Shown one piece after another: positions 1 through 64,000 of a stretch of DNA of 64,000 nucleotides. How positions within the stretch are numbered: the first letter of the stretch is position 1; each line of letters begins with the position of its first letter. The translations under genes were made by a program, and so were the position numbers. The DNA is taken from assembly GCA_003402375.1 (NCBI GenBank), contig QFXJ01000053.1:4182-68181 (forward strand). Reading direction: 5' to 3'. This stretch comes from Candidatus Nitrotoga sp. CP45 (GTDB lineage Bacteria > Pseudomonadota > Gammaproteobacteria > Burkholderiales > Gallionellaceae). The notes beneath the pieces are model-generated. The model was not told where the DNA came from, searched no databases, and saw only the letters and a list, made by a program, of their open reading frames with translations.

Positions 1-831
1 ATGCGCGTCCCGTGCTCCGATAATCTCACCCTGATGCGCGCCAAGTCGGGCGGAGCGGATGTGCGCATGATCTACTCGACACAGGACGCGCTGAAGATCG
101 CGCGGGATAATCCGGATAGACAGGTAGTGTTTTTCGCCATCGGCTTCGAGACCACCACCCCGCCCACGGCTGTGGCGGTCAAACAGGCGGCAGCCGAGGG
201 GTTGAAGAACTTTAGCGTTCTGTGCAACCACGTGCTGACTCCGGCGGCGATGCATGCGATTCTGTCTGCAGAGGGTGGCGTGGCACTGGACGGATTCGTC
301 GGCCCGGCGCATGTTTCCACCGTTATTGGCAGCAAACCGTATGAAGTGTTTGCCGACGATTACGGCAAACCGGTGGTGATCGCCGGATTCGAACCGCTCG
401 ATGTGATGCAGGCAATACTCATGCTGATACGCCAGATCAATGATGGCCGTGCAGCAGTAGAAAACGAATTCACTCGCGCGGTGACACGCGAAGGCAATCT
501 CAAGGCACAGGCATTGGTTGAAGAGGTGTTCGAGTTGCGCGAGGTGTTTGAGTGGCGGGGCTTGGGCAGTATCCCTCACAGCGCCTTGAAACTGCGGCCT
601 GAGTTCGCCGAATTCGACGCAGAGCTGAAATTCAGCATCAATTATGTGACCGTGCGCGATCACAAGGCATGCGAATGCGCCGCTATCCTGCGCGGCGAAA
701 AACGTCCGCAGGAGTGCAAGATATTTGGCACGGTTTGTACGCCGGACAATCCGGTCGGTTCCTGCATGGTGTCATCGGAAGGCGCGTGTGCCGCGCATTA
801 CAGCTATGGGCGTTTTCGGGATGCTGCTTAG
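1..831 (+). CDS. hypD: Hydrogenase maturation protein HypD (5'-truncated by window edge)
   Basis: Motifs FFAIGFETTTP, GFVGPAHVS, GFEPLDV and C-terminal CECAAILRG..P.ECKIFG..CTP..PVGSCMVSSEGACAAHY. MRVP is normally internal, so the N-terminus lies upstream. Confidence 0.97.
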   Translation: MRVPCSDNLTLMRAKSGGADVRMIYSTQDALKIARDNPDRQVVFFAIGFETTTPPTAVAVKQAAAEGLKNFSVLCNHVLTPAAMHAILSAEGGVALDGFVGPAHVSTVIGSKPYEVFADDYGKPVVIAGFEPLDVMQAILMLIRQINDGRAAVENEFTRAVTREGNLKAQALVEEVFELREVFEWRGLGSIPHSALKLRPEFAEFDAELKFSINYVTVRDHKACECAAILRGEKRPQECKIFGTVCTPDNPVGSCMVSSEGACAAHYSYGRFRDAA

Positions 832-865
832 TGAACAGGGCTCTATGTGATTCGTGTTGGGTAAC

Positions 866-1211
866 CCTTCGATGAGTTCAAGATGAAAAGTAAGCTTAGA
901 ATTCTTTTATCCTTCGACAGGCTCAGGACGAACGGATTTTTTTAAGTCGGTTTGCTCTTAGCTCAGGACGAACGGATTTTTGGATTTCACCGTTCCTTAA
1001 GCTCAGGACGAACGAGTTTATGAATTCCGCCACTCTTTAAGCTTAAGACGAAGGGGTTTATGAATTCCGCCACTCTTTAAGCTTAAGACGAAGGGGTTTA
1101 TGAATTCCGCCACTCTTTAAGCTTAAGACGAAGGGGTTTATGAGTTCCTTTCATCTTTGAGCTCTGGGCGAATAGATTTTTGAGTTCCGTTCGTCCTGAG
1201 CTTGTCGAAGG
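866..1211. repeat. REP-like inverted pair enclosing a 40-bp tandem array
   Basis: ccttcgacaggctcaggacgaacgg at 911-935 with an inverted copy at 1187-1211; units start at 921, 961, 1001, 1041, 1081, 1121, 1161; degenerate copy at 866-890. Confidence 0.93.
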
Positions 1212-1241
1212 ATGGATAGATTGCTAAAAAGGATAAATGAG

Positions 1242-1577
1242 ATGTTTTGGGTGTACATTCTCCGCTGTGCTGATGGTAGTTATTACACCGGCCATACCGA
1301 CAATCTTGAAAGGCGTATCGGCCAGCACCATGCCGGAGAATGCGAGGGTTACACCGTAACGCGCCGTCCGGTGGAGCTTGCTTGGTCTCAGGAGTGTGTC
1401 ACGCGGGTAGATGCCTTATCGGCAGAGATGCAGATCAAAGGCTGGAGTCGCAAGAAAAAAGAAGCCATGATGTGCGGCGACTGGACGGAAGTTTCTCGCT
1501 TGGCTAGAAGTAAATCCGCTCATCCTTCGACAGGCTCAGGACGAACGGATTTACTTCTTGGGGAGGTTGAAAATTGA
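1242..1577 (+). CDS. GIY-YIG nuclease family protein (small stand-alone, YhbQ-like)
   Basis: WVYILRCADGSYYTGHTDNLERRI..H and E.QIKGWSRKKKE motifs; purine-rich RBS before ATG 1242. Confidence 0.93.
   Translation: MFWVYILRCADGSYYTGHTDNLERRIGQHHAGECEGYTVTRRPVELAWSQECVTRVDALSAEMQIKGWSRKKKEAMMCGDWTEVSRLARSKSAHPSTGSGRTDLLLGEVEN
1524..1548 (+). repeat. REP-like copy inside the 3' end of the GIY-YIG gene
   Basis: Exact match to 911-935; encodes the tail HPSTGSGRTD. Confidence 0.93.
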
Positions 1578-1605
1578 TTACCCACTTCTATTTCATATAG
1601 AGCCA

Positions 1606-2655
1606 ATGAATATAATCAAACCAAATAACTCGCGCCCGCTTGATTTCAAGCAGGGACGGGTAGAGATGTCGCATGGTTCCGGTGGGCGCGCCATGGCACA
1701 ATTGATCGCCGAGTTGTTTACTGCAGGTTTTGATAATGTATATCTGGCACAGGGCAACGATGGTGCGTTGCTGCCGCCAATTACCGGGCGGCTGGTGATG
1801 TCTTGCGACGGCCATGTCGTGTCGCCGTTGTTCTTCGCGGGCGGCGATATCGGCTGCCTGTCGGTGCATGGCACCATCAACGATGTTGCGATGATGGGAG
1901 CGAGGCCGTTGTATCTGGCGGCTTCTTTCATACTCGAAGAAGGCTTTCCCCTCGCCGATCTGAAACGCATCGTCGCGTCCATGGCGAACGCTGCAAGAGT
2001 CGCGGGTGTACCCATCGTCGCGGGTGATACCAAGGTAGTGGAACAGGGCAAGGGCGATGGGGTGTTCATCACCACTACCGGAGTCGGTGTGGCACGTGAG
2101 GGTATTACTCTGTCTGGCGATCTTGCGCAGCCGGGCGACACAATTCTGCTGTCCGGCACGATAGGGGATCACGGCATGGCGGTGCTTTCGCAACGTGAAA
2201 ACCTGACTTTCGATGCGCCCATCGTGTCGGATACGGCGGCATTGCATGGGCTGGTCGCAGCCATGCTGGATAGCGGAGTTAAGCTGCGCGTGCTACGCGA
2301 CCCGACGCGCGGCGGACTGGCGACGACTCTCAATGAGATCGCCAAGCAATCCGGCGTGGGCATGATGCTGCATGAATCCGCCATTGCGATGAATCAGCCG
2401 GTTGAAGCAGCCTGTGAGTTTCTCGGGCTGGATCCGCTATATGTCGCCAACGAAGGCAAGCTGGTAACCATTTGTGCGCCGGAGGATGCCGGACGCTTGC
2501 TTGAAGTGATGCGCGCTCATCCGTTGGCTCATCAGGCGGCCATCATCGGTGAGGTCACGGAAGATGCCCATGGATTCGTGCAAATGATCACCAAGCTCGG
2601 TGGCCGTCGTATCGTTGATTGGCTGGCAGGTGAGCAATTGCCAAGGATCTGTTGA
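1606..2655 (+). CDS. hypE: Hydrogenase maturation protein HypE
   Basis: MSHGSGG, DIGCLSVHGTINDVAMMGA, RDPTRGGLATTLNE, LYVANEGK, C-terminal GEQLPRIC. Start set at MNIIKP. Confidence 0.97.
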   Translation: MNIIKPNNSRPLDFKQGRVEMSHGSGGRAMAQLIAELFTAGFDNVYLAQGNDGALLPPITGRLVMSCDGHVVSPLFFAGGDIGCLSVHGTINDVAMMGARPLYLAASFILEEGFPLADLKRIVASMANAARVAGVPIVAGDTKVVEQGKGDGVFITTTGVGVAREGITLSGDLAQPGDTILLSGTIGDHGMAVLSQRENLTFDAPIVSDTAALHGLVAAMLDSGVKLRVLRDPTRGGLATTLNEIAKQSGVGMMLHESAIAMNQPVEAACEFLGLDPLYVANEGKLVTICAPEDAGRLLEVMRAHPLAHQAAIIGEVTEDAHGFVQMITKLGGRRIVDWLAGEQLPRIC

Positions 2656-2676
2656 GGGCACCTCTAAAAATCCAAT
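2656..2676. mobile_element. Solo terminal inverted repeat of the gggcacctctaaaaat MITE/IS family
   Basis: gggcacctctaaaaat starts immediately after the hypE stop and matches the ends of the elements at 5138, 7534 and 29394. Confidence 0.8.
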
Positions 2677-4838
2677 TAGGGATAGATAGCCATGTGTGCG
2701 TAGCGGTCGGCGCTAGGCGGACGATATTCCACAACCACGCGCGCATCGGCGGCCAATGCGCCCTTCTCGTCGAGGATCAGGGGATTGATGTCCATCTCTT
2801 TGAGCAAGGGCAGTTCGCAAACCATTTGCGACACGCGTAACAACACGTCCTCCAGCGCCGCCATATTGGCCGGAGCCATGTTACGGAATGTGCCCAGCAT
2901 CTTGGCGATGCGGGTATTCTGGATCAGCTCTCTGACCAAGAAACTGTTCAACGGCGGTAGTGCGACGGCACGGTCACCCATGATTTCGACGGTAATTCCG
3001 CCCGCGCCGAACGTGATTACCGGCCCGAACACCGGGTCGCTGGTGACGCCTATCATCAACTCGCGGCCATTCGGTTTGACGATCATCGGCTCGATGGAAA
3101 TGCCGTCAATCTGCGCACCGGGGCGATTGTGTTGAACGTTATCGAGAATTTGCTGGTAGGCAGTGCGAACTTCATGCGCATCATTCAAGTTGAGCAGCAC
3201 GCCACCGGTATCGCTCTTGTGCGTGATATCAGGTGAATTGACTTTCATCGCAACTGGGAATCCCAGTTGCTGCGAAATCAGCAGCGCTTCGTCGGGCGAA
3301 TGGGCAACTATGGTTTTTGCGACGGGAATATGGAAAGCGGACAGCAAGGCTTTGGACTCCACTTCAGTCAGCACTTTGCGATGCTCCTGCATAGCACCCT
3401 CGATAATCAGCCGCGCGCTTTTTATATCAGGCCCGACGCGTTGTGAGAACGGGTCGGGCATCTGCATCAGCAGTTTCTGATTGCGGTAGTAATTGGATAA
3501 ATACGAGAACACCTCCACCGCCGTCTCCGGTGTGCAAAAGTGTGGTTTGTGCGCTTTGGAAAATGCATTGCGCGCATCCGCGACCTGCGTCTCGCCCATC
3601 CAGCAAGCCAACAGCGGTTTGCTGTGCGTATTGGAAAGCTCAATCAGGAATTGCGCCGATTCCAGTGGCTTGGTCATCGCCTGTGGCGTAAGGATGGCCA
3701 GCACACCGTCCACGTTTTCATCTTCCAGGCAGGCTTTGACTGCATGATGGTAACGGTCTGCTTGAGCATCGCCGATGATATCTACCGGATTGCCGTGCGG
3801 CCAATTGAGCGGTAAATGCTGGTTGAGATATTGAATCGTGGCATCCGACAAAGTGGCCATCGTGAGTCCCAAGTCGGCGGCACGATCCGCCGCCATCACA
3901 GCGGGGCCGCCACCATTGGTGACAATGGCAAGGCGATTGCCGACCGGGTGGAAACCGTATGACAGCGCCTTGGCGGCGGCGAACAGTTGCGTGATGGTCT
4001 GCACCCGCACCACACCTGCCCGGCTGACTGCCGCATCGAACACATCGTCCGCTCCAACCAGCGAGGCGGTATGTGACATCGCTGCTTTGGAGCCTGACGC
4101 ATGGCGACCGACCTTGATTAGAATCACTGGCTTGATGCGCGCGGCGGCACGTAGCGCACTCATGAAACTACGCGCGTTGCGGATGCCTTCGATGTACATC
4201 AGGATGCTGTGGGTATCAGCGTCGGATACCAGATAATCGAGAATATCGCCGAAATCAACATCGATCGATAAGCCAGTGGATACCAAACTGGAGAAACCCA
4301 CGCCGTTGCTCTGCGCCCAATCCAGGATCGCGGTGCATAGCGCGCCGGACTGGGAAACGAACGCGATGTTGCCGGTGTTCGCGCCGCCCTTGTTGAAGGT
4401 GGCATTGAGGCCGATGGATGGGCGCATGATGCCCAGGCAATTCGGGCCGATCAAGCGAATGCCATAGCGGCGTGCGGTTTCCAGCAATTCTTTTTCCAGT
4501 GCCTCACCTTCAGAGCTAGCTTCGCCAAATCCGGCGGTGATGATAACCGCGGCCTTTACGCCGTGGATGCCGCAACTCTCGATGATGCACGGTACAGTCT
4601 GCGGCGGCGTAGCGATTACCACCAGTTCAACCGGTTCGCCAATGTCGGCAATCGAGGCGTAAGCGCGCTTGCCTTGCACCTCTACGTGTTTCGGGTTGAC
4701 CGGATAAAGCAGACCATTAAAGCCGCTTTCCAGCATATTCTGAAACACGATTTGACCAACTGAATCAGGCCGGTCACTCGCGCCAAATACAGCGACAGAC
4801 TTGGGTGAGAATAGTGCGCTAAGGTAGTGCTTGTCCAT
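2676..4838 (-). pseudogene. Pat/PatZ-type acetate-CoA ligase-family protein acetyltransferase, apparently lacking its C-terminal GNAT domain
   Basis: CoA-binding (VAVFGASDR, RLIGPNCLG, SQSGA, SHTASL) and ATP-grasp (KVNSPDITHKSDTGGV, EMDINPL) domains. Ends at RYAHMAIYP*, the usual linker before GNAT, against a solo TIR. 720 aa from MDKHYL. Confidence 0.8.
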
Positions 4839-5137
4839 GATTATGTTATATATTTTTGATATAAAATAGTTTTTATAAAAATACCGTACAGCTAAACCAA
4901 AGATATTTTTATAGCAGAAAATCGCATCCAGACCGAGCTTGTCCAACAAACGGCTCAAATCGTGGCTTCACTTCGTCCGTACAATCTAGCCTTATCCGTT
5001 AGCGCATTGCTTGGCAATTATTTTTTGAATTGTTTAGAATACCACCGCCCCCTACTTTGCATAAATAACGTCAATGATGGTGCGTAACATATCAGTAGGT
5101 ATCGTACGAAATAAATTTTTTGCGAAATGCAACATTA

Positions 5138-5278
5138 GGGCACCTCTAAAAATTAAGAGTTCTAAACAAGACTAGGCGCGAATAAAAAATGTTGACGCAG
5201 CATATAATTGATATGTAAGGAAACATTTTTTGTGAGCAACAACGTATTGTGACGAAATCTGAATTTTTAGAGGTGCCC
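5138..5278. mobile_element. 141-bp MITE, copy 1
   Basis: TIRs gggcacctctaaaaatt / aatttttagaggtgccc; interior is the near reverse complement of 7534-7674. Confidence 0.88.
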
Positions 5279-5333
5279 GTTAATTATTAAACAGGCAACA
5301 GTACTTAGCGTACTTAGTCTACAAGGAGACAGC

Positions 5334-6119
5334 GTGGAAAAGATTGAAAAAGATGTTGCTAAAGACTATTGGGAAAATCAGGCCAAAACCCATAAAGGTT
5401 CACATCTAGCATCTTGGAGCGATAACTTCATGATTGAACTTGAGATCGATGCCATAGGAGAGCATATCTCAAGTGGGGATCATGTTCTTGATATAGGTTG
5501 TGCGAATGGATATTCCGCGTTCCAACAATTGGAACGGCACAAAGATGTTGGTTCGATTACAGGTGTTGATTTTGCTGAAAACATGATTAAACAGGCCAAT
5601 ATGCTGAAAAAAGCTCAGTGGGTAGGCGATATTGTAAAATTTGAAGTAGGTGACATTAATTCCTTACAATTCCCTGATGATACTTTTGATGTAGCGTATG
5701 CCACACGGGTGGTTACCCTTATGTCTACTTGGGAAGAACAACAAATTGCTATCAATGAATGTCTGCGGGTTGTTAAGCCAGGCGGCAAAGCGATTTTTTC
5801 TGAGCCTTTTTTAGAGCCATTTACATTGCTCAATGCAATGAGGCAACTTAAGGATATGCCCCCATTGATTGAGCATGACTCAAATCGATTCTTTAAAAAA
5901 GCTGTATTAGAGGAATTTTTCACGCAAAAAGGTTTGACGTTTAAGGTAAATGATTTTTCATCAATTTACTACTTGGGATCAAGATTTTTGAGAGAGTTAG
6001 TAACAGACCCGGCAGCATACCCAGGCTTCAATCCGATCAACCGCATTTTTTTCGATATAGAGAAAGACTTTTCTGGCGGCGGCTTTGGCATTCAGCAAGC
6101 TTATATTGTTACTAAATAA
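5334..6119 (+). CDS. Class I SAM-dependent methyltransferase
   Basis: VLDIGCANG motif [27 protein letters not shown]; aaggag RBS before GTG; AT-rich. Confidence 0.88.
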
Positions 6120-6130
6120 AAGCATACTGC

Positions 6131-7513
6131 ATGACTCAAACCAGAATAGAGCACGACACATTCGGCCCCATAGAGGTTGCGGCAGACCGGCTTTGGGGCG
6201 CGCAAACGCAGCGTTCGCTTGAACATTTCCATATTTCCTCCGAGCGCATGCCGAAGGAACTCATCCTCGCACTCGCTATGGTTAAGCGCGCTTGCGCGTT
6301 GGCCAACCGCGATTTAAATCTATTAAGTGCTGCCAAAGCGGATGCCATTGTGCGGGTGGCGGACGAAATACTGGCTGGCCAGCATACGCAAGAGTTTCCA
6401 CTTTCTGTTTGGCAGACGGGTTCGGGTACCCAGACCAATATGAACCTGAACGAGGTGCTCGCTAACCGTGCTTCTGAAATGTTAGGCGGAAAATGGGGAA
6501 AAGACCGGCTGGTACATCCCAATGATGACGTGAATCTCGGTCAATCATCCAATGATATTTTCCCCACTGCAATGCACGTCGCAGCCAGCCTCAGTATCAC
6601 TCAATCCCTGCTTCCGGCGCTACGCAAGCTGCGCTCGACACTGGAGGAAAAATCCCGCAACTTCGACGGCATCGTCAAAATTGGGCGTACGCACTTACAG
6701 GATGCTACTCCGCTAACGCTTGGACAGGAATTTTCCGCTTACGTGGCGCAGTTAGATTATGCAGAATCCATAATTAACGCTACCCTGCCCGCGCTTTGTG
6801 AACTTGCGGCCGGGGGGACTGCAGTAGGTACCGGACTTAACACACACGCCGAATTCGGGGAGCGCGTTGCTGCTGAACTGGCTCGCAGCACCAGCTTGCC
6901 ATTCAAAAGCGCTGCCAACAAGTTTGCCGCTCTGGCCGCACATGACGCTCTAGTGGCTGCACATGGCATGCTCAAAACACTCGCTGCCGCTCTCATGAAA
7001 ATTGCCAACGACATCCGCTGGATGGCTTCGGGACCACGCTCTGGCCTTGGGGAAATAAGTATTCCCGAGAACGAGCCGGGCAGCTCGATCATGCCGGGCA
7101 AGGTTAATCCCACACAATGCGAAGCGCTTACCATGCTGTGTTGCCAAGTCTTTGGCAATGACGTTGCCATCAATATAGGTGGCGCTTCGGGAAATTTTGA
7201 GCTCAATGTTTTCAAGCCGCTTATCATCCATAATTTCCAACAAAGCGTACGCCTGCTTGCTGACGGAATGGCAAGCTTCGAGGAACACTGCGTGTCCGGC
7301 ATCCAAGCCAACCACGAACGTATTGCAGAACTTATGGAACGGTCGCTAATGCTGGTGACCGCCTTGACCCCGCATATCGGCTACGATAAAGCCGCCGAAA
7401 TCGCTAAACAAGCACACCGGGATGGCGGTACGCTAAAACAGACGGCATTAGTACTAGGCTATGTTACGGAAGAACAATTCGACTGCTGGGTACAGCCAGC
7501 AAAGATGACATGA
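6131..7513 (+). CDS. fumC: Fumarate hydratase class II
   Basis: [29 protein letters not shown], signature [15 protein letters not shown]. Confidence 0.98.
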
Positions 7514-7533
7514 TTTATTTAAAATAGCCTAAA

Positions 7534-7674
7534 GGGCACCTCTAAAAATTCAGATTTCGTTACAATAGGCTGTTACTCACAAAAAATGTTTCCTTACATA
7601 TCAATTATATGCTGCGTCAACATTTTTTATTCGCGCCTAGTCTTGTTTAGAACTCTTAATTTTTAGAAGTGCCC
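7534..7674. mobile_element. 141-bp MITE, copy 2 (inverted relative to copy 1)
   Basis: Same TIRs; flanked by direct TAAA at 7530-7533 and 7675-7678 (candidate 4-bp TSD). Confidence 0.9.
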
Positions 7675-7711
7675 TAAAGCCTATTGTTCAATTTCACATT
7701 TCCCACTTTCC

Positions 7712-8299
7712 CTACTCGTCTACCAGATGCTGATCAGGATACAACACATCAGTAAAACCAAATTGGCTGAAATCGCGGATACGCATGGGATACAGAATCC
7801 CGTCCAGATGATCACACTCGTGCTGTACCACGCGGGCATGAAAACCATTTACCACGCGGTCTATTAATACGCCATACTCATCCCGTCCCTGATAATGGAT
7901 GGATTGAAAACGCGGTACTAGCCCACGTAATCCCGGCACGCTCAAGCAGCCTTCCCATCCTTCCACCCTATCCGAATTCAATGTCGATCCCACCTGCGAA
8001 TCTACTGCACTCAGTGGATTACCTGATATTGCTAGCGGGGTGATAATAGGGTTGATCAATACCGTTTCTGGCACTATTTCGGCATCTGGATAGCGCGGAT
8101 TAAACTGCACACCGAAAATCACTACACGCAAATTCACGCCTATCTGCGGTGCTGCGAGTCCCGCACCATTTAATGCCTGCATGGTATCGCGCATGTCGAC
8201 CAATAAAGCGTGCAGTTCCGGCGTATCGAAATCCACCACCTCTTCCGCGCAACGCAACAAACGCGCATCGCCCATACGCAATACGTCCCTAATTGACAT
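7712..8299 (-). CDS. def: Peptide deformylase
   Basis: [24 protein letters not shown] motifs; start set at MSIRDVL. Confidence 0.96.
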
Positions 8300-9035
8300 C
8301 AGAATCCACCACGCATTCAAGGATGTTGCGCACACGCGCCATGGCAGGTTGTGCCACTGCACTGATGGTTTCCAAATGCACGCCTTCGCGGCTGCTACCA
8401 CGACCGGCAGCATGATTCACCACCACCGCGATAGCAGCGTAATTCAAGCCGAGCTCTTTGGCCAGGGCAGCTTCAGGCATACCGGTCATGCCCACCATAT
8501 CGGCACCGTCCCGCTCCAAGCGATTAATCTCCGCTGCCGTATCTAGGCGTGGCCCCTGAGTAGCGGCATATACTCCGCCATCCAGACAAGGGATGTCCGC
8601 ACATCTGCCAGCATTCAGAATTTGTTGACGTAGCTCCTGACTATAAGGCTGGGTAAAATCAATATGCGTTACCGAGCAATCGCGCCCATCAAAGTAGGTG
8701 AACTCGCGCCCATAGGTGTAATCAATAATCTGATCTGGCAACACAATAATACCGGGCAACAAGTCAGCACGGATACCCCCAACTGCCGCGACAGAAATAA
8801 TGCGTTGCGCTCCCTGTTCTTTTAACGCCCACAGATTGGCACGATAATTTACCTCATGCGGCGGGATCGTATGGCCGTAGCCATGACGGGCAATAAACAT
8901 GACCTCATGCTGGCGCAAGCGGCCAAAGGTAATCGCTCCGGAAGGCTCACCATAGGGCGTGCGCATCACCTGTCGATGTGATATTTCCAGGTTGGTCAGT
9001 TGCGTCAGTCCCGTTCCACCAATAATCGCTAACAT
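8289..9035 (-). CDS. mtnP: S-methyl-5'-thioinosine / MTA phosphorylase
   Basis: [44 protein letters not shown]. Confidence 0.9.
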
Positions 9036-9178
9036 TTGTTATTACCCTTTGGAAAATATAGGACTCACTCATTCCCGAATTACCTGCATTCCATAATTCA
9101 GGCAACATAAATATAATTATTATATTTAATCAATATTTAATAATATAAATAGTATGAATTACTTTAATACAGCTGGAT

Positions 9179-9727
9179 CTATTTTTCCCTCGTTGCGTAA
9201 ACTGCGGGGAGATTACGCCACGCCCCATGTATGTCCATACCGAAGCCGAATACAAAGCGGTTAGGCAATTTTAACCCGACAAAATCGGCACGTATCGGCT
9301 TAGCCTTTCCAATCTGTTTATCAGCAAACACCGCACTGTAAAATTTGGCGGCACCCAAATCCAGCACACGCTGCTTAACTGCGGCCAGCGTCTCACCCTC
9401 GTCGAGAATATCATCCACCACCAACACCACACGGCCAGTTACATTTTCACGTGGCTCAACTTTCCAGTGCAAGATCCCGCCCTGCTGATTAGTGCCATAG
9501 CGCGATACATGCACATAATCAAAATCGAGCGGAAAAGTTAGCAGTGGCAGTAACTGCCCAGTAAACACCACCGCACCGCCCATTACTGATAGCAATAATG
9601 GATGCATGTCAGCCAATACCGTATTTATTTCCTGCGCGACACTCATTACTGCTGCCTGCACTTTTTCAGCTGAAACAATTAGCTCGGCTTGATTCAGAAT
9701 ATCGTTCGTCTGCTGGTTAGAGAGCAT
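9179..9727 (-). CDS. hpt: Hypoxanthine-guanine phosphoribosyltransferase
   Basis: PRPP-binding VLVVDDILDEGETL, FVFGFGMD, WRNLP. Confidence 0.93.
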   Translation of the reverse strand: MLSNQQTNDILNQAELIVSAEKVQAAVMSVAQEINTVLADMHPLLLSVMGGAVVFTGQLLPLLTFPLDFDYVHVSRYGTNQQGGILHWKVEPRENVTGRVVLVVDDILDEGETLAAVKQRVLDLGAAKFYSAVFADKQIGKAKPIRADFVGLKLPNRFVFGFGMDIHGAWRNLPAVYATREK

Positions 9728-10593
9728 TACTTGATCGTTGCCAGATAAGCGGCAAACTCTTCACCCAGTTCTGGATGCTTAAGGCCGAATGCCACCGTTG
9801 CCTTGAGATAGCCCAGCTTGGAGCCACAATCGTAACGAATACCGTTAAACCGGTATGCCAGCACTTTTTCTTCTTTTATCAGCGCTGAAATCCCATCGGT
9901 CAGCTGAATTTCACCCCCCGCGCCCGCCTGTAACTTCGCCAAGTGATGAAAAATACGCGGCGTCAACACATAACGTCCCACCACCGCCAGAGTGGAAGGC
10001 GCATCTGCCGGGCTGGGCTTTTCAACGATGGCATGTACCTGCTCCACACTCTGCTCCAGATTGCTACTACTGACTATGCCATAGTGACCCGTCTGTGAAG
10101 GGGGTACGTCCTCCACGCCAAGCACGGAACATTGGTAGCGCTGGTATACGTCTGCCATCTGTTTAATGATGGATATGTCCCCGGCGATCAAATCATCAGC
10201 CAAAATCACCGCAAACGGTTCGTTGTGCACCACCGGCTGCGCGCACAGAACTGCATGACCGAGGCCAAGCGTTTCTGACTGACGGATGTAGATGCAATTC
10301 ACATGTTTGGGAATCACTTCCTGAACTGCACGTAACAGCTCGCTCTTGCCGCGCGCGAAAAGTTCAGCCTCAATCTCATAAGCCGTATCGAAATGGTCCT
10401 CAATAGCGCGTTTGTTACGGCCAGTGATGAACACCATATCCGTAATACCCGCCGCCACCGCCTCTTCCACCGCATACTGGATTAACGGTTTGTCGACTAC
10501 CGGCATCATTTCTTTGGGACTAGCCTTGGTGGCGGGCAGGAAACGGCTGCCCAATCCAGCGACCGGAAATACAGCTTTAGTAATTTTAGTCAT
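9727..10593 (-). CDS. galU: UTP-glucose-1-phosphate uridylyltransferase
   Basis: [51 protein letters not shown]. Confidence 0.97.
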
Positions 10594-10645
10594 AATATTT
10601 CTCCACAACTTCCCGGCTAAAGATTTTCAAAAAAACAATTACGAT

Positions 10646-12697
<2,052 letters not shown>

Positions 12698-12715
12698 CTA
12701 ATCTGAAAGAAAAAT

Positions 12716-13792
12716 CTAGGAAAACAGCCTGCGCGCCTGGGCGCTGCCAGCAATAATGTGGCTTGCCCGCATTTCAGCCTCAACAGCAGCAATGCGCTCA
12801 CGGATTAGCGTAATGCTGTCTTCGCTTAATGCCACATGGTTCGCATCCACTATAGTTGCGTGCAATTCATTAGCCAGTTGTCGCGCCAAAATCACCATTT
12901 GGTCAAAACCTAGTGCGGGTTGCTCCACACGTGGCACATCCAGCAGCAAAGTCAGGCCATCTACATGCAATTCACCCAACGTATGGTGTTGAAATGGGGT
13001 GTTATCTTCATTACACAGGCTGAACAAAGTTTGACCGTGCGTATCAATTAAGTGAAACGCACCGTCCGCTTGCAAACGTAAATCATACTGCTCAGCCACA
13101 CGCGCGATATCGTTGCCAGACAGTATGTGTTTATCGCTGGGCAAAATATTAAGGCCGATCATCTGATCTACACCTGCGCAGAATTTATCCAACTCTACCG
13201 CGTGCGCAGCAGTTTTTGCCACATCCGGCAGTACCACACTGGTATGCAATTGTGCTGCAATCATTCGCGCAAGCTCGCGAAAATCCATCAATTTAGCTTC
13301 ACTCACCGCACCGGAACGATTCACCAGCTGTAAAGCCAGTTTAAACGAGGTGTAGGCCAATGGACTATCGGCAATCACTTTCTCCCATTCACCGCTCACA
13401 GCATTCAAACCGCACACATGAACGTTTTTACCAAAATCAAAGCGTTGCTGCCACAACAACGTTAGCGCATCCGCACCCACCGGGTTTTTAGGCGAAATCA
13501 CTGCAATGTAATCGGTTTTCTCATCCAGCAACGCACACATAGCATCTACCGTGTGCCCATGTTGTGGCTCATTGGGCAAGATACCCACAGGCACGGCCTG
13601 TTCCATTTTCTCAACCAGCAGTTCATCTGTCGGAATTTCTTCAGCTGGGCGATACAATGCATCTTCATGCCTATGCTTGAACGCCGCACCGAACTTACGC
13701 CGATACCGGCGTTGCTGCCACCAATTATAAATATATATTGTCAGTACCACGGTGATGCCGATACCGAGCAAGCTAATTTGTAGTTCACTCAT
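12716..13792 (-). CDS. zipA: Cell division protein with ZipA C-terminal FtsZ-binding domain
   Basis: N-terminal TM (LQISLLGIGITVVLTIYIYNWWQ), betaproteobacterial ZipA-like C-terminus (LLLDVPRV, GSAQARRLFS), adjacent to ligA. Confidence 0.8.
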   Translation of the reverse strand: MSELQISLLGIGITVVLTIYIYNWWQQRRYRRKFGAAFKHRHEDALYRPAEEIPTDELLVEKMEQAVPVGILPNEPQHGHTVDAMCALLDEKTDYIAVISPKNPVGADALTLLWQQRFDFGKNVHVCGLNAVSGEWEKVIADSPLAYTSFKLALQLVNRSGAVSEAKLMDFRELARMIAAQLHTSVVLPDVAKTAAHAVELDKFCAGVDQMIGLNILPSDKHILSGNDIARVAEQYDLRLQADGAFHLIDTHGQTLFSLCNEDNTPFQHHTLGELHVDGLTLLLDVPRVEQPALGFDQMVILARQLANELHATIVDANHVALSEDSITLIRERIAAVEAEMRASHIIAGSAQARRLFS

Positions 13793-14148
13793 AATTGGAA
13801 ATAATACAATAGATTAATTTTCTGCATACACGGCACGTTACACCGTTATTGTTGGATTATCGCAAGAGAGCTAAGAAATGGCAAAGGTCAGTGAACCCTA
13901 TTTTAATGTAGTTTGAATCGCATCTGTCATATTACCTGCCGTATTGAAATGGTTTCCACAATTAATATTGTGTATCAAATTATCCACATTTAAGTAACCA
14001 CTTCAAAATACGCTTGATATAGACGATTTCATCGTGAAATAAACTAAAAAGTGACGTCCGGCAGGTTTCATCGGCAAACATCCGTATACGGTATACACCG
14101 CCGCACCACCAGCAGCCATTTTTCATGCGCCAACCTTTATACCAACAA

Positions 14149-14192
14149 TTGACTAACTTAAAATTTAGCCCTATAGTTAACCAATTAGTTAA
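14149..14192 (+). promoter_or_regulatory. Sigma70 promoter with overlapping ArsR-type operator
   Basis: TTGACT(14149)-17 bp-TATAGT(14172); near-palindrome TTAACCAATTAGTTAA at 14177-14192. Confidence 0.7.
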
Positions 14193-14214
14193 TTATAGGA
14201 TTGGATAAGTACAT

Positions 14215-14592
14215 ATGTCCACGAATATCACCATAGACCACCTCAGCGCGACCTTCTCCGCTTTGGCCGACCCCACCCGGCGGGCGATGTTGGCGCGTCT
14301 GGCTAAAGGTGAAGCATCAGTTAACGAGCTTGCTGCGCCATTTGCGATGAGCTTGCCTGCCGTATCAAAGCACATCAAAGTGCTGGAAAAAGCTGGATTG
14401 GTCACTAAAGGGCGCGACGCGCAGTGGCGCCCCTGCCGTATTGACGCTGAACAGCTCAAAGTGGCGATGGACTGGATTGGTCAATACAAACAGTTTTGGG
14501 AAGAGCGGCTAGACCGTTTGGATACCTATTTACTCACCCTGCAACAAAACCCAGACCCCGATATCAACCCCACCAAAGGAGAGTTAAAGTGA
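14215..14592 (+). CDS. ArsR/SmtB family transcriptional regulator
   Basis: [41 protein letters not shown]. Confidence 0.93.
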
Positions 14593-15107
14593 ATACCAAT
14601 GGAACATCTAGCCAATTCAATCCCCAACTAGATCTCACTTTTGAGCGCATTATCGATGTCCCCAAAGAACTTGTTTGGCGCGCTTGGACTGAGCCAGCGC
14701 TGCTCAAACCATGGTTTTGCCCGCTGCCGTGGAAAACGATAGACGCTGAAATTGACCTGCGCCCCGGCGGCATGTTCCGCAGCACCATGCAGTCGCCGGA
14801 AGGTAAGGAATTCCCCAATACCGGCTGCTACCTGGAAGTCATCCCCAATGAAAAATTAGTCTGGACGAATGCCTTGTTGCCAGGCTTTCGCCCCAGCACA
14901 CCCAGCCCAACTTGCGGAGACGAACAGGCCGATTTCAAGTTCACCGCCATAATCGAACTGGCAGACCACCCCAACGGCACACGCTACACCGCCACGGTGA
15001 TCCACGCGGATGAAACAGGTAGTAAGCAACACGCTGCGATGGGATTTGAAAGCGGCTGGGGTACAGCGTTCGACCAACTGGTCGCCATGATCAAGAAAGG
15101 CATCTGA
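14589..15107 (+). CDS. SRPBCC (AHSA1/START-like) domain protein
   Basis: [51 protein letters not shown] start overlaps the arsR stop. Confidence 0.9.
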
Positions 15108-15109
15108 CC

Positions 15110-16030
15110 ATGTCTACCCTGGCCCCAGAGAAATCCAACGAGATTGTCATCACCCGCAACGTAAACGCACCCATCCAGCGCGTCTGGCAAATGTTCACCC
15201 GACCCGAGCACATCCAACATTGGTGGGGGCCAAACGGCTTTACCAATACGATTTTTGAGATGGATGTGCGTGTGGGCGGGCTGTGGCGCTACATCATGCA
15301 TGCCCCCGCCAACGCAGACGGTAGCCCAGGCACAAATTACAACAACTGGATCCGCTACACCACCATCACCGAGCCGACTTTCATGGCTTACGAGCACGGC
15401 GGCGATGACCCTGACCATGCCGAGTTCAACGCCACCATAACGTTACAAGACTTGGGCGACCAAACACAGGTCACACTACGAATAATCTTGAAATCAGAAG
15501 CGCAACGCAAAGCCATGGCTGAATTTGGCGCGATTGAGGGGGGCGAGCAAACGCTGGCGCGGCTCGATGCCTATTTAACAGCCACCGGAAAACCCAACGA
15601 ACTCATCATCACTCGAACATTCGATGCGCCACGCGCTTTAGTATGGAAGGCTTGGACTGATCCCAAACATGCGCTGAATTGGTGGGGGCCAAGCCACCAT
15701 CCCGCAGTCAATGTGATGTGGGATGCACGGCCGGGCGCTCGCTGGCGCAATTGTTTGCGTTCTGTTGAAACCGGAGATTTGTTATGGCACGGTGGCGAAT
15801 TTCGTGAAGTGGTCGAGCCGGAATTACTTGAATTTACTTTTGCATGGGAAGAAACAGGCGAGCGAGGCATAGAAAACTTAATCACTATAACCCTTACCGA
15901 GAATCACGAAAAAACGACCATGGTGCTTAGGCAAACACCATTCCAGTCATCGTTCGAGAAAGAAGGACATAACGAAGGCTGGAACAGCACATTTGACCGT
16001 TTAGCGGACTATCTGGCACGGGTTACTTAA
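15110..16030 (+). CDS. Tandem double SRPBCC domain protein
   Basis: Two domains beginning EIVITRNVNAP..VW and ELIITRTFDAPRALVWKAWTDP. Confidence 0.88.
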   Translation: MSTLAPEKSNEIVITRNVNAPIQRVWQMFTRPEHIQHWWGPNGFTNTIFEMDVRVGGLWRYIMHAPANADGSPGTNYNNWIRYTTITEPTFMAYEHGGDDPDHAEFNATITLQDLGDQTQVTLRIILKSEAQRKAMAEFGAIEGGEQTLARLDAYLTATGKPNELIITRTFDAPRALVWKAWTDPKHALNWWGPSHHPAVNVMWDARPGARWRNCLRSVETGDLLWHGGEFREVVEPELLEFTFAWEETGERGIENLITITLTENHEKTTMVLRQTPFQSSFEKEGHNEGWNSTFDRLADYLARVT

Positions 16031-16059
16031 TCGTTTTCAATCCCAACAGGAGAAAGACC

Positions 16060-16533
16060 ATGCAAAAAATCACTACCTGTTTATTGTTTAGCGGGCAAGC
16101 CGAGGAGGCAATGCACTATTACGTCTCTATTTTTAAAAACTCTAAAATATTAAGCGTGACTCACTACGGCAAAGGCGCGCCTATGCCAGAGGGCACAGTG
16201 ATGACCGCAAATTTTGAGCTGGAGGGACGCCAATTTATGGCGCTCAACGGGCCGATGTATAAATTTTCACCTGCGACTTCCTTCGTCGTGAATTGCGAAA
16301 CCCAGGAAGAAGTAGAATACTACTGGGACGCATTGGTCGCGGACGGCAAGCCCAGCCAATGCTCGTGGCTGGACGATAAATACGGCGTGTCATGGCAGAT
16401 TGTTCCCAAGCAACTCATACAATTGATAAGTGACCCGGACCCTGTGAAAGCAGGGCGTGTGATGCAAGCAATGATGACTATGTCGAAGATCGTGATTGCA
16501 GATATACAGCGAGCTTACGACGCGAACTATTGA
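16060..16533 (+). CDS. VOC family protein (PhnB / 3-demethylubiquinone-9 3-methyltransferase-like)
   Basis: MQKITTCLLF, F.ALNGP, CETQEEVEYYWDAL, CSWLDDKYGVSWQIVP. Confidence 0.9.
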   Translation: MQKITTCLLFSGQAEEAMHYYVSIFKNSKILSVTHYGKGAPMPEGTVMTANFELEGRQFMALNGPMYKFSPATSFVVNCETQEEVEYYWDALVADGKPSQCSWLDDKYGVSWQIVPKQLIQLISDPDPVKAGRVMQAMMTMSKIVIADIQRAYDANY

Positions 16534-16556
16534 TTAGGCCGGATTATGTTTGAAGT

Positions 16557-16614
16557 CCGTTCGCCTTGAGCCTGTCGAAAGGTGAATGGGCTTCGACAAG
16601 CTCAGCCCGAACGG
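16557..16614. repeat. REP-like inverted doublet (GIY-YIG-associated family)
   Basis: ccgttcgccttgagcctgtcgaa ... cttcgacaagctcagcccgaacgg. Confidence 0.85.
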
Positions 16615-16719
16615 AGTTAATACTTCACCGTGCCTGATCAATAAGTAGCACATCAACAGGTGGTACGCGCGCGAAGTAAATAATTTTATTATTTATCAAA
16701 AAATTTAGGAGAATTAACC

Positions 16720-17187
16720 ATGACCAACTTAAAAGTCAAAGCCATTCCTGATGGCATGCATTCGATCACTCCGCACATCATCTGCGCAGGCGCTTCGGAG
16801 GCTATTGAGTTTTACAAAAAAGCATTCAATGCCATAGAATTAATGCGCCTTCCAGCCCCAGACGGCAAACTCATGCACGCTTGTGTTCAGATTGGCGACT
16901 CACAATTGATGCTCGCTGAAGAAAACCCGAAATGGGGTGCACTTGGACCAAAAACATTAAAAAGCTCGCCCATCACGATCCATTTGCAAGTCGAAAACGC
17001 GGACGAAATCATGGCGCAAGCCCTAGCAGCGGGTGCAAAAATTACTATGCCTATTGCGGATATGTTTTGGGGAGATCGTTACGGCCAAGTGGAAGACCCG
17101 TTTGGTCACCGCTGGGCGATCGCCACCCATACGCGCGATGTGACGCCCGAAGAAATGCAAGCGGACATGGCCAAGATGGGCTGCTAA
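16720..17187 (+). CDS. VOC/glyoxalase family protein (PhnB-like)
   Basis: ITPHIICAGASEAIEFYKKAF, MFWGDRYGQVEDPFGHRW. Confidence 0.9.
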   Translation: MTNLKVKAIPDGMHSITPHIICAGASEAIEFYKKAFNAIELMRLPAPDGKLMHACVQIGDSQLMLAEENPKWGALGPKTLKSSPITIHLQVENADEIMAQALAAGAKITMPIADMFWGDRYGQVEDPFGHRWAIATHTRDVTPEEMQADMAKMGC

Positions 17188-17228
17188 ATCAACAACCATT
17201 ACCTTTGAGAAGACTACGCTTAACAAGT

Positions 17229-17309
17229 CCGTTCGCGTTGAGCTTGCCGAAACGTACCACTTGCAAATCAATAACTTGCAAGTTTATTCGACAGGTGCAG
17301 CTCGAACGG
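17229..17309. repeat. REP-like inverted doublet with spacer, between convergent genes
   Basis: ccgttcgcgttgagcttgccgaa ... ttcgacaggtgcagctcgaacgg. Confidence 0.75.
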
Positions 17310-17335
17310 AGGGAGTTGTTCAGCATTACCCTAAG

Positions 17336-18274
17336 TTAAACCTCATCCCCGCGGATCATTAAAGGTATCAGCCCCGGCAAACGGTTAAAGCTGACCGTCC
17401 GTACGGTTTCCAGAAAATCCTGCATATAGGAAGCTTGCGCAGCCTCCACATGTGTGACGGCATACAGCTCGCCGAACAATCCTTCTTTGCCTAGACGCAT
17501 GCTATGCACGTAGCCGGTTTTTAAATAGCTTTGCACTGCCCAGTTCGGCATGGCGGAGATACCTCGGCGGCTGGCAACCAACTGTAAAATTGCAACGGTC
17601 AGTTCGGCGGTTCGGCGTTTCGGCTCAACGCCGCTCGGCTTCAAAAAATTGCGGATTACGTCCAGCATTTCTTCAGGTACCGGGTAGGTCACTAACGTTT
17701 CGTCGGCAAAGTCGGTGGGAGTGAGGTATTCTTTTTGCGCCAATTTGTGTAAGCAAGAAACAATGCCGACAATCTCGAAACCGAACAAAGGGTGATAAGT
17801 CATTCCGTTCTTGCGGTACTCAGATACCACGGCAAGGTCGGCGCGGTCTTCACGCAGCAGCGCCAGCGGATCAACATGAAAACCGGATACCAAATCCAAT
17901 TCAACCTCCGGCCAATGTTCACGGAAAATATCCATCGCGGGCATTAGCCACTCGAAGCAAGTATGGCACTCCACCGCTATACGCAAGCGTCCGGCCTGTC
18001 CTTCTACAATGCGCGCGATATCGCGCTCGGCTTCTGCCACTTGCGCGAGCACCGCTCCGGCCAAAACTTGCAGTCGCTGTCCGGCAGCCGTCAATCGCAA
18101 AGGCTGCGTCTTGCGCTCAAACAACGGAACGCCGTAATGATCTTCTATTTGTTTGACCTGATGCGAAATTGCCGATTGGGTCAGGTGTAAGCGTTGCGCG
18201 GCACGCGACAGATTGCCGCTCCCGACCAAGGCTTCCAACATGCGTAAATGACGTAATTCCAGAATGGATAGCAT
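17336..18274 (-). CDS. metR: LysR-family regulator MetR
   Basis: LELRHL HTH, RLRIAVECHTCFEWLMPAM, TLVTYPV; divergent from metE. Confidence 0.95.
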   Translation of the reverse strand: MLSILELRHLRMLEALVGSGNLSRAAQRLHLTQSAISHQVKQIEDHYGVPLFERKTQPLRLTAAGQRLQVLAGAVLAQVAEAERDIARIVEGQAGRLRIAVECHTCFEWLMPAMDIFREHWPEVELDLVSGFHVDPLALLREDRADLAVVSEYRKNGMTYHPLFGFEIVGIVSCLHKLAQKEYLTPTDFADETLVTYPVPEEMLDVIRNFLKPSGVEPKRRTAELTVAILQLVASRRGISAMPNWAVQSYLKTGYVHSMRLGKEGLFGELYAVTHVEAAQASYMQDFLETVRTVSFNRLPGLIPLMIRGDEV

Positions 18275-18367
18275 TATTAAATAATTTAATGATTAATACG
18301 AAAATAATGATTTTGCATAATAGTAGGAATTTGCCGAAGATGCCATCCTTTCCAACGGAGGATTATC

Positions 18368-20635
18368 ATGGCAACTACACACAATCTTGGCTTTCCACGC
18401 ATCGGCGCACAACGCGAACTCAAAAAAGCTTTGGAATCCTATTGGAATGGCCAATTGGACGAAGCATCCCTGCTCGCCACCGGCAAAGAATTACGAGCGC
18501 GGCATTGGGCGGTGCAGCGCGATGCGGGAATTGCTCTCATTCCGGCTGGGGATTTTGCATGGTACGACCAAATGTTGAATATGACCGTCCTCTTGGGTGC
18601 GGCGCCCGAACGATTCGGTTTTACAGGTCCATCAACACTGGAGCAGTATTTCCAGCTTGCGCGCGGCAATGCACAACAGCACGCCATGGAAATGACCAAA
18701 TGGTTCGACACCAACTATCACTATCTCGTCCCGGAATTTCTGAATTCTACTGAGTTCAAGTTAAATAGTTCATGGCTATTCGATGAAGTGGATGAAGCGC
18801 AGGCACTGGGAATCAATGCCAAGCCGGTATTAATTGGCCCGCTCACCTACCTGTATCTCGGTAAAGAAAAACATGCCGGTCTGAATCGCCTGAATTTATT
18901 GCCCAAGATAATTCCGGTGTACAAGCAAATTCTGGAGCGCTTGAAAGCGCAAGGTGTGGAATGGGTGCAGATTGACGAACCTGTGCTGGCACTCGATCTG
19001 CCGCAGGAATGGGTGGCAGCACTCTCTCACACCTACGCCAGCCTGGCGCAGGACGCCCCCAGAATTCTGCTCGCCACTTATTTCGACAGCGTGGAAGACC
19101 ATGCCGAAGCGCTAAAAGCCTTGCCGGTTGCCGGCCTGCATATCGACTTGGTGCGTGCTCCGCAGCAGGCTGATACCTTTATTCGCAATTTCCCGGCGGA
19201 TAAAATCCTTTCTGCAGGTATCGTAGATGGCCGTAATATCTGGCTCAACAACCTGCCTGCTTCGTTAGCTATCCTCGAAGAATTGCGTATAACACTGGGG
19301 GATCGACTCTGGGTTGCGCCCAGTTGTTCCCTGTTGCATGTACCGGTGGATTTAGTACAAGAAACCGGACTGGATAAAACCATCAAAAGTTGGATGGCAT
19401 TCGCCAAGCAAAAGCTTGAAGAGGTTGTCACCTTGGCGCAAGGTATATCACACGGTAAGGAAGCCATCGCTCCTCAATTGGCAAAAACCAATGCTGCATT
19501 GGAAAGCCGAGTGTACTCGCCGCTGCGACATGATCGTGAAGTGCGTCAACGTATTGCAGCCCTAAAACCTGCCGATGAAAAACGCTCTACACCGTTTGCC
19601 CAGCGCATCGCTGCACAGCAAGCGCAATTCAAGCTGCCTGTTTTCCCGACTACTACCATCGGCTCTTTTCCGCAAACTGCAGCCATCCGCAGTGCCCGCG
19701 CTGGCTACAAACAAGGCAAACTAAGCGAGGAGCAATATCGCACGGCGATGCAGGCGGAAATCCACCATGTAGTGGCCAAGCAGGAAGAACTGGGAATCGA
19801 CGTGCTGGTGCATGGTGAAGCCGAACGCAACGACATGGTGGAATACTTCGGCGAACAACTGAAAGGCTTCGCTTTTACACAATATGGCTGGGTCCAAAGC
19901 TACGGCTCGCGCTGCGTAAAACCCCCTGTCATCTATGGCGACATTTCACGACCGCGCCCAATGACCGTGGAATGGAGTTGCTACGCGCAAAGCCTGACCG
20001 ACAAACCAATGAAAGGGATGCTCACCGGACCAATCACCATTTTGCAATGGTCATTCGTGCGCAACGATATACCTCGCGCTGCCACCGCCTTGCAAATTGC
20101 GCTGGCGATTCGCGCTGAAGTGCAGGATTTGGAGCGGGCGGGCATAGGCATCATTCAGATAGACGAAGCCGCCTTACGCGAAGGCTTGCCGATCAAACGG
20201 CAGGACTGGGCGCATTACCTCGACTGGGCAGTGCGCGCTTTCCGCATCAGTACCAGCGGCGTGCGGGACACCACGCAAATTCACACGCACATGTGCTATT
20301 CAGAATTCAACGACATTTTGCCCGCCATCGCCGCGATGGATGCAGATGTGATCACGATAGAAACATCGCGCTCGGATATGGAACTGCTGGAAGCCTTCCG
20401 TGCCTTCCATTATCCGAATGATATAGGCCCAGGCGTGTACGACATCCATTCACCGCGTGTGCCGAGTCAGGAAGAAATGCAGCGTCTGATGCGCAAAGCA
20501 TGTGCTGTTATTCCGCGCGAGCGCTTGTGGGTTAACCCGGACTGCGGATTGAAAACACGCGGATGGCCGGAAGTGGAAGCGGCCCTACGCAACATGGTTG
20601 CCGTAGCGCATGAACTGCGCAACATCGCAGCCTGA
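18368..20635 (+). CDS. metE: Cobalamin-independent methionine synthase
   Basis: [49 protein letters not shown]. Confidence 0.98.
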
Positions 20636-20976
20636 TGGCGCACACGCTCGCACATGATGGAATTACGTTGTATACCATCATCGGCGTGTACGAATGGGAA
20701 CGGGCAGCCTCTCGTCCCCTCGTTTTTGATTTACGACTAGAAAGTGCACACCCGTTGGGCCTGACACGTACTCTTGTCGAGCGGCAGCTTGCCGATTGGC
20801 TTACACCCTGCCGCTATCGATTGCTGGAAGCTTTGGCAGAACACCTCGCCCAACGCATGTTAATGGAATGGCATTGCAGCCGGGTCATAATCGGCATCGA
20901 AAAACCTGGTGCATTAGGCGATCTGGCGCGCGTCGGCATACGCATTATGCGGCACGCGGAAAAGCGAGCTGCATAA
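20635..20976 (+). CDS. Dihydroneopterin aldolase-like protein
   Basis: IIGVYEWER, LLEALAE, IEKPGA motifs; overlaps the metE stop. Confidence 0.75.
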   Translation: MAHTLAHDGITLYTIIGVYEWERAASRPLVFDLRLESAHPLGLTRTLVERQLADWLTPCRYRLLEALAEHLAQRMLMEWHCSRVIIGIEKPGALGDLARVGIRIMRHAEKRAA

Positions 20977-21476
20977 TGCGTATGAACTGTTTATCCTACA
21001 ACGCCAATGGATCGACTACCAGATCGAACAACGTGGGGTGATCTTGCAGCGTGCCTTGAAGAATTCCTGCTCCATAGGATGAAACTCCCCGAGGCGTAAG
21101 CTTTTTAATCAACCTATATACAATCTATGCGCCGTTTACTGCTGATGTAAATGGAAAATACTGGCTAAGGATAATCAGTATTATCGTTAGCCAGCTGTTC
21201 GGCCTTAGTTGACCCTCCCTAGAGTTTCAAATTAAATCTGCTGTGTGCCATTGCGGCCATTCAGATAAGTGCGTCAAATATTGGCTAGACTTGAGAATCC
21301 TGGCGCAAGGAATCAAACTCTCTGCAAATAAAATCCATTGCCATTTTTATCTTGGGCAAATACCACAGACTTCAGACGTGTGCCTGAGGTTGGGAGTGAA
21401 GTAACCTAAATGTAGTGCTCCACAATACAATAAAATAGAAGACCAATCAGATGTACTCTGCGGAAGTGAGACTTGA

Positions 21477-24400
21477 ATGACCACCGTAATGAATATCGCA
21501 ACAAAATATCTCAGTAAGGGGCTTGTGTTCTTAATTCAACAATTACATGCAGCAGATAACTACATAACTAGACATTGGGATATTGAAAATCCAAAAGGCT
21601 ACGACGACCTAACCCCTATTGATAAAGCAGATGAAGACAGGAATTATTCTGAAGCACTCATCTGGGCACTAAAAAATCCCAGTGTAAAGAATATCGCTAT
21701 CACTGGTCCATATGGTTCGGGCAAAAGCAGTGTCTTGCGAACCTTTGAAAAAGGGCACAAGGAATATTCATATTTGAATATCTCCCTTGGTGCCTTTAAA
21801 GATGACCTTCAAATAGAAGGTACGGATGCGAATCGGAATGCATTGATAGAAAAAAGTGTATTGCAACAAATCTTCTATCGCATTGGGGAGCATATAGTTC
21901 CGCATTCCAGATTCCGACGAATCAAAGAGATTCCTTACCTTTACAACCTGATCAAGTCGAGTCTTTTTGCATTGTGGCTTGTAGTTGCTGGATATGTATA
22001 CGCCCCCAAAACCCAAGTTTTTGAAAGTCTTTTAGGTAAAGACGCTTTTGATGGTGCAACTTATTTATATCCCGCTGCCGTGATCACCATCTTGGGGCTG
22101 GCTCTGATTATCAATGAAGCCATTCGACTCTTTAGTCATATCCGACTGAGCGAAATCAACTTCAAAGAGGGGAAAATGAAGTTCGACGAAAATAGTGGCG
22201 ATTCCATTTTGAATAAGCACCTAGATGAAATCCTATACTTCTTCGAAAAAACGAAATTCGATGTAGTGGTAATAGAAGACCTAGACAGATTCGACGAGGT
22301 TGATATTTTCGTTAAGCTCCGCGAACTGAACACACTAATCAACAACTCTGAGCAGATCGACAGAAAAATCGCCTTCATATATGCCATCAAGGACGACGTA
22401 TTCGAGGATGCAAATCGCACGAAGTTTTTTGACTTCATCATTCCAATAATCCCGGTCATTAACACATCAAACTCCGGCGATGTACTATTCAAGAAATTAT
22501 CCAACTCTTTTGCGAAAGAGGAAATACCGGCCACATTCGTAAGCGATATTACGCTATATGTTGAAGATATGCGGATGTTGAAAAACATCTATAACGAGTT
22601 CGTTCTATACAAAAATAAATTATGTTCGGTAGGTGGAATTAAGCTGCCACTAGACAAACTTCTTGGCTTTATTGTTTATAAAAATAAATATCCCAACGAT
22701 TTCGCCAAACTGAACTCGAATGACGGAATGGTAGCCGGAATATTTAAGAAAAAAAGAACGCTTATTGAAAACAAAGCCAAATCGCTTAGTGCTGAGATAG
22801 ATTCACTGCAAAATGAGTTGGCACAAATTAATGAGGAAACGCTAAACAACACAAAGGATTTACGAAGGACGTACTTGGCTGCGCTATTTGAAAAGATTCC
22901 GAATTTGCATCAGCTATCTATTAATAATGTAAGGCATAACGTTGCCGATTTTCTAGAAGATAACTTGTTTAAACAATTACAGGCACAGCCACAAATCCAA
23001 CACTACCTCTTCAACAGTCACTATGGACCACATAATACGGGCCTCTCCTTTAAAACTCTTGATGAGCATCTCGGAGCAAGGGTGGCATATCCTCAAAGAG
23101 AACTTTTGATCATCAATAAGGGAAATGGTCGTATCGAAGAAGTCAAAAAGAATATCGCAGTACTGAATGAAAAGCTTCGGGATATAAAGTCATCCAACCT
23201 TAAGGGCCTGATTGATGCATTTCCATTAGAAGATTTTTTTGATAATCAGATTAAGGAAGAAAAGCTACTTACCTACCTAATCAGGAAGGGCTATATCAAT
23301 GAGGATTACCACGATTTTATCTCCTTCTTCTACGAAGGGAACATTACAAGAAATGATCAGGAATTTTTACTATAGACTCGGCCCGATTTATCCGTGAGTC
23401 ACCCAGTTTAAATTGCTCATAGAACTTGTATTTATTGACTTGCACGAGTGTCTCTCATACATGAGTCGCGGATAAATCAGGCCGGATCAATAAGTATCAA
23501 GAACCAGGACCCACTCAAGTTTACTCACTCATTAATTAAGATCGACGCAGTAATCAAACGCTTGAGTCGATCAGACTACAAAGAGTCAGCAGCATTCAAC
23601 TTTGATTTAATTAGCACACTGCTCAAAACGCCCGCCTACAAGGATCAACTGTACGTGGTTTTGGCTCAACTCTGCAACAACGAGAAACGTTCACTTGAGT
23701 TCATTGACACATATTTGTCGAATCAGGCAGATGCAGGGCTGTTAATAGATGAGCTTTGTAGGCGCTGGAAAGGGTTTTGGAAATGCGTTTCACAAGAAGC
23801 CAACTATCCGACCGATACGATTAACGGCTATCTAAAATTGATTCTCATTTATGCAGACACACCCAATATCATAAATGTGAATATCGACTCATCTCTAACT
23901 AGATACATTTCTGAAAAAATGAATTTCCTTGAATTCGCTTCCGGCATAAGTGATGTTGCAAAGTTAAAAAACACCCTAGCGAAGCTGGAAGTAAAATTTA
24001 CTGAACTCGTCAGGCCTGAGGTCAATAAAGTACTTTTTGAGTACATATATGAAAATTCCTTATATGAGATTAATGCCCATATGGTTGAGCGAATAGTTCA
24101 ATACTTCAATTCTAATGTTCTGAAGACGAACTCGATAAATACTTCAAATTTCACCGTCATACTTGAATCCAAGTGCAGCGAACTAATTTCCTACATCAAC
24201 TCCAATCCCAATGTGTATGTTGAGAATGTATTACTAAGCAGTGAGGATGAAATTGATGAAAGTGAGAATACTCTATTAATACTCTTAAATAATGATGACA
24301 TTGATGTTGACGGAAAAACTGCAATCCTTAACAAACAAAAAACGCCGATAACAAAGATTACCGATGTTTACGATCATGAGCTTTGGGGAGCCATTATCCA

Positions 24401-25277
24401 ATCATCAAAAGTCGATGCCACATGGGAAAATCTACTCGCATATTTCGATGAAAAGAAAGCCTTGGATGACGCATTGATAGCGTTTTTTAATCGACCTGAG
24501 AATTACAAAGAGTTAGCAAAATACAGATTACAGGAAAGCGAAAAGGCACCAAAAAATCTAATCATGCTTATTTCCAGGCAGATACTTTTGTCTACCGATC
24601 TAATTGATGATAGCTACGGATATCTCATACAGTGCATTCCATACTGGTACAGCGATTTGCCGGGCATTGAGAGGTTAACTAACACCAAAATCAGCCACAT
24701 CATAAGTAACGGCAAACTACAGTTAACTGAGGAGAATTTTAATTCACTTAAGAAGCACTTCAACAGTCAATACGCACGTCTTATTGAGAAGAACATTGAC
24801 AACTATTTGGATAATATCGGCGAGTTTGAATTGGATGCGGTTGGATTAAAAATTATTTTGAAATCCAAAGTTGTTTCTGCTGACCAGAAAATTACCATCC
24901 TGAATAATGTTGATGCTGGCATCATTGTCGAGAATTCCGAATTGACTCTCCTAATCTTTGAAATCTTGCTTAGCAAAGAATCCTGTTCGAAGTTAAATCT
25001 CCCATTGGTAGAGAGTCTTGTTGCACAAGACGTATATATTCATGAAAAGGTTAAGCTCATTGTTAAACAAGCCGAGCACTTAGCTTCACTTGAAATCGAG
25101 AAATTACTAACTCTGAGTGGCCCTCCAATTTCAGGCATACCCAACAATCAGAAGCCCATCGTTGAAAATAACGATATATATAAGCAACTAGCTGAGATGC
25201 TTATTGAAAAGGGAATTCTTTCTTCTGTTAAAGAAGACGATAAGGGCATGATTAGGCTGCATCCAAAGCGAACGTAA
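21477..25277 (+). pseudogene. YobI-like/KAP-type P-loop NTPase (1226 aa if reconstructed), interrupted by a MITE
   Basis: Walker A GPYGSGKS, Walker B VVIEDLDRF, KFFDFIIPIIPVIN, two TM segments. ORFs 21477-23375 and 23448-25277 are in the same frame, separated by a 120-bp insert. Confidence 0.82.
23373..23490. mobile_element. 118-bp MITE with TA duplication (IS630/Tc1-like target)
   Basis: Imperfect TIRs tagactcggcccgatttatccg / cggataaatcaggccggatcaa; TA at 23371-72 and 23491-92. Confidence 0.85.
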
Positions 25278-25404
25278 TAGCAGGGAAAATATTCGGGGAA
25301 AGCAGAGCGCGCGAGTGCGCCACCTTAAGGAACGCCAATTTCCCAAGGAATCGGGCACTCTTCATGGTTTAAGCTATTTATTGGTCACCCATAGGAGAAC
25401 TAAA

Positions 25405-25884
25405 ATGGTCAGCAAGAATACGATTTGTCTTTGGTACAACGGCACCGCAGTAGAAGCCGCGCAGTTCTATGCCGAAACATTCCCGGACAGCGCAGTCGGA
25501 ACGATCCATCGCGCGCCCGGTGACTATCCCGCTGGCAAGCAGGGTGACGTCTTGCTGGTCGAATTTACCGTAATCGGCATCCCTTGTATCGGCCTGAACG
25601 GTGGTCCGGAGTTCAAGCACAATGAGGCTTTCTCCTTCCAGGTTGCGACCGACGACCAGGCCGAAACCGACCGCTTGTGGAATGCGATTGTCAGAAACGG
25701 CGGCCAGGAAAGCGAATGCGGCTGGTGCAAGGACAAGTGGGGCCTGTCGTGGCAGATCACGCCACGCGTCCTCATTGAAGCGATCGCCGATCCTGATCCT
25801 GCGGCAGCCAAGCGCGCTTTCGAGGCGATGATGCAGATGGGAAAAATCGATATCGCTACGATCGAAGCGGCCCGACGCGGTTGA
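25405..25884 (+). CDS. VOC family protein (PhnB / demethylubiquinone methyltransferase-like)
   Basis: KNTICLWY, GLNGGP.FKHNEAFSFQV, CGWCKDKWGLSWQITP; aggag RBS. Confidence 0.9.
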   Translation: MVSKNTICLWYNGTAVEAAQFYAETFPDSAVGTIHRAPGDYPAGKQGDVLLVEFTVIGIPCIGLNGGPEFKHNEAFSFQVATDDQAETDRLWNAIVRNGGQESECGWCKDKWGLSWQITPRVLIEAIADPDPAAAKRAFEAMMQMGKIDIATIEAARRG

Positions 25885-25956
25885 CGCTCATTGATCGTCC
25901 TTTTCTGCTGGCAGTGAGGCTGCTTTGTCCGAGAAGCCGCCATTTCTTTGGATATT

Positions 25957-26166
25957 CACGGCTATGTGTTGCCCTTGAAGCAGTAGCGTCCTCCGATATT
26001 CACGACGAACGCGATTTATCGCATTCACCAGTGATCGCGTTTTGCCAGAGCCAGCACCAGCATAAAGAAAAAAACCTTTGGCTCAGTAAGATTAAGACGA
26101 TGCGTAAATTTCATCGTCTACACCATCATCAACACCATTATCGTCTTGTGGGAGCGCTTCAGTCAT
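25957..26166 (-). pseudogene. 5' remnant of a UvrD/GajB-like SF1 helicase
   Basis: MTEALPQDD..DDEIYA, then (+1 frame) LNLTEPK, then back in frame FFLYAGAGSGKTRSLVNAINR..QHIAV; truncated before the expected TYTN motif. Confidence 0.72.
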
Positions 26167-26188
26167 GGTGTTGCACCTGCATCTTTTT

Positions 26189-26962
26189 TCAAGGTGCTGC
26201 TTTTTTGCGATCCCGTTTGGATTGAACTCGGGCATCAAGGCGAGGCCAATGTTCGGCATGGAATTTTTTATTGGTTATTATTTCTATCGGGGCAGCTCCC
26301 ATGACATCAATTCCCCATTGCGTAAAAACGAACATTCCGGCATCTGAGAGTGCTAGTTTTTCCAGCCATACAACTCGATCTATCAGATAACGGTCGGGGT
26401 TTTTACCGGCGAATCCTGATGCAACATAGTTTTCGAAAAATGCCTTGGCGACCAACACGGCTAAACGTGCTTGCTCAATGCCATTCGTATCGCGCTTGGA
26501 GGATAGACGATGCAGGTTAACGATGCGGCTTTTGAGAACAAGGGTCGGGTGGAGAATGCGTATAAATCCATAGTCGGGGTGTTCAAGCTCGACAGCGCGC
26601 TTTCTGATTTCTTCGTTGGATAGTCCGATCAACATTCCCATGAAGTCAATAAATAGCGTGCGTCCATCTGGTGTTTCGTAAGTAACAATGGCTGTGTTTG
26701 GCGTATGGTCGTCCGGCTCCGGAATGCGGAGTATCCCTTGCAATTCTGTTGCAACGATTCGAGCATCGTGCTTTGTGGCCAAAACATCAGCGTCCTGCGT
26801 GAGATACGGCGTGTCACTCGGAGGTGCGGGAATTTTAAAATAATCGACCCAGAATGTTAGGGACTGCCCCCCAACCAGGATGGCTGGCTGAGTTGCCTTC
26901 TGGAGCGCGTGGAAAAATTCTGGTAGGTCGCTCGGCTGGAACCAATCGTAACCGGCAACCAC
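26189..26962 (-). CDS. Predicted Pol-beta-superfamily nucleotidyltransferase (AbiEii/MenT-like)
   Basis: ILVGGQSL..W ... TQDADV motif and a later IDF acidic strand. Confidence 0.6.
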   Translation of the reverse strand: MVAGYDWFQPSDLPEFFHALQKATQPAILVGGQSLTFWVDYFKIPAPPSDTPYLTQDADVLATKHDARIVATELQGILRIPEPDDHTPNTAIVTYETPDGRTLFIDFMGMLIGLSNEEIRKRAVELEHPDYGFIRILHPTLVLKSRIVNLHRLSSKRDTNGIEQARLAVLVAKAFFENYVASGFAGKNPDRYLIDRVVWLEKLALSDAGMFVFTQWGIDVMGAAPIEIITNKKFHAEHWPRLDARVQSKRDRKKAAP

Positions 26963-26965
26963 GGT

Positions 26966-27205
26966 TTAACCAGGCATGCGAACGATGCGGAATTCGGCAG
27001 GATTGACATTTGAAATGAGCTTCGCCTGAGACACGGCTTTCGCAACAGGCAAGTGGCTGACTTTCTTGCTAAAAGCAGCTTGGCGAGCTGCTTTGCTGTA
27101 AGAGGGTTTTGCCGCTACTACTTTTGCAAGATGCACAGAGCCGCGCGCGCCTGCCTTCACAGGCTTTTCTTTATTCTCAACCGCATTGGCAAGTGCTCTT
27201 TTCAT
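26966..27205 (-). CDS. Small basic hypothetical protein (79 aa)
   Basis: Ala/Lys-rich ORF ending 3 bp before the NTase start. Confidence 0.55.
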   Translation of the reverse strand: MKRALANAVENKEKPVKAGARGSVHLAKVVAAKPSYSKAARQAAFSKKVSHLPVAKAVSQAKLISNVNPAEFRIVRMPG

Positions 27206-27241
27206 AACGGCATCCTAGCACGTTAAGTCTGAATCCTTCAA

Positions 27242-27379
27242 TACATCCCAGTGGGCGAAGTGTGGGAAGTCGGGGCACGCATTACCATCTCGGTATCCAG
27301 CATCCAACGTCACGGGGTGATGCGCAGGGACAGGAATTCGCCGAATTACACCATCTTTGCTTTGCAGACGCTCGATTGA
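27242..27379 (+). pseudogene. Orphan 3' gene fragment (unidentified)
   Basis: Open frame YIPVGEVWEVGARITISVSSIQRHGVMRRDRNSPNYTIFALQTLD* with an in-frame stop just upstream and no start; its stop lies in the first bases of the 205-bp repeat. Confidence 0.4.
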
Positions 27380-27575
27380 TAAAGCCCCAAAAACATGGAC
27401 GGTCTGAGGAAGTCAAAAACAAAACCACCAATCGAGTTTGTTCCCAATGATTTTTCCAAAGGCATTTGAATAAAATCGCTGGATTCCCGTCTGCGCGGGA
27501 ATGACGAGGTCTTGCAATATCGGCCATTCTGGGTTGAACCACCACGCCACTTGAGGCAAGATGCGTCCTCAACGA
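27371..27575 (+). repeat. ~205-bp direct repeat, copy 1 (contains a ggattcccg..gcgggaatgac REP-type hairpin)
   Basis: Aligns over its full length with 28429-28630. Confidence 0.92.
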
Positions 27576-27719
27576 TTCGCCAAAAAATAGCAACTTCGAA
27601 CAAGCGAGGTTGCAATGCATGAAAATAATAGTCAGTTTGATGTTGGGGGTATGTACTTGCATTTTTATGCAGCTGCGTCGTAGAATGTGACTACTATTTT
27701 AGTCATAAAGGATTTTAAA

Positions 27720-27956
27720 ATGCATGCAATGAGTTTGGCTCAAGCCAAAGCGCACTTGAGCGAGTTGCTGAATGCCGTTGAATCCGGTGAGGAGGTTGTT
27801 ATTACTCGTCACGGTCGTCCTGTTGCAAGGGTGGTGCCTGCCAGTCCGCTCAAGCAGCCCTTGCCGGTGCAGCGACTGGCAGAGCTTCGCCATCAGGTGC
27901 CCGCATGGAAAAATAGCAGTGCCGAGTCGCTACGTGAGCTGCGTGACGCAGAATGA
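27720..27956 (+). CDS. Phd/YefM family antitoxin
   Basis: MSLAQAKAHLSELLNAVESGEEVVITRHGRPVARVVP. Confidence 0.92.
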   Translation: MHAMSLAQAKAHLSELLNAVESGEEVVITRHGRPVARVVPASPLKQPLPVQRLAELRHQVPAWKNSSAESLRELRDAE

Positions 27957-28384
27957 TTTATCTGGACACCAGTTTCCTGACACCGCTGTTTCGGGAGGAG
28001 GCCACTTCCGCGAAGATTGCGGATTTTCTTTCTCGTCAAGCGGTGGGAACGCTGGCAGTCAGTAAATGGGCATCTGTCGAATTTGCTAGCCTGATTTCTC
28101 GCGATGTACGCATGGGAACGCTAACAGCAAGCCAAGGGAAGCATTTAATTGCGGAGTTTTGTTCGGTAGTTACTACCTCTCTAATTGTCCTTATTCCAAG
28201 TGCCAATGATTTCGATCTGGCACAGGAATATGTAGCTCACTTTGCCACCCAGCTACGCGGCCCGGATGCCTTGCACCTGGCAGTGGCGCATAACAACGGG
28301 GTGGCGTTCACCGCCACCTTGGACGAAGAAATGCTCTCCGCTGCGAAAAAACTGAAAATCCCGGCACGGCGGGTGATTCGCTAG
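27953..28384 (+). CDS. vapC: VapC family PIN-domain toxin
   Basis: MIYLDTS, LRGPDALHLAVA, TLDEEM; ATGA overlap with the antitoxin. Confidence 0.9.
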   Translation: MIYLDTSFLTPLFREEATSAKIADFLSRQAVGTLAVSKWASVEFASLISRDVRMGTLTASQGKHLIAEFCSVVTTSLIVLIPSANDFDLAQEYVAHFATQLRGPDALHLAVAHNNGVAFTATLDEEMLSAAKKLKIPARRVIR

Positions 28385-28428
28385 GCTTTCCCACCTTGCG
28401 GTTCGCTGGTTTGGGTCAATAGGGTCGA

Positions 28429-28630
28429 CTCGATTGATAAAGCCCAATACACATGGCCGGTCTGGGGAAGTCAAAAAAACCACCAATCGAGTATGTCTTC
28501 ATTGATTTTTCCAAAGGCATTTGAATAGAATCGCTGGATTCCCGCCTGCGTGGGAATGACAAGGTCTTGCAATATCGGCCATTCCGGGTTGAACCACCAC
28601 GCCACTTGAGGCAAGATGCGCCTTCAACGA
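28429..28630 (+). repeat. ~202-bp direct repeat, copy 2 (upstream region of the yebC paralog)
   Basis: Aligns with 27371-27575. Confidence 0.92.
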
Positions 28631-28663
28631 GTTTTGTATCAACCATCACAGAAGAGAACAGAC

Positions 28664-29368
28664 ATGGGCGCACAGTGGAAAGCAAGGCACAAAGAAGTCG
28701 CAGCGAATGCAAGGGGTAAGATTTTCGGCAAGCTGGCCAAAGAAATCATGGTGGCCGCAAAGGGCGGTGCTGACATTGGCTCAAACTCACGTTTGCGTCT
28801 GGTGGTTGAGCAAGCCAAAAAAGTCTCTATGCCGAAAGAGACCTTGGATCGCGCCATCAAGAAAGGTGCAGGCTTGTTGGATGGTCCGCTTCACATGGAA
28901 CATCTGGTGTACGAAGGTTTCGCGCCGCACCGTGTACCGGTCATCGTTGAATGTCTGTCCGATAACACCAACCGCACTAAAGCCAGCATGAATGTGTTGT
29001 TCCGCAAAGGACAGTTGGGTGCGCCCGGCTCTGTGTCATGGGACTTCGACCATGTCGGCATGATCGAAGCGACACCGAATACGAAAGATGGTGATGCCGA
29101 AGTCGCCGCAATCGAAGCGGGCGCGCAAGACTTTGAGCCTGCGGATGAAGGTGCGACTCTGTTTATCACCGAGTTCACCGATCTGGATGCCGTGTGCAAA
29201 GCGCTACCCGCACAAGGCTTCACCGTCACCTCCGCAATGGTTGGCTATCGCCCCAAAAATCCCGTCACCCTCAGCAACGATGCCGAACGTGAAGAGGTCG
29301 AAGCCTTCCTCGAAGCCATCGATGCGGATGATGACGTGCAGAATGTTTATGTGGGGTTGGCGGGGTAG
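28664..29368 (+). CDS. YebC/PmpR family protein (second paralog, MGAQWK type)
   Basis: [49 protein letters not shown]. Confidence 0.92.
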
Positions 29369-29393
29369 CACTGAAGGGCGGCCTGCGCTTATA

Positions 29394-29573
29394 GGGCACC
29401 TCTAAATATTCAGATTTGCGAGCATCCCCTTCGGGGATTGCCTGCTTAACCCGTCTCGTCACAATATGGCGTACTCGAAAAAAATTATCACTTATATATC
29501 AACTATATGTCGTGCTCAAATTTTTTGCTCATACCTTACTCTTGCTTAAAAACTTGAATTTTTAGGGGTGCCC
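29394..29573. mobile_element. 180-bp MITE, copy 3 (141-bp family plus ~39-bp insert)
   Basis: TIRs gggcacctctaaatatt / aatttttaggggtgccc; TATA direct repeats at 29390-93 and 29574-77. Confidence 0.85.
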
Positions 29574-29589
29574 TATAGACCCTGAATTG

Positions 29590-30360
29590 CTACTTGTCTG
29601 TCGGTTTTGTCATCTTCCGTTCTATTCGCTTACTATGTTGTTCTAAATTATCACTTAATTGGCTGATAATTTCCGAAGCGGCACTAATAATTTGATTTGC
29701 GCCAAATCCTCCCCGGGCCATTTCTTTGTAAAAGGATTTTGCATATATTTTCGCCACTTGATCAGGATTGTGGAAAGCACTGCCCAACGATGCACCCATA
29801 TTATTTTTTGCCTCTTGGGCCAGTGCCAGTTGGGCAAAACGTGAATTCAGAATGCTCTGCAATTGGATTGACTGGATCGACTTACCGATGAATAAAGCAA
29901 CCACATTGAGAAGATTTAAATCAACCAGATTGAATGCACAATCACGCATATGGCCACTTACGTTTACTACACCTACAATTTGCCCACCAATGGTAATAGG
30001 CGAAGAAATCAGGCTTTTACATGGTTCATTTGCACGTCGAGCCAATTTGGCAAATGCTGAGCAATTAATATCTTCAATCAACAAAGGTTGGCCGGTTGCA
30101 ATCACATGCCCAGCAATACCATCGCCCTTCCCTATCAATTCTTTATAAGCAGCAGCCGGCATTGGGCCGTAGCTGGCGCAAACACTCATCAGCAAATTAT
30201 CGGCTGTGCCATCATTGAGCAGCATGATTGAGCAATTTATGGCGCTTAATATTTTTGCCGTCATTTCAGCAAGTTGCGTAAGATTGTCGTCAAGATTGTC
30301 CTTTTCCAGAAAACTGGACAAATCCTGAAGCTTGATCAACGGAGTTTCTACATCGCCCAT
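29590..30360 (-). CDS. GAF domain protein without output domain
   Basis: CSIMLL, GDGIAGHVIATGQPLLIEDI, SLISSPITIGGQIVGVVNV, F..VDLNLL. Confidence 0.82.
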   Translation of the reverse strand: MGDVETPLIKLQDLSSFLEKDNLDDNLTQLAEMTAKILSAINCSIMLLNDGTADNLLMSVCASYGPMPAAAYKELIGKGDGIAGHVIATGQPLLIEDINCSAFAKLARRANEPCKSLISSPITIGGQIVGVVNVSGHMRDCAFNLVDLNLLNVVALFIGKSIQSIQLQSILNSRFAQLALAQEAKNNMGASLGSAFHNPDQVAKIYAKSFYKEMARGGFGANQIISAASEIISQLSDNLEQHSKRIERKMTKPTDK

Positions 30361-30483
30361 TATGAGATTATCCTTAACCTTCACCGTTTTATTAGACAGC
30401 CAAGTGCCCACATTTTTACTGATCCAAGCGCAAAAGCGTTAGCAGTTTAACATCGCAAAATAATCAGCAGTGCCCAAAAACAA

Positions 30484-31560
30484 TCATTCAGGCTTAGGTG
30501 AAATAAAAGCCTTGTGAAAAAGATGACGTGCAAGAAGAAAGGACGGCATACGCAGCCAGGTTGCGCGTACATACAGTATCTGCCGTGCGGTACCAGTCAA
30601 CCAATCAGAGCAGCTCTTGTGGGCAGGCAGGAGGGCGCGCTCGAAAAGTTGATCTGTAAAAAACAAGGTTAGCGGGTTGGGGCGACCATTTTGAGTGGCT
30701 TTCATCATGCCTGAAGGAACGGGCGTATTCAAAAAATGTACAGCATAGCGCAAGGCGTAAAAAAGTGGTCGCATCAACCCAAGCTCGTGTGCCCGCACGG
30801 ATAAATCTGTCCAAAATGTTGGCAACCTACTGAAATGACGTAACAAACTATCAATATCAACCAAATCCCGCAGCCCCTGATCCAGTTGATCGTTATGGAA
30901 TAAGTGGACAGCACTGTGAAGCACCATATCGACCGGGGCAAATATCTTCACATCATCATAGCCATCAAGTAACTGCGCTGCAGCCAAAAGCTTTGCCGAA
31001 TCAGGGTGAAGCGCTGCTGTTTCCGGCAAAATCGCATGATGCACGTCGATAACGGTCATCCGTTTAATATGCTGCATAGGCGGCAATTCATGCATCCATG
31101 TACGATAGTAACGCTGGTCATAAGCATCGTGATGCGTCGCCGCCCAACCATGAAGCATCAAGGCGGCTTCTACAACACTGAGACTATCTTTAGGCACAAT
31201 AATGTCAATATCAGAGAATAGTCTTCCCTTGGCGGACGGCAGTTTTGCCATTACATAAGCAGCGCCTTTGAGGAGAACGACTGGCACACCTACTTTTTCC
31301 AATGCCTTTCGAATTTGGGTTATTTCCCAATGAACAGCTTGAATATGCTTTTCAGAGATTACGCGTGACCACTCCAGGTGTTGGCGGGGTTTTGGCGGTA
31401 CCTGTTCGAGTAAGCTGCGTTCGTCTAATAAAAGGCAAATACGTGCCAACAGATTCGCGCGGCGTGCTTGGCGTATGAGCAAATCCCAATCTAGCAGACT
31501 TAGGGAAATCAATGCTTCTGGCTCTCGGAGCGCTTGTAATATTAAGTAATTGGGGATCAC
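30484..31560 (-). CDS. Nucleotidyltransferase family protein (NTP_transf_5-like)
   Basis: VVLLKGAAY ... GRLFSDIDIIV, IDVHH motifs. Confidence 0.85.
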   Translation of the reverse strand: MIPNYLILQALREPEALISLSLLDWDLLIRQARRANLLARICLLLDERSLLEQVPPKPRQHLEWSRVISEKHIQAVHWEITQIRKALEKVGVPVVLLKGAAYVMAKLPSAKGRLFSDIDIIVPKDSLSVVEAALMLHGWAATHHDAYDQRYYRTWMHELPPMQHIKRMTVIDVHHAILPETAALHPDSAKLLAAAQLLDGYDDVKIFAPVDMVLHSAVHLFHNDQLDQGLRDLVDIDSLLRHFSRLPTFWTDLSVRAHELGLMRPLFYALRYAVHFLNTPVPSGMMKATQNGRPNPLTLFFTDQLFERALLPAHKSCSDWLTGTARQILYVRATWLRMPSFLLARHLFHKAFISPKPE

Positions 31561-31690
31561 ATTGGGTATTTATGTCAAATATAATGTGATGATTCGTTTT
31601 GCCACCACCCAATTCATCTTCACCAGAACGGGCAGGAATTCGAGTCACTTTCTCTAAAGGGGAGGCTGGGGCAACCTGTTTGTAAATATC

Positions 31691-32635
31691 CTATAATTCA
31701 TTAGCATACGTATGATTATTATGGGAGGCTTGCGGCTTCAGGGCACCAAATATTTCAATGGCATCATCCAATTTGCTGTACGTAAAATCATAACACAGAG
31801 ATGCATCGATCAAATTTGTCATGGCCTTAAAGCCCTGGAGTCCAAGAAGACTGTAATTAAACGAGTTATCAGCAACCCGCATGAAAGCGCGGGATTGAGG
31901 CAGTGTCTCCAAACACGCCGTAGCACCAGCCTGATATTTTGGAAAAATAACCCACGCAAGCTGCACGGCCTCTGCAGCGCGAGCGATACTATCAGCCGGT
32001 GCTTTCATGTGGGCGACCGTGCCTTTTATCGTATCCGCCACCTTACGGCTGAAAATCGCATTGGGTTCATAACGCCTGATGATCTCGATAGATTCGTTTT
32101 TTAAACTAACGGGACGCGGAAGCGGGATAAGTTTCCCATCACTAACACGAATCAACGCAAGCTCATCAGACAGCAATCTCCATCCGCGGTTTACCAAAGC
32201 TGCACATAAAGTGCTTTTACCCGAGCCTGGAGGAGCGGGCATAATCGCGGCAAAACCACCTTTTTCAACTACTGCCGCATGAATCATCAAACAGTGATTA
32301 ACATGGGTTGATACGCACCAATTAAGTCCCCACTCCAACATGGGAAATGCTTGATCTAACGGCAGAGGTTTAAATATGGTGTTTCCGTCAAATAAAAACA
32401 ACGCCTGTGGCTTAAACCATCGCCGTAGGTTACGTGGACGCGTAAGACTAATGTGAAAATCCGCAAAACAATCTTGCTCGACCAAAGGATAATCGGCATA
32501 AAGCAAACCGATACCTTCAGCCACACTGGGAATCGTAGTTTTCAGGTGCGTGGTAAAAGAGCCGGTTTGCAGATATATCCCCGCCGTTTTAAGACGGAGC
32601 TTAAGTTCTGATGGCGTTAATGCAGAAACATTCAA
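31691..32635 (-). CDS. HprK-related kinase A
   Basis: MLEWGLNWC, IHAAVVEK, Walker A APPGSGKST, LLSDE, PRPVSLKN, KGTVAHMK. Confidence 0.88.
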   Translation of the reverse strand: MNVSALTPSELKLRLKTAGIYLQTGSFTTHLKTTIPSVAEGIGLLYADYPLVEQDCFADFHISLTRPRNLRRWFKPQALFLFDGNTIFKPLPLDQAFPMLEWGLNWCVSTHVNHCLMIHAAVVEKGGFAAIMPAPPGSGKSTLCAALVNRGWRLLSDELALIRVSDGKLIPLPRPVSLKNESIEIIRRYEPNAIFSRKVADTIKGTVAHMKAPADSIARAAEAVQLAWVIFPKYQAGATACLETLPQSRAFMRVADNSFNYSLLGLQGFKAMTNLIDASLCYDFTYSKLDDAIEIFGALKPQASHNNHTYANEL

Positions 32636-32637
32636 AA

Positions 32638-32916
32638 TCAGCTAAATTCTATCAGTCCAAGCGTATTAAGCTCATTAAGGAGATGGTCAATTTGGAATGA
32701 AAATTCCTTATCCGTTACATTTTCGGCTTGCAGCCGCCGGGCAAGTGCTTCAGTCAAGAGTAACGCATTTAATGACGATTGCCGTAATTCCAACAGCACC
32801 TGAGCAGCTACCGAACCAAGCAGATGGGTATCTCCCGAAAGATTATTATAAAATACCCATTCATCGTCCCATGAGCAGTAGCTAATTGCCTGACTGGAAG
32901 TTAAGCGCCATTCCAT
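32638..32916 (-). CDS. PqqD-family RiPP recognition element (HPr-rel-A type)
   Basis: WDDEWVFYNNLSGDTHLL..VAAQVL..L ... LLNEL..LGLIE; 92 aa, directly before the kinase. Confidence 0.82.
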   Translation of the reverse strand: MEWRLTSSQAISYCSWDDEWVFYNNLSGDTHLLGSVAAQVLLELRQSSLNALLLTEALARRLQAENVTDKEFSFQIDHLLNELNTLGLIEFS

Positions 32917-32972
32917 TTTTAATTAGCATATTTAAGGGAAAAATAAGACTGGCATAGGGTTATTGCGACAAA

Positions 32973-33746
32973 TCAATTAGCTCCAGTTTGTTTTAAATAA
33001 TCGATAATTTGTGCGGCACTCCAATCTACATTGGCAGTGGGAGAAAAAGCACCACGACTCTGCCACTCATCGAACATCGATTGAATTGTAGCTGGAGGCA
33101 AATAAGGAGTATCTCCATTTCTTGCACGATACAATGCTTTTACAAGATGTTGTAATAACACCTGCGTTTCAGAAGAAGGGAGATCCGGAGGTGCAACTAT
33201 AGTAGTAGGCGTTGGCGACGTATTATTCTTTGAGCCCTTGCCTTTTTGCGTAAGATAATTTGAACCTGATGAATTGCGAGTCCCCATCATGTAGCTCGCA
33301 GCTCCTAATTTACTCTTGGCCACTTGCACTGAAGAATCTACATTTGCAGTCTGAGGCTCTGTCCAAACATTTGCCATTATATCTACGCAACGTCTATTAT
33401 TATAGGACGTATTTGATAGACTTGACATTGGAAACGCCTCTATAAATTTTTCGTCTGGGTTTATGGCAGATTTAAAGCCTGATATGACTGCGGGAGGGCA
33501 AGCACCATGGTGGCTGGTATTGCCTGATACAAATCCAGATGGTGTCGAACAAAAGGCCTCACCCAGTACTGGTCGGCTCGCAAGAGTTAAAATAATCCCT
33601 GATACCGCTAAACCAGACGTCGCAAACTGCCTCCGGGATTCGCCTGAAAACTTTATCTGATCAGCGGCATCATGAGGTAGCTGTTGTTTTTCCAACCCAT
33701 CACTTTTATCCACATTGACGGCCATAATATAATCATCCTTTTTCAT
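32973..33746 (-). CDS. Putative Tat-exported protein heading the kinase/RRE operon
   Basis: Acidic leader, SRRQF twin-Arg, hydrophobic stretch ending LASRPVLG, then CSTPSGFVSGNTS. Start 33746 or 33725. Confidence 0.65.
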   Translation of the reverse strand: MKKDDYIMAVNVDKSDGLEKQQLPHDAADQIKFSGESRRQFATSGLAVSGIILTLASRPVLGEAFCSTPSGFVSGNTSHHGACPPAVISGFKSAINPDEKFIEAFPMSSLSNTSYNNRRCVDIMANVWTEPQTANVDSSVQVAKSKLGAASYMMGTRNSSGSNYLTQKGKGSKNNTSPTPTTIVAPPDLPSSETQVLLQHLVKALYRARNGDTPYLPPATIQSMFDEWQSRGAFSPTANVDWSAAQIIDYLKQTGAN

Positions 33747-33828
33747 GTCGCACCTTGCATTTCGCACACCGTCCTAATTCGATTATCTAGTACCCGGCAA
33801 ATTAATATAGAACACACCATATACATCA

Positions 33829-33845
33829 AGCAAAATACATGCCAA
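33829..33845 (-). promoter_or_regulatory. Sigma54 -24/-12 promoter
   Basis: Minus strand TTGGCATGTATTTTGCT (GG-N10-GC, near consensus). Confidence 0.82.
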
Positions 33846-33939
33846 AACTGGCATGTATTTTAAAGCAATATAATAAACATGGCGCTACACTACCCACACG
33901 CTTGCAATTTCTTACTCTCTTGAATGTTTTAACTAGGAA

Positions 33940-33956
33940 TGTAAAAATTCTCGACA
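33940..33956 (-). promoter_or_regulatory. Candidate PrsR enhancer (TGT-N11-ACA)
   Basis: Minus strand TGTCGAGAATTTTTACA, about 95 bp upstream of the sigma54 site; 13/17 identical to the box at 49088. Confidence 0.72.
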
Positions 33957-34032
33957 TCCTAACCAAGCACTCACGACTCTAAATGAAATAAAGTGAGCGA
34001 TCAATCTTCAACTTCCAGGATAAGAAGTCGAT

Positions 34033-34321
34033 CCACCCGTCCTGTAATTGTCGAAGGATAAACAAAAAAATTCCGTCCAATTGCCGCTCACCATGGCTTC
34101 TTATAACTTGAATCCGCCCTTCTTTTTTCTTGCGGTTCTAACCCTTAATTTGCATCTCAACCGACAAGGCATCTTCCCGCATGACACACTCTCCTGCAAC
34201 CGAGTAAGCCTCGCTGCTGTATAACCCTCTCACTCCCCAGCCTGGCTAGCCGATGCGCCTCTCGAAAGATTGCCCGATATAATAACTACCGTTAGCCTAA
34301 CAAAAGTAGAATATACATCCA
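34033..34321 (-). pseudogene. Decayed GIY-YIG nuclease with downstream degenerate REP
   Basis: Across frameshifts and stops: WMYIL..ANGSYYIG..ERRIG*..AGE*EGYT..ECVMREDALSVEMQIKG*NRKKKE; REP remnant tccttcgacaattacaggacgggtgg at 34033-34058. Confidence 0.82.
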
Positions 34322-34403
34322 CTACAAATCACATAAAACTATATTAATTAATAACATACCCATAACGAATGTATCTATAAATCTGAAATCTCTCACTTAT
34401 AGC

Positions 34404-34417
34404 TTGATATATATCAA
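34404..34417. promoter_or_regulatory. FNR box
   Basis: Perfect TTGAT-ATAT-ATCAA about 100 bp upstream of fnr. Confidence 0.8.
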
Positions 34418-34513
34418 AATTAACATATACTTTTCACCTGCACTGCTCTCTTACCTATTATTGTTATTGAAACCCAAACACCGCATACTTAAATACCTTA
34501 AAAATACATAGCC

Positions 34514-35242
34514 ATGCACAAACCTGTCCCCAACAATTCACTGAAGGCTGCATGTTCGACTTGTAATCTGCGTAAACTATGTCTGCCCGTTAGCCTGAGT
34601 AATATCGAAATGGCACGCTTAGATGATTTAATTACCCGCAAAGGTGTTTACCGTCATGGCAGCATCTTATACCGGAGCGGAGACAAATTCCAAGCGCTGT
34701 ATGCGATTCGTACTGGTTTTTTCAAAACCCAAATCCTGAATGAAGACGGGCGAGAACAAGTCACCGGCTTTCAGATGGCTGGGGAAATCATCGGCATGGA
34801 TGGAATTAGCAGTGATGCACACACTTGCGATGCCGTAGCACTTGAAGATAGTGAGGTATGTGAAATCCCCTTCAGTCGCCTAGAGGATCTTGGCCGGGAA
34901 CTTCCCCCGCTACAGCGACACTTACACCGCATTCTTAGCCGAGAAATCGTACGCGATCAAAACATTATGCTGCTGCTTGGATCAATGCGCGCGGAGGAAC
35001 GCTTGGCTACCTTCCTGCTCAATCTGTCACAACGCTTTGCGGTGCGCGGTTATTCGCCCACTTCATTCCAATTACGCATGACGCGTCACGAAATCGGCAG
35101 CTATCTCGGATTAAAACTGGAAACTGTCAGCCGCGCACTGTCACACTTACAGGAAAGCAAACTGATTAATGTGCGCAATAGGTCATTGGAAATACTTTGC
35201 CTATCTGGGCTACAAGCCTGTATGGGAAAGCGTACACGCTGA
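34514..35242 (+). CDS. fnr: Fumarate/nitrate reduction regulator Fnr
   Basis: CSTCNLRKLCLP Cys cluster, ALEDSEVCEIPF, MTRHEIGSYLGLKLETVSR HTH. Confidence 0.93.
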   Translation: MHKPVPNNSLKAACSTCNLRKLCLPVSLSNIEMARLDDLITRKGVYRHGSILYRSGDKFQALYAIRTGFFKTQILNEDGREQVTGFQMAGEIIGMDGISSDAHTCDAVALEDSEVCEIPFSRLEDLGRELPPLQRHLHRILSREIVRDQNIMLLLGSMRAEERLATFLLNLSQRFAVRGYSPTSFQLRMTRHEIGSYLGLKLETVSRALSHLQESKLINVRNRSLEILCLSGLQACMGKRTR

Positions 35243-35546
35243 CATATCAGGCAGCTACTTATAAGACGTGCTCTGTATTGTTTCCCAATCTCAACACAAA
35301 CCATGCGACTTTCTTTCTAACCACCAACATCACTGTAATGAAAACCTGTTACAACTAACCGTTGTAAACCCATCGTCTCTTGCATCAACTTAGGCTTACA
35401 TAATTTTCACAACAAAGCTTACGACACAGCCGACGGAACGTTATAGTTCATCAAATTCAAATAGCTATTCGCGCATGCATATACACATATGCGCAATTTT
35501 ACAATTTTTCATCGGCACAATTGCTGATTGTTGTACGGAGAAATAA

Positions 35547-36137
35547 ATGCATAGACTGCTGTTACTGTTATTTATGACGCTACTAGTCAGTTGCGAGAAA
35601 TCCAAACCGCCCACTCCATTCCAAGCCATTGATATCAGTTGGCGATATGCAAGCGAACCCGTGAACTTCCATCTCACCGACCCCAACGGCAAAATACGCA
35701 AACTATCGGATTTCAAAGGCAAGGTGGTGGTATTGTTTTTTGGTTATACCCACTGTCCCGAGATTTGCCCAACTACGCTGGCTGATCTGGCACAGGTGAT
35801 GCGCTTGCTTGATAAGGATGCGGCAAAGGTACAGGTGCTATTCGTCACACTGGATCCTGAACGCGATACACCCAAACTATTGGCTGAATATGTTCCCTTT
35901 TTTCACCCATCTTTCATGGGCTTATACGGCGATGCCCAAACTACCGCACAGGTAGCCAAGACATTTGGCGTCAATTATGAAAAACGGATCGAAAAAGGCA
36001 GCTATACACTGGATCATTCCGATGGTACCTACCTAATTGGCGCAAACGGCAAGCCGGTATTGCTTTCCCCCTATAACCAGCGCGCTGAATTGTTAGTACA
36101 GGATATAAAATTGCTACTACAAACGGCACACGACTGA
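35547..36137 (+). CDS. SCO family copper chaperone (likely lipoprotein)
   Basis: Lipobox-like LVSC, FFGYTHCPEICPTTL, TLDPERDT, DHS. Confidence 0.92.
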   Translation: MHRLLLLLFMTLLVSCEKSKPPTPFQAIDISWRYASEPVNFHLTDPNGKIRKLSDFKGKVVVLFFGYTHCPEICPTTLADLAQVMRLLDKDAAKVQVLFVTLDPERDTPKLLAEYVPFFHPSFMGLYGDAQTTAQVAKTFGVNYEKRIEKGSYTLDHSDGTYLIGANGKPVLLSPYNQRAELLVQDIKLLLQTAHD

Positions 36138-36149
36138 TACACAAACAAC

Positions 36150-36632
36150 CTATCCACCATCGTCTGTACCTCGTAACACCTTAAAAATTACATCCGGCAT
36201 AAAGCCGCGCGATTGCATAAAGCGTAGCTGCTTGGCTTTTTCCTTAGCATCTTCCGGGACAATGCCATACTTTCTTTGCCAGATGCTGCGCGCCGCTTCC
36301 AATTCTGTATCTTTCATTTGCAGTAATGCATCGTTAATCAAATCTTCGCCTATACCCTTCTGACGCAGTTCATGTGTAATGCGTTGCATGCCGCAACGAT
36401 TGCGGCGCATGCGCACCAACTGCTCGGCTGCACGGGAATCGGATAGCCAACCGTGCGCCGCCAATTCATCCAAAACCCTATCCACATTGTCGTCTGGTGT
36501 AGCCTTGAGCAGAAGCTTCGCATGAAGTTCAGCACGGCTATGTTCACGCCGCACCAGATATTTCATGGCGCGGGTGTGCAGACTTAACTCAAGCTTCTTT
36601 GACACCGCTTTCCATTCCATCATTAAGTGCAA
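36150..36632 (-). CDS. recX: Recombination regulator RecX (start uncertain; GTG at 36605 possible)
   Basis: [33 protein letters not shown]; follows recA. Confidence 0.9.
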
Positions 36633-37620
36633 CTACACCAGCCGCAGCACGGATTTTGTTCTCAATTTCAATGGCCATTTCAGGATGCTCTTTAAGATAT
36701 TCGCGCGCATTATCTTTTCCTTGGCCAATTTTCTCGCCTTTGTAGCTGTACCAAGCACCCGCTTTCTCAACCAGCTTGTGCAATACACCCAACTCGACGA
36801 TTTCACCTTCACGAGAAATACCTTCACCATATAAAATATCGAATTCCGCCTGTTTGAATGGCGGCGCCACCTTGTTCTTGACCACTTTCACGCGGGTTTC
36901 TGAACCGATCACCTCATCGCCCTTCTTGATCGCACCGACACGACGGATGTCCAGCCGAACTGAAGCATAGAATTTTAAAGCATTGCCGCCGGTCGTGGTT
37001 TCCGGGCTACCAAACATCACACCGATTTTCATACGTATCTGATTAATAAAAATCACCGTAGTATTGGAGCGCTTGATGTTAGCGGTCAGCTTACGCAATG
37101 CCTGCGACATCAAGCGTGCCTGCAAGCCCATTTGCGGCTCGCCCATCTCACCTTCAATTTCTGCCTTAGGGGTCAGCGCTGCCACAGAGTCAACCACCAC
37201 CACATCCACAGCAGCTGAACGCACCAACATATCAGCAATCTCCAACGCTTGCTCACCGTTATCCGGTTGCGAAATGAGCAGCTCACTGACATTCACACCC
37301 AGCTTTTGCGCGTATTGCGGATCGAGCGCATGTTCTGCATCAATAAATGCAGCCGTTCCGCCTAATTTTTGCATTTCGGCGATCACTTGCAATGTGAGCG
37401 TGGTTTTGCCGGATGATTCCGGCCCGTAAATTTCAATTACACGACCACGCGGCAGGCCACCCACACCCAGCGCGATATCCAAACCTAATGATCCCGTCGA
37501 AACCACTTGAATATCGCGCGCAATATCATGCTCGCCCAAACGCATAATAGAACCCTTGCCGAACTGTTTTTCAATCTGACTCAGAGCCGCCGCGAGTGCC
37601 TTGCTTTTATTATCATCCAT
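36589..37620 (-). CDS. recA: Recombinase RecA
   Basis: [40 protein letters not shown]. Confidence 0.99.
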
Positions 37621-37750
37621 GCAACTTTTTCCCTTCAAAAATGATACACAATTATGGCATAAGCCATCCGAGGCTAAACTAGAAAGACTCTGGTTAGATC
37701 AATTTAAAATTTCCTGATTTAAAAAAAGGATGACCATAACCGGCACGGTC

Positions 37751-38260
37751 TTAAGCTACTTCCCTTACCTGATTCAGCAGTTCCAACACTCCTTGCAAAG
37801 CTAGGCCTACCGACTGCATGCGAATTTCTGCGCGGTTACCAGAAAGATGATGCAGCGATACAATACTCTGCCCCCCCTTAATACCCCAAGCGAACCACAC
37901 TGTGCCAACAGGCTTGTCCGGCATACCACCTCCTGGCCCGGCAATACCGCTGACCGCCAATGCCACCTGCGCATGGCTATGGTGCAACACGCCCACCACC
38001 ATTTCACGCACGACGGCCTCGCTTACTGCACCGTAACGCATCAATGTGTCTTGGGCGACGCCCAACACCTCGCGTTTAGCCTCATTTGAATAAGTAATAA
38101 AGCCGCGCTCGAACCATTCGGAACTGCCCGCAATATCAGTAATAGCACTGGCCACCGCACCACCTGTGCATGATTCGGCTGTGGCCAACATGAAGCCATG
38201 CGACTTTAGCGCACTGCCAATTTGTATTGCCACATTTTCAGTGTCACAGCTCACAAGCAT
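37751..38260 (-). CDS. CinA/PncC nicotinamide-nucleotide amidohydrolase
   Basis: ATAESCTGG, GFITYSNEAK, SGIAGPGGG..KPVGTV. Confidence 0.92.
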   Translation of the reverse strand: MLVSCDTENVAIQIGSALKSHGFMLATAESCTGGAVASAITDIAGSSEWFERGFITYSNEAKREVLGVAQDTLMRYGAVSEAVVREMVVGVLHHSHAQVALAVSGIAGPGGGMPDKPVGTVWFAWGIKGGQSIVSLHHLSGNRAEIRMQSVGLALQGVLELLNQVREVA

Positions 38261-38349
38261 AATTTCATTGGCTCCTCATGTTCACGCTTGGACTGATCGC
38301 ACGACAAGCTGACCATCGGTCAGATAAAGAAACCCAGAGATAGTAGATT

Positions 38350-39543
38350 TTATATGTACAGCCCGCGTGCCAGATCGGTCTGGATATCACCCACAGCTTC
38401 CAAGCCGACCGCAATGCGCAGTAAACCCTCGGTAATACCCGCTGCATCTCTGGCCTCCTGAGTTATGCGGGCATGCGTGGTGGTGGCTGGGTGAGTTAAC
38501 GTGGTCTTGGTATCGCCCAAGTTAGCCGTAATTGAAACCATGCGCGTACTATCAATAAGACGCCAAGCCTTTTCTCTGCCACCTTTTATTTCGAACGATA
38601 CGATACCGCCACCAGCCTTCTGCTGCTTCATCGCCAATTCATGTTGTGGATGCGACGGCAGACCCGGGTAGTACACGCGTGCCACATTATCCTGCGCCTC
38701 CAACCATTGCGCCACGGACAGCGCATTAGCGCTATGCGCATCCATACGAATTTTCAACGTCTCCATTCCTTTCAGGAATACCCAAGCGTTGAATGCGCTC
38801 ATAGTCGGCCCCGCCGTACGCAGAAATTGATATATGGGCTCTAACACTTTCTTGCTACCCAACACCGCACCGCCTAATACACGTCCTTGTCCATCAAGAT
38901 ATTTAGTGGCGGAATGAATCACAATGTCCGCGCCTAAGTCTAGCGGGCGCTGCAACGCGGGGGTGCAAAAACAATTGTCTACTGCCAACAACACACCTCG
39001 CTGCTTCGCCACTGCCGCAATGCCTGCAATATCGGATATTTCGGTAAGGGGATTGGACGGCGTCTCCAGAAAAAATAGCCGTGTGTTGGGTCGTACCGCA
39101 ACTTCCCACTCATTCACATCGGTGGCAGAAACAAAGGTCGTGTCCACACCAAAACGTTTGAAGATGGTGCCGAATAAATTTACCGTCGAACCGAATATAC
39201 TGCGCGAAGCAACGATGTGATCTCCATTTTTCAGCAAACCCATACAGCACGCCAAAATCGCCGACATACCTGACGCCGTCGCCACACACTGCTCCGCGCC
39301 TTCCAGCGCGGCCAAGCGCTCCTCGAACATAGTAACGGTAGGGTTGGTAAAACGCGAATAGATGTTACCCGGCTCTGCGCCGATAAAGCGTGCAGCGGCT
39401 TGGGCCGCGCTATCGAACACGTAACTGGAAGTAAGAAACAGTGCCTCACTATGTTCATTAAATTGGCTGCGCTTTATGCCCGCGTGTACTGCAAGTGTTT
39501 CAAGTTGATATGAATGTTCTGTTTGGCTGGAATGTTCTGACAT
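38350..39543 (-). CDS. metZ: O-succinylhomoserine sulfhydrylase
   Basis: YSRFTNPT, ASGMSAI, HSATKYLDGQGR, NLGDTKTT.THPATTTH. Confidence 0.94.
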   Translation of the reverse strand: MSEHSSQTEHSYQLETLAVHAGIKRSQFNEHSEALFLTSSYVFDSAAQAAARFIGAEPGNIYSRFTNPTVTMFEERLAALEGAEQCVATASGMSAILACCMGLLKNGDHIVASRSIFGSTVNLFGTIFKRFGVDTTFVSATDVNEWEVAVRPNTRLFFLETPSNPLTEISDIAGIAAVAKQRGVLLAVDNCFCTPALQRPLDLGADIVIHSATKYLDGQGRVLGGAVLGSKKVLEPIYQFLRTAGPTMSAFNAWVFLKGMETLKIRMDAHSANALSVAQWLEAQDNVARVYYPGLPSHPQHELAMKQQKAGGGIVSFEIKGGREKAWRLIDSTRMVSITANLGDTKTTLTHPATTTHARITQEARDAAGITEGLLRIAVGLEAVGDIQTDLARGLYI

Positions 39544-39564
39544 AACGTGCCCCTCATGCTGAAT

Positions 39565-39596
39565 AAAAAACCCGGTTAGCTTACAGCTAAACCGGG
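39565..39596 (-). terminator. Intrinsic terminator in the metZ leader (riboswitch expression platform)
   Basis: CCCGGUUUAGC-UGUAA-GCUAACCGGG followed by U6. Confidence 0.8.
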
Positions 39597-39601
39597 CTTC
39601 A

Positions 39602-39656
39602 CCCGCTTTAGCTGTATTTATAAAGCGCCCGCAAGCTGTTCCTCAAATCGGCGCTT
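39602..39656 (-). ncRNA. SAM-II riboswitch aptamer
   Basis: Minus strand GCGCCGAUUUG..UUGCGGGCGC..AUAAAUACAGCUAAA matches the remembered SAM-II pattern GCGCUGAUUU..UUGC..GCGC..AUAAAUGUAGCUAAA; upstream of metZ. Confidence 0.85.
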
Positions 39657-39962
39657 ATATGAAACTAACACTTGCCGCGCCGCGTTGTCAACTCCAATTG
39701 CCATGATACTAGAGGGCACCGCTAAAGGCATCCAGGCTGTGTAATATGAAGTAATCAGCCTCAAGCATTAGTCTCACAAAGTGCTGGAATGCAGAACATT
39801 ATTTCAGGTATTCTTTAAGCAGGAGGTGCGCTACACTAAAATAGTCGATGTAACACTTTATTATCGCTGTTGCATTTCGAATTTAAATCCGCGCTACCTC
39901 TTATAAGGGTATAAATCCTTGCGGCGTTCAAAATGCAGGAATTAATCAACGGAGAAAATGCC

Positions 39963-40688
39963 ATGGCAGGCCATAGTAAATGGGCAAACATTCAGCATCG
40001 CAAAGGTCGCCAGGATGAAAGGCGCGGCAAGATTTTTACACGCTTGATCAAGGAAATTACCGTAGCGGCCAGGTTGGGGGACAGCGATCCGGCAATTAAT
40101 CCGCGCCTGCGATTAGCGATGGAAAAAGCCTATGACCAGAATATGCCGAAAGATAACGTGGAGCGCGCCATTAAACGCGGCAGCGGCGAATTGGACGGTG
40201 TCGATTACATTGAGCTTCGCTACGAAGGCTACGGGATCAATGGCGCGGCGGTAATGGTAGATTGCATGACCGATAATAAGACACGCACCGTGGCCGATGT
40301 GCGCCATGCTTTTACAAAGTACGGCGGCAATCTCGGCACAGATGGTTCTGTGTCATTTTTATTTAAACATTGCGGGCAAATGATTTTTGCACCTGGCACC
40401 GATGAAAACGCGCTAATGGAAGTAGTGCTGGACGCAGGAGCAGAGGACGTAATGAGCAACGATGACGGTAGTATCGAAGTTATCACTGCACCCAATGATT
40501 TTATCGAGGTTAAACAGCGCTTGGAAGCCGCTGGCTTTAAGCCGGAAATGGCAGAAATAATTATGAAGCCTATTGTTGAAGTCCTATTTACGGGTGACGA
40601 TGCAGTACGCATGCAAAAGCTATTGGACGCACTGGAAAACCTTGATGATGTACAAGAAGTTTATACCACGGCCGTGATTCCGGAATGA
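39963..40688 (+). CDS. yebC: YebC/PmpR family protein (canonical)
   Basis: [37 protein letters not shown]; precedes ruvC. Confidence 0.96.
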
Positions 40689-40740
40689 ATGAAGAGAGAA
40701 TAAAAGGGATAAGGGAAAAGGGTAAATCCTCTTTGCCTCG

Positions 40741-41277
40741 ATGAGCCCCTCTTCTACTGCACGCATTTTAGGGATAGACCCCGGTCTGCGCATCACTGGG
40801 TTTGGCGTGCTGGACAAAGTGGGACAGAAACTCATATATGTCGCTAGTGGTTGTATCAAAACGCCAGTAGGCGAGCTGCCGGAGCGGCTTAAAGTCATTC
40901 TCAATTCATTGCGCGAGGTGATTGAAATGCATCAACCGCAGCTGGTGGCGGTAGAAAAAGTATTCGTTAACGTCAATCCGCAATCCACCTTGCTGCTGGG
41001 ACAGGCGCGCGGTGCGGCGATTTGCGCTGCGGTGCTGGCGAGCCTGCCGGTTGCGGAATACACTGCGTTGCAGGTGAAGCAAGCGGTGGTAGGCAACGGC
41101 CATGCGAAAAAGGAGCAGGTGCAAGATATGGTACAGCGATTGCTGGAATTGTCCGGCTCTCCCAGCTCGGATGCAGCGGATGCGCTGGCGTGTGCGATTT
41201 GTCATGCGCATGCTGGTATGGGATTAGGCCAGCTGGCGACCAAGGGCTTGCGCATGCGCAATGGCAGATTAAGTTAA
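40741..41277 (+). CDS. ruvC: Holliday junction resolvase RuvC
   Basis: [33 protein letters not shown]. Confidence 0.97.
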
Positions 41278-41383
41278 ACAACATAACAATTTCTCCAGCC
41301 ACGGATTAAACGTAATTGTAATTTTTCTAATGCAATAATTATCGCGCCTGCACGATTAGCCGAGAAAGATTAACAAGGAAGAC

Positions 41384-41962
41384 ATGATTGGGCGTTTAAC
41401 AGGCAACTTGTTGGAAAAAAATCCACCACAAATTTTGTTGGATGTTCAAGGCGTGGGATATGAGGTGAATGTGCCAATGAGCACCTTCTATAACCTGCCT
41501 GTACTGCATGAACGTGTGGTGTTATATACCCAACTTATTGTTCGTGAGGATGCACACCTGCTCTACGGTTTTGCTTCTGAGGACGAGCGCGTGGCGTTTC
41601 GTCATTTGTTGAAAATTAGTGGCGTGGGGCCAAAATTGGCGCTGTCGGTGCTGTCTGGCTTGAGCTTGAACGATCTTGCCATTGCCGTGGCAAGTAAGGA
41701 AGTAGGGCTATTGACCAGAATTCCAGGAGTAGGCAAAAAGACCGCCGAGCGGCTATTGCTGGAACTGCAAGATAAATTCATCGTATCCGTGCCGGGTGGC
41801 GCAAGCGGTGTTGTGACACCACATGGCAACGATATCACCAACGCACTGTTGGCGTTAGGCTACAGCGGGAAAGAAGCGGATTGGGCAGCCAAACAATTAC
41901 CCGCCGATGCAAATGTATCAGACGGCATCCGCCAAGCACTTAAGCTATTATCCAAAGCATGA
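41384..41962 (+). CDS. ruvA: Holliday junction branch migration protein RuvA
   Basis: [37 protein letters not shown]. Confidence 0.97.
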
Positions 41963-43020
41963 TCCAAAACGATAATCTGACCGCAGTTGATCGCATTATT
42001 TCTCCCGCTCCCGTATCTTTGCAGGAGGAAATACAGGAGCGTGCATTGCGCCCTAAACATCTGGACGAATATATTGGCCAGGAAAAAATACGCGGGCAGC
42101 TGGAAATTTTCATTGAAGCGGCCCGCAAACGTAAGGAGCCGCTTGACCATGTGTTACTGTTCGGCCCGCCAGGGCTAGGCAAGACGACGTTGGCACATAT
42201 CATCGCACGCGAGATGGGTGTCAACATGCGCCATACTTCCGGGCCGGTTTTGGAACGTGCTGGTGACCTTGCTGCCCTGTTAACCAATCTCGAACCAAAC
42301 GATGTGCTGTTTATCGATGAAATCCATCGTCTGTCGCCGGTGGTGGAAGAAATCCTGTATCCCGCGCTGGAGGATTATCAGATCGATATCATGATCGGCG
42401 AAGGTCCCGCCGCGCGCTCGGTAAAACTGGACTTGCCACCATTCACTCTGGTTGGAGCAACCACTCGCGCCGGTATGTTAACTAACCCCCTACGCGACCG
42501 TTTTGGTATCGTGGCGCGTCTGGAGTTTTACACCACCAATGAATTGCAGCGCATCGTGACGCGCTCTTCTGATTTACTGGAATTACCGATTTCGCCCGAC
42601 GGGGCGCTGGAAATTGCAAAGCGCTCACGCGGTACGCCGCGCATTGCAAATCGATTGCTGCGCCGCGTCCGTGATTTTGCCGAAGTAAGGGCGCAGGGCG
42701 AAGCCACGCGCCAAGTGGCAGATGCCGCGCTTACCATGCTCGACGTAGATATGCAGGGGTTGGACATGATGGATAGAAAACTATTGTTGACCGTGATCGA
42801 AAAGTTTACCGGTGGCCCGGTGGGCGTAGACAACCTTGCCGCTGCCATCGGAGAGGAGCGCGATACCATTGAAGATGTGCTGGAACCTTATTTAATCCAA
42901 CAAGGCTACTTACAACGCACATCACGCGGAAGAGTGGCGACCATTAATGCGTACAAACATTTTGGACTAGTGCAGCCGCATAATGTTAACAACAAAGATT
43001 TATGGGAAGAAAGCCAATAA
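41959..43020 (+). CDS. ruvB: Holliday junction helicase RuvB
   Basis: [45 protein letters not shown]. Confidence 0.98.
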
Positions 43021-43065
43021 ACTAAACATTCGAGGAATTTAATATTTATACATTCCTTTATTTAA

Positions 43066-44721
43066 TCAAAAACCATATTTCATCTCCGCAAACAATAACG
43101 AGTTATCCCGCAACCGACCAAAGAACGTACTACTTTCTCCTCGGTAAATATCCAATCCAAGCGATCCTTTAACGTTGTCTGTAAAGGCATAAACCAGCTT
43201 GGGCCTTATGAAATAATTGCTGCGTCCAAAAGAAGCGACAGCGGCAATTTCACCTTCCAACGTTTCATTAAGCCATTTGTTACTGGCCCGGACACTTACC
43301 CCATGCTGAGAACGGCTAAACTGATTCCATAGCGCACTTGTTTGAATTGCGGCGAAACGCAGGAGAGGATCGGCTATCGCCTGCGGGTCGGAATAATTTG
43401 TAACATGGCGGAGGTAATATTGAAAATTGACATTAAGATAATCGAAAAAAGTTCTGTCACCGCCCATCACCATATAGAAAAATGGCTTTTTTACAAGAAA
43501 ATCATTCGCACCAGTGTTAACTGTCCAAGTGTACGCGGCTTCAGCACGCAATCCATAACGCCCAATGACCGTAGCGGCATCCATGCCCAATACGCGGATA
43601 CGATTGTGGTCAAATATTAAATTTGCTCCAGATGGGGTTATCGCTCCAATCGCGATGTCAGGGGTCAAATCTGACCCATTATAGTAAGAGGCTGACCAAT
43701 CCACATCACCGCCACTTCGATCGAATTTGAGCGCAATTCGGTTAGTACGGGGAATGTGTTGGGTAAAAAAAACACCCGGCGTTGTAGTAACCGGAAAGAC
43801 ATGGGGATCCATACCAGGGAGCCATATACCGGTCAGCGAATTTTCATGCGAGTGGTACGTTGCTTTCGCTGCCAACGATCCTATTCTCTGGTCATCCTCT
43901 TCCGGCGTTAACAACGTAAAATTTCGTGGTGTCAGATTGTCGGTTGGATTCAAGCGATCTGCCCGTCCCCATACTATGATCTGTCTGCCGATCCGATAAT
44001 CCACATTACCGCTACTGAATTTTATATATCCCTCCTGTAATTTTTTCGAATCTCCGTTGGCTCTGAAAATGTCGTCATTACGAATCCATCCCTGAGCAAC
44101 CAGAGTAACGTCCTCCCCTATATTTTGCGTCCCTTTAAGCCACAACGAACCGGTACCCAAATCATTTTTCCCATCCAGCTTACGCGATGAACTGAAATAT
44201 CCTGCACGAACCGAACCAGTTATATCCGGTTTTTGTAAAAAACTCATACTATCTTTTTCAGTTGACCCCGAAAAACTCTCTGCCTGCGGGAGCAAAGTGT
44301 TGGCCACTGGTTTCAATTCAAAATTAAATTCGCGAATAGTTAAACCGTGCGGAACACAGTGTGCTTTTAGCTGAAGTGTCAACGAATGTGCACTGATTGG
44401 AGCCGCTGTAGAGATTTTAATTCGCTGGTCAATATTGTTATTGCCTTCCAACTCCAATCTTGCAGCGGACAATTCCGATCCATTTTGCCCGGGAACAATC
44501 CCTGCATCAACCAATGAAACACAAGCGGCGGTTATTTTTTCATCAGGGCTTGACGGGGATACCGAAACATACGCGAGCAGCGGTTCGCCTTCCCTGCTGA
44601 CAACCTCAATCTCACCTATGATCAGCGCATGAGCCGCCTGTGTACAGAGCAATGCAAAAATAATTGCCAATGATAAAGCACGCCCTACACGACATAAAAT
44701 GCTAACGCACATTTGCGGCAT
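43066..44721 (-). CDS. Predicted outer-membrane beta-barrel (DUF1302-like) with N-terminal FimV-like extension
   Basis: Signal peptide ending AHA; LIIGEIEVVSREGEPL; barrel motifs RIGRQIIVWGRAD..NPTD and terminal MKYGF. Confidence 0.6.
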   Translation of the reverse strand: MPQMCVSILCRVGRALSLAIIFALLCTQAAHALIIGEIEVVSREGEPLLAYVSVSPSSPDEKITAACVSLVDAGIVPGQNGSELSAARLELEGNNNIDQRIKISTAAPISAHSLTLQLKAHCVPHGLTIREFNFELKPVANTLLPQAESFSGSTEKDSMSFLQKPDITGSVRAGYFSSSRKLDGKNDLGTGSLWLKGTQNIGEDVTLVAQGWIRNDDIFRANGDSKKLQEGYIKFSSGNVDYRIGRQIIVWGRADRLNPTDNLTPRNFTLLTPEEDDQRIGSLAAKATYHSHENSLTGIWLPGMDPHVFPVTTTPGVFFTQHIPRTNRIALKFDRSGGDVDWSASYYNGSDLTPDIAIGAITPSGANLIFDHNRIRVLGMDAATVIGRYGLRAEAAYTWTVNTGANDFLVKKPFFYMVMGGDRTFFDYLNVNFQYYLRHVTNYSDPQAIADPLLRFAAIQTSALWNQFSRSQHGVSVRASNKWLNETLEGEIAAVASFGRSNYFIRPKLVYAFTDNVKGSLGLDIYRGESSTFFGRLRDNSLLFAEMKYGF

Positions 44722-47700
44722 TATTCTTTTTCCATGTACCGTGTCGTAAAGAACTCATCCTTAACCCGCTGGTTCGCCTTGAAGTTATCGTATTTAATCA
44801 CCGTACGGTGGCCGGTCTGAACATTGCTTGCTTCAAGGCGCATGGCCTGCCACTTACCACGCGTCTTGTCTACCAGTTGAACATCAGTAAATGTCGAGAT
44901 TTTTAACATCTGCCCTGCCTCATCCCAATACTCCATTTTTATGGCCACCAAATTATCTTTACGCAGCCAGCCGATGCGCTTCGAGTAACCATTACTGGTT
45001 TTAACCGCGTCAGATTTTGGTAATGCCTCGATAACGTAGCAAAGCTGCCCCTCTACCGACTCCTCTTTCAACAGCTTGTAATTCCACTCTCCCACCTTAT
45101 AACCAATCACGTCGGCATAAGAAAAATCCGTGCCCACAAAACTATCTTTTTTATTGTTGGAAACAAGACGCCGCACTTTTTTTAGCGCGGGTAGATAGAT
45201 CCAAATGTCATCATCCTTATCGGCGTGTTCGATCAGCAGCGATACCGTACCTTTTACATCCGGTGGTGACAAAAACCGCGTCATGCGCATGTTATCAATG
45301 CCATTTTCCTCAAGCTTGGTCGCGCCGAAAGTCTTGCGCACCCGTTCCTGACCATTCTTGTTAATCAGGGTAAACGTGGCATCAGCCACTGAATCAGCAA
45401 CCTTGGAAACGACGAAATTTTTTTCCATGATCTGGCCCAGATTGGGTTCCGCCGCCCAGCCATTTTTGGGTTGCATTGATAGACCAAAAACAAGAGCCAA
45501 CACAACAACAGAAACAGGCAATGGGTTATGTTTCACGGCAATTCTCCTGAAAATAAAATCGGGGCGGAATGTAAGAATAAGCGCGGGGATAAGCAACAGC
45601 GCAGATAGCGAACTCATGATCATGGCCTCAGCAATCAAAATGGCCAACCACTTATGGATATTATACCCAAACGATAACAACAACACCCCGTAACCAGCTG
45701 ACACCGAAATCGCAACAAATAGAATAGCTTGCCCCGCTGTTCCAATAACATTTCGGACAGCTGTGATTTCATCGGTTCCCATCATAAGCTCTTCGCGTAA
45801 CCGGTAGATCAGGTAGATTGCGTAATCCGCCCCTATGCCAACGGCCATCGCCGAAATAAGCGAAGTTGAAATATTCAGCGGGATTCCACTCCATCCCATA
45901 AGACCAAAGTTAGCCAAAACAGCAACCAGAAGCGGGAGAAGCACCAGCATTCCTGCTACCAATGAACGGAAAATCAAGCTGGAAATAATAAAAACGACAA
46001 CCGTGATTTGCAGAATATTGAGTATTTTCCCGTAAACCATAACCTCATTCAGTGCTGCACCTTGAGGGACACTGCCACCGATTCCGATATGCACACTTTT
46101 ATCGAAATGCAGCGCTGTGAATGCTTGAATTTTTTCGACCAGCTTTTCTATGTAGGCACTGCTATCTGTCTTCAAGAAAACCGTCAGATTGGCGGAGCGG
46201 TAGCCATAATCAACATAGGAATCAAAATCGCCCGGTTCGCCGGACATTGAGTAAAGCAATAAATATTGTGAAATCAATTCCTGACTGTCTGGAATTTTAT
46301 AATAAGCGGGATCATCCCCGTGCATGGCCTGGTTCATACGCATGATAAAGTCGGCTAGCGAAAGGGTCTTACCGACATAAGGCTGATTTTCAAGAAAACG
46401 TTGCAGCTCCCCTATGGCCCGAAGAGTTTTGGGATCTTTAATGGCGTCGTCACCTGCGCCTTCAACCAGCAAATACATCGTATTAGTACCGCCAAGGCGA
46501 TCATTCAGTGCTTTATCATCTGTTTCAAAAATCAATTCAGGAGAAAAAAAACTCTTGGTAGAGTTATCCACAGTAACCTTCCCCATCCCTATCAGGGTAA
46601 TAATGACGAAAAGCAAAACCCCGCCATACACCCTGCGCCGACTGGTGCCGGTTACCCAGTTCGCTATCGCGTTGGTTACTTTGTCCCAAATCCGTTTTTT
46701 TTGTCCACGCTTTCTTTCAATATCACTTGGTGGAGCAAGTATTGAACGCAAGGCCGGAATAAAAGTCATTTCAAGAATCAATGCCGCAAGAATTCCAATA
46801 CCGGTAAAAATTCCAAAAGTACGCACCGTGCTAATCTTAAAAATTACCAAAGAAAAAAATCCCAAAGAAGCGACCGCTCCGGCAGCAATCATGACCGGCC
46901 CAACGCGGAGAAGAGAGGAAATAACGGCTTGATTATTTGCAACCTTGGGCGAAAGATCCGTTGTTTCTCGTAAGCGGAAATAGTCTTCGTAATAGCGCTT
47001 AAGCAACTGCACCGCATGGCCTGTTGCCACCGCCAGAATCAAAATAGGGGTCGCGGAATTAAACACATCCATTGGAATGCCAGAAGCGCCCATCACGCCG
47101 ACCCCCCAAGCGACAGCCAAACCCGCTGTAACCAATGGCAAAATAAGCCCTTGCTTCGTGCGAAAGGCTTCAAAAAGAACCAGGCTCAAAACTAAAATAG
47201 CGATGGGGAAAAGAAATCCAATACGCTCTGAATAAATTTCAATACGGGCCAGAAAACTCGGAATTCCCCCCACGTTAATTTCAATTCGAGAATCCCGTTC
47301 ATGCTCAACAACAGCCTCCACTTTATCCATGATTGCCCGGAAACCACCCGGCCCGTCCTTAAACTCTACGAGAATAGCTGTTGTTTTCGCATCAGCAGAC
47401 ACAATAGAATTCAAATAAACAGGATTCTTCTCGACTGCCCCTCTTAGTTCAGTAAGTTGCGCGGCCGTAGCTGGAACCTTCGACATTAACGGCTTGACTT
47501 CCAAACCTTCTGCCGTACCGGCAATATTTTTGGCGCGTTTCGAAGAAAGACTCAACAGGTTTTCTTTAACCACACCGGGCGTCTGAAGAAAAGCCGCCGT
47601 CATGCGCTGGATTTTTTCCAAAATCAGAGGCTGATAAATATCACCCTCTTTAGGAGTGACCCCCACCATAACAACATACTTCGACCCAAAAACCTTTTCC

Positions 47701-47867
47701 ACCAAATTACTCGTCGTCACATAGGGATGAGACTGGGGAAGCATGGTATTCGGATCAATAATGATATTCAGATTTTTTGCCTGAATAACTGCTGCAATGG
47801 TGACAATTAACGTCAAAGCAATGACTACAAACCGATAGCGAAGAATCCATTCTATGTAGCGTTGCAT
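44721..47867 (-). CDS. MMPL/RND-family transporter fused to a C-terminal LolA-like lipoprotein-sorting domain
   Basis: Two MMPL TM repeats (AVATGHAVQ, AVGIGADYAIY); C-terminal F.SP.DVKGT..L..DDDIWIYLPALKKVRR..SFVGTDFSY.D. Confidence 0.85.
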   Translation of the reverse strand: MQRYIEWILRYRFVVIALTLIVTIAAVIQAKNLNIIIDPNTMLPQSHPYVTTSNLVEKVFGSKYVVMVGVTPKEGDIYQPLILEKIQRMTAAFLQTPGVVKENLLSLSSKRAKNIAGTAEGLEVKPLMSKVPATAAQLTELRGAVEKNPVYLNSIVSADAKTTAILVEFKDGPGGFRAIMDKVEAVVEHERDSRIEINVGGIPSFLARIEIYSERIGFLFPIAILVLSLVLFEAFRTKQGLILPLVTAGLAVAWGVGVMGASGIPMDVFNSATPILILAVATGHAVQLLKRYYEDYFRLRETTDLSPKVANNQAVISSLLRVGPVMIAAGAVASLGFFSLVIFKISTVRTFGIFTGIGILAALILEMTFIPALRSILAPPSDIERKRGQKKRIWDKVTNAIANWVTGTSRRRVYGGVLLFVIITLIGMGKVTVDNSTKSFFSPELIFETDDKALNDRLGGTNTMYLLVEGAGDDAIKDPKTLRAIGELQRFLENQPYVGKTLSLADFIMRMNQAMHGDDPAYYKIPDSQELISQYLLLYSMSGEPGDFDSYVDYGYRSANLTVFLKTDSSAYIEKLVEKIQAFTALHFDKSVHIGIGGSVPQGAALNEVMVYGKILNILQITVVVFIISSLIFRSLVAGMLVLLPLLVAVLANFGLMGWSGIPLNISTSLISAMAVGIGADYAIYLIYRLREELMMGTDEITAVRNVIGTAGQAILFVAISVSAGYGVLLLSFGYNIHKWLAILIAEAMIMSSLSALLLIPALILTFRPDFIFRRIAVKHNPLPVSVVVLALVFGLSMQPKNGWAAEPNLGQIMEKNFVVSKVADSVADATFTLINKNGQERVRKTFGATKLEENGIDNMRMTRFLSPPDVKGTVSLLIEHADKDDDIWIYLPALKKVRRLVSNNKKDSFVGTDFSYADVIGYKVGEWNYKLLKEESVEGQLCYVIEALPKSDAVKTSNGYSKRIGWLRKDNLVAIKMEYWDEAGQMLKISTFTDVQLVDKTRGKWQAMRLEASNVQTGHRTVIKYDNFKANQRVKDEFFTTRYMEKE

Positions 47868-48086
47868 ATTTACCTCTTTGCTAATCAGGTGACCGGAGTT
47901 ATTCAAGAGTTGATGCTATTGAAACCGGCATGCTCGATTCAATGTCGGCTGGGAGGCATTATATTGCCTCCGTCTGATGATTGATGAGTCAGTAGCTTAT
48001 GTATATTCGGAACTTGCAGATGAATCTTTAACTTATGCGGCTAAACTAATTTTAGTTGAATACCCGCCTTGCTCAAGCCGTTACTT

Positions 48087-48953
48087 TTATTTGCTGGCCT
48101 TTTCTAGCCGTTTCTTCGCTACAAAGCTTTTCAGCCGTTGCAGCGGATTACGGTTACCCAGCCACAACTGGCGGTGATGAAAACGGTTAAGACGGGCATC
48201 CAGGTAGGTGTACCAAGGCGTCAATTTCAACTCTTGCGGATGCAACAGAACTAACAGCGCTTGGGTGGTAATGAAGCCCGCACACAGCTTGCAACCGGCA
48301 ATTGAGCTGGGGCCCTTGCGCGCCTTCAGGTTGATGGATTGCGGATCCAGATATTTAAGATGGTGCATCTCCGGGGCAAAGCCCAAAGCGAACTGGATGA
48401 TCTTTTCCTCTTCGCTCATTTCTGGGGAAATGGCAAAGTAATCTTCATAAGACATGCCCCCCGGCCCAAATGCCAACACCCCTGCCCCCAACCCCAAAGG
48501 TATCGCCGCCACGGTGAAAAGTCCCCGTGCTGTAGCCGAATTAATCAATAACGGATGCATATCCACCGCAAACACATCCATGCCATCAACGGCCAGATCC
48601 ACACCTGAAAGAAATGCGTCAATATTATTCGCATCAAGGCCTTTGTCGAAAATTTTTACACGTAATTCCGGATTGATTTCCAAAGCATATTCCAGCATTA
48701 CCTCAATCTTGCGGCGGCCCAACGTGCGTGTGTTAGCCCCATACTGTCGGTTGAAATTAGCCAGCTCAAATTCATCAAACTCAGCAATGTGAAATCCACC
48801 CACCCCGGCGCGCACCAAACTAATGAGGTAATCCCCGCCCACACCGCCCATGCCTGCAATAGCTACGGTGGATCGTTGCAGACGCGCATGCTCATCCAAA
48901 CTGACGCAACCCAAGTTGCGGCTGAAAGCGCTGCCATAGTCAAATTCAGTCAT
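48087..48953 (-). CDS. Stand-alone ThiF/E1-family adenylyltransferase
   Basis: AFSRNLG, VAIAGMGGVGG, FDEFELANFNRQ, DLAVDGMD; no nitroreductase domain. Confidence 0.85.
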   Translation of the reverse strand: MTEFDYGSAFSRNLGCVSLDEHARLQRSTVAIAGMGGVGGDYLISLVRAGVGGFHIAEFDEFELANFNRQYGANTRTLGRRKIEVMLEYALEINPELRVKIFDKGLDANNIDAFLSGVDLAVDGMDVFAVDMHPLLINSATARGLFTVAAIPLGLGAGVLAFGPGGMSYEDYFAISPEMSEEEKIIQFALGFAPEMHHLKYLDPQSINLKARKGPSSIAGCKLCAGFITTQALLVLLHPQELKLTPWYTYLDARLNRFHHRQLWLGNRNPLQRLKSFVAKKRLEKASK

Positions 48954-49087
48954 TAAAGGCCTTTTATTAAAGGGATGGGCAAGTAGGGAATATGCATATT
49001 TACGCAGTAAAGTGGAAATTGCAAGAGTCTTGAATGCAACATTGGCCGGAAATAACAGCAATCTTTAACTTTATGTGAAATACCGCT

Positions 49088-49104
49088 TGTCGAAAAAATT
49101 TACA
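49088..49104 (+). promoter_or_regulatory. Candidate PrsR enhancer (TGT-N11-ACA containing TTTACA)
   Basis: TGTCGAAAAAATTTACA about 62 bp upstream of the sigma54 site of the PEP-CTERM gene. Confidence 0.75.
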
Positions 49105-49165
49105 TTTTTTAACATTTAATTCAGCCAATGCATTAATATTTATTATTAATCAATATATTATATAA

Positions 49166-49182
49166 TTGGCACGATATATGCT
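49166..49182 (+). promoter_or_regulatory. Sigma54 -24/-12 promoter
   Basis: TTGGCACGATATATGCT (GG-N10-GC). Confidence 0.8.
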
Positions 49183-49266
49183 TTAATAAGCCTAAGGTAA
49201 ATAGCCTTGAATTATATGGGTTACAAAAAGCGTTAAATTACAATAATTAATATCAGGAGAACGGTT

Positions 49267-50043
49267 ATGAAACTTAATAAAATTGCAGCCACGATGATTT
49301 TAGCATCGCTTGGGTTTACCAGCTTAAATGCTCAAGCTGTGACAGTTGATGGCATTACTTGGGATCCTAATAGCTTTTTCGATTTCAGTTCTACTACTAA
49401 TCTTTTTGAAATTACGAGTGGAACGGCAGGCGCTGAAATTAGTGGTTACGGCATGGTAACTTCTCTTAATTCACTGTTAGGTTTTGCTGCTCCTGGAAGG
49501 GAATTGACTTATCAATTTGGTGGTTTTATCTTAAATGCTGCCACTACTGTCAGCCCTTTTGGAACTGGTATCAACGCAGATGGTAGCTTTTCTTTCACTG
49601 GAGGCTGGCTCAAAGTGTTTTCGGATGCATCAGCAGACTTTAATGCTCTTGTAAAAAGCACTTCTGGAGATGGTACACTTTGGCTCGACATGTTGGCCAA
49701 TACTACAGCACTCTCGCCTAATACCTTGACTGGAACAGTCACCGGACAAAATAGCGTTGGCCTAACCGGTCAAGGTACTGGTTATTTTGATGTTGTCGGT
49801 GGCTCTGCCGCTGTTTATGTAAATACCAATACTCAACCTGGATTATCTGATTTCACATATACATCCTCGTTCCAAGCTCTTAACGCTCCCATTATTAATG
49901 GCGGGGTAGTAGTAGCTAATGCTTTTGGTACGAATGAACTTTACGGTCAATCAGTTAATGTTCCTGAGCCAACCAGTATTGCTCTGCTAGGTTTAGGCTT
50001 GTTGGGTCTAGGTTTTAGTCGCCGCAATAAAAAATCTGCATAA
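49267..50043 (+). CDS. PEP-CTERM sorting-domain protein (possibly PepA-like)
   Basis: Signal peptide, G/T/S-rich body, C-terminal VPEPTSIALLGLGLLGLGFSRRNKK. Confidence 0.96.
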   Translation: MKLNKIAATMILASLGFTSLNAQAVTVDGITWDPNSFFDFSSTTNLFEITSGTAGAEISGYGMVTSLNSLLGFAAPGRELTYQFGGFILNAATTVSPFGTGINADGSFSFTGGWLKVFSDASADFNALVKSTSGDGTLWLDMLANTTALSPNTLTGTVTGQNSVGLTGQGTGYFDVVGGSAAVYVNTNTQPGLSDFTYTSSFQALNAPIINGGVVVANAFGTNELYGQSVNVPEPTSIALLGLGLLGLGFSRRNKKSA

Positions 50044-50059
50044 CCTGTGCTTTATTCAT

Positions 50060-50093
50060 AAAAAAGCCGCGCAGGTATCTGTGCGGCTTTTTT
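50060..50093. terminator. Bidirectional intrinsic terminator
   Basis: aaaaaagccgcgcag-gtat-ctgtgcggctttttt between convergent genes. Confidence 0.85.
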
Positions 50094-50303
50094 AATTCGA
50101 ATAATTTCTATGAAGGCTCAATAGAGCCGGACGATGGCTTTCATCCTAAATCTTACTTGGTAAATCGGAAGAAAATTTTAAGCTGAATCTTCATTGATTG
50201 GCCGTACCTCATAGCACACGCGCCCTTGTCTGCCAAGAAACAAGGTCAAATAGCAAATACTACGCTTTTGGCATAAACCCGATAGAAAATTAATGTGACT
50301 TAC

Positions 50304-51017
50304 TTAACAAGTAAGCGCTACGTCCTGAAAAAAACTGGGTCTGAAATGCGATAGACAGGTGTCACGGTTAGCCAAGACTGATTTAACAACATGAACACCG
50401 ATGAGATAGGGTTGTCGCGGGGGTTGAACTGCGGTATTGAGAGGGCCAGCCGCTTGAAATGGAAAACCGATCCGAATGAGCAACCGCGCCAAAGACGGCT
50501 CCATGGCTGCGTAACAATGAGTAAGGCCATGTTTGTTAGCCAGCTTGAATATTTCGTTATATAAACCCATAGCCACGAGCGGACCATCTTGTTTGTCCGT
50601 CACGCTCGCAGGATGCGGTCGCTGTACTGGTGTCTGATGTAACCCAGCACTCGAAAGCTCACCTCGGTTCCGACGCAATTCTTTAGCAATAGCTAAACGA
50701 CCAATTTCACCAGACTGGTCAGATGAGTTGAGTATCTGGTGGGTTGTTGGGTAACGGGATGTAATGCTTAATCCTTTGGCATTGGGCAGAATTAACCGTG
50801 AACAACCAGCAGCAGCACCCGTTTCCAATGAACGGCACAGCACGTGTACACTGTGCGCGTCGTATGCATCACTCTCCAGCGGAACATCACTGAAAAACCG
50901 GTTGATACTGGGCACACGTTTCAGCTCTTCACAGAAGACTTTATGTCGCAGAGCAAGATAGTCCCGGTATGCTCGGGTACCTGGCGTCACTATGGAATAT
51001 ACAAATTTATTTTCCAC
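50304..51017 (-). CDS. PEP-CTERM/exosortase-associated acyltransferase (N-acyl amino acid synthase-like), copy 2
   Basis: LRHKVFCEE, E.DAYD..S.H, GEIGRLAI, YAAMEP.L.RLL..G.PF, RQPY. Start moved to GTG 51017 because the annotated ATG lies within a sigma54 site. Confidence 0.85.
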   Translation of the reverse strand: MENKFVYSIVTPGTRAYRDYLALRHKVFCEELKRVPSINRFFSDVPLESDAYDAHSVHVLCRSLETGAAAGCSRLILPNAKGLSITSRYPTTHQILNSSDQSGEIGRLAIAKELRRNRGELSSAGLHQTPVQRPHPASVTDKQDGPLVAMGLYNEIFKLANKHGLTHCYAAMEPSLARLLIRIGFPFQAAGPLNTAVQPPRQPYLIGVHVVKSVLANRDTCLSHFRPSFFQDVALTC

Positions 51018-51065
51018 TCTACCATAATCCTTTATAAATACAGCAATACATTCTAGTATTTGTAA

Positions 51066-51083
51066 AGCATTAATCATGCCACA
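51066..51083 (-). promoter_or_regulatory. Candidate sigma54 promoter
   Basis: Minus strand TGTGGCATGATTAATGCT (GG-N10-GC). Confidence 0.6.
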
Positions 51084-51142
51084 TATATATTCCCATTAAA
51101 AACATAGCATTAAAGTATGTGTATATTTACAGTAATGATATG

Positions 51143-51224
51143 TGTCGTTATATGGCGACATAAAATCATGTAAATAACTAATTCGTTGAAATTAAAGTAA
51201 TATTTTTGTCTCAAAAAAGAGACA
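51143..51224. promoter_or_regulatory. Two TGT-N12-ACA palindromes (candidate enhancer sites)
   Basis: TGTCGTTATATGGCGACA (51143-51160) and TGTCTCAAAAAAGAGACA (51207-51224). Confidence 0.45.
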
Positions 51225-51406
51225 AATTTAAATTCTAAGAATGTATTTTAGTACATAGGGTATTGATAAATAAGTACATATTATAAAATATCATGACATT
51301 GATCATTCAAATTCGGATAGAAATTTGGCTATATTGCACTTACAACATCTCAATCCAGATTTTAGAACAGGGTTCGCGTCAGGCTGATTCTATATCAGTC
51401 TAAATA

Positions 51407-52174
51407 TTAGAGGGGGGCGCGGGGAGGAGAATCGTTCGTATTTTGCGCTTGTAAAAAACTAAGGGTTTGCGTTCCGCGCTGACTTAAGCTGCGTTCCATC
51501 TCAAATGCACTGATAAGATAGACCCGCCTGGGAGGCTGGACATTCTCATTAATGGGCCCAACCGGGACACATGGAAACCCCAATGTATTGAGAAGTCGGC
51601 TAAAACGGTTATCCATCGCCGCCATACAGTATTTAATATTTTCTTGCTGGCATAGCAGATAAATTTCCCGGTATATACCTAAAACCAGTTCCGGTTGGCG
51701 TCGACGGTTTTTTTCAGGTTGATAGATCATTTCGGGTTCAGGATCGCCCTGAAATGGTTTGCCTTTGTCCTCTTGCCGACGTCGAAATTCAGGGGCAATG
51801 GCCATGCGGGAGATTTCGCCAATATTTGCATCGGTCGCATCTGGGTAGGGTAAGGGGCGGTAAATGACGTATCTGGGAGTCACATTTAACCCAGTGGGGT
51901 TGGGAAGAATGACTCGGGCTGACGCTGCGGAGATACCGGTGGATTTGTGGTAGGCCATGAAGTGGCGACTGTATGGATCATATTGGTCAGTCTCCATGAA
52001 CCGGCCATTGCTGGAAAGTGGACATGAGGATGGAACAATGCGTTGAAGTTCTTTGCAAAAAATTTCATAACGGAATTCAAGATAAAGTTCATAAGCAGGG
52101 GTGCCCAGCACGACCTCCTCGAAACGAAAATAGACGGTTTCCATACTAGACACCTTAGTCTCACTCGTGTTCAT
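51407..52174 (-). CDS. PEP-CTERM/exosortase-associated acyltransferase (N-acyl amino acid synthase-like), copy 1
   Basis: FRYEIFCKE, ETDQYDPYSRH, GEISRMAIAPEFRRR, MAAMDNRFSRLL..GFP. Confidence 0.87.
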   Translation of the reverse strand: MNTSETKVSSMETVYFRFEEVVLGTPAYELYLEFRYEIFCKELQRIVPSSCPLSSNGRFMETDQYDPYSRHFMAYHKSTGISAASARVILPNPTGLNVTPRYVIYRPLPYPDATDANIGEISRMAIAPEFRRRQEDKGKPFQGDPEPEMIYQPEKNRRRQPELVLGIYREIYLLCQQENIKYCMAAMDNRFSRLLNTLGFPCVPVGPINENVQPPRRVYLISAFEMERSLSQRGTQTLSFLQAQNTNDSPPRAPL

Positions 52175-52965
52175 GCTTTTTCTCCGGTGATGATAAATAC
52201 ACCACCAGCAATTAATTGATGCCCACCCGCTACTTTCTGGGACAAATCATCAAATAACTGCATGATGTCGACAGTATTCCCTAACAGAGAAGCCTTGTAA
52301 CCTAGCAGGATATTAAACAGTACGTTGAAAGGTAATTCGCTGCTGGTAAGCGCAAGGATACGACTCTTGACGTTAACAAACCCTGCATCGGTCATCATGT
52401 GATGCAGTTTACGGCCGATGAAGCGATCCCCCCCTTGTTCAGCTTGGGTTATCTGGGCTGTGCGCAGAATTTGACTGACGCGCTGATCCTCAGGATAGAA
52501 AACGACTAAACCATCGTCGGAATCAACAGCGCAGAAGCGCCCACCTGGCCGCATGACCCGATGGATTTCCGAAATCACAGTTTCGGGCTGTGGAATGTGC
52601 TGAAGGACGAACCGGGCATAAGAAAAATCGATGCTGCTGTCCGGGACGGGCAATTGGGATCCATAGGCCTGAATTGGATACAAACCACAGGCAGGCTTAT
52701 TGCGAACATTGCCTTCCACCTGAGCCAGCAAAGTGCGGCTTGGCTCAACTACATATAGGCTACCCTCTGGTGCCAGTTCAGCCAGCAGGTCAGAAACAAA
52801 TCCAGGGCCACAACCCAATTCAAGCACATTGTGCCCGGACTGAATGCCTGCCGAACGTAATATACCGGCCTCCATGCCACGAACTGCTTGGGCTTGCTGG
52901 CGCAGCCGCTCAGCTTGGAAAGCAGTGTCATTTAACGTTTCAAAGTGGTAGGAACCTGTACTCAT
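52171..52965 (-). CDS. Class I SAM-dependent methyltransferase
   Basis: VLELGCGPG, DFSYARFVLQH, RVMRPGG, D.FIGRKL; ATGA-coupled to the acyltransferase. Confidence 0.9.
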   Translation of the reverse strand: MSTGSYHFETLNDTAFQAERLRQQAQAVRGMEAGILRSAGIQSGHNVLELGCGPGFVSDLLAELAPEGSLYVVEPSRTLLAQVEGNVRNKPACGLYPIQAYGSQLPVPDSSIDFSYARFVLQHIPQPETVISEIHRVMRPGGRFCAVDSDDGLVVFYPEDQRVSQILRTAQITQAEQGGDRFIGRKLHHMMTDAGFVNVKSRILALTSSELPFNVLFNILLGYKASLLGNTVDIMQLFDDLSQKVAGGHQLIAGGVFIITGEKA

Positions 52966-53310
52966 GTTGTGGCCATGTCGAATGCCGAGCCTGACCAATA
53001 ACCAACATGGCTTGTGTCAGAATGCAATTCGTTCGTTGTCGATATTCATGCTATCGGCAACAACGCAAAATAACTTGATACATGAGCGATAATTTATTTT
53101 TACTTAAAGATACAGCCCGGCATCGCACGCAAAAAACAATGGAACCAGCATTTTTAGGGGTATGATGAACCCACTATTACATCACTGGTTTCTTTTTTGT
53201 TTATCCCATTGCTACATTGCCACCTGCCCGTTCTTTTGCAATAAACTTTCGATTACTACAACCATGCATGGTGTAACGGAGACAGCGTAAAACGCCACTG
53301 TCACCACCCA

Positions 53311-56094
53311 CTACAACTGCTTTAGCAATGTTTTTGCTTCCTCAACCTGGGGAAAAGTTTTTCCGGTAGCCAGAATTTGCTCCAATTCTTTACGTGCCTT
53401 GACCTTGTCCCCAGATTTGACCAATGCCAACACTAGATGATAACGAATAGCGAGTGCTTCCGGCGCCACGCTGGCGGCCTTTTGTAGAAGCGGCAAACCA
53501 CGCGTTATGTTGCCTTGTTCCACCAACATCCAACCCAAGGTGTCGAGTATTGCCGGATTGTCAGGAGCAAGTTGGTTGGCTTTCTCGGCATATTCCAAGG
53601 CACGGGGATCTTTTTCCTGTTGATAGAGCCAAGCAAGATTGTTCAATGCCGGAATATTTTTTGCATTTTGCTGCAACACAGCTTGGTATTGTTCGATAGC
53701 GGCTTTATTCTGCTTGCTGGCAAGATAAATTCCTGCCTGATACATTCTGGCAGTGACATCGGCAGGATGTTCTTTTAGCCACTGAGCCAAGCGGATGTCT
53801 GCTGCCTTACCTTTACCGGCTTGGCCTAGGGAAGCGTGCAATTTCACCATGAGCGAACCATTTTTGCTGACAGTAAATGCCTGTTCATAGGCCTTCACCG
53901 CTAGATCAGGTTTTTTTTGCGCCATCAGCACGTCACCTTCTAACTCAAAGCCCACAGAAGATTTAAGGTTTTTTTTCTGAACTTGCCGGGCAATTGTGAG
54001 AGCTTGCTCATAATTACCCTTTTTGGCCTCCAAGGAGGCCAAAGCTAATTGTGCTTCCAAATAATCCGGTTGCAATGATAATGATTTTTTGAGAGCGTCC
54101 GATGCTGCCGACTCGTTCTGCATTGCCATGTGAACCGTAGCGATGAAAAATTGGGCAGGGGCAGAGTCCGGCTTCATGGCGGCAAGCCTAGTGTAGGTTT
54201 CCAAAGCAGCCGGTTTGTCGTCATTAGCAAATTGGGCTTGCGCCAGAATATTCAGAACCTCTGGGCTGCTGGAGTTGGAGCCTTGAAGTTTTTGGGCATA
54301 GATAAGTGCCTTTTGTTTTTCACCTATGCGTAAATAATGAGTTGCCAATAGCATAGCCGGCTGCAATGCATCCGGGTTTTCTTTACTGGCATTTTCTAGC
54401 CAAGTAGTCGCTTCCTTGGTCTGCCCTTGAGAGAGAGCAAGATTGGCCAGTGCGGTCATGACTTGAGAGTTTTTCTTGTCTTTTTCGAGCATAGCCTCAA
54501 GGCGCTTTTTCGCCACTTCTGGCTTTTTGTCCCTCAAATCAAGTTGCACCAAATTCATCACAGCAGGTAAATTGGCAGGTTGAATAGAAAGCGCTTTTTC
54601 AAAGCTCGCGCGTGCGGCAGCACTATCATTTTTGCCCAAATAAGCAGCGCCTTTCAGGTTGTAAACAACGGGGCTGTCAGGCTGTTCTTTTTCAAGAGCC
54701 TTTACTGCTGTGAGTGCCTTATCATATTCTTTAAGACGAAGGTGGGTCATCACCAACAAAACACCTGCCTTAGGTGATTTGGTGTCCATTGCTGCTGCTG
54801 TTTCCATTTCAGCCACTGCACGGTCATTCTCACCTAGCGCCAATCTGCTTAAGCCTAGAGCGCTATGCAGTTCTGCCGCTTTCGGCGCAAGGGCACTAGC
54901 CTTTGCAAAATATTCCGTCGCCTTTGTGTAGTCCCCGGCCTGCATATATAATTCACCCGCAAGTGCCAGTAATTGGATATCGTCTTGTTGCACGGCTTTA
55001 AGCGCTGGCGCCAATACATCAATTGCGTTTTGTGTACGGTGGCTTTTTAGCAACGTAGATGCCATCAATTTACGCGCATAGACATTACCCGGATCCCTTT
55101 CCAGATATTTCTTCAAATGTTGTTCGGCTTGCGGCAGTGACCCAAGTGCCAACTGCACGGCTCCTGCCAGCAGAACACTAGGCATATGTTCTGGCGCTGC
55201 CCGTAGAACTTTCTGCAACGATTCCAATGCTGCCGCATGCTTCCCTTGGCGGAAATCAAGCAATGCTTGCGCATAGAAAATGATTAAACTATTCGGCGAT
55301 GTTTTGCGTGCCGCGTCAATATCTCCTTGGGCTAAATCGAATTTCCCCGCCTCAATTTCCAAAAAAGCCTTATTGATATGTGCTGAGTTATTGTCCGGCT
55401 GCAATTTCAAAGCTTGGTCATAAGCAGCAAGAGCAAGCTCAACTTTTCCTTGGGCACGCAGAAAATCACCTTTAAAAAGAACAACATCCGTGTTTTGTGG
55501 ATTTTTGGTTACAGCTTGCTCGGTAAAGCCTGTTGCGGCATCGATATTTTTCTCCGTAATCGAATGCCTAGCTAACCCGATAAGCGCGTCCGGGAAATCA
55601 GGTTTATTCTTCAGGGCCTGCTCAAACGATTCCTTGGCTTCCTGGCCTTTGCCTAAAGCTAAATAAGCATTGCCACGCGAGACTAATATTTCAGCAGATT
55701 CTTTTTCTCCTGGAACCTGCTTAATTTCATCCAAAACCGCCTGAAATTTCCCTTGCATAAGCAAAGATTTACCCAAATCAGGCGACACCTTAGCGGGATT
55801 CATTCCCAAACTCAAAGCCTTACGAAGTTCTTTCTCAGCTGAAGGAAAATCCGCAGTTTCATTGTAGATAGTACCCAAGATATAACGGACTTCAGCATCT
55901 TCCGGGGTTTTTTGTAACGCATTTTTTAATTGAATAATAGCGGCCTTGTTATCACCCTTCTGTTGATACTGTTTTGCTTCAGCAACCAGCGTCTCTGAGG
56001 TCTGCGTTTTACCGCAGGCGGTCATGCCACCCATGCACAGGATCGTTACAGAAACTATTACAGTGATTATTTTTTGCCTGTTTATGTTTAGCAT
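53311..56094 (-). CDS. prsT: PEP-CTERM system TPR-repeat (lipo)protein PrsT
   Basis: MTACG lipobox-like, AAIIQLKNALQ, many TPRs, LNNLAWLY, ILDTLGW. Confidence 0.92.
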   Translation of the reverse strand: MLNINRQKIITVIVSVTILCMGGMTACGKTQTSETLVAEAKQYQQKGDNKAAIIQLKNALQKTPEDAEVRYILGTIYNETADFPSAEKELRKALSLGMNPAKVSPDLGKSLLMQGKFQAVLDEIKQVPGEKESAEILVSRGNAYLALGKGQEAKESFEQALKNKPDFPDALIGLARHSITEKNIDAATGFTEQAVTKNPQNTDVVLFKGDFLRAQGKVELALAAYDQALKLQPDNNSAHINKAFLEIEAGKFDLAQGDIDAARKTSPNSLIIFYAQALLDFRQGKHAAALESLQKVLRAAPEHMPSVLLAGAVQLALGSLPQAEQHLKKYLERDPGNVYARKLMASTLLKSHRTQNAIDVLAPALKAVQQDDIQLLALAGELYMQAGDYTKATEYFAKASALAPKAAELHSALGLSRLALGENDRAVAEMETAAAMDTKSPKAGVLLVMTHLRLKEYDKALTAVKALEKEQPDSPVVYNLKGAAYLGKNDSAAARASFEKALSIQPANLPAVMNLVQLDLRDKKPEVAKKRLEAMLEKDKKNSQVMTALANLALSQGQTKEATTWLENASKENPDALQPAMLLATHYLRIGEKQKALIYAQKLQGSNSSSPEVLNILAQAQFANDDKPAALETYTRLAAMKPDSAPAQFFIATVHMAMQNESAASDALKKSLSLQPDYLEAQLALASLEAKKGNYEQALTIARQVQKKNLKSSVGFELEGDVLMAQKKPDLAVKAYEQAFTVSKNGSLMVKLHASLGQAGKGKAADIRLAQWLKEHPADVTARMYQAGIYLASKQNKAAIEQYQAVLQQNAKNIPALNNLAWLYQQEKDPRALEYAEKANQLAPDNPAILDTLGWMLVEQGNITRGLPLLQKAASVAPEALAIRYHLVLALVKSGDKVKARKELEQILATGKTFPQVEEAKTLLKQL

Positions 56095-56168
56095 AACTTC
56101 TTTCCTTTGAGTTTCGTGGTGGCTTTAAATTGATACGACAGTAACGCTAAGGTTACGTTGAACAACGT

Positions 56169-56243
56169 CCGCATTAAGCTTGCCGAACATACATCTTGAA
56201 ATCAATAACTTTAAAATTGCTCCAACAGGCCCAGCCAGAACGG
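56169..56243. repeat. Degenerate REP-like doublet similar to 17229-17309
   Basis: ccgcattaagcttgccgaa..gaaatcaataactt..caacaggcccagccagaacgg. Confidence 0.55.
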
Positions 56244-56289
56244 AAGGGCCTGTTAAGTATTGCCTTAGTATCCTAAATTTTAAAGGTGC

Positions 56290-57570
56290 CTAAAGTCTCC
56301 AGACATTAAGCCCAGCCGCGCGCAAAGCTGTCTGGTCAAAATGAGATTTAACATCAATAAAGCAACCATTTGAAACAATTTTTTCTTGGAAATCAGCAAG
56401 GGGCCTGGCAAGAAATTCGCGGTGTGAAACTGCGGCAATCATTGCATCTGCGCGTGGCAACTTTTCCCAAGTTACGAGTTCCAGGCCATACTCGTGAAGG
56501 GCATCTACAGTAGTAGTTACTGGATCATGAACATAAACTTCTACACCGTAAGATCGAAGTTCGAGAATAATATCCATAACCTTCGAATTCCTGAGGTCAG
56601 GGCAATTTTCTTTGAATGTCAATCCAAGTACAGTTACTTTTGAGCCTTTTACATTGAGACCAGCACGGATCATTTCTTTCACAGTTTTTTCGGCAATAAA
56701 TTTTGCCATTCCGTCATTTATTCGGCGTCCTGCCAGTATCACCTGAGGGTGATAGCCAATCATATCTGCTTTGTGGGTCAGGTAGTAAGGGTCTACACCA
56801 ATACAATGCCCACCAACTAACCCGGGACGAAAAGGGAGGAAATTCCACTTCGTCCCGGCGGCCTGCAGTACCTGCAACGTGTCAATTCCAAGCTTATCGA
56901 AAATAATGGCCAATTCATTAATTAATGCGATATTCAGATCACGTTGAGTATTTTCGATCACTTTTGCCGCTTCTGCGACCTTAATACTGGATGCTCTATG
57001 TACACCGGCACTGATAATAGCTTCGTAAAGCTTAGCTACTTTCTCCAGCGTTTCGTTATCATCTCCTGATACAATTTTTACAATGGAAGTAAGAGTGCGT
57101 TCTTTATCACCTGGATTAATTCTTTCTGGAGAATACCCAATGTGAAAATCTTTTTTCCATTCCATGCCAGAATTCTTTTCCAGAATTGGAATGCATACTT
57201 CCTCAGTAGCACCTGGGTAAACCGTTGACTCATAAATAATTATTGCGCCGCGCTTCATGTATTTTCCAACCGTTTCGCTGGCGCCAACGAGAGGAGAAAA
57301 GTCAGGCTGATGGGCACTATCTACGGGCGTTGGAACTGCGATTACAATATAGTCGGCGAGAGATAATTCGGAGGGGTCGGAGCTGACGGTAAGATGGGTA
57401 GCCTCTTGCAACTTTTCAGTTGACAACTCTCCAGTTGGATCAATATGCCGTTTGTAACTCTCTATTTTGGTGGCGGAAAGATCAAATCCGATCGTTTGCT
57501 GTTTTTTTCCAAACTCTACTGCCAGAGGTAAACCCACATATCCAAGCCCAACTACGGCAACAATGTCCAT
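56290..57570 (-). CDS. Nucleotide-sugar dehydrogenase (TviB/WbpO-like)
   Basis: VVGLGYVGLPLA, ESTVYPG, YSPERINPGD, GGHCIGVDPYYL, GLTFKENCPD.RNS. Confidence 0.93.
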   Translation of the reverse strand: MDIVAVVGLGYVGLPLAVEFGKKQQTIGFDLSATKIESYKRHIDPTGELSTEKLQEATHLTVSSDPSELSLADYIVIAVPTPVDSAHQPDFSPLVGASETVGKYMKRGAIIIYESTVYPGATEEVCIPILEKNSGMEWKKDFHIGYSPERINPGDKERTLTSIVKIVSGDDNETLEKVAKLYEAIISAGVHRASSIKVAEAAKVIENTQRDLNIALINELAIIFDKLGIDTLQVLQAAGTKWNFLPFRPGLVGGHCIGVDPYYLTHKADMIGYHPQVILAGRRINDGMAKFIAEKTVKEMIRAGLNVKGSKVTVLGLTFKENCPDLRNSKVMDIILELRSYGVEVYVHDPVTTTVDALHEYGLELVTWEKLPRADAMIAAVSHREFLARPLADFQEKIVSNGCFIDVKSHFDQTALRAAGLNVWRL

Positions 57571-57741
57571 ACTAAACTCACTTTGCTATTTATCATGATC
57601 TTTTGAATCTAGCAGATATGCTGGGAAGCTTCAATCTTATTTCTCAATTTATCTTATCGGTTTACTGATATCGCTAATGTTATTGTTACAAAAGCCGATA
57701 TGATATGGGCTTAACTTAAAAATACGAGCAAATTTTGTGGG

Positions 57742-59148
57742 GTGAAAATGCTGTTTAGAATTTCCAATCACTATGTCTCAAAAGTAGTGTCCATTCTGCT
57801 TTTTGTTGAAATGTTTGTCTTCATCGCCTCAGTCTATCTGGGGGCGACTCTTCGGTTCTTTGATAGCGGCTTCCCATATTTTGTCCAGATGGAAAGTTTT
57901 TCTCTGGCGGCAGGTACATTTACCTTAGTAATGGTTTTCAGCATGAGTGCTTTTGGCATGTATAAGCATGACTACAAAGAAAGCATCAGGGATACTTTTC
58001 TCCGGCTCATGCCTTCTTTTGCCCTAGGATTCGGCATCATAACCTTGGTATTTTATTTAGTACCGAGTATTTATATTGGTCGCGGTATTTTAGGTCTCGT
58101 AATTATTATCGCCGCTTGTTTGATTTTATTGGTGAGGTTTGTTTTTTATCAATTATTCAAATTGAAATATCTAGAATCACGAATTATTTTTATAGGATGC
58201 GGTACGCTGGCAAAAGAATGCAGCGATCTGGCTATGCATAATATTAGCTACCATAAATATAAAATCGTTGGCTTTGTTCAGTTACCGGGTGAAACGAGCT
58301 GCATGCTACCGTCTACTATTTTCCCGACAGGAAACTCATTAATAGATTTAACAGCCAAATATAACGCGAATGAAATCATCGTCGCTGCAAATAATCGACG
58401 AGGTGAAAGTTTCCCTATACAAGATTTATTAGTTTGTAAATTAAATGGGATCAAAGTGACTGATGCGGCGTCTTTTTTTGAGCGTGAAGCATGCCAAATC
58501 AGAGTGGATTCTCTTCAACCAAGTTGGTTGGTTTTCGGCGGCGGATTTGACCAAAGTTTCCTACGGTCTTTTATTAAAAGAATTTTCGATTTATTCGCCA
58601 GCACTATTATTTTGTTTGTTTCACTTCCAGTGATATTGATTACGGCGCTATGCATTTATCTCGAAGATCGAGCTCCAATCTTTTATCAACAAGAGCGAGT
58701 TGGCATGGATGGCCATACTTTTATGGTGTTGAAATTTCGTAGCATGCGAAAGGATGCTGAGCAAGGAATGCAACCTCAATGGGCGGCCGCAAATGACGAT
58801 CGTACAACAAAGGTGGGCCGTATCATTCGCAAACTGAGAATAGACGAACTTCCCCAAATTATAAATGTTGTTAAAGGGGAAATGAGCTTCGTTGGGCCAC
58901 GCCCGGAAAGACCTTTTTTTGTAAAGCAACTCATTGATGAGGTTCCATATTATAACGTGCGGCACAGTATTCAACCGGGAATAACGGGCTTGGCTCAAGT
59001 ACGCTACCAGTATGGCGCCTCTGTTGAGGATTCCATTCAAAAACTCCAGTACGACTTATACTATGTGAAAAACAATAGCTTGTTTCTGGACGTACTTATA
59101 TTAATCGATACTTTCCAGGTTGTGATATTGGGCAAGGGCAGCAGATAA
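57742..59148 (+). CDS. XrtA/PEP-CTERM system priming sugar transferase
   Basis: TM N-terminus, FEREA..I.VD.L.PSW, KRIFD, KFRSM, DELPQ, GPRPER, GITG.AQV.Y.YG. Confidence 0.93.
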   Translation: MKMLFRISNHYVSKVVSILLFVEMFVFIASVYLGATLRFFDSGFPYFVQMESFSLAAGTFTLVMVFSMSAFGMYKHDYKESIRDTFLRLMPSFALGFGIITLVFYLVPSIYIGRGILGLVIIIAACLILLVRFVFYQLFKLKYLESRIIFIGCGTLAKECSDLAMHNISYHKYKIVGFVQLPGETSCMLPSTIFPTGNSLIDLTAKYNANEIIVAANNRRGESFPIQDLLVCKLNGIKVTDAASFFEREACQIRVDSLQPSWLVFGGGFDQSFLRSFIKRIFDLFASTIILFVSLPVILITALCIYLEDRAPIFYQQERVGMDGHTFMVLKFRSMRKDAEQGMQPQWAAANDDRTTKVGRIIRKLRIDELPQIINVVKGEMSFVGPRPERPFFVKQLIDEVPYYNVRHSIQPGITGLAQVRYQYGASVEDSIQKLQYDLYYVKNNSLFLDVLILIDTFQVVILGKGSR

Positions 59149-59167
59149 CCTAATGGAACAACCTTAA

Positions 59168-61285
59168 ATGTTGACAAGCATCACTGCATATAGCTATGGC
59201 ATAGCCGCTGTAGCATTTCTTACACTCACCGTTCTCTTGTTGACCAGTTGGCGTGCCCGTATTTTCGGGACAGCGCTGACGGTTGCCTGCGTAATAACGG
59301 TGTTTTGGGCAACATCAATTGTTTACCAGGCAGCTAGAGCCCCCTTATCGTTGCTGACAGACGTTCTGGAAATTTTACGAAATGCAGGGTGGTCTATCTT
59401 CCTGTTAATGTTGTTGGGACCTTTCCAACAAACAAACTCATCACCTCCTTTTAAATTCAAATTAAAACCTTATGTGGTTGGCATCCTAGCGTTTTATTGC
59501 TTACTCTTACTTTTGAACATTTATAGCTACTGGAAACTTGACCCCTCTCAAGGAGAGACCAGTTTTATCTTTATAACGGACATCGTTGGCCGAGTAGTCA
59601 TGGCGGTTATGGGTATGCTCTTGGTGGAGCAACTTTACCGGAATACGCCCGCTAAGGGACGCTGGGGGATAAAGTTTGCCTGTTTTGGAATCGGGGGGAT
59701 GTTTGCTTACGATTTTTACTTATATAGCGACGCTATGTTGTTCAGGCAAGTTAATGTGGAAATCTGGACTGCCCGAGGAGCGGTCAATGCCCTGATAGTT
59801 CCTCTAGTGGCAATATCAGCAGCACGGAATCCTCAATGGTCATTGGGTATTTCAGTATCACGCCGTATTTTATTTCACTCAGCAACGCTGTTAGGCACTG
59901 CCCTGTATTTATTGGCTATGTCTGCTGCCGGCTATTACCTACGGTTTTTCGGGGGAAGCTGGGGAGCCGTCATGCAAGTGACTTTTCTGTTCGGAGCTGT
60001 GGCCTTGCTTGTTGGCATACTATTTTCGGGCGCGTCTCGTTCATGGCTTAAGGTTTTTATCAGCAAGCATTTTTACAATTACAATTACGACTACCGTGAA
60101 GAATGGTTAGGTTTTACGCGCACGCTCTCCGAGCATAGCCATGGATTGGGCGAACGCACCATCCAAGCAGTAGCAGCGCTCGTGGAAAGCCCCGCGGGTG
60201 TTTTGTTCATTAACCGGGAATCAGGTAATTGCGAACCTGCGGCTCATTGGAATATGAGTTTGCCGAATGAATCTGAATCGGCAAATAGCGCCCTTTGTCA
60301 GTTTCTGGAAAACAAGCAGTGGGTAATCGATCTTCAGGAGTACGACTCAACTCCTGAAAAATACAGTGCGATTTTTATTCCTCAATGGTTACGAAATTTC
60401 CCTAAAGGCTGGCTGATAGTTCCCTTAATTCTGCTGGGGAGGCTGTTTGGCTTTATGATACTGGCACAACCCAGAAGTAGAGTTAAGTTAAATTGGGAAG
60501 TGATTGATCTACTCAAAATTGCTGGTAGCCAAGCCGCGAGTTATCTTGCCCAACAGGAATCAACTAACGCTCTCATCATTGCGCGTCAGTTTGAATCTTT
60601 CAATCGCATGTCAACTTTCATAGTTCATGACCTAAAAAACTTAGTTTCCCAGTTATCGTTATTACTTTCCAATGCCGAAAAGCATAAAAATAATCCAGAA
60701 TTCCAAAGGGATATGCTTGAGACACTGGATTATTCCGTTCAAAAAATGAAACTGCTTCTACATAAATTAAGCAGAGAGTCTTCCATAGAGCACCCCTCCC
60801 CCCTTTTTATTGACAAATTATTACGACAGACATTGGCATTAAAAGCTGCCTTTGAGCCTAAACCTGAGCTTGAGATCCTAGACCCTAATCTGATGGTGGT
60901 AGCTAATTGGGATCGTCTCGAAAGAGTGATTGGCCACATTGTTCAAAATGCTGTTGAAGCCACACCCAAAAATGGCAAAGTAACAATCCATATTTCGAAG
61001 CTCGGGGCTTTTATAGTGATCGAAATAAAAGATACCGGTCAAGGTATGAGCGAAGAGTTCATTCGTGAACGGTTATTCAAGCCGTTTGAATCTACAAAAT
61101 CGGCAGGTATGGGAATTGGCATGTTTGAGAGTCGTGAATATATCCACGAACTGGGTGGCCAAATTGAAGTCTCCAGCCATCTAAACGCTGGCACAACTTT
61201 CCGAGTAATGTTGCCACTTCATAAACATGTTGATGATGTCAAAAACACCACGTCACAGCAGGGATACTTCCATGAATCCAGATAA
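59168..61285 (+). CDS. prsK: PEP-CTERM system histidine kinase PrsK
   Basis: Multi-TM N-terminus, DFYLYSDA.L, NYDYREEW, GAF, H-box FIVHDLKN, G.GIGMFE. Confidence 0.95.
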   Translation: MLTSITAYSYGIAAVAFLTLTVLLLTSWRARIFGTALTVACVITVFWATSIVYQAARAPLSLLTDVLEILRNAGWSIFLLMLLGPFQQTNSSPPFKFKLKPYVVGILAFYCLLLLLNIYSYWKLDPSQGETSFIFITDIVGRVVMAVMGMLLVEQLYRNTPAKGRWGIKFACFGIGGMFAYDFYLYSDAMLFRQVNVEIWTARGAVNALIVPLVAISAARNPQWSLGISVSRRILFHSATLLGTALYLLAMSAAGYYLRFFGGSWGAVMQVTFLFGAVALLVGILFSGASRSWLKVFISKHFYNYNYDYREEWLGFTRTLSEHSHGLGERTIQAVAALVESPAGVLFINRESGNCEPAAHWNMSLPNESESANSALCQFLENKQWVIDLQEYDSTPEKYSAIFIPQWLRNFPKGWLIVPLILLGRLFGFMILAQPRSRVKLNWEVIDLLKIAGSQAASYLAQQESTNALIIARQFESFNRMSTFIVHDLKNLVSQLSLLLSNAEKHKNNPEFQRDMLETLDYSVQKMKLLLHKLSRESSIEHPSPLFIDKLLRQTLALKAAFEPKPELEILDPNLMVVANWDRLERVIGHIVQNAVEATPKNGKVTIHISKLGAFIVIEIKDTGQGMSEEFIRERLFKPFESTKSAGMGIGMFESREYIHELGGQIEVSSHLNAGTTFRVMLPLHKHVDDVKNTTSQQGYFHESR

Positions 61286-62633
61286 AAAAAAGCTACTTGT
61301 GATTGAAGATGATCTAGGCTTGCAAAAGCAATTGCGCTGGAATTTTGATGCTTATGAAGTGCTGTTGGCGGGAGACCGTGAAAGCGCGCTGGCGCAGGTT
61401 AGACGGCATGAACCTGCGGTTATTACCATGGATCTTGGACTTCCTCCTGATCCCGATGGTGCTACGGAAGGACTGGCAATCCTACAACAGATTCTTGCGC
61501 TTGCCCCTGACACCAAACTAATTGTGCTTTCAGGGAATCAAGATCATGCCAATGCAGTGAAAGCGATTGGTATGGGTGCTTATGATTTTCATCAGAAACC
61601 GTTTAACCCGGAGATACTAGGGTTAGTAGTTGAACGTGCATTTTATTTACACGCGCTGCAACAGGAAAACCGCAGAATTTTACAGATTCAGGCTGACTCT
61701 CCCTTATCTAGTATTATCAGTCGGGATCCCGGCATGTTGAAGGTGTGCCGTAGCGTTGAAAAAGTAGCTCCCTCCTCCGCCTCGGTCATGCTGTTAGGTG
61801 ATAGCGGAACGGGTAAAGAACTATTGGCAAGAGCGCTGCACCAGATGAGCCCGCGGCAGGAGCGGCGCTTCATGGCAATCAACTGCGCCGCAATCCCGGA
61901 AAACCTTCTGGAAAGCGAATTGTTTGGCTACGAGAAGGGAGCGTTTACCGGAGCCGCCAAACAGACATTAGGTAAAATTGAACTTGCCGATGGGGGTACT
62001 TTTTTTCTTGATGAAGTCGGGGATATGCCCATGCTTCTACAAGCGAAACTTCTCCGATTTTTGCAAGAAAGGGTAATCGAGAGAATAGGAGGACGCCAGG
62101 AAATTCCTGTTGATGTTCGAATTGTCTGCGCAACGCATCGTAATCTGAAGGAACTCAGCGTTGCGGGACGTTTCCGTGAGGACCTTTATTACCGGTTAAG
62201 CGAGATTACAGTCACTATCCCCCCGCTACGGGAACGTGTGGGCGACGCCGCATTGTTGGCACACCATTTTAAAAATAAATTCAGCATTAAAGAGGGGCGT
62301 TCTTCACTAAACTTCACTCAGGAAGCGCTGGCCATGATAGAGGGATACTCTTGGCCAGGCAATGTGCGCGAAATGGAAAACTGCATCAAGCGTGCCGTAA
62401 TCATGGCTGAAGGCTCCCAAATAAGCGCAGAAGATATTGGTCTGTCGACTTCACCCAAAATGATAGAGTCTATCAATTTGCGCCAGGTACGTGATGACGC
62501 CGAATACAACGCCGTGGTAAAAGCGCTGGCGAGAGTAAATGGCAATATTGCCAAGGCGGCCGAATTGCTCGGTGTTAGCCGTCCAACACTCTACGATTTA
62601 ATAAGCCGTCATGGTATTGTATGCAAAGCTTAA
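61272..62633 (+). CDS. prsR: PEP-CTERM-box sigma54-dependent response regulator PrsR
   Basis: Receiver MDLGLPPDPD, GDSGTGKE, ESELFGYEKGAFTGA, WPGNVRE, Fis HTH. Confidence 0.95.
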   Translation: MNPDKKKLLVIEDDLGLQKQLRWNFDAYEVLLAGDRESALAQVRRHEPAVITMDLGLPPDPDGATEGLAILQQILALAPDTKLIVLSGNQDHANAVKAIGMGAYDFHQKPFNPEILGLVVERAFYLHALQQENRRILQIQADSPLSSIISRDPGMLKVCRSVEKVAPSSASVMLLGDSGTGKELLARALHQMSPRQERRFMAINCAAIPENLLESELFGYEKGAFTGAAKQTLGKIELADGGTFFLDEVGDMPMLLQAKLLRFLQERVIERIGGRQEIPVDVRIVCATHRNLKELSVAGRFREDLYYRLSEITVTIPPLRERVGDAALLAHHFKNKFSIKEGRSSLNFTQEALAMIEGYSWPGNVREMENCIKRAVIMAEGSQISAEDIGLSTSPKMIESINLRQVRDDAEYNAVVKALARVNGNIAKAAELLGVSRPTLYDLISRHGIVCKA

Positions 62634-63110
62634 GGGGATTTGCTGTTCTAGTTAAACATTTATTTGTGACTTGTGTTTTGATGCAAAATTGATTCTCGAC
62701 AGAAAATATATTGTTCTGGCAAGCCGCTTTTAAAAGCGGCAAGTATTACGAAGGTATCATCACCGTAACTTCTCACCCCCCATCTTTTTTATTACTGGAT
62801 CATTTGTTGATCAGGTAAAATTCACCTTGTATCAGAAACCAGTAGCCCGCTTTATCTCCGCTATATCTAGGACACAAAATTGACACCCAGGTATAGTTCA
62901 TTCCTTTTTTTGCTTATACATTAATAAAATAATCAACCGATAAAAACACATAAGCTCTCCCCAATAAAGAGGAATTTGATGTATGGAATTTAAGTTGATC
63001 AAAAGCATACTTGGCGCAGCAATAAAAACTGGTCAACTGTCCGTAGTCGCCAGCATGTATTTTTCAACCGGTGGCTCACTATAATTAATGGCACAAAAGC
63101 GGATGCCTTA

Positions 63111-64000
63111 ATGGAAAAAATGGAGATCAAACGCTGGTGGTGGCTATTGCTAATGGTCGTCATGATTTGGTTTGGCACTTTGGAGTACCGCAAACTCATA
63201 AAACCGGACGAAGGACGCTACGCCGAAATTCCACGCGAAATGGTAGCGAGCGGCGACTGGGTGACACCACGCCTGAACGGCCTAAAATATTTCGAAAAAC
63301 CTCCGCTACAATATTGGGCGACTGCGGCTGCCTATACCTTGTTAGGTGAGCATCATTGGACGTCACGTTTGTGGCCTGCATTGACCGGTTTTGCCGGTTT
63401 GTTATTGGTGTGGTTTGCCGGGGTACGTTTATTCGGGCGCGAAGCAGGACAGTATGCAGCCCTGATTCTTGGCAGCAGTATATTGTATGCAGTGATTGGG
63501 CATATCAATACGCTTGATATGGGTGTCACGTTTTTTCTCACACTCGGCATAATCGGTCTACTACTTGGTCAACAAGCTGAAGCAGATACGCGTACCCGGC
63601 GCAATTGGCTCTATTGCGCATGGATAGCATTGGGTTTGGCAGTATTAAGCAAGGGGTTGATAGGGCTGGTGCTACCAGCTGCCGCGTTGGTGATTTATTC
63701 TATTTTGCAGCGCGATTTAACACCATGGAAACGTCTCAATCTGGTGACTGGGCTATTACTGTTTCTGCTGGTCACTGCGCCATGGTTCATTCTAGTGATG
63801 AAAGCCAATCCCGAATTCTTCGAGCGTTTTTTTATTTACGAACACTACACACGATTTTCTACCAAGGATTTGGGACGCTATCAACCTTGGTACTATTTTA
63901 TTCCCATTTTATTAGCGGGTATGATGCCATGGACGCTTTTAATGTTGGATACCCTGCTACGCACTTGGAAAAGTAGCACATATATTGGCACGGCATTTAA
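63111..64000 (+). CDS. ArnT/GT39-family glycosyltransferase (3'-truncated by window edge)
   Basis: Read by hand from ATG 63111: PDEGRYAEIPREMVASGDWVTPRLNGLKYFEKPPLQYW; frame open to the end of the window. Confidence 0.9.
   Translation, partial: MEKMEIKRWWWLLLMVVMIWFGTLEYRKLIKPDEGRYAEIPREMVASGDWVTPRLNGLKYFEKPPLQYWATAAAYTLLGEHHWTSRLWPALTGFAGLLLVWFAGVRLFGREAGQYAALILGSSILYAVIGHINTLDMGVTFFLTLGIIGLLLGQQAEADTRTRRNWLYCAWIALGLAVLSKGLIGLVLPAAALVIYSILQRDLTPWKRLNLVTGLLLFLLVTAPWFILVMKANPEFFERFFIYEHYTRFSTKDLGRYQPWYYFIPILLAGMMPWTLLMLDTLLRTWKSSTYIGTAF

Follow-up and report, generated by a model that had tools for sequence, protein, structure and literature searches.

The Neisseria nuclease SsnA and related proteins (cd10448) are GIY-YIG enzymes of a single domain, and Ssn nucleases have been shown to cut single-stranded DNA adjoining their own directional hairpin repeat, NTS/SRM (Chenal et al., Nat Commun 2025, PMC11893778). 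The NTS/SRM repeat flanks the ssn gene and is also scattered genome-wide, a layout that the authors liken to insertion sequences and to REP/RAYT; in their data SRM is present at 71%, and on both sides at 42% (PMC11893778). SsnA lowers transformation by DNA bearing its repeat, a host-serving role has been proposed for the Neisseria enzyme, and the authors propose using Ssn nucleases as site-specific single-stranded-DNA cutters (PMC11893778).

Here we analyse a 64,000-nucleotide stretch of the Candidatus Nitrotoga sp. CP45 genome (the window) that contains a cassette of this general kind. The arrangement itself has already been published for Ssn; the window cassette is a sister to Ssn/SRM that differs from it in both nuclease clade and hairpin. 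Similar to the Ssn systems, it consists of a single-domain GIY-YIG protein of about 95–110 aa framed by inverted directional hairpins, and these hairpins are scattered through the genome. By contrast, the window hairpin combines CCGTTCG with the loop TGAGCYTGTCGAA, whereas the Ssn repeat is a CGTC-tagged palindrome. We found no description of the window clade and hairpin in the literature searched, and the hairpin sequence was not found in what could be searched of it. With moderate confidence we read window positions 832–1605 as a small selfish cassette of a GIY-YIG nuclease (~100–110 aa) and its cognate hairpins, the nuclease probably nicking beside the hairpin.

Two families of short palindromes also resemble the locus. 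As in REP/REPIN–RAYT modules (REPtrons), a single gene lies within inverted imperfect palindromes, the palindromes occur as dispersed doublets and there are many repeats for each gene. The earlier note on this DNA, made from the sequence alone, had drawn a parallel to RAYT transposases, and the inverted flanking repeats and dispersed doublets sustain it in part; the HUH/Y1 transposase, however, is absent, and Ssn/SRM is a closer parallel than REP/RAYT. The window enzyme is a GIY-YIG protein whereas RAYT is an HUH/Y1 tyrosine transposase (IS200/IS605-like), the window repeat lacks the GTAG tag of REP, and inheritance of the cassette looks horizontal, patchy and often decayed in contrast to the long vertical persistence of REPtrons. 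The CGTC-tagged and GTAG-tagged REP superfamilies likewise comprise short tagged palindromes that occur in many phyla, often as intergenic inverted dimers (Di Nocera et al. 2013, PMC3733652), but the window hairpin, with its CCGTTCG 5′ element and long conserved loop, fits neither tag class.

A nuclease gene and its hairpins between hypD and hypE

The cassette is inserted between the stop codon of hypD and the start codon of hypE, two hydrogenase-maturation genes, and occupies window positions 832–1605 (+ strand, ~775 bases). The 3′ part of hypD spans 1–831 (+) in the ORF table, with its stop codon TAG at 829–831 and a match to PF01924 (E = 2e-116), and hypE spans 1606–2655 (+) and contains the AIRS domains PF00586 and PF02769. 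A metagenome contig (run X2) passes straight from 829 to 1606, omitting 776 bases and with a single G in between, and the empty hypD–hypE site therefore reads TAG|ATG; the whole insert is missing from it. In a comparison of 80 hypE loci, hypD and hypE also abut or overlap in many Gallionellaceae relatives with HypE proteins of 81–86% identity (L088, L091, L093, L094, L096, L097 and L102). An empty site in relatives, which the earlier note had suggested looking for, is thus present both in these genomes and in the X2 contig. The insert is common to the two closest genomes (L001 and L002/L081), and a further locus (L084) carries a hairpin-only insert at the same junction. Compared with the empty site TAG|ATGAAT, the sequence TGAA stands at both 832–835 and 1607–1610, a candidate target-site duplication, although at this single site chance would explain the match equally well. 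Other, unrelated repeats are also found at the hypD–hypE junction of relatives, as are small genes.

The repeat is a 41-nt stem–loop with a 5′ CCGTTCG, three to four covarying pairs and an asymmetric loop, T-GA-N5-TC-GAA. It had first been noticed as a 25-mer, CCTTCGACAGGCTCAGGACGAACGG, at 911 (+), 1187 (−) and 1524 (+), with the gene between inverted copies, and all three hold: the matches at 911–935 (+) and 1524–1548 (+) are exact, that at 1187–1211 (−) has one mismatch and a fourth copy with three mismatches lies at 16557, against an expectation of 0 in dinucleotide-preserving shuffles. An alignment of 91 distinct hairpin copies from the flanks of homologous genes has a nearly invariant CCGTTCG 5′ arm and loop T-GA-GCYTG-TC-GAA. 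Its four loop-adjacent pairs are paired in 96–98% of sequences, with compensatory swaps between CG and GC and between TA and CG, and its outer pairs in 47–79%. The covariation score of 0.310 compares with 0.164 in shuffles, none of 500 of which reaches 0.310, and with at most 0.133 in slid-partner controls. In some variants the loop is interrupted by a further helix. G·T pairs, of which there are many, occur on the CCGTTCG strand only, which suggests that it is this strand that folds. In some homologs the stop codon comes ahead of the 3′ hairpin, and the repeat is thus a nucleic-acid element and not a peptide motif. No Rfam family matches the hairpin, whether the gathering threshold or E ≤ 10 is applied.

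A covariance model of the hairpin, R1, was run over the whole 2.8-Mb genome, and its three top matches all surround the nuclease gene. Copy 1 lies at 900–940 (−; 52.3 bits, E = 6e-16), where the + strand reads in the TTCGAC orientation and includes the exact 25-mer of 911–935. Copy 2, in the CCGTTCG orientation at 1182–1222 (+; 50.9 bits), is directly 5′ of the gene and pairs 1187–1196 with 1210–1219 around a loop at 1197–1209. Copy 3, the top match of the genome (1513–1553, −; 59.8 bits), overlaps the 3′ end of the ORF and is inverted relative to copy 2.

From left to right, the insert comprises an outer inverted repeat, a forward hairpin, a degenerate hairpin array, a reverse hairpin, the GIY-YIG gene, a forward hairpin and a matching outer repeat. 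The earlier note had placed its limits at 866 and 1577, which is too narrow; the insert really extends over 832–1605 and includes outer terminal inverted repeats. The left one, GGCTCTATGTGATTCGTGTTGGGTAAC at 839–865 (+), matches the reverse complement of the right one at 1565–1604 (−; reverse complement GGCTCTATATGAAATAGAAGTGGGTAATCAATTTTCAACC), and the pair reads GGCTCTATRTGA...GGGTAA, ending on the right one base before the hypE ATG. The left type recurs at C23:100402 and in L002, and the right-end module is found in at least 7 places in the genome and also in L001–L003, L006 and L016. These outer repeats are terminal inverted repeats as expected of an insertion sequence or MITE, and the inverted hairpins qualify too. 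By Pfam, the cassette contains no recognised transposase or recombinase, and the GIY-YIG nuclease is its sole coding content. The degenerate hairpin array (945–1186) gives weak R1 matches at 945–980 and 984–1020 and a 40-bp tandem repeat of 3.8 copies at 997–1148 (Tandem Repeats Finder). A contig from run X6 is without 80 bp of this array (1015 joined to 1096), and the L002 insert is without the array. A consensus scan detected no outward promoter in the right tail, and a weak TTGATT-16-TATAGA there is speculation only.

The single-domain GIY-YIG nuclease gene runs from 1242 to 1577 (+; ~111 aa). The ORF 1212–1577 matches PF01541 at 66.8 bits (cut-off 22.6; E = 2e-18), and with hypD ending at 831 and hypE starting at 1606 the previously noted position of a GIY-YIG gene between the two is confirmed. 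An alternative ATG lies upstream at 1212; as this codon is part of the left hairpin's 3′ arm and the homologs start with MFWVYIL, the true start is probably ATG 1242, ahead of which the ribosome-binding sequence AGGA stands at 1230–1233. The conserved domain ends near codon 98 (numbering from 1212), and the C-terminal tail (..HPSTGSGRTD..), which varies between homologs, is the right hairpin read in frame. The catalytic-type residues Y15, Y24/Y25, R35 and E72 (the metal-binding Glu) do not vary among 26 sequences drawn from several bacterial lineages, and the evidence shows a nuclease under strong constraint that is always accompanied by one particular hairpin. A search of NCBIfam with the protein gave no match. 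The closest solved structures are 1ZG2 (E = 2e-13) and 1YWL (E = 1e-11), both UPF0213, and these sequence matches place the fold. UPF0213/YhbQ/YazA proteins are also the closest named relatives, with 40% identity to B. subtilis yazA, but the window hairpin does not frame the UPF0213-like genes examined (the genome's own paralog on C19 and those of N. lactamica and N. mucosa).

Decayed copies and gene-less relatives in the genome

The cassette inserts, multiplies and decays. A tblastn search of the genome yields 1 intact nuclease gene, 2 gene relics on the same contig and 2 tail relics elsewhere. A decayed second copy of the element occupies 33975–34403 (−), with its right outer repeat at 33975–34016 (C54:38156), a degenerate right hairpin and an uncertain left end. 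Its gene remnant at 34033–34321 (−), which the earlier note had recognised as a frameshifted paralog with the downstream repeat in place, retains ~77% column identity and is interrupted by in-frame stops, frameshifts and a 22-nt insertion; past the stop codon, homology extends across the repeat and ~55 nt of tail in the same relative position. A gene-less mini copy of the element lies at C54:82251–82416. That nuclease and repeat move as a unit had been proposed from the window sequence, and the empty site, the 7 or more element ends and relics and the same cassette at unrelated loci support this proposal.

Hairpins are far from confined to the gene. R1 finds a total of 59 in the genome, mostly as inverted doublets within several MITE-like families, and many are inside MITE-like elements with their own CTATTGAT-type ends. 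One gene-less element of this type spans 118 bp (16527–16644) and contains a hairpin doublet at 16552–16592 (+; R1 46.1 bits) and 16579–16619 (−; 39.1 bits). A second gene-less doublet, of a different subfamily, spans 17224–17314, with an R1 match of 27.2 bits at 17224–17264 and a weak match at 17286–17314. R1 thus recovers two of the three free doublets reported earlier, those at 16557 and 17229 (the latter with its weak second part), but the third, at ~56169, is a degenerate relic under the R1 threshold. An unrelated transposase acting on the MITE-like CTATTGAT-type ends or on the outer repeats of the cassette could be the mover.

Gene-less doublets with the same arms raise the question of whether the gene came to existing repeats. 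Doublets might have spread by other means, for example through a DDE transposase acting on outer repeats or through replication slippage, and a free-standing selfish nuclease might then cut gene-less doublets and be copied in by repair, hence its constant position between two inverted hairpins. The abundance of such doublets, the many hairpins that sit within MITEs having separate terminal repeats and the hairpin-only insert of L084 at the same hypD–hypE junction all fit this account. However, the outer ends and the tail that accompany the gene relics in this genome belong to the element itself and not to the common doublet families, and no otherwise identical pair of doublet sites with and without the gene was found. 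Pfam also finds PF01541 only in the protein, and none of the separate DNA-binding domains typical of GIY-YIG homing endonucleases (I-TevI/Seg type). We consider such homing doubtful, though still a serious competitor to a cassette that moves together with its hairpins.

Pairing of gene and hairpin across bacteria, and the relation to Ssn/SRM

To define how closely gene and hairpin are associated, we searched for homologs, which returned 7,986 related protein clusters, and compared 80 homologous genomic loci with 57–93% protein identity. These loci come from Nitrotoga, Methylobacter, Geobacter, Sphingomonas, Nitrospirota, Dehalococcoidales, Binatia, Stenomitos and Sulfuricurvum, and their lineages comprise Beta-, Gamma-, Alpha- and Deltaproteobacteria, Nitrospirota, Chloroflexota, Binatia, Cyanobacteria and Campylobacterota. 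At 64 of 78 loci the gene is directly preceded on its 5′ side by a reverse-oriented hairpin and at 61 of 79 its 3′ end has a forward-oriented one, with both present at 55 of 77. By a second flank definition, the gene has a hairpin on one side or the other at 72 of 76 loci and is enclosed by two at 58 of 76, in comparison with a background density of 0.09–0.11 hairpins per kb per orientation. Enrichment of the repeat at homolog flanks had been set beforehand as a test of the proposal, and the 72 of 76 loci, over a background of ~0.1 per kb per orientation, bear it out.

These counts speak to the simplest alternative, namely that the palindromes are ordinary intergenic REP-like or terminator-like sequences and that a small gene merely lies in repeat-rich DNA. 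REP-type repeats do accumulate between genes, and the unrelated repeats and small genes at the hypD–hypE junction of relatives would be in keeping with such a coincidence. Yet in 55–58 of ~77 loci, which represent many lineages, the hairpin keeps a fixed position and orientation with respect to the gene, ~40× background, and specificity is reciprocal, with SRM at 0 of 76 window-type loci and R1 on both sides at 2 of 75 SsnA-type loci; we regard coincidence as highly improbable.

The distribution of the two partners differs between genomes. The hairpin family is present in each of the 25 nuclease-bearing genomes tested, with copy numbers from 2 to at least 150. Of 61 genomes sampled evenly from the order, 21 contain the hairpin, 14 of them at least five times, and close nuclease homologs occur patchily, in 4 of the 61; homologs of at least 65% identity are confined in this sample to hairpin-rich genomes (G000, G038 and G007). 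Two genomes, G026 and G035, contain nuclease pseudogenes only, and hairpins flank homologs of 65–73% identity as well as the G035 pseudogene. At E ≤ 1e-5, no homolog is detected in several others that are rich in hairpins: G055 (101 copies), G039 (29), G017 (23) and G052 (21). As some hairpin-rich genomes lack a homolog or retain only a pseudogene, hairpins persist, or spread, without the nuclease. Distant GIY-YIG genes of hairpin-rich genomes (G041, G028, G012 and G047) were considered as servants of the hairpin and rejected, as none is flanked by it, and the window genome's own GIY-YIG paralogs are likewise not flanked. Plasmid and phage collections gave only a few matches, distant or single. 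The hairpin-rich genomes without a nuclease, together with the 57–93% nuclease identity across distant lineages, which suggests horizontal spread, are further points in favour of a nuclease that homes into existing repeats.

The same distribution bears on whether the nuclease instead serves its host, as a restriction enzyme for single-stranded DNA or a regulator acting on hairpin-bearing incoming or replicating DNA, with the flanking repeats a relic of a mobile past or a means of self-regulation. SsnA reduces transformation by repeat-bearing DNA (PMC11893778), the catalytic residues of the window clade are strongly conserved and the window genome has one intact copy, all as a domesticated function would predict. 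Against this, close homologs are restricted to 4 of 61 genomes in the order, pseudogenes occur in G026 and G035 alongside several decayed copies in the window genome, and the insertion lies within an operon junction that is intact in relatives. Patchiness, pseudogenes and insertion at an operon junction are marks of a selfish element rather than of a maintained host gene, and domestication seems to us unlikely, slightly more so than homing. Both alternatives nonetheless retain weight because orphan hairpin families exist without a nuclease and because the cassette and the MITEs have separate outer repeats; a small selfish cassette is the reading that we prefer.

We compared the window clade directly with Ssn using the published criteria, a BLAST match to SsnA at E < 1e-10 with ~75% coverage and an SRM motif within 500 bp (PMC11893778), the motif being HGTCWYN(0-2)YYVSBRHN(0-5)WNVSBRGN(0-2)RNCYNB. 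At 111–121 aa, depending on the start codon, and with PF01541 as its only domain, the window protein falls within the Ssn limit of a single domain and ≤150 aa. Its alignment to N. wadsworthii SsnA (L347), the homolog that served as reference in place of N. meningitidis SsnA, covers 85 aa at 31% identity and scores 33 bits (E = 7e-8 in a one-sequence database), a weaker match than the E < 1e-10 of the paper; a control, the paralog on C52, scores 139 bits. SRM flanks 0 of 76 window-type loci and 64 of 75 SsnA-type loci (38 of them on both sides), near the 71% and 42% of the paper, whereas R1 hairpins flank 72 of 76 window-type and 11 of 75 SsnA-type loci, and both sides of 58 and 2, respectively. 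In the window genome the SRM pattern occurs at 9 places, all of them away from the window gene and outside its hairpins. A small tree, weak in its backbone, places the tight window cluster outside both the SsnA-type clade (100/100) and the UPF0213 clade (90/97) and leaves the monophyly of the window cluster unresolved. By all the tests run, all based on sequence, the window clade is evidently not a member of Ssn.

Both kinds of system nevertheless coexist in one genome: an SsnA-type paralog is encoded at C52:71686–71904 in the window genome, with an NTS-like copy 190 bp away. The N. wadsworthii SsnA-type gene is flanked by four NTSvar copies, and the NTS-flanked genes in L246 and L247 are of SsnA type. 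N. lactamica and N. mucosa, picked out by a scan with the NTS pattern, were discarded as sources of SsnA proxies; their only small GIY-YIG genes are YhbQ-like and without flanking repeats.

A possible route of spread and its implications

Alongside the directly observed architecture, hairpin covariation, insertion polymorphism, decayed copies, cross-lineage pairing and separation from Ssn/SRM, we infer binding, cleavage and mobilisation by the nuclease. By analogy with Ssn, the enzyme would recognise its own hairpin when this is folded on single-stranded DNA and would nick beside it, and for the window nuclease we judge such hairpin-directed nicking of single-stranded DNA likely. Starting from these nicks, host replication or repair could copy segments bounded by hairpins, the cassette as well as gene-less doublets, to new sites; mobilisation through such nicks is possible, and it is plausible that the nuclease maintains or spreads the repeat, as the earlier note had suggested. 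Alternatively, the nicks may act on incoming single-stranded DNA. GIY-YIG domains cut DNA and, to our knowledge, are not known to join strands, which leaves a mechanism for transposition missing.

A bolder version of this proposal, which we advance tentatively and as an improbable one, is that the clade and its hairpin make up an autonomous mobile element of 0.4–0.8 kb, which would be among the smallest known in bacteria. A nuclease of ~100 aa, its sole protein and devoid of any DNA-binding, transposase or recombinase domain, would move both the cassette and the doublets by nicking folded hairpins, with host replication and repair doing the rest, by a route distinct from those of DDE, HUH, serine and tyrosine enzymes, and GIY-YIG/hairpin pairs would constitute a second modular world, similar to REP/RAYT, with orthogonal specificities.

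For the Nitrotoga genome, the cassette accounts for the insert inside the hyp operon and explains several pseudogene fragments, and the hairpin explains ORF tails that are really repeat sequence. The repeat is very widespread, and in translation it gives tails such as ...PSTSSGRT, FDKLR.NG and PFVLSLSK. If the nuclease recognises its own hairpin, small GIY-YIG/hairpin pairs would be parallel, mutually specific partnerships and not one Ssn family, and each pair might supply a site-specific cutter of single-stranded DNA that has a new recognition sequence. Such partnerships, if real, would shape intergenic DNA in many bacterial lineages, would account for this widespread repeat and would be relevant to the spread of short repeats in the absence of a classical transposase.

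Variation within the cassette and the start of hypE

The cassette between hypD and hypE contains a 40-bp tandem array of degenerate half-hairpins (window 997-1148) that differs in length between populations. A contig from the metagenome run X6 lacks 80 bp of this array, with position 1015 joined directly to 1096, and the array is absent from the homologous locus L002. At the other end, the right tail of the cassette (window 1565-1605) stops one base short of the hypE ATG and supplants the ATGA-type stop/start overlap found at empty sites. Translation of hypE is therefore now dependent on sequence supplied by the element. The same tail contains a weak TTGATT-16-TATAGA, which was not called in a promoter scan.

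Relics, distant copies and MITEs

Further traces of the cassette lie outside the window, including a copy that lacks the gene and, at about 165 bp, is made solely of the right and left outer ends (contig C54:82251-82416, about 14 kb past the window end) and an additional relic of the nuclease gene (C54:81421-81659). A 64%-identical cassette copy is carried by L048, a short Nitrososphaera MAG contig (1666 bp) binned with an archaeon; the contig was either misbinned or reflects transfer of the cassette into archaea. Hairpins matching R1, the covariance model of the 41-nt cassette stem-loop, also form mid-element doublets in some members, but not in others, of a 96-129-bp MITE family with CTATTGATnnGGC-type terminal repeats (for example, window 16527-16644). 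TA often adjoins the terminal repeats of this family, which has about 90 ends genome-wide. We saw no full-length partner element. Elsewhere in the window, a match to the SAM-II (SAM_alpha) riboswitch on the minus strand (RF00521; 39587-39664) scored 37.4 bits, barely above the Rfam gathering score of 36.

Other occupants of the hypD-hypE junction

In five loci from other Gallionellaceae and relatives (L085, L092, L101, L105 and L113), the hypD-hypE gap, at about 1770-2500 in each, is instead occupied by another small ORF, 127-146 aa long. Its protein pattern, ..MTDAEALLW.LLRNRR..KFRRQHP.GRYILDFYC.., resembles that of a DUF559/Vsr-type endonuclease, and in some copies the C terminus is a repeat-like PLPQAGEG tail. 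Small nuclease cassettes seem to have landed at this junction repeatedly.

A second nuclease/hairpin system in the same genome

NTS repeats, hairpins described for Neisseria (PMC11893778), have counterparts in Gallionellaceae. NTS-like repeats (CGTCATTCCCGCG..CGGGAATCCAG) occur in the hypD-hypE gap of L086 and L090 and in five copies in this genome. One of the five (contig C52:72097-72124) is on the 3′ side of a GIY-YIG paralog of the SsnA type (C52:71686-71904), 190 bp away, so one genome houses two nuclease/hairpin systems.

Follow-up and report, generated by a model that had tools for sequence, protein, structure and literature searches.

The two genes analyzed here lie on the minus strand of contig QFXJ01000053.1 of Candidatus Nitrotoga sp. 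CP45, within a window of 64,000 nucleotides, which is the whole stretch of DNA that was analyzed. The upstream gene (26966..27205, minus strand) runs from an ATG start to a TAA stop and encodes a protein of 79 amino acids, a putative antitoxin, and it is followed by the gene of a nucleotidyltransferase of 257 amino acids with a GTG start (26189..26962, minus strand), a putative toxin. At the junction (26963..26968, minus strand), the TAA of the small gene, one codon and the GTG of the enzyme gene follow one another in one frame, the codon being ACC on the coding strand and forming the whole intergenic gap of 3 nt (26963–26965), a spacing that an earlier note on this DNA had described. This layout of stop, codon and start suggests translational coupling of the two genes. 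The 3 nt gap recurs in nearly all Gallionellaceae loci, and the junctions of more distant relatives consist of a 1 nt gap (L005), 4 nt ATGA overlaps or longer overlaps.

Both open reading frames (ORFs) are real rather than chance ones, because they have relatives, retain their pairing and show low dN/dS values. In a collection of 5.8 billion proteins, 144 relatives of the 257-residue protein and 116 of the 79-residue protein were found, and those with named sources come from Nitrotoga, Gallionella, Sideroxydans and Methylotenera. Both genes are under purifying selection, the median pairwise dN/dS of the small gene being 0.21 and that of the large gene 0.12, at a dS of ∼1 (13 loci). Conservation of the gene pair, which the earlier note had named as a check on its reading, was strict: in a locus scan that reached only Gallionellaceae and other Nitrosomonadales, the small gene was present in all ∼30 loci with upstream DNA, and, distant relatives included, a small gene lay directly upstream of the enzyme gene in every locus with readable upstream DNA and gene calls.

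Immediately 5′ of the small gene, a block of ∼45 nt (27206..27250, minus strand) is kept across genera in an alignment of nine loci, and the DNA further upstream differs between genera. The block reads TTGAAG (27241–27236), 18 nt, TAGGAT (27217–27212), 6 nt and then the ATG. Judged from its conservation, the block is a possible promoter of the cassette, in which case the mRNA would be leaderless or nearly so, or else a possible ribosome-binding site; a promoter consensus scan 5′ of the small gene called no site.

The pair is flanked, again in agreement with the earlier note, by a defence remnant and a VapBC module. The former is a UvrD-like Walker-A stub (25888–26082) recognized through a weak Pfam match (E 0.003), beyond which lie a gene of the VOC type (glyoxalase fold) and two ORFs that make up a split YobI-like NTPase, and the latter comprises a Phd/YefM-type antitoxin and a PIN toxin (27687–28384). 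Neither protein of the pair matched the PADLOC-DB 2.0 models at E ≤ 1.

Fold, active site and family of the enzyme

The 257-residue protein had no real match in Pfam, NCBIfam, PADLOC or PHROGs. It did not match PF08843 at E ≤ 1 or reach the curated cut-off of the DUF1814 family HMM, and a PF08843 search of the genome to which the window belongs gave no match at all. Searches of PDB sequences with the enzyme (phmmer and two profiles) returned nothing related, and no relatives were found in the viral contigs that were searched. An AlphaFold2 model built on 22 relatives had a mean pLDDT of 88.8 and a pTM of 0.86, and on this basis the protein is confidently predicted to be a two-lobed Pol-beta nucleotidyltransferase, in which residues 1–138 form the catalytic lobe and residues 139–257 a helical lobe. 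In the model, a helix and a strand are followed by a helix starting at GGQS, the DxD strand, further strands including that of D106 (102–108) and a helical bundle from residue 139 onwards.

In a Foldseek comparison with the PDB, the top ranks were taken by JHP933 (4o8s) from Helicobacter pylori, which was the best match, by MenAT1/MenT1 (8an5 and 8an4) and by TM1012, with a probability of 1.0 and E-values of 2.5e-4 to 7e-4. The TM-scores of this group were 0.4–0.56, those of JHP933 and MenT1 being only 0.41–0.52 (E 2.5e-4 to 4.3e-4). The lower PDB matches comprised viral poly(A) polymerases and FAM46, and a viral structure library returned poly(A) and tRNA nucleotidyltransferases. JHP933 and MenT1 are both DUF1814 proteins (PMC7450476, PMC10435456).

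The sequence links are much looser. When the family, represented by 42 members, was aligned by hhalign with 20 DUF1814 proteins of other genomes, a probability of 76% and an E-value of 2.2e-5 were obtained over 119 columns of the catalytic core; alignment with three NTP_transf_8 proteins gave a probability of 59% over 83 columns, which is comparably weak. Weak Pfam matches among the 42 relatives were to NTP_transf_8 (PF12281; four members, best E 2.6e-4), DUF2204 (PF09970; one member, E 1.1e-6), DUF6036 (PF19502; two members, best E 0.0066) and AbiEii (PF08843; one member, E 0.083). The likeness to NTP_transf_8, DUF2204 and DUF6036 thus comes from a few distant members, whereas the window protein itself matches none of these families. 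Furthermore, the three NTP_transf_8 proteins that were examined differ in having 315–350 residues with a long N-terminal extension, and six-frame translation of the DNA upstream of their genes revealed no partner of the window type. From the structural and sequence comparisons together, the enzyme is placed in the nucleotidyltransferase fold clan, closest in three dimensions to DUF1814 and outside every catalogued family. The label AbiEii/MenT-like, which the earlier note had given to the enzyme, is therefore upheld for the fold, on which the model and Foldseek agree (Pol-beta-like, with JHP933 and MenT1 as matches), but not for membership by sequence.

The motif reported in that note, GG..S followed by T.DAD, was found as VGGQS at residues 30–34 and T55-Q-D57-A-D59. 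The catalytic lobe carries G31-G32-Q33, T55-x-D57-x-D59 and D106, and the helical lobe carries H138-P139, S145-R146, N149, K156 and Q164. Conservation was counted in 42 diverse relatives with 22–46% identity to the window protein. G31-G32, D57 and N149 were retained in 42/42, as was Thr or Ser at position 55 (32 T, 10 S), while Q33, W38, D59, D106, [R/K]146 and Q164 were each retained in 41/42; the counts for H138 and P139 were 40/42 and 41/42, and those for K156 and S145 were 39/42 and 37/42, respectively. The Pol-beta motifs of DUF1814 proteins, namely hG[GS], [S/T]xDxD with the S/T at the phospho-acceptor position and, one strand further on, a third carboxylate, are all present. In the second lobe, the region aligned by hhalign includes [R/K]146 close to the DUF1814 lysine (MenT3 K189), and the toxin-specific aspartate of DUF1814 (MenT3 D211) has no clear conserved counterpart, N149, K156 and Q164 being kept instead. 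In MenT1 (T39/D41) and MenT3 (S78/D80), the Ser or Thr of an S/T-x-D layout is the site of antitoxin-induced auto-phosphorylation (PMC11375011, PMC7450476). Judged by motif position only, rather than by superposition, [T/S]55 of the present enzyme would stand at the same position as this auto-phosphorylated residue.

The family is large as a whole and rare in individual genomes. When 1.84 billion cluster representatives were searched with a profile, 1,422 clusters (50% identity) scored E ≤ 1e-3, and 900 of these reached E ≤ 1e-10. Among 401 genomes sampled from the phylum, only three carried the family, compared with 64 of 151 for AbiEii. A literature search did not find a description of this enzyme family.

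The small partner and its counterparts in distant relatives

The 79-residue protein has a pI of 11.2, with 16 Lys and Arg residues against three Asp and Glu residues, and is Ala/Lys-rich (20% Ala). Such extreme basicity is unusual for a neutralizing antitoxin and as such speaks against a toxin–antitoxin reading. No domain was found in the protein in Pfam, NCBIfam, PADLOC or PHROGs, so that its earlier description as short, Ala/Lys-rich and lacking a recognizable HTH was accurate. The conserved core spans residues ∼38–79 (KAARQAAF...AV.QAKLI....EFRIVRMPG), and R41, Q42, A43, F45, L63, I64, F72 and M77 are invariant among the 116 relatives; the N-terminal half is basic and variable and may be missing, as in a 59-residue partner from Methylotenera.

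A profile HMM of the partner was searched against all six-frame ORFs of the fetched loci, which provided 5,301 to 5,548 decoys. It singled out the ORF directly upstream of the enzyme homologs at enzyme identities of 52% (L005; E 2e-13), 46% (L001–L004; E 9e-6), 41% (L044; E 2.5e-4) and 34% (L083; E 0.01). The partner family thus tracks the enzyme homologs down to 34% identity, from which it follows that enzyme and partner have co-evolved across a broad span of divergence. A search of the PDB with the small-protein profile (E ≤ 10) gave only a chance match to RelI (E 2); the MenAT1 entry 8an5 is in the PDB, and its MenA1 chain was perhaps not scored. A model of the two proteins as a read-through fusion (TAA read as Gly; 14 aligned loci) had a mean pLDDT of 46.8 and was uninformative on binding.

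Outside the Gallionellaceae clade, the partners were surveyed in about 16 lineages. For every one of the more distant enzyme homologs that were sampled (27–35% identity), the gene lying upstream either overlaps the enzyme gene or adjoins it directly, and several of the encoded partners carry a classical antitoxin DNA-binding domain in the first 50–60 residues, followed by a tail of 50–70 residues. These domains are ParD_like in two loci (L041 and L074; E 9e-15 and 6e-13), RelB in one (L079; E 9e-12) and HTH_3/Xre in two (L078, E 2e-12, and L086). Other distant partners have 60–88 residues and no domain. On the strength of the ParD-like, RelB and Xre-HTH domains, the upstream gene is assigned as the antitoxin and the enzyme as the toxin. 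A single toxin family with interchangeable antitoxin heads is a familiar pattern in type II modules.

The tails of these partners resemble the core of the window protein by eye only, as in EARLIDGANVRVVDWG (L086) and QAKLISNVNPAEFRIVRMPG (window), which share roughly A[RK]LI...hR[IV]V.[MW]P; iterated HMMs did not match the window core significantly to the tails of the ParD-like, RelB or HTH partners. Since the resemblance lacks statistical significance, the view that the window partner is a neutralizing tail without its DNA-binding head is taken as likely rather than established. Of the features that mark type II modules, adjacent and co-oriented genes that are close or overlapping, together with retention of the pair in varied and mobile contexts, were found, and an N-terminal RHH or HTH domain was not recognizable in the window partner. 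The features of HEPN–MNT (type VII) modules were absent from the pair, in that the partner lacks a HEPN domain and the enzyme is a two-lobed protein of 257 residues.

The earlier note had regarded the small protein as a new type of partner, on the premise that characterized nucleotidyltransferase toxins pair with HTH, HEPN or kinase antitoxins. The premise was incomplete and the claim overstated, because MenA1, an antitoxin of 68 residues without a DNA-binding domain, has already been characterized (PMC10435456) and because relatives of the present enzyme use ordinary antitoxin heads. As these relatives use classical antitoxin domains, the 79-residue partner looks like a usual antitoxin without a DNA-binding domain rather than a new kind of partner. 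What is new here is the putative toxin family itself, a large one without an entry in Pfam, NCBIfam, PADLOC or PHROGs.

The toxin–antitoxin character proposed for the pair has fared better, as the pair is conserved, moves between contexts and behaves like a toxin–antitoxin cassette. An identical enzyme sequence was found in two contexts, beside groESL in one contig and beside an AAA_15/DUF4276 pair in another. Pairs of a small gene and the enzyme gene, annotated as `hypothetical protein', are present on plasmids of Bordetella pseudohinzii, Stenotrophomonas rhizophila and Synechocystis, the small partners of all three being among those without a domain, and in two of the three (Bordetella and Stenotrophomonas) they lie among conjugal-transfer genes. 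In addition, one copy was found within a PIN/ParE array of toxin–antitoxin modules and one relative in a phage-like region.

Proposed mechanism and alternative explanations

We consider it probable, although far from certain, that the two proteins constitute a self-contained toxin–antitoxin cassette, in which a MenT-like toxin that nucleotidylates RNA 3′ ends is silenced by the small protein. The toxicity, RNA target and mode of neutralization are functions predicted by analogy. The free enzyme would extend RNA 3′ ends by nucleotide addition, most probably at the acceptor ends of tRNA, and translation would stop. Through translational coupling, the small protein would be made first and in excess, and it would bind the enzyme via its conserved C-terminal core (∼38–79). 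Silencing may then occur in one of two ways. The basic peptide may occlude the catalytic lobe, which is acidic (pI 4.7), or, in the manner demonstrated for MenA1/MenT1, the partner may move T55 closer to the bound NTP, whereupon the enzyme would phosphorylate and thereby silence itself. If the pair is indeed a toxin–antitoxin module, the latter mode is a serious possibility, with the balance leaning somewhat against it.

By analogy, the pair would work most like MenAT1, the MenA1/MenT1 (Rv0078B/Rv0078A) module of Mycobacterium tuberculosis. In both, the gene of a two-lobed nucleotidyltransferase is preceded by that of a short partner lacking a DNA-binding domain (68 residues in MenA1 and 79 here), MenT1 is among the top structural matches and the S/T-x-D-x-D layout is common to both. 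However, neither protein has detectable sequence similarity to its counterpart, the present enzyme has 257 residues compared with about 189–194 in the solved MenT1 chains, with a TM-score of only 0.41–0.52, and the present partner is extremely basic. Furthermore, ParD-like, RelB and Xre antitoxins occur among the relatives here, a feature that the cited papers on MenAT1 do not report (PMC10435456, PMC11375011). In MenT1, the threonine T39 is auto-phosphorylated upon antitoxin binding (PMC10435456, PMC11375011).

The enzyme has in common with AbiEii and other DUF1814 proteins a Pol-beta core that contains GG, [S/T]xDxD and one further Asp, and in each case a second, helical lobe comes after this core; JHP933 was the best Foldseek match and the profile–profile match spans the catalytic core. 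It differs in the missing PF08843 match and in the DUF1814-specific K...D pair, which is not clearly conserved. AbiEii toxins pair with AbiEi (COG5340) antitoxins, and the 79-residue partner is not a winged-helix plus kinase-like protein of the AbiEi type.

The same molecular mechanism could serve another biological role, in which the cassette acts mainly in abortive infection or phage defence, as AbiE does: upon phage infection, the small protein, which would be labile, would be depleted or displaced, and the enzyme thus released would halt translation before the phage is completed. AbiEii, after which the nearest fold family is named, is a toxin of abortive infection (PMC11375011; bioRxiv preprint), the window cassette lies among defence-type genes (a YobI-like NTPase, a UvrD-like stub and VapBC), one relative adjoins the AAA_15/DUF4276 pair, and the family is patchy and mobile. 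However, there was no PADLOC match, the placement of several copies among the transfer genes of plasmids is just as compatible with plasmid stabilization, and one relative is itself inside a phage-like region. Defence as the main role is considered unlikely.

The cassette is also found in decayed forms, which speak for the toxin–antitoxin reading and bear on the two remaining alternatives. In L033 and L036, the enzyme ends right at the DxD motif with the small gene intact, and the truncated enzyme is followed by a different module, which is MNT/HEPN-like or AbiEi-like. In four further metagenome-assembled genomes, the enzyme frame is broken and the small gene intact, assembly errors being possible in these cases. 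The enzyme could be an ordinary, non-toxic nucleotidyltransferase that acts on a small molecule or in RNA 3′-end repair, with the small protein as its regulator or chaperone, since some Pol-beta nucleotidyltransferases that have a helical second lobe are not toxic, poly(A) polymerases were also among the Foldseek matches and the role as a toxin is itself a prediction. However, this explanation is quite improbable in view of the antitoxin domains (ParD-like, RelB and Xre) borne by the partners of distant homologs, the occurrence of the cassette in toxin–antitoxin arrays and on plasmids, the great rarity of the family per genome and the repeated breakage of the enzyme gene beside an intact small gene. 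Reversed roles, in which the nucleotidyltransferase is the antitoxin, as in HEPN–MNT (type VII) pairs, and nucleotidylates a toxic small protein whose high basicity could in principle allow it to bind nucleic acids or membranes, are hardly credible, because loss of the toxin with retention of the antitoxin is the expected path of decay and a lone small gene would be lethal if it encoded the toxin, and because the position of the small gene is filled by canonical antitoxin DNA-binding proteins in distant relatives and the enzyme is a two-lobed MenT-like protein of 257 residues rather than a minimal MNT.

Taking the toxin–antitoxin reading further, we would suggest only tentatively that the pair is the founding example of an unnamed toxin family of at least 1,400 clusters (50% identity), the antitoxins of which share a toxin-binding tail and freely swap or drop the DNA-binding head (ParD-like, RelB, Xre or none), and of which the minimal, highly basic one induces auto-phosphorylation of the enzyme at the strictly conserved Thr or Ser beside the catalytic Asp. 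To our knowledge, MenT and AbiEii stand alone among nucleotidyltransferase toxins in having a mechanism that has been worked out, namely extension of tRNA 3′ ends, with control by antitoxin-induced auto-phosphorylation. Within the Nitrotoga genome, the pair adds a further accessory module to a small toxin–antitoxin and defence island. If the toxin–antitoxin reading is true, a missing family would be added to toxin–antitoxin and defence annotation, and the ∼40-residue core of the partner would offer a natural minimal antitoxin for studying neutralization without transcriptional autoregulation. The retention of the active-site Ser or Thr in a family found on plasmids and genomic islands of several phyla would then bear on the generality of this principle of control, and, if the founding-example reading is also true, the mechanism of MenAT1 would extend well beyond DUF1814.

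Neighbours of the pair in the window

On one side of the pair, which consists of a 79-aa small partner (putative antitoxin) and a putative MenT-like nucleotidyltransferase, lies a YobI-like P-loop NTPase (21477-25277; Pfam E value 9e-122) that is split into ORFs of 632 and 609 aa. On the other side, the VapBC-type Phd/YefM-PIN pair (27687-28384) is flanked by two minus-strand ORFs, at 27282-27662 and 28416-28712, which encode near-identical peptides, so that VapBC sits between two direct repeats containing a hairpin of the ATTCCCG…CGGGAAT type. In addition, a second nucleotidyltransferase, which is unrelated to the enzyme of the pair, is located 3.5 kb away (30484-31560; NTP_transf_5, E value 3e-56).

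Relatives of the pair in phage-like and other settings

In loci L084 and L085 (915-5434), a distant member of the enzyme family and an 88-aa partner are found inside a phage-like gene set, whose other members are an HNH endonuclease, DHFR, a metallophosphatase and Phage_phiTE_072. The viral-contig collection contained no member of the close enzyme family. At L086 (1651-4073), a cassette of an HTH_3 partner and the enzyme is located between ORFs of 161 and 247 aa, both of which match ABC_sub_bind; the cassette may have been inserted into or beside a substrate-binding-protein gene. Among the 116 relatives of the small partner, the only domain match was a precomputed match to Pfam PF18780, which was obtained for the 93-aa relative P0234.

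In another genome from the same taxonomic order, at L039, the pair (1160-2307, within the region 700-3665) consists of genes of 88 and 287 aa. It is adjoined by a 262-aa minus-strand ORF, the N-terminus of which (MGICIDSSTKFLKKLGYNVVRLPREGI...) is presumably like those of bacterial gasdermins, and a further 161-aa ORF is adjacent to the latter. These surroundings suggest that the region is a candidate defence island.

Apparent enzyme loss with retention of the small gene

In four loci the nucleotidyltransferase frame is broken, with 58 (L017), 227 (L021), 32 (L024) and 115 (L030) codons before the stop, and despite this the small gene is of full length in each; the broken frames may reflect either real decay of the toxin or assembly errors in metagenome-assembled genomes. 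Furthermore, L033 (2770-4079) and L036 (2704-4146) both carry a full small partner gene followed by a nucleotidyltransferase that stops at about residue 60, at the DxD motif. After the shortened enzyme a different module follows in each case, identified by eye as an MNT-like (111-aa) and HEPN-like (130-aa) pair in L033 and as an AbiEi-like 272-aa gene in L036. This site looks like a hot spot for the mutual replacement of toxin–antitoxin modules.

Follow-up and report, generated by a model that had tools for sequence, protein, structure and literature searches.

For more than 10 years the databases have listed the HPr-rel-A kinase and PqqD families with neither a substrate nor a function, and an operon in the genome of Candidatus Nitrotoga sp. 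CP45 that carries both of them raises the question of what they act upon. The operon lies within a 64,000-nucleotide stretch of DNA, the whole of which was analysed and is referred to here as the window. A sequence-only reading of the window had proposed a RiPP-like modification system for a Tat-exported protein, and those of its elements that can be tested by computation all came out favourably and are supported. The HPr-rel-A system very probably has its missing substrate in the protein encoded by the first gene of the operon, designated X below.

Organization of the operon and its enzymes

The operon is read from the minus strand and its order, 5′ to 3′, is a PrsR-type enhancer, a sigma-54 promoter, X, a PqqD-family RRE, the HprK-related kinase A, an NTP_transf_5 nucleotidyltransferase (NTase) and a GAF protein (Table 1). 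The gene order previously claimed (Tat-signal protein, PqqD RRE, kinase, NTase) is thus correct, and profile matches confirm the families. X and the PqqD gene are separated by a gap of 56 nt, the stop codon of the PqqD gene abuts the kinase start, and the gap between kinase and NTase is 18–60 nt in loci outside Nitrotoga. The core genes are flanked upstream by the gene for Fnr and downstream by those for the GAF protein and a YebC paralogue. The GAF gene is located 3′ of the NTase gene in every Nitrotoga locus and is found outside Nitrotoga at a single locus (L031), where it lies upstream; it is an accessory gene and not part of the core. Neither the operon nor its flanks encode a lasso cyclase/macrolactam synthetase (C), a peptidase (B2 leader peptidase included) or a radical SAM enzyme, which upholds their claimed absence. 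There is likewise no gene for a SpI-like leader peptidase or an MsbA-like exporter in the operon, and none was seen in 30 related loci, for which the annotation is non-exhaustive.

Table 1. Positions of the X operon, its promoter elements and prsR in the window
Feature	Coordinates	Strand	Properties
X	33746..32973 (from GTG: 33767)	-	257 aa; precursor/substrate candidate; without family match
PqqD-family RRE (PqqD_rel_X; HPr-rel-A peptide chaperone)	32916..32638	-	92 aa; TIGR04353 50.3 bits, cut-off 35
HprK-related kinase A (HprK_rel_A)	32635..31691	-	314 aa; TIGR04352 405.2 bits, cut-off 200
NTP_transf_5 nucleotidyltransferase	31560..30484	-	358 aa; PF14907 191 bits
GAF-domain protein	30411..29590	-	273 aa; Pfam GAF
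Enhancer, PEP-CTERM 'motif 1', presumed PrsR binding site	33957..33941	-	TGTCGAGAATTTTTACA, TGT-N11-ACA
Sigma-54 (-24/-12) promoter	33844..33829	-	TGGCATGTATTTTGCT; predicted +1 ~33818
PrsR, PEP-CTERM-box sigma-54 response regulator	61293..62618 (G000:C54:65474-66799)	+	TIGR02915 742.7 bits, cut-off 502.6

The adjacent PqqD and kinase proteins are full-length members of the two HPr-rel-A families, TIGR04353 and TIGR04352, with scores above the curated cut-offs, and the earlier assignment of the pair to these families is therefore borne out. The TIGR04353 match spans the full model and the TIGR04352 match covers model positions 2–279 of 280. The AF2 model of the PqqD protein (pLDDT 90.9) has an RRE-type fold, with a three-stranded sheet and three helices, and its best PDB matches are the leader-bound lasso RREs TbiB1 (5V1V) and TfuB1 (6JX3), with TM scores of 0.76–0.79; further matches are to the RREs of ThcOx, TigE, CteB and LynD. 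The PqqD family profile also matches TbiB1 (E=3.5e-4), and the superposition of the model on TbiB1 and TfuB1 agrees with the proposal that this small protein is an RRE. The kinase contains a P-loop (G137-x-G-K-S-T) and a W152-R-L-x-S-D-E motif, both at least 95 % conserved in 24 homologues; its P-loop region aligns weakly (E ~0.2) with solved HPr kinase/phosphorylase structures, and no lasso-peptide kinase came up. The NTase has the Pol-beta-type motifs K98-G, D117-x-D119 and D172-x-H-H, at least 95 % conserved in 23 homologues. To judge from their sequences, both the kinase and the NTase are catalytically intact.

Protein X and its obligate linkage to the enzymes

X has no Pfam or NCBIfam model, and 0 of 30 family members match one, although the family comprises 3332 clusters (50 % identity) at E<=1e-10. 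The GTG at 33767 was set aside as its start, the ATG at 33746 being the likely one and matching the homologues; residue numbers given here count from this ATG. Behind an acidic N-region and a twin-arginine signal (SRRQF...TLASRPVLG), X has the motif C66-x3-S70-x3-S74-G-N-x-S; a low-complexity insert comes next, and the C-terminal domain is helical. In the segment around the signal and motif, ...FSGESRRQFATSGLAVSGIILTLASRPVLGEAFCSTPSGFVSGNTSHHGAC..., the motif quoted in the sequence-only reading is found directly behind the signal-like segment. In the signal, S-R-R-Q-F precedes a mildly hydrophobic h-region of 15 residues that contains G, S and T, after which comes SRPVLG; the c-region has a basic residue. 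The leader of X in the window is SRRQFATSGLAVSGIILTLASRPVLG and the family consensus is RRRF.K.GLA..APVLLTLASRP, with the arginine pair invariant or nearly so across the family. Many relatives have a PhixxPx(I/L/V) leader motif in the h-region, in which the X of the window has G for P. No match to TIGR01409 was reported for the N-terminus of the window's X; the type-2 relative L038 reaches 19.1 bits (cut-off 16.7) and another 12.9. Tat machinery is encoded in the genome, TatC (TIGR00945, 225.6 bits) being found on contig C18.

The two serines, S70 and S74, are kept in 132 of 133 aligned representatives of the 50 %-identity clusters, so that the S..S(GN.S) pattern, whose conservation had been suggested as a check, is near-invariant. 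The pair lies 5–10 residues behind a predicted signal-peptidase-type site (A/V-x-G/A), in a segment that is disordered in the AF2 model. Two sequence types make up the family, ranging from 74 to ~270 aa, and the twin-arginine leader followed by a Ser/Cys motif is always kept; the window's clade is without the second Cys/SPGYW motif present in most of the family. X, which ends ...IIDYLKQTGAN, lacks the C-terminus of a PEP-CTERM protein (PEP motif, a transmembrane helix and a basic tail); the protein shares its regulation with the PEP-CTERM proteins but does not belong to them.

Full-length X occurs in 23 genomes of a 401-genome class sample, in one copy each, and every one of these genomes is kinase-A positive, with no full-length X in the kinase-negative genomes of the sample. 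X is on the kinase contig, within ~1.5 kb, in 22 of the 23, and in the remaining genome (G399) the two are on separate contigs. Among non-redundant loci from different families a twin-arginine protein is encoded directly upstream of PqqD in 22 of 23, and the NTase gene adjoins the kinase gene in 30 of 30 loci. Conservation of the first gene upstream of homologous operons, to which the sequence-only reading had tied its fate, is thus observed, and the linkage of X to the enzymes is obligate.

Promoter, PrsR and expression

Both the sigma-54 site and the TGT-N11-ACA box are present where the sequence-only reading had placed them. The former, TGGCATGTATTTTGCT, is an exact match to TGGCAY-N5-TTGCW, and the latter, TGTCGAGAATTTTTACA, fits the 17-nt motif ending in TTTACA (PMC1569441). 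In the PEP-CTERM site described by Haft et al. (BMC Biol 2006; PMC1569441) this motif 1 is followed by a spacer (mean 62.8, maximum 92 nt) and a sigma-54 -24/-12 element, and a few such sites also precede genes for other than PEP-CTERM proteins. The site upstream of X has the same design, and PrsR is encoded 27 kb away in the same window, although the spacing of 95–96 nt is slightly past the published maximum. The same spacing is found before two PEP-CTERM genes of this genome, and of its eight pairs of motif 1 and sigma-54 site five precede PEP-CTERM genes; the promoter is, as had been proposed, a PEP-CTERM/PrsR sigma-54 site that X shares with the PEP-CTERM genes of the genome.

The two elements are invariant in eight Nitrotoga species within an otherwise variable spacer, and the TGT-N11-ACA box has four matches in the window as against 0.38 expected. 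At more distant loci a sigma-54-like site precedes X in 18 of 22 cases, compared with 5.4 % of control windows (p ~1e-19), and motif 1 in 13 of 22, with X-operon spacers of 61–82 nt in other genomes. PrsR, the presumed activator of the X operon, is encoded in 30 of 31 kinase-A genomes and in 99 of 400 genomes overall. Metatranscriptome contigs from related strains (~92 % identity) include an assembled one of 1160 nt that spans X and PqqD on one RNA and has its 5′ end 12 nt below the predicted +1; these RNA contigs reach no further upstream than 33806, and RNA pieces also map to the GAF gene.

Comparison with known systems and a proposed mechanism

The closest studied system is that of the linear polyphosphorylated peptides (LPP) of Bacillota, which is encoded by LppA, LppB, LppK, LppN, LppS and LppD and reported as restricted to that phylum (Popov et al., Nat Commun 2026; PMC13381572); the X locus is a proteobacterial variant of it with a Tat leader. 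In LPP biosynthesis, core Ser3, directly behind a leader that is cut by a signal-peptidase-I-like enzyme, is polyphosphorylated by an HprK-like kinase acting with a discrete RRE; the precursors are 35–200 aa long, the clusters lie within polysaccharide loci, and an NTP transferase (LppN) is present whose activity was undetectable in the sole study (PMC13381572). The X locus shares with it an uncharacterized NTP transferase beside an HprK-like kinase (the enzymes being likened to LppN and LppK by description), a PqqD-type RRE that is a discrete protein, the lack of a lasso cyclase, a linear precursor of up to ~200 aa, a target serine (a candidate one in X) a few residues behind a leader with a type-I signal-peptidase-type cut (predicted, for X) and a tie to polysaccharide/biofilm loci. 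The two also differ: the LPP leader motif, YxxPxVLxHQxIxFETxxS, is replaced in X by a twin-arginine signal, the mature part of X is a conserved folded domain, its expression is presumably PrsR/sigma-54-driven, and the LPP clusters encode their own SpI-like peptidase and MsbA-like exporter whereas the X operon has neither. In this betaproteobacterial host, with a twin-arginine signal for a leader, Tat and the housekeeping signal peptidase would take the place of the exporter and LppS. The LPP precedent (PMC13381572), which the sequence-only reading did not name, strengthens the mechanism proposed in that reading.

Phosphorylated lasso peptides are a second relative, in that HprK-like kinases (PadeK for paeninodin, PsmK for pseudomycoidin) phosphorylate or polyphosphorylate a serine of a ribosomal precursor and the RRE of the X locus is of their B1 type. 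The NTase is likened by description to PsmN, an NTase homologue that adds a hexose onto the phosphoserine of pseudomycoidin (PMC9266682). The X locus departs from these systems in having neither a macrolactam synthetase nor a B2 peptidase, in a candidate target serine near the N-terminus of the mature part rather than at the C-terminus, and in a product that is a protein and not a peptide of ~20 aa. For the HPr-rel-A families themselves, our literature search found catalogue entries only and no paper, and there is no substrate model in NCBIfam or Pfam; the present analysis adds that they are connected with the X family and with the PrsR promoter.

The X locus probably, on balance, directs RRE-guided serine (poly)phosphorylation of X, further decoration by the NTase, Tat export and PrsR/sigma-54 co-expression with PEP-CTERM proteins, the chemistry being inferred. 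For leader binding by the RRE, the modified residue and added group, Tat export and a role in the matrix we infer the following course. The PqqD-type RRE would bind in the cytoplasm the N-terminal leader of X, which would at the same time be its twin-arginine export signal, and would offer the disordered segment behind the signal to kinase A. The kinase would phosphorylate, perhaps polyphosphorylate, S70 and/or S74, and the NTP_transf_5 enzyme would extend the phosphoserine with a nucleotide or sugar-phosphate. The T and S of the TLAS motif within the signal, likewise conserved (116 and 113 of 134 representatives), could instead be the true targets. Decorated X would exit via Tat and be cut after ...RPVLG, to end up as a periplasmic or matrix protein whose N-terminus is decorated. 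Transcription of the operon would need sigma-54 and the PrsK/PrsR two-component system, so that production of X would coincide with that of the PEP-CTERM proteins in the exopolysaccharide/floc programme. We suggest more tentatively, as a possibility that we would not yet rely on, that the Tat signal doubles as a RiPP-style leader whose h-region is read by the RRE and masked from TatBC while the kinase and NTP_transf_5 enzyme build a phospho or phosphoglycosyl adduct on the invariant serines of a full-size folded cytoplasmic protein; release of the RRE would license export, with Tat and LepB replacing the LPP/lasso exporter and leader peptidase, and the decorated N-terminus could link covalently or ionically to exopolysaccharide laid down with PEP-CTERM/exosortase proteins.

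The small cytoplasmic chaperones of Tat signal peptides (REMPs, among them TorD, DmsD and NapD) attach to a twin-arginine signal and retain the substrate until it has matured. The PqqD protein resembles them by analogy only, in being proposed to do the same; its PqqD/RRE winged-helix fold is unrelated to theirs, and maturation would consist of covalent serine decoration and not cofactor insertion. It could be that PqqD acts like TorD or DmsD at an export checkpoint, the kinase marking the signal or adjoining segment, perhaps reversibly as an HPr kinase/phosphorylase would, to time or gate export of X; the mark would then be taken off, or lost along with the signal, and be absent from the final product. 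Within the signal, the T-L-x-S-R-P stretch is conserved more strongly than is usual for signal peptides, with T present in 116, S in 113 and P in 107 of 134 representatives; the RRE is the sole component that clearly recognizes peptides, and bifunctional kinase/phosphorylases occur in the HprK family, to which the alignment here is weak. We nevertheless consider a checkpoint rather unlikely, since the two most invariant residues (132/133) fall behind the predicted cleavage site and thus outside the signal, an ever-present NTase is hard to account for by gating alone, and the phosphoserine stays on the released core in the LPP system (PMC13381572).

Another role that X might have is that of a co-regulated secreted neighbour, with the enzymes acting on something else, be it PEP-CTERM proteins, a small peptide that lacks annotation or the precursor of a polysaccharide. 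The tie between X and the enzymes is one of gene context, the operon lies within the PEP-CTERM regulon, and at one locus (L043) neither X nor PqqD is detectable beside the kinase and NTase, but this reading is improbable in view of the perfect, single-copy co-occurrence of X and kinase across the 401 genomes, with adjacency in all but one fragmented genome. X types that vary so widely in length while keeping the leader and Ser/Cys motif also follow the pattern of a precursor, and the short gaps (X–PqqD, and kinase–NTase outside Nitrotoga) leave no place for another conserved small ORF. That Cys66 is the target, activated by the NTase or kinase for a thio-linked group or lipid-like anchor that would make X a Tat-exported lipoprotein-like molecule, is very improbable: a Cys precedes the serines in 117 of 134 representatives, a second is present in 111 of 134 and type-2 proteins also keep Ser and Cys beside the signal, but the preceding residues (F, R, K, N, V, H) are unlike a lipobox, Cys conservation is below that of the serines, two cysteines ~15 residues apart are more simply a periplasmic disulfide, and serine is the residue phosphorylated by those HprK-type kinases that have been studied.

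With X as the candidate substrate, the system becomes directly testable, because the HPr-rel-A families are now tied to one large unmodelled protein family of thousands of clusters. If the proposed modification of X is correct, RRE-guided phosphorylation, known only from peptides of Bacillota, would extend to full-size proteins of Proteobacteria and would provide a way to couple cytoplasmic post-translational modification with Tat export. X would then also be a new, chemically decorated component of the PrsR/sigma-54 floc and biofilm programme, which is of importance to Nitrotoga and other organisms of activated sludge and biofilters.

Organization of the operon and its enzymes

The interval 33957–29590 contains five co-directional genes, all on the minus strand (table). 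The order described in the sequence-only reading, a twin-arginine protein (X, the proposed substrate), an RRE protein of the PqqD type, an HprK-related kinase and a nucleotidyltransferase (NTase), is borne out by the family matches, and the fifth and last gene encodes a GAF-domain protein. The operon is flanked by genes for a YebC paralogue and Fnr, and, as that reading had also stated, genes for a lasso cyclase, a peptidase or a radical-SAM enzyme are absent from its surroundings. The motif it quoted, EAFCSTPSGFVSGNTS, is present in X, immediately behind SRRQFATSGLAVSGIILTLASRPVLG. An ORF lister starts X at GTG 33767, but the ATG start is preferred because the close homologues are 256–257 residues long.

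Features of the X operon, its promoter and related elements in the window
Feature	Coordinates	Strand	Remarks
X, 257 aa	33746-32973	-	from ATG 33746
PqqD protein, 92 aa	32916-32638	-	TIGR04353 'HPr-rel-A system PqqD family peptide chaperone', 50.3 bits (cut-off 35)
Kinase, 314 aa	32635-31691	-	TIGR04352 'HprK-related kinase A', 405 bits (cut-off 200)
Kinase-to-NTase spacer	31561-31690	-	130 nt
NTase, 358 aa	31560-30484	-	Pfam PF14907 NTP_transf_5, 191 bits
GAF-domain protein, 273 aa	29590-30411	-	last of five genes
Sigma-54 site of X, TGGCATGTATTTTGCT	33844-33829	-	exact consensus match
Motif 1 box of X, TGTCGAGAATTTTTACA		-	95-96 nt further upstream of sigma-54 site
Palindrome AAATACATGCCA-gttt-TGGCATGTATTT	33822-33851	-	perfect; encloses sigma-54 site
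Motif-1-like box	48643-48660	+	1 mismatch
Motif-1-like box	44891-44908	+	2 mismatches
PrsR	61293-62618		742.7 bits

The PqqD protein appears from both its predicted fold and its family profile to be a bona fide RiPP recognition element. Its model, built from 18 homologues (pLDDT 90.9), best matches the lasso-peptide B1 proteins TbiB1 and TfuB1, crystallized with leader peptides (TM 0.76–0.79), followed by the RRE domains of ThcOx, TigE, CteB, LynD and McbB, and the sequence profile reaches TbiB1 (E=3.5e-4) and TfuB1 (E=9e-4). Among 24 homologues of the kinase, conservation is at least 95 % in the P-loop (G137-x-G-K-S-T) and in the W-R-L-x-S-D-E that comes after it, a region that aligns with GxGKS...RLxADD of HPr kinase/phosphorylase. 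The NTase residues K98-G, D117-x-D119 and D172-x-H-H are likewise conserved among homologues, and these motifs are those expected of an active Pol-beta-type nucleotidyltransferase. Sequence searches of the PDB chains with the kinase, NTase and PqqD protein gave only marginal matches to the P-loop of HprK, and none for the NTase.

The spacer between the kinase and NTase genes reaches 334 nt in other Nitrotoga species and is 18–60 nt outside the genus, so that it is unusually long in Nitrotoga; within the 130 nt of the window we recognized no ORF and no convincing terminator or promoter. The intergenic gaps outside Nitrotoga are too short for a hidden small precursor ORF in the operon, and that reading is rejected. 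The GAF protein, whose C-terminal 80 residues are uncharacterized, is encoded after the NTase in all Nitrotoga species. Its one occurrence seen outside the genus is upstream of X (locus L031), and the operon may have gained it as a lineage-specific sensor.

Linkage of X to the enzymes and its candidate modification site

Among 41 relatives, 17 carry TIGR04352, as do 31 genomes of a class-wide sample of 401. Around 30 of these kinase-A genes, 13-kb stretches were fetched; the NTase adjoins the kinase in all 30, and a twin-arginine protein is encoded immediately upstream of the PqqD gene in 22 of the 23 non-redundant loci, the exception (L043) being one where PqqD is not detectable either. By sequence the upstream proteins divide into two types. 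Type 1 (17 loci, including that of the window) carries RRRF.K.GLA..APV(L/I)(L/M)TLASRP..G, then C-x-(T/S)-x-S-G-x-x-S-G-N-x-S; further on it has a second Cys, with G.SPGYW, and at the C-terminus an H.VAA.LNA domain. Type 2 (6 loci) has RR.FLKGTSLALPAVMTLHSGTA.A, then.TS(I/L)(T/G)CG, and TS..G.C(M/L).SL near its C-terminus; the NTase gene is usually divergent at these loci, and one type-2 protein has just 74 residues. The type-1 profile retrieves 3332 clusters at 50 % identity (E<=1e-10) among 1.84 billion representatives, and none of X and 29 relatives (0/30) matches any model in Pfam and NCBIfam scans.

Full-length type-1 X occurs in 23 of the 401 genomes, one copy each, all of them kinase-A positive, and was found in no kinase-negative genome of the sample. 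In 22 of the 23, X and the kinase share a contig and are no more than about 1.5 kb apart; the fragmented assembly of the remaining one (G399) has them on separate contigs. Of the other eight kinase-positive genomes, the six fetched all carry type 2. The linkage across the sample is as close as genome comparison can make it, so X is the partner of the enzymes. The first gene is conserved upstream of homologous operons.

Two further observations concern individual loci. At L041 (G037:C6) X and the NTase are each split by frameshifts into two ORFs or HSPs, the result of gene decay or of misassembly. At nine distant loci (L025, L027, L029–L033, L038 and L039) a trypsin-like serine protease of about 260 residues (S1, DegP-like without PDZ) is encoded inside the 13-kb neighbourhood of the X operon; its Nitrotoga homologue, 53 % identical, is on a contig other than the window's (C46:43958-44647). 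The protease gene could belong to PEP-CTERM loci, or its product could serve in processing.

Conservation within X was counted in an alignment of 134 cluster representatives that starts at the twin arginine. Two serines, S70 and S74 in the window's protein (numbered from the ATG), are kept in 132 of 133 representatives and a third in 117 of 134, while the Cys before them is kept in 117 and the second Cys in 111 of 134; conservation of the serine motif, which the earlier reading had drawn attention to, is very high. S70 and S74 stand 5–10 residues behind an (A/V)-x-(G/A) site in keeping with the signal peptidase I −3/−1 rule, in a segment left disordered in the AlphaFold model, and the predicted phosphorylation there would fall on the CSTPSGFVSGNTS peptide. 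A lipoprotein reading of X is ruled out, as there is no lipobox before the conserved Cys.

Confident folding is predicted only for the C-terminal 70 residues and in part for residues 95–130, and a fold search of the PDB with the X model gave no match at E<=0.001. The mature domain is also present without the leader inside large multi-domain proteins, and is therefore an autonomous module, with the leader and serine motif as the system-specific part. Such leaderless copies (SPGYW...AA.LNA) occur in P0084 (808 aa), P0218 (761 aa) and proteins of G202, G216, G378 and G158, one large protein carrying six in tandem; Pfam scans of these multi-domain relatives gave no functional clue.

The leader of X has S-R-R-Q-F, a mildly hydrophobic h-region rich in G, S and T, and a basic residue in the c-region, a classical Sec-avoidance feature. 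TatC is encoded in the genome, and a type-2 relative exceeds the TIGR01409 cut-off (19.1 versus 16.7 bits), although the window's X gives no reported match; from these signal features Tat export is likely. Within the signal a TL.SRP stretch is well conserved (T 116/134, S 113/134, P 107/134). Many relatives also have Phi-x-x-P-x-(I/L/V) in the h-region, with glycine replacing the proline in the window, which resembles the motif [Y/W]xxPx[L/V/I/F/A] bound by lasso and LPP RREs (PMC13381572); the resemblance is a lead, nothing more, to where the RRE might bind. The main rival reading, that the same parts form an export checkpoint acting on this signal and leave no stable modification, we consider improbable.

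Promoter, PEP-CTERM regulon and expression

The sigma-54 site of X and its upstream motif 1 box (presumed PrsR site) are invariant in eight Nitrotoga species, in a spacer that is otherwise variable. The same arrangement was described upstream of proteobacterial PEP-CTERM genes, where motif 1, 17 nt long with TTTACA at its end, is separated from a sigma-54 motif by 62.8 ± 10.6 nt (at most 92); it was tied to PrsK, PrsR and PrsT, and a few sites precede other genes (Haft et al., 2006; PMC1569441). The genome holds eight such pairs with spacers of 62–64 or 94–96 nt, five before PEP-CTERM proteins, one before X, one before a 309-aa secreted protein and one doubtful. Sigma-54 sites precede all six credible PEP-CTERM genes and motif 1 five of them, and PrsR is encoded within the window.

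The 300 nt upstream of X contain a sigma-54-like site at 18 of 22 distant loci, versus 5.4 % of control windows (binomial p ~1e-19), and TGTC(G/A)-N7-TTTACA stands 61–96 nt upstream of that site at 13 of 22, versus 1 %. PrsR scores above the cut-off in 30 of 31 kinase-A genomes, the exception being 75 % complete, and in 99 of 400 genomes overall. The tie between the X operon and this promoter, proposed earlier for the window, is general.

The 309-aa protein (contig C46, 127938, minus strand, outside the window; spacer 94 nt) has a Sec-type signal and no PEP-CTERM tail, and is therefore another non-PEP-CTERM member of the presumed PrsR regulon. The PEP-CTERM/lipid cluster contains two more motif-1-like boxes, neither of which has a sigma-54 site at the expected spacing; that with one mismatch is about 440 nt upstream of the box serving the PEP-CTERM gene at 49267 and may be a repeated enhancer of the kind mentioned by Haft et al. 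(2006). The palindrome around the sigma-54 site of X is confined to the window and its closest relative (L049), six other Nitrotoga species being without the left arm, and is not accepted as a functional element.

Pieces of the X gene from related strains are present in several wastewater and bioreactor metatranscriptomes. The whole of X and almost the complete PqqD gene are spanned by one RNA contig of 1160 nt (~92 % identical; 33806 to 32651). The 5′ end of this contig falls 12 nt downstream of the +1 at 33818 that the −12 element predicts, and no metatranscriptome contig found extends upstream of 33806. X is covered in four of four runs and the kinase in none, although these are assembled contigs and thus weak on relative levels.

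Relation to known systems and proposed function

Literature searches returned no paper for TIGR04352, TIGR04353 or HPr-rel-A and nothing relevant for PF14907. Of the systems studied, the linear polyphosphorylated peptides (LPP), which their authors describe as restricted to Bacillota, come closest; there a discrete RRE (LppB), an HprK-like kinase (LppK) and an NTP transferase (LppN) are accompanied by a signal-peptidase-I-like leader peptidase (LppS) and an exporter (LppD); the precursors have 35–200 residues and the clusters sit in capsular polysaccharide loci (Popov et al., 2026; PMC13381572). Ser3 of the core receives as many as four phosphates from LppK, and LppN activity was not detectable in a heterologous host (PMC13381572). 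For the lasso peptide pseudomycoidin, an NTase homologue puts a hexose on phosphoserine (PMC9266682).

The Nitrotoga operon resembles LPP clusters in its RRE/kinase/NTase core, its linear precursor, the serine just behind a signal-peptidase-type cut and its polysaccharide context, but is without a dedicated peptidase or exporter and has a different leader. Since these three LPP features are missing while the core is shared, we assign it to the catalogued HPr-rel-A system, as a member that would, by analogy, work like LPP. It is set apart by its proteobacterial host, twin-arginine leader, full-size protein as proposed substrate and presumed PrsR/sigma-54 control.

The arrangement first observed is confirmed, and its interpretation is supported as far as computation reaches. 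We lean towards a pathway, which we think fairly probable, in which the RRE guides the kinase to phosphorylate a serine of X, further NTase-dependent decoration follows ahead of Tat export, and the operon is induced together with the PEP-CTERM proteins.

Follow-up and report, generated by a model that had tools for sequence, protein, structure and literature searches.

Two aspects of exosortase biology have, to our knowledge, gone unexplained for years, namely the target to which sorted PEP-CTERM proteins become attached (since 2006) and the reason why N-acyl amino acid synthases (NASs) travel with the exosortase system (since 2011). Many environmental and wastewater bacteria, Nitrotoga and other nitrifiers among them, are driven to form flocs and biofilms by exosortase/PEP-CTERM systems. 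We focus here on a locus in a Candidatus Nitrotoga genome in which two NAS-type acyltransferases are encoded together with a methyltransferase, a ThiF-family enzyme and a candidate lipid exporter, and we ask what these genes might make together. Our preferred reading, which we hold with a probability of about 0.6, is that the cluster encodes the acyl-oxazolone / N-acyl amino acid lipid pathway in a methyltransferase-bearing variant, equipped with its own envelope exporter and placed in an XrtA locus.

Organization of the locus

The window, that is the whole 64,000-nucleotide stretch of DNA that was analysed, contains a cluster of six minus-strand genes, coding for a methyltransferase (MT), two acyltransferases (AT1 and AT2), ThiF, an MMPL::LolA-like fusion and an outer-membrane (OM) barrel, together with one plus-strand PEP-CTERM gene. 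ORF calls and domain searches located all seven genes where the original prediction had placed them and with the domains it had assigned. The cluster is flanked by ruvCAB and prsT/prsK/prsR. The cassette of MT, AT1, AT2 and ThiF fills the slot immediately downstream of prsT (53311–56094, minus strand), a context gene coding for the TPR lipoprotein of the XrtA/PEP-CTERM system (TIGR02917, 974 bits); EpsB_2, PrsK and PrsR come after PrsT, adjoining the cluster. XrtA of the host genome (357 bits) is encoded on another contig (C46), and in the context test for TIGR03694 the AT genes share both genome and locus with the XrtA/PEP-CTERM system. Many genomes show the same gene order, and the arrangement is therefore not due to chance.

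Methyltransferase and acyltransferases

MT (52171–52998, minus strand) is a class I SAM-dependent methyltransferase (Methyltransf_11, 4.4e-19) of 275 aa when read from a TTG; an alternative ATG start at 52965, the position given as the end of the locus in the original prediction, yields 264 aa. Its nearest solved structure is 3MGG, itself an uncharacterised methyltransferase, and its orthologues are 67–97% identical in Betaproteobacteria and 43% identical in a Chromatiales MAG. The MT gene is translationally coupled, through an ATGA overlap, to that of AT1 (51407–52174, minus strand; 255 aa), a divergent member of the NAS family (PF13444, 1.9e-8) whose sole match in an NCBIfam-type search is to TIGR03694, at 103.0 bits and just under the cut-off of 111.95. 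AT2 (50304–51077, minus strand; 257 aa; PF13444, 2.9e-12), 36% identical to AT1, scores 124.9 bits, above the same cut-off, and is a member of the exosortase-associated NAS family; its true start is possibly a GTG at 51017, 3' of its own promoter. A profile search of solved structures with the ATs reached the AHL synthases as the nearest fold and stopped there. FeeM was not reached in the PDB by this search, and phmmer returned one spurious match; a direct sequence link between the ATs and FeeM via the PDB was thus rejected.

An adenylating enzyme without its oxidase

ThiF (48087–48953, minus strand) is a stand-alone adenylating enzyme (PF00899) that matches NF006077/PRK08223 at 344 bits (cut-off 266). 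This profile match groups it in one family with the ThiF part of OxzB/TyzB-type cyclases, which bears out the relationship originally proposed. It has no second domain, aligns to the ThiF part only of NF011424/NF011425 and retains intact nucleotide-binding/adenylation motifs (GxGGVGG, NFNRQ, K and DxxD). The reading frame stays open to a TTG at 49061 (48087–49061, 324 aa), and a fusion remnant was considered and rejected: since the 36 extra N-terminal codons are unconserved and relatives begin at the ATG (48953), ThiF is a plain 288-aa protein. The ThiFs of MT-type loci form one separate clade (SH-aLRT 100, stem 1.37), within which identity across families is 83–92%; identity to the OxzB-type ThiF domains is about 45%, with 28 fixed differences. 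No OxzB/TyzB-type ThiF was found among the solved structures for a comparison of substrate pockets.

The oxidase had been reported missing beside ThiF, and in fact neither the cluster nor the rest of the genome, which is estimated to be 100% complete, contains it. The nitroreductase part of NF011424 (positions 305–679) found no match anywhere in the genome, and tblastn of the genome with three OxzB/TyzC-type nitroreductases gave a best E of 0.6; no nitroreductase hidden elsewhere in the genome was found. Among the sampled loci, MT and nitroreductase are mutually exclusive. MT is present in every locus of the MT-type ThiF clade with enough flank and nitroreductase in none (0 of 17 MT-type loci), whereas the other ThiF loci have a nitroreductase in 20 of 26 cases and an MT of the cassette type in 0 of 26.

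A candidate envelope-spanning exporter

The fusion gene (44721–47906, minus strand; 1061 aa) joins an MMPL pump of the HAE3-like RND type (9e-48) to a periplasmic LolA-like domain (1.8e-55), and its true start is likely the ATG at 47867. The pump part reaches 163 bits against Pfam MMPL, above the cut-off, and the best NCBIfam match of the fusion is TIGR00921 (HAE3), where its 228 bits fall short of the cut-off of 351.9. The LolA part (~44727–45290, minus strand) exceeds the cut-offs of both LolA_like (PF17131, 187.9 bits) and DUF1329 (51 bits). It is preceded, in a TM scan, by a 13th hydrophobic segment (residues 789–813, ~45468–45542), which looks, from its residues (…GWA/AEP), like a retained signal peptide. 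The fusion is confined to the Nitrotoga lineage (80–98% identity), and in Ca. Nitrotoga sp. HW29 a frameshift at the MMPL/LolA junction splits the two parts.

The start of the barrel gene (OMP551; 43066–44721, minus strand; 551 aa) and the stop of the fusion gene share 1 nt. Besides a signal peptide, OMP551 has a FimV_N Ig-like domain at the N-terminus (4.9e-7) and a C-terminal barrel, with a terminal ...KYGF that is kept in 18 of 18 homologues. The AlphaFold model, made with 18 homologues, is all-beta and its top 50 Foldseek matches are all OM barrels, but with a low-confidence pLDDT of 49.8 it lends weak support. The assignment as an OM barrel thus stands on the signal peptide, the C-terminal F and the Foldseek folds, although less firmly than first put, given the low model confidence and a DUF1302 match below threshold (19.9 bits, cut-off 23.2).

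Conservation and exchange of the cassette

The cassette of MT, AT1, AT2 and ThiF is kept across at least five betaproteobacterial families and in one Chromatiales MAG. MT-AT1-(AT2)-ThiF is found in Nitrotoga, Sulfuricella, Sulfurimicrobium, Rugosibacter, Methylophilaceae, Thauera and Hydrogenophaga, and the further orthologues in the Chromatiales MAG show 58% (ThiF), 47% (AT1) and 38% (AT2) identity. MT and AT1 are adjacent in every MT-type locus with enough flank, rearranged ones included, except in the Chromatiales MAG (L068), where ThiF lies between them; the ATs adjoin ThiF in most MT-type loci, and in all of those with enough flank. The genes do therefore recur together in other genomes, and their retention from Nitrotoga to the Chromatiales MAG supports the prediction that they form a functional unit.

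The exporter exists in two non-orthologous versions, fused in Nitrotoga and encoded by three separate genes elsewhere. The Nitrotoga set (fusion and OMP551) and the Sulfuricella set (LolA-like, OMP455 and MMPL768) are 21–27% identical, compared with 87–90% for ThiF, and in G058 and Hydrogenophaga the exporter genes are placed between AT2-ThiF and MT-AT1. Within the Nitrotoga lineage, the exporter is constant in place and three different NAS-ThiF cassettes are swapped beside it, the same fusion and OMP551 following a ThiF+nitroreductase cassette at L060 and a FeeM-NAS+ThiF cassette at L064. Furthermore, a sister Nitrotoga species (L040) and one Gallionellaceae genome carry OxzB-type versions in the identical slot behind prsT. 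Other exporter types (OEP/ABC/FtsX, MacB-like permeases) hold the same position in Methylobacter and Dechloromonas loci, the Methylobacter locus pairing MT-ThiF-NAS with an OEP/ABC/FtsX exporter. That the exporter is tied to the cassette, as originally proposed, is supported by this association, which is seen for both non-orthologous versions and with the gene order shuffled. The pairing is nevertheless frequent rather than obligatory, since at the Chromatiales locus no exporter lies within 10 kb of the cassette.

Promoters and transcription

The PEP-CTERM gene (49267–50043, plus strand) encodes a PepA-like surface protein of 258 aa (PF07589, 1.3e-7) with a signal peptide and a C-terminal VPEP...TM...RRNKK sorting signal; it scores 57.9 bits against floc_PepA, under the cut-off of 80. 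Its sigma-54 type −24/−12 promoter (49167–49182, plus strand; TGGCACGATATATGCT) is kept upstream of the orthologue in 9 of 9 loci. In assembled metatranscriptome contigs of related strains, where DNA carry-over is possible, contigs start at 49214–49225, downstream of this promoter, the word depth of the gene is 20–100 in three metatranscriptomes compared with 2–12 for its neighbours, and ThiF is covered by contigs of four metatranscriptomes, two of which also cover some of AT2, AT1 and MT.

A sigma-54 type promoter also precedes AT2 (51066–51081, minus strand; TGGCATGATTAATGCT), and it is kept in 4 of 4 Nitrotoga-lineage loci and was not seen in the Sulfuricella or Hydrogenophaga loci. No such promoters were found for MT-AT1 and ThiF-MMPL-OMP in the window or in relatives, and those at the locus belong to the PEP-CTERM gene and, in Nitrotoga, to AT2 only; a generic sigma-54 scan allowing two mismatches was not above chance. 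Upstream of the AT2 promoter there is a perfect palindrome, TTTGTCTC-N6-GAGACAAA (51205–51226), which could, from its sequence, be an activator site or the MT-AT1 terminator. A shared activator palindrome, TTTGTC-N10-GACAAA, was considered and rejected, and because its frequency in the window (39) is close to that expected from shuffles (36.8) and only the site before AT2 is perfect, we claim no regulon-wide UAS. As for the PEP-CTERM gene itself, it is likelier to be a co-regulated neighbour than to take part in the pathway.

Proposed pathway and alternatives

While the analyses above show the gene content, the family memberships, the lack of the oxidase, the conservation, the swapping of cassettes and the transcription, we infer all the chemical steps, the site of methylation and the direction of transport as follows. 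In the cytoplasm, AT1 and AT2, as GNAT-type NASs, would load one or two amino acids with a fatty acyl group taken from acyl-ACP or acyl-CoA. ThiF would then adenylate the free carboxylate with ATP, after which the ring most likely closes through the amide oxygen, as in OxzB/TyzB, forming a 5(4H)-oxazolone. With no flavin desaturase to make the ring stable through conjugation, the SAM methyltransferase would instead modify the amino-acid part or the ring. The MMPL pump would draw the lipid out of the inner membrane; in the periplasm it would be shielded by the LolA-like domain, whether tethered or released, and the 551-aa barrel would pass it into or across the outer membrane. On this reading the PepA-like protein is a substrate of the exosortase, expressed very highly in a sigma-54/PrsR-dependent manner, and its gene is located and in part regulated together with the cassette.

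Several points count against this pathway. AT1 falls under the TIGR03694 cut-off, the ATs find no FeeM match, and the fusion and barrel also occur without a cassette nearby (L066). Being saturated, the 5(4H)-oxazolone would be prone to hydrolysis. The substrate suggested for the ThiF clade is that of relatives about 45% identical, only some of which are characterised. Moreover, in the Tyz pathway desaturation apparently precedes cyclisation (PMC10404671), and a ThiF without an oxidase may thus act differently or merely adenylate.

A different view is that exporter and cassette are neighbours rather than partners, the MMPL/LolA-like/barrel set being a general hydrophobic exporter or importer or serving another part of the exosortase/EPS system. 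At L066, an 80% identical fusion and barrel lie amid unrelated genes (RecQ, CDF, GAF, YaeQ); LolA-like+OMP pairs without an MMPL gene are found near several ThiF-nitroreductase loci, the Chromatiales cassette has no exporter nearby, and AmeABCD, the closest characterised analogue, handles monoterpenes (PMC6394551). We nevertheless consider this unlikely, because two exporter sets as divergent as those of Nitrotoga and Sulfuricella share the same three-part architecture and the same cassette, exporter and biosynthetic genes are interleaved in G058 and Hydrogenophaga, cassettes exchange beside a fixed exporter in Nitrotoga, and other exporter types hold its position in Methylobacter and Dechloromonas. 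If cassette and exporter do work together, the cargo might still be an activated donor rather than an end product, a further idea of the original prediction, with the acyl-adenylate or saturated oxazolone made by ThiF being carried to the outer face to N-acyl-aminoacylate exosortase-processed PEP-CTERM proteins or exopolysaccharide covalently. Saturated azlactones are chemically good acyl donors, the exosortase acceptor is still to be identified, and the cassette adjoins the PepA-like gene in the XrtA locus in at least nine loci, with a conserved divergent promoter region. Disruption of an exosortase-type NAS in Methylomonas LW13 also removed a polysaccharide band (PMC11072679). However, signal peptides are absent from ThiF, MT and both ATs, activation would thus be cytoplasmic, and a labile oxazolone or adenylate would have to outlast MMPL extraction and periplasmic transit. 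Together with a Chromatiales cassette that has no recognisable PEP-CTERM gene adjoining it, a methyltransferase left without an obvious role and sequence data that are silent on protein lipidation, this makes a donor role distinctly unlikely.

A diffusible AHL-like acyl-amino-acid, exported and sensed (e.g. by PrsK) so as to control floc formation, would fit with the AHL synthases being the nearest solved folds to the AT profile and with the sigma-54 promoters on AT2 and the PEP-CTERM gene; acyl-oxazolones have been likened to AHLs (PMC10404671), and the locus holds PrsK/PrsR, a pair without an identified ligand. We regard such a signal as quite improbable, as a three-part machine with a LolA-like lipid chaperone and an OM barrel suggests a poorly soluble long-chain OM lipid rather than free diffusion, and no receptor gene is specifically tied to the cassette. 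Furthermore, the characterised exosortase-type NAS enzymes reportedly give long-chain products, according to work by Craig and colleagues from 2011, as cited in PMC11072679. Finally, most characterised ThiF-family enzymes use polypeptide C-termini, the closest solved sequences to ThiF are E1 adenylation domains, TcdA, ThiF and MoeB, and the conservation within its clade is unusually high, as for an enzyme with a protein partner. ThiF could on these grounds adenylate a protein or peptide C-terminus, as ThiF/MoeB/MccB do, and be functionally apart from the acyltransferases, but this is very improbable: the cluster has no conserved gene for a ubiquitin-like protein or a small peptide, NAS genes are linked to ThiF in every examined locus with enough flank, its sequence has neither the second CxxC zinc motif nor the catalytic-Cys features seen in sulfur-transfer E1s, and its PRK08223 family includes the OxzB/TyzB-type small-molecule cyclases.

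The methylated-lipid pathway thus remains our preferred reading, and it can be taken further. As a long shot, MT might replace the desaturase altogether, O-methylating the 5-hydroxy-oxazole tautomer of a 5(4H)-oxazolone that ThiF would close from a saturated N-acyl amino acid, or methylating C4, with the exporter installing the product in the outer membrane as the long-sought lipid partner (anchor or acyl donor) of exosortase-sorted PEP-CTERM proteins. If true, such an MT-trapped oxazolone would represent a class of lipid heterocycle not yet reported from nature.

Implications

Taken together with its swapped counterparts in sister species, the locus shows the synthases as part of complete, exchangeable cassettes, each with a synthase, ThiF and either an oxidase or a methyltransferase, beside envelope-spanning lipid exporters. 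This provides a concrete, testable candidate for the lipid side of exosortase/PEP-CTERM biology, in the form of a small, defined gene set that is open to expression and knockout, and it predicts a new tailoring route within the recently discovered oxazolone-lipid pathways. Floc formation by nitrite oxidisers also bears on biomass retention in water treatment.

Comparison with known systems

The cluster is less singular than the original prediction implied, as NAS+MT+ThiF(+NTR) clusters were proposed earlier for the stieleriacines (PMC12479983) and the tyz genes have mmpL9 as a neighbour (PMC10404671). A NAS is likewise combined with a ThiF in the oxazolone synthetase OxzAB of Pseudoalteromonas rubra (de Rond et al., bioRxiv 10.1101/2020.06.11.147165) and in Mycobacterium tuberculosis, which has TyzA/TyzB/TyzC; the product type of the OxzAB/TyzABC system is a 4-arylidene-oxazol-5(4H)-one lipid. 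In Nitrotoga the NAS part corresponds to the ATs, with their PF13444 and TIGR03694 matches, and the ThiF, of the OxzB/TyzB-type family and with adenylation motifs intact, forms a separate clade. The likeness to Tyz goes further, since TyzB is also a stand-alone ThiF and the tyz genes also adjoin an MMPL transporter gene. The Nitrotoga cluster, on the other hand, has no flavin-dependent nitroreductase-superfamily oxidase, fused or adjacent, to desaturate the amino-acid moiety, and has a SAM methyltransferase, two NAS paralogues and a three-part exporter.

The stieleriacine / N-acyl dehydrotyrosine clusters of Stieleria, proposed to consist of NAS, MT, ThiF and NTR (PMC12479983), also encode a ThiF-family protein and a methyltransferase along with one or more NASs, and the Stieleria products are methylated N-acyl amino acids. 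These clusters, however, retain the nitroreductase and their products bear a 2,3-double bond; they come from planctomycetes, have not been reported from exosortase loci and have no LolA-like/MMPL/OMP exporter described. The Nitrotoga cluster shares with the TIGR03694 exosortase-associated NAS system an AT2 above cut-off, PrsT, EpsB_2, PrsK and PrsR in the locus and XrtA in the genome. AT1 and AT2 nevertheless differ from its canonical members, scoring 101–126 bits compared with 200–278 bits for canonical members in the same order and forming a sub-group met only with the MT-type cassette, and the published link between exosortase and NAS comes without ThiF, methyltransferase or exporter.

For the exporter, the closest parallel is AmeABCD of Castellaniella defragrans, in which an HAE3 RND pump with DUF1302 and DUF1329 partners provides efflux of hydrophobic compounds, namely monoterpenes (PMC6394551); HpnN and the BstABC sterol transporters are more distant. 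The two systems follow one logic, with an MMPL/HAE3-type inner-membrane pump, a LolA-fold periplasmic protein and an OM barrel, in Nitrotoga a probable one, for hydrophobic cargo. No ORF for an AmeC-like second periplasmic component (COG4447/Ycf48-like) lies between ruvB and prsT. Unlike in AmeABCD, the Nitrotoga pump and LolA-like protein are one polypeptide, with the LolA-like part behind an extra TM/signal-like segment, and the barrel is under the DUF1302 threshold and has an extra FimV_N Ig-like domain. The cargo of the Nitrotoga exporter is presumably an endogenous lipid, as opposed to the xenobiotic handled by AmeABCD.

Organization and setting of the cluster

ORF and domain searches place each gene listed in the original prediction at its given position and with the domains ascribed to it. 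On the minus strand, the methyltransferase gene (MT; 52171-52998) shares an ATGA overlap with that of acyltransferase 1 (AT1; 51407-52174), which is followed, after a gap of 330 nt, by acyltransferase 2 (AT2; 50304-51077). AT1 falls just under, and AT2 over, the curated cut-off of TIGR03694, the model for the exosortase-associated acyltransferase family, and the two proteins are 36% identical. Two further, weak TIGR03694-like matches in this genome (C8:7761-8096, 45.7 bits; C12:78612-79061, 30.9 bits) possibly represent further acyltransferases of a GNAT- or LuxI-like type. Alone in the cluster, the PEP-CTERM gene (49267-50043) is on the plus strand. The ORF of the stand-alone adenylating enzyme ThiF (48087-49061) is read as a 288-aa protein from the ATG at 48953 because its relatives and the family models begin there; it scores over the NF006077/PRK08223 cut-off and aligns to two longer 'ThiF-nitroreductase' models over their ThiF part only.

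Behind ThiF, an MMPL transporter and a LolA_like domain share a single ORF of 1061 aa, which overlaps by 1 base the gene of a 551-aa protein. Since relatives open with MQRYIEW, the MMPL gene probably starts at ATG 47867 and not at TTG 47906. The 180-nt ThiF/MMPL gap (47906-48087) holds a GGAGGCA-N6-TGCCTCC hairpin with no T-tail. The identification of the 551-aa protein as an outer-membrane barrel is supported but not proven: it has a signal peptide, its C-terminal aromatic residue is kept in 18/18 homologues, its AlphaFold model is all-beta at low confidence, and all of the best 50 Foldseek matches to that model are outer-membrane barrels.

The Ca. Nitrotoga genome concerned (2.8 Mb, 59 contigs) is estimated to be complete, and the nearest relatives of the window's proteins are found in the Ca. 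Nitrotoga sp. LAW and MKT MAGs (96-98% identity). The cluster is flanked on one side by ruvC-ruvA-ruvB on the plus strand and on the other by an XrtA/PEP-CTERM regulatory block encoding PrsT, a TviB-like dehydrogenase, an EpsB_2 priming glycosyltransferase, PrsK and PrsR; the XrtA gene itself is on a separate contig of the same genome. Elsewhere in the window, a SAM_alpha (SAM-II type) riboswitch (39587-39664, minus strand; 37.4 bits, gathering score 36) lies upstream of an O-succinylhomoserine sulfhydrylase gene (38350-39543).

A methyltransferase in place of the oxidase

Both the OxzAB (bioRxiv 10.1101/2020.06.11.147165) and the TyzABC (PMC10404671) pathways depend on an oxidase, flavin-dependent and of the nitroreductase superfamily, that is fused to ThiF or encoded beside it. 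A search of this whole genome with the nitroreductase part of NF011424 gives zero matches, and tblastn with three nitroreductases from related loci gives a best E of 0.6. The absence of the oxidase, originally claimed for the cluster, thus extends to the whole organism.

ThiF probes yielded 26 loci from species-representative genomes, 20 from an order-wide survey and three from metagenome assemblies. The arrangement MT-AT1-(AT2)-(PEP-CTERM)-ThiF is found again in Nitrotoga, Sulfuricella, Sulfurimicrobium, Rugosibacter, a Methylophilaceae MAG, Thauera and Hydrogenophaga, and a Chromatiales MAG carries all four cassette orthologues (MT 43%, ThiF 58%, AT1 47%, AT2 38%) straight after a PrsT-like gene. 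AT2 is absent from two loci, in Rugosibacter and one Sulfurimicrobium, and the minimal set is therefore MT, AT1 and ThiF. In one long-read Nitrotoga MAG (JADKHS010000016; loci L006/L063), AT2, the fusion and the barrel appear broken into several frames, probably through long-read indel error rather than true pseudogene formation, since the genes are intact in four other Nitrotoga genomes.

In a maximum-likelihood tree, the MT-type ThiFs group together as a single, fully supported clade that has a long stem and very short internal branches; they retain every nucleotide-binding motif and show 28 fixed differences from the OxzB-type clade. MT and nitroreductase occur together in 0 of the 43 ThiF tree rows. 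Every MT-type locus with adequate flank carries the MT and lacks an oxidase, whereas the other tree loci have an oxidase in 20/26 cases and an MT of this type in 0/26. Across the order-wide sample, PRK08223-type ThiF is present in 55 of 301 genomes and the MT type in three only. TIGR03694 is found in 20/55 genomes with ThiF versus 24/246 of the others, which is more than expected (odds ratio 5.3, uncorrected for phylogeny).

Linkage of the exporter to the cassette

Two observations make a functional tie between exporter and cassette likely, namely that the architecture recurs and that the cassette differs beside a fixed exporter. In Sulfuricella-type loci, ThiF is followed by three separate genes, for a LolA_like protein, a 455-aa protein with a terminal aromatic residue and an MMPL pump. 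These share only 21-27% identity with the Nitrotoga fusion and barrel, compared with 87-90% for the adjoining ThiF; one and the same cassette has thus either retained this architecture as its neighbour or acquired it on two occasions. Both in genome G058 and in Hydrogenophaga, the exporter genes sit between AT2-ThiF and MT-AT1.

Among members of the Nitrotoga lineage, it is the adjoining cassette that varies, beside a constant fusion and barrel: it is of the MT type in this genome, ThiF plus nitroreductase at locus L060, and a FeeM-type synthase plus OxzB-clade ThiF in Ca. Nitrotoga sp. HW29. In another Nitrotoga species (G300; L040 8143-12806), the slot after prsT holds two OxzA-like acyltransferases, ThiF, an Acg/Rv1355c-type nitroreductase and PepA, and this sister-genome cassette is also present at L053 (genome G084). 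A gene for an HprK-related kinase A (TIGR04352) lies ~1.2 kb downstream of pepA in the sister cassette. Other types of envelope exporter are found at the cassette in Methylobacter (OEP/ABC/FtsX) and Dechloromonas (MacB-like permeases). Two cases speak against the tie: at locus L066 an 80% identical fusion-barrel pair lies among unrelated genes, and in the Chromatiales MAG the 10 kb around the cassette hold no exporter. Several exosortase loci encode large proteins with a VanZ domain, of up to 1117 aa, beside the exporter or prsT (L011 16907-20260; L034, L038 and L053; L040 3877-5097).

At the fusion junction (45468-45542), the 13th hydrophobic segment looks like a signal peptide carried over from the LolA-like protein (KHNPLPVSVVVLALVFGLSMQPKNGWA/AEP). 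In HW29 (L064, about 10360-10420), a frameshift exactly at this junction parts pump from carrier, and the carrier frame has the same valine, whose codon in the window is the GTG at 45536. On these grounds the LolA-like domain may be cut free by signal peptidase, or else be made as a separate translation product.

Regulation and expression

Upstream of the PEP-CTERM gene lies a sigma-54 type promoter (TGGCACGATATATGCT, 49167-49182), conserved in 9/9 of the loci with this gene. A second overlaps the annotated start of AT2, with conservation limited to the Nitrotoga lineage, and none was found for MT-AT1 or ThiF-MMPL-OMP. In three independent metatranscriptomes (one from sludge, one from wastewater and a third bearing only the label 'metagenome'), contigs cover the PEP-CTERM gene at a word depth of 20-100; these are assembled contigs from strains 90-99% identical, whose depth gauges abundance poorly and which may include carried-over DNA. 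Their starts, at 49214-49225, fall shortly after the predicted promoter (covered stretch 49214-49980). Among the neighbours, ThiF is covered in four runs, and AT2, AT1, MT and PrsT each in some, at a depth of 2-12, which leaves the PEP-CTERM gene far ahead of the rest of the region in abundance. The cassette genes are thus probably transcribed, and the PEP-CTERM protein is probably a major product and a major Nitrotoga floc protein.

Proposed mechanism and relation to known systems

From the gene content we infer, as the most likely course, the following chemistry. In the cytoplasm, AT1 and AT2 would acylate amino acids. ThiF would then adenylate the carboxylate and most likely go on to cyclodehydrate it, as the analogy with OxzB, TyzB and TcdA suggests. 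The MT would tailor the molecule, replacing the desaturase, and the lipid would pass by way of the MMPL pump, the LolA-like domain and the barrel as far as the outer membrane or past it. In the Tyz system the cyclase seems to act last, on a desaturated substrate (PMC10404671), and in the stieleriacine work ThiF's part is termed 'enigmatic', as no oxazolones were seen (PMC12479983); a ThiF that has no oxidase beside it may therefore act in another way, or only adenylate. As originally proposed, the activated lipid might be handed to processed PEP-CTERM proteins, the support for which is the gene neighbourhood. Our literature search found no paper tying ThiF functionally to the PEP-CTERM system; one paper lists 'UBA/THIF-type' genes in a Rubrivivax biofilm cluster (PMC3684757). 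Disruption of an exosortase-type N-acyl amino acid synthase is on record for Methylomonas/Methylobacter (PMC11072679).

The points of note are the clear exchange of MT for oxidase, the swapping of cassettes at a fixed exporter and the tie to the lipid side of exosortase systems. In its predicted working the cluster resembles the OxzAB/TyzABC oxazolone pathways but lacks one defining feature, the oxidase, and is therefore not classed as a member. With the proposed stieleriacine clusters it has the N-acyl amino acid synthase, MT and ThiF in common, while their nitroreductase is absent here. The Mycobacterium tuberculosis tyz genes adjoin mmpL9 (PMC10404671), and among characterised systems the exporter comes closest to AmeABCD, in which an HAE3 pump is paired with DUF1302 and DUF1329 proteins (PMC6394551).
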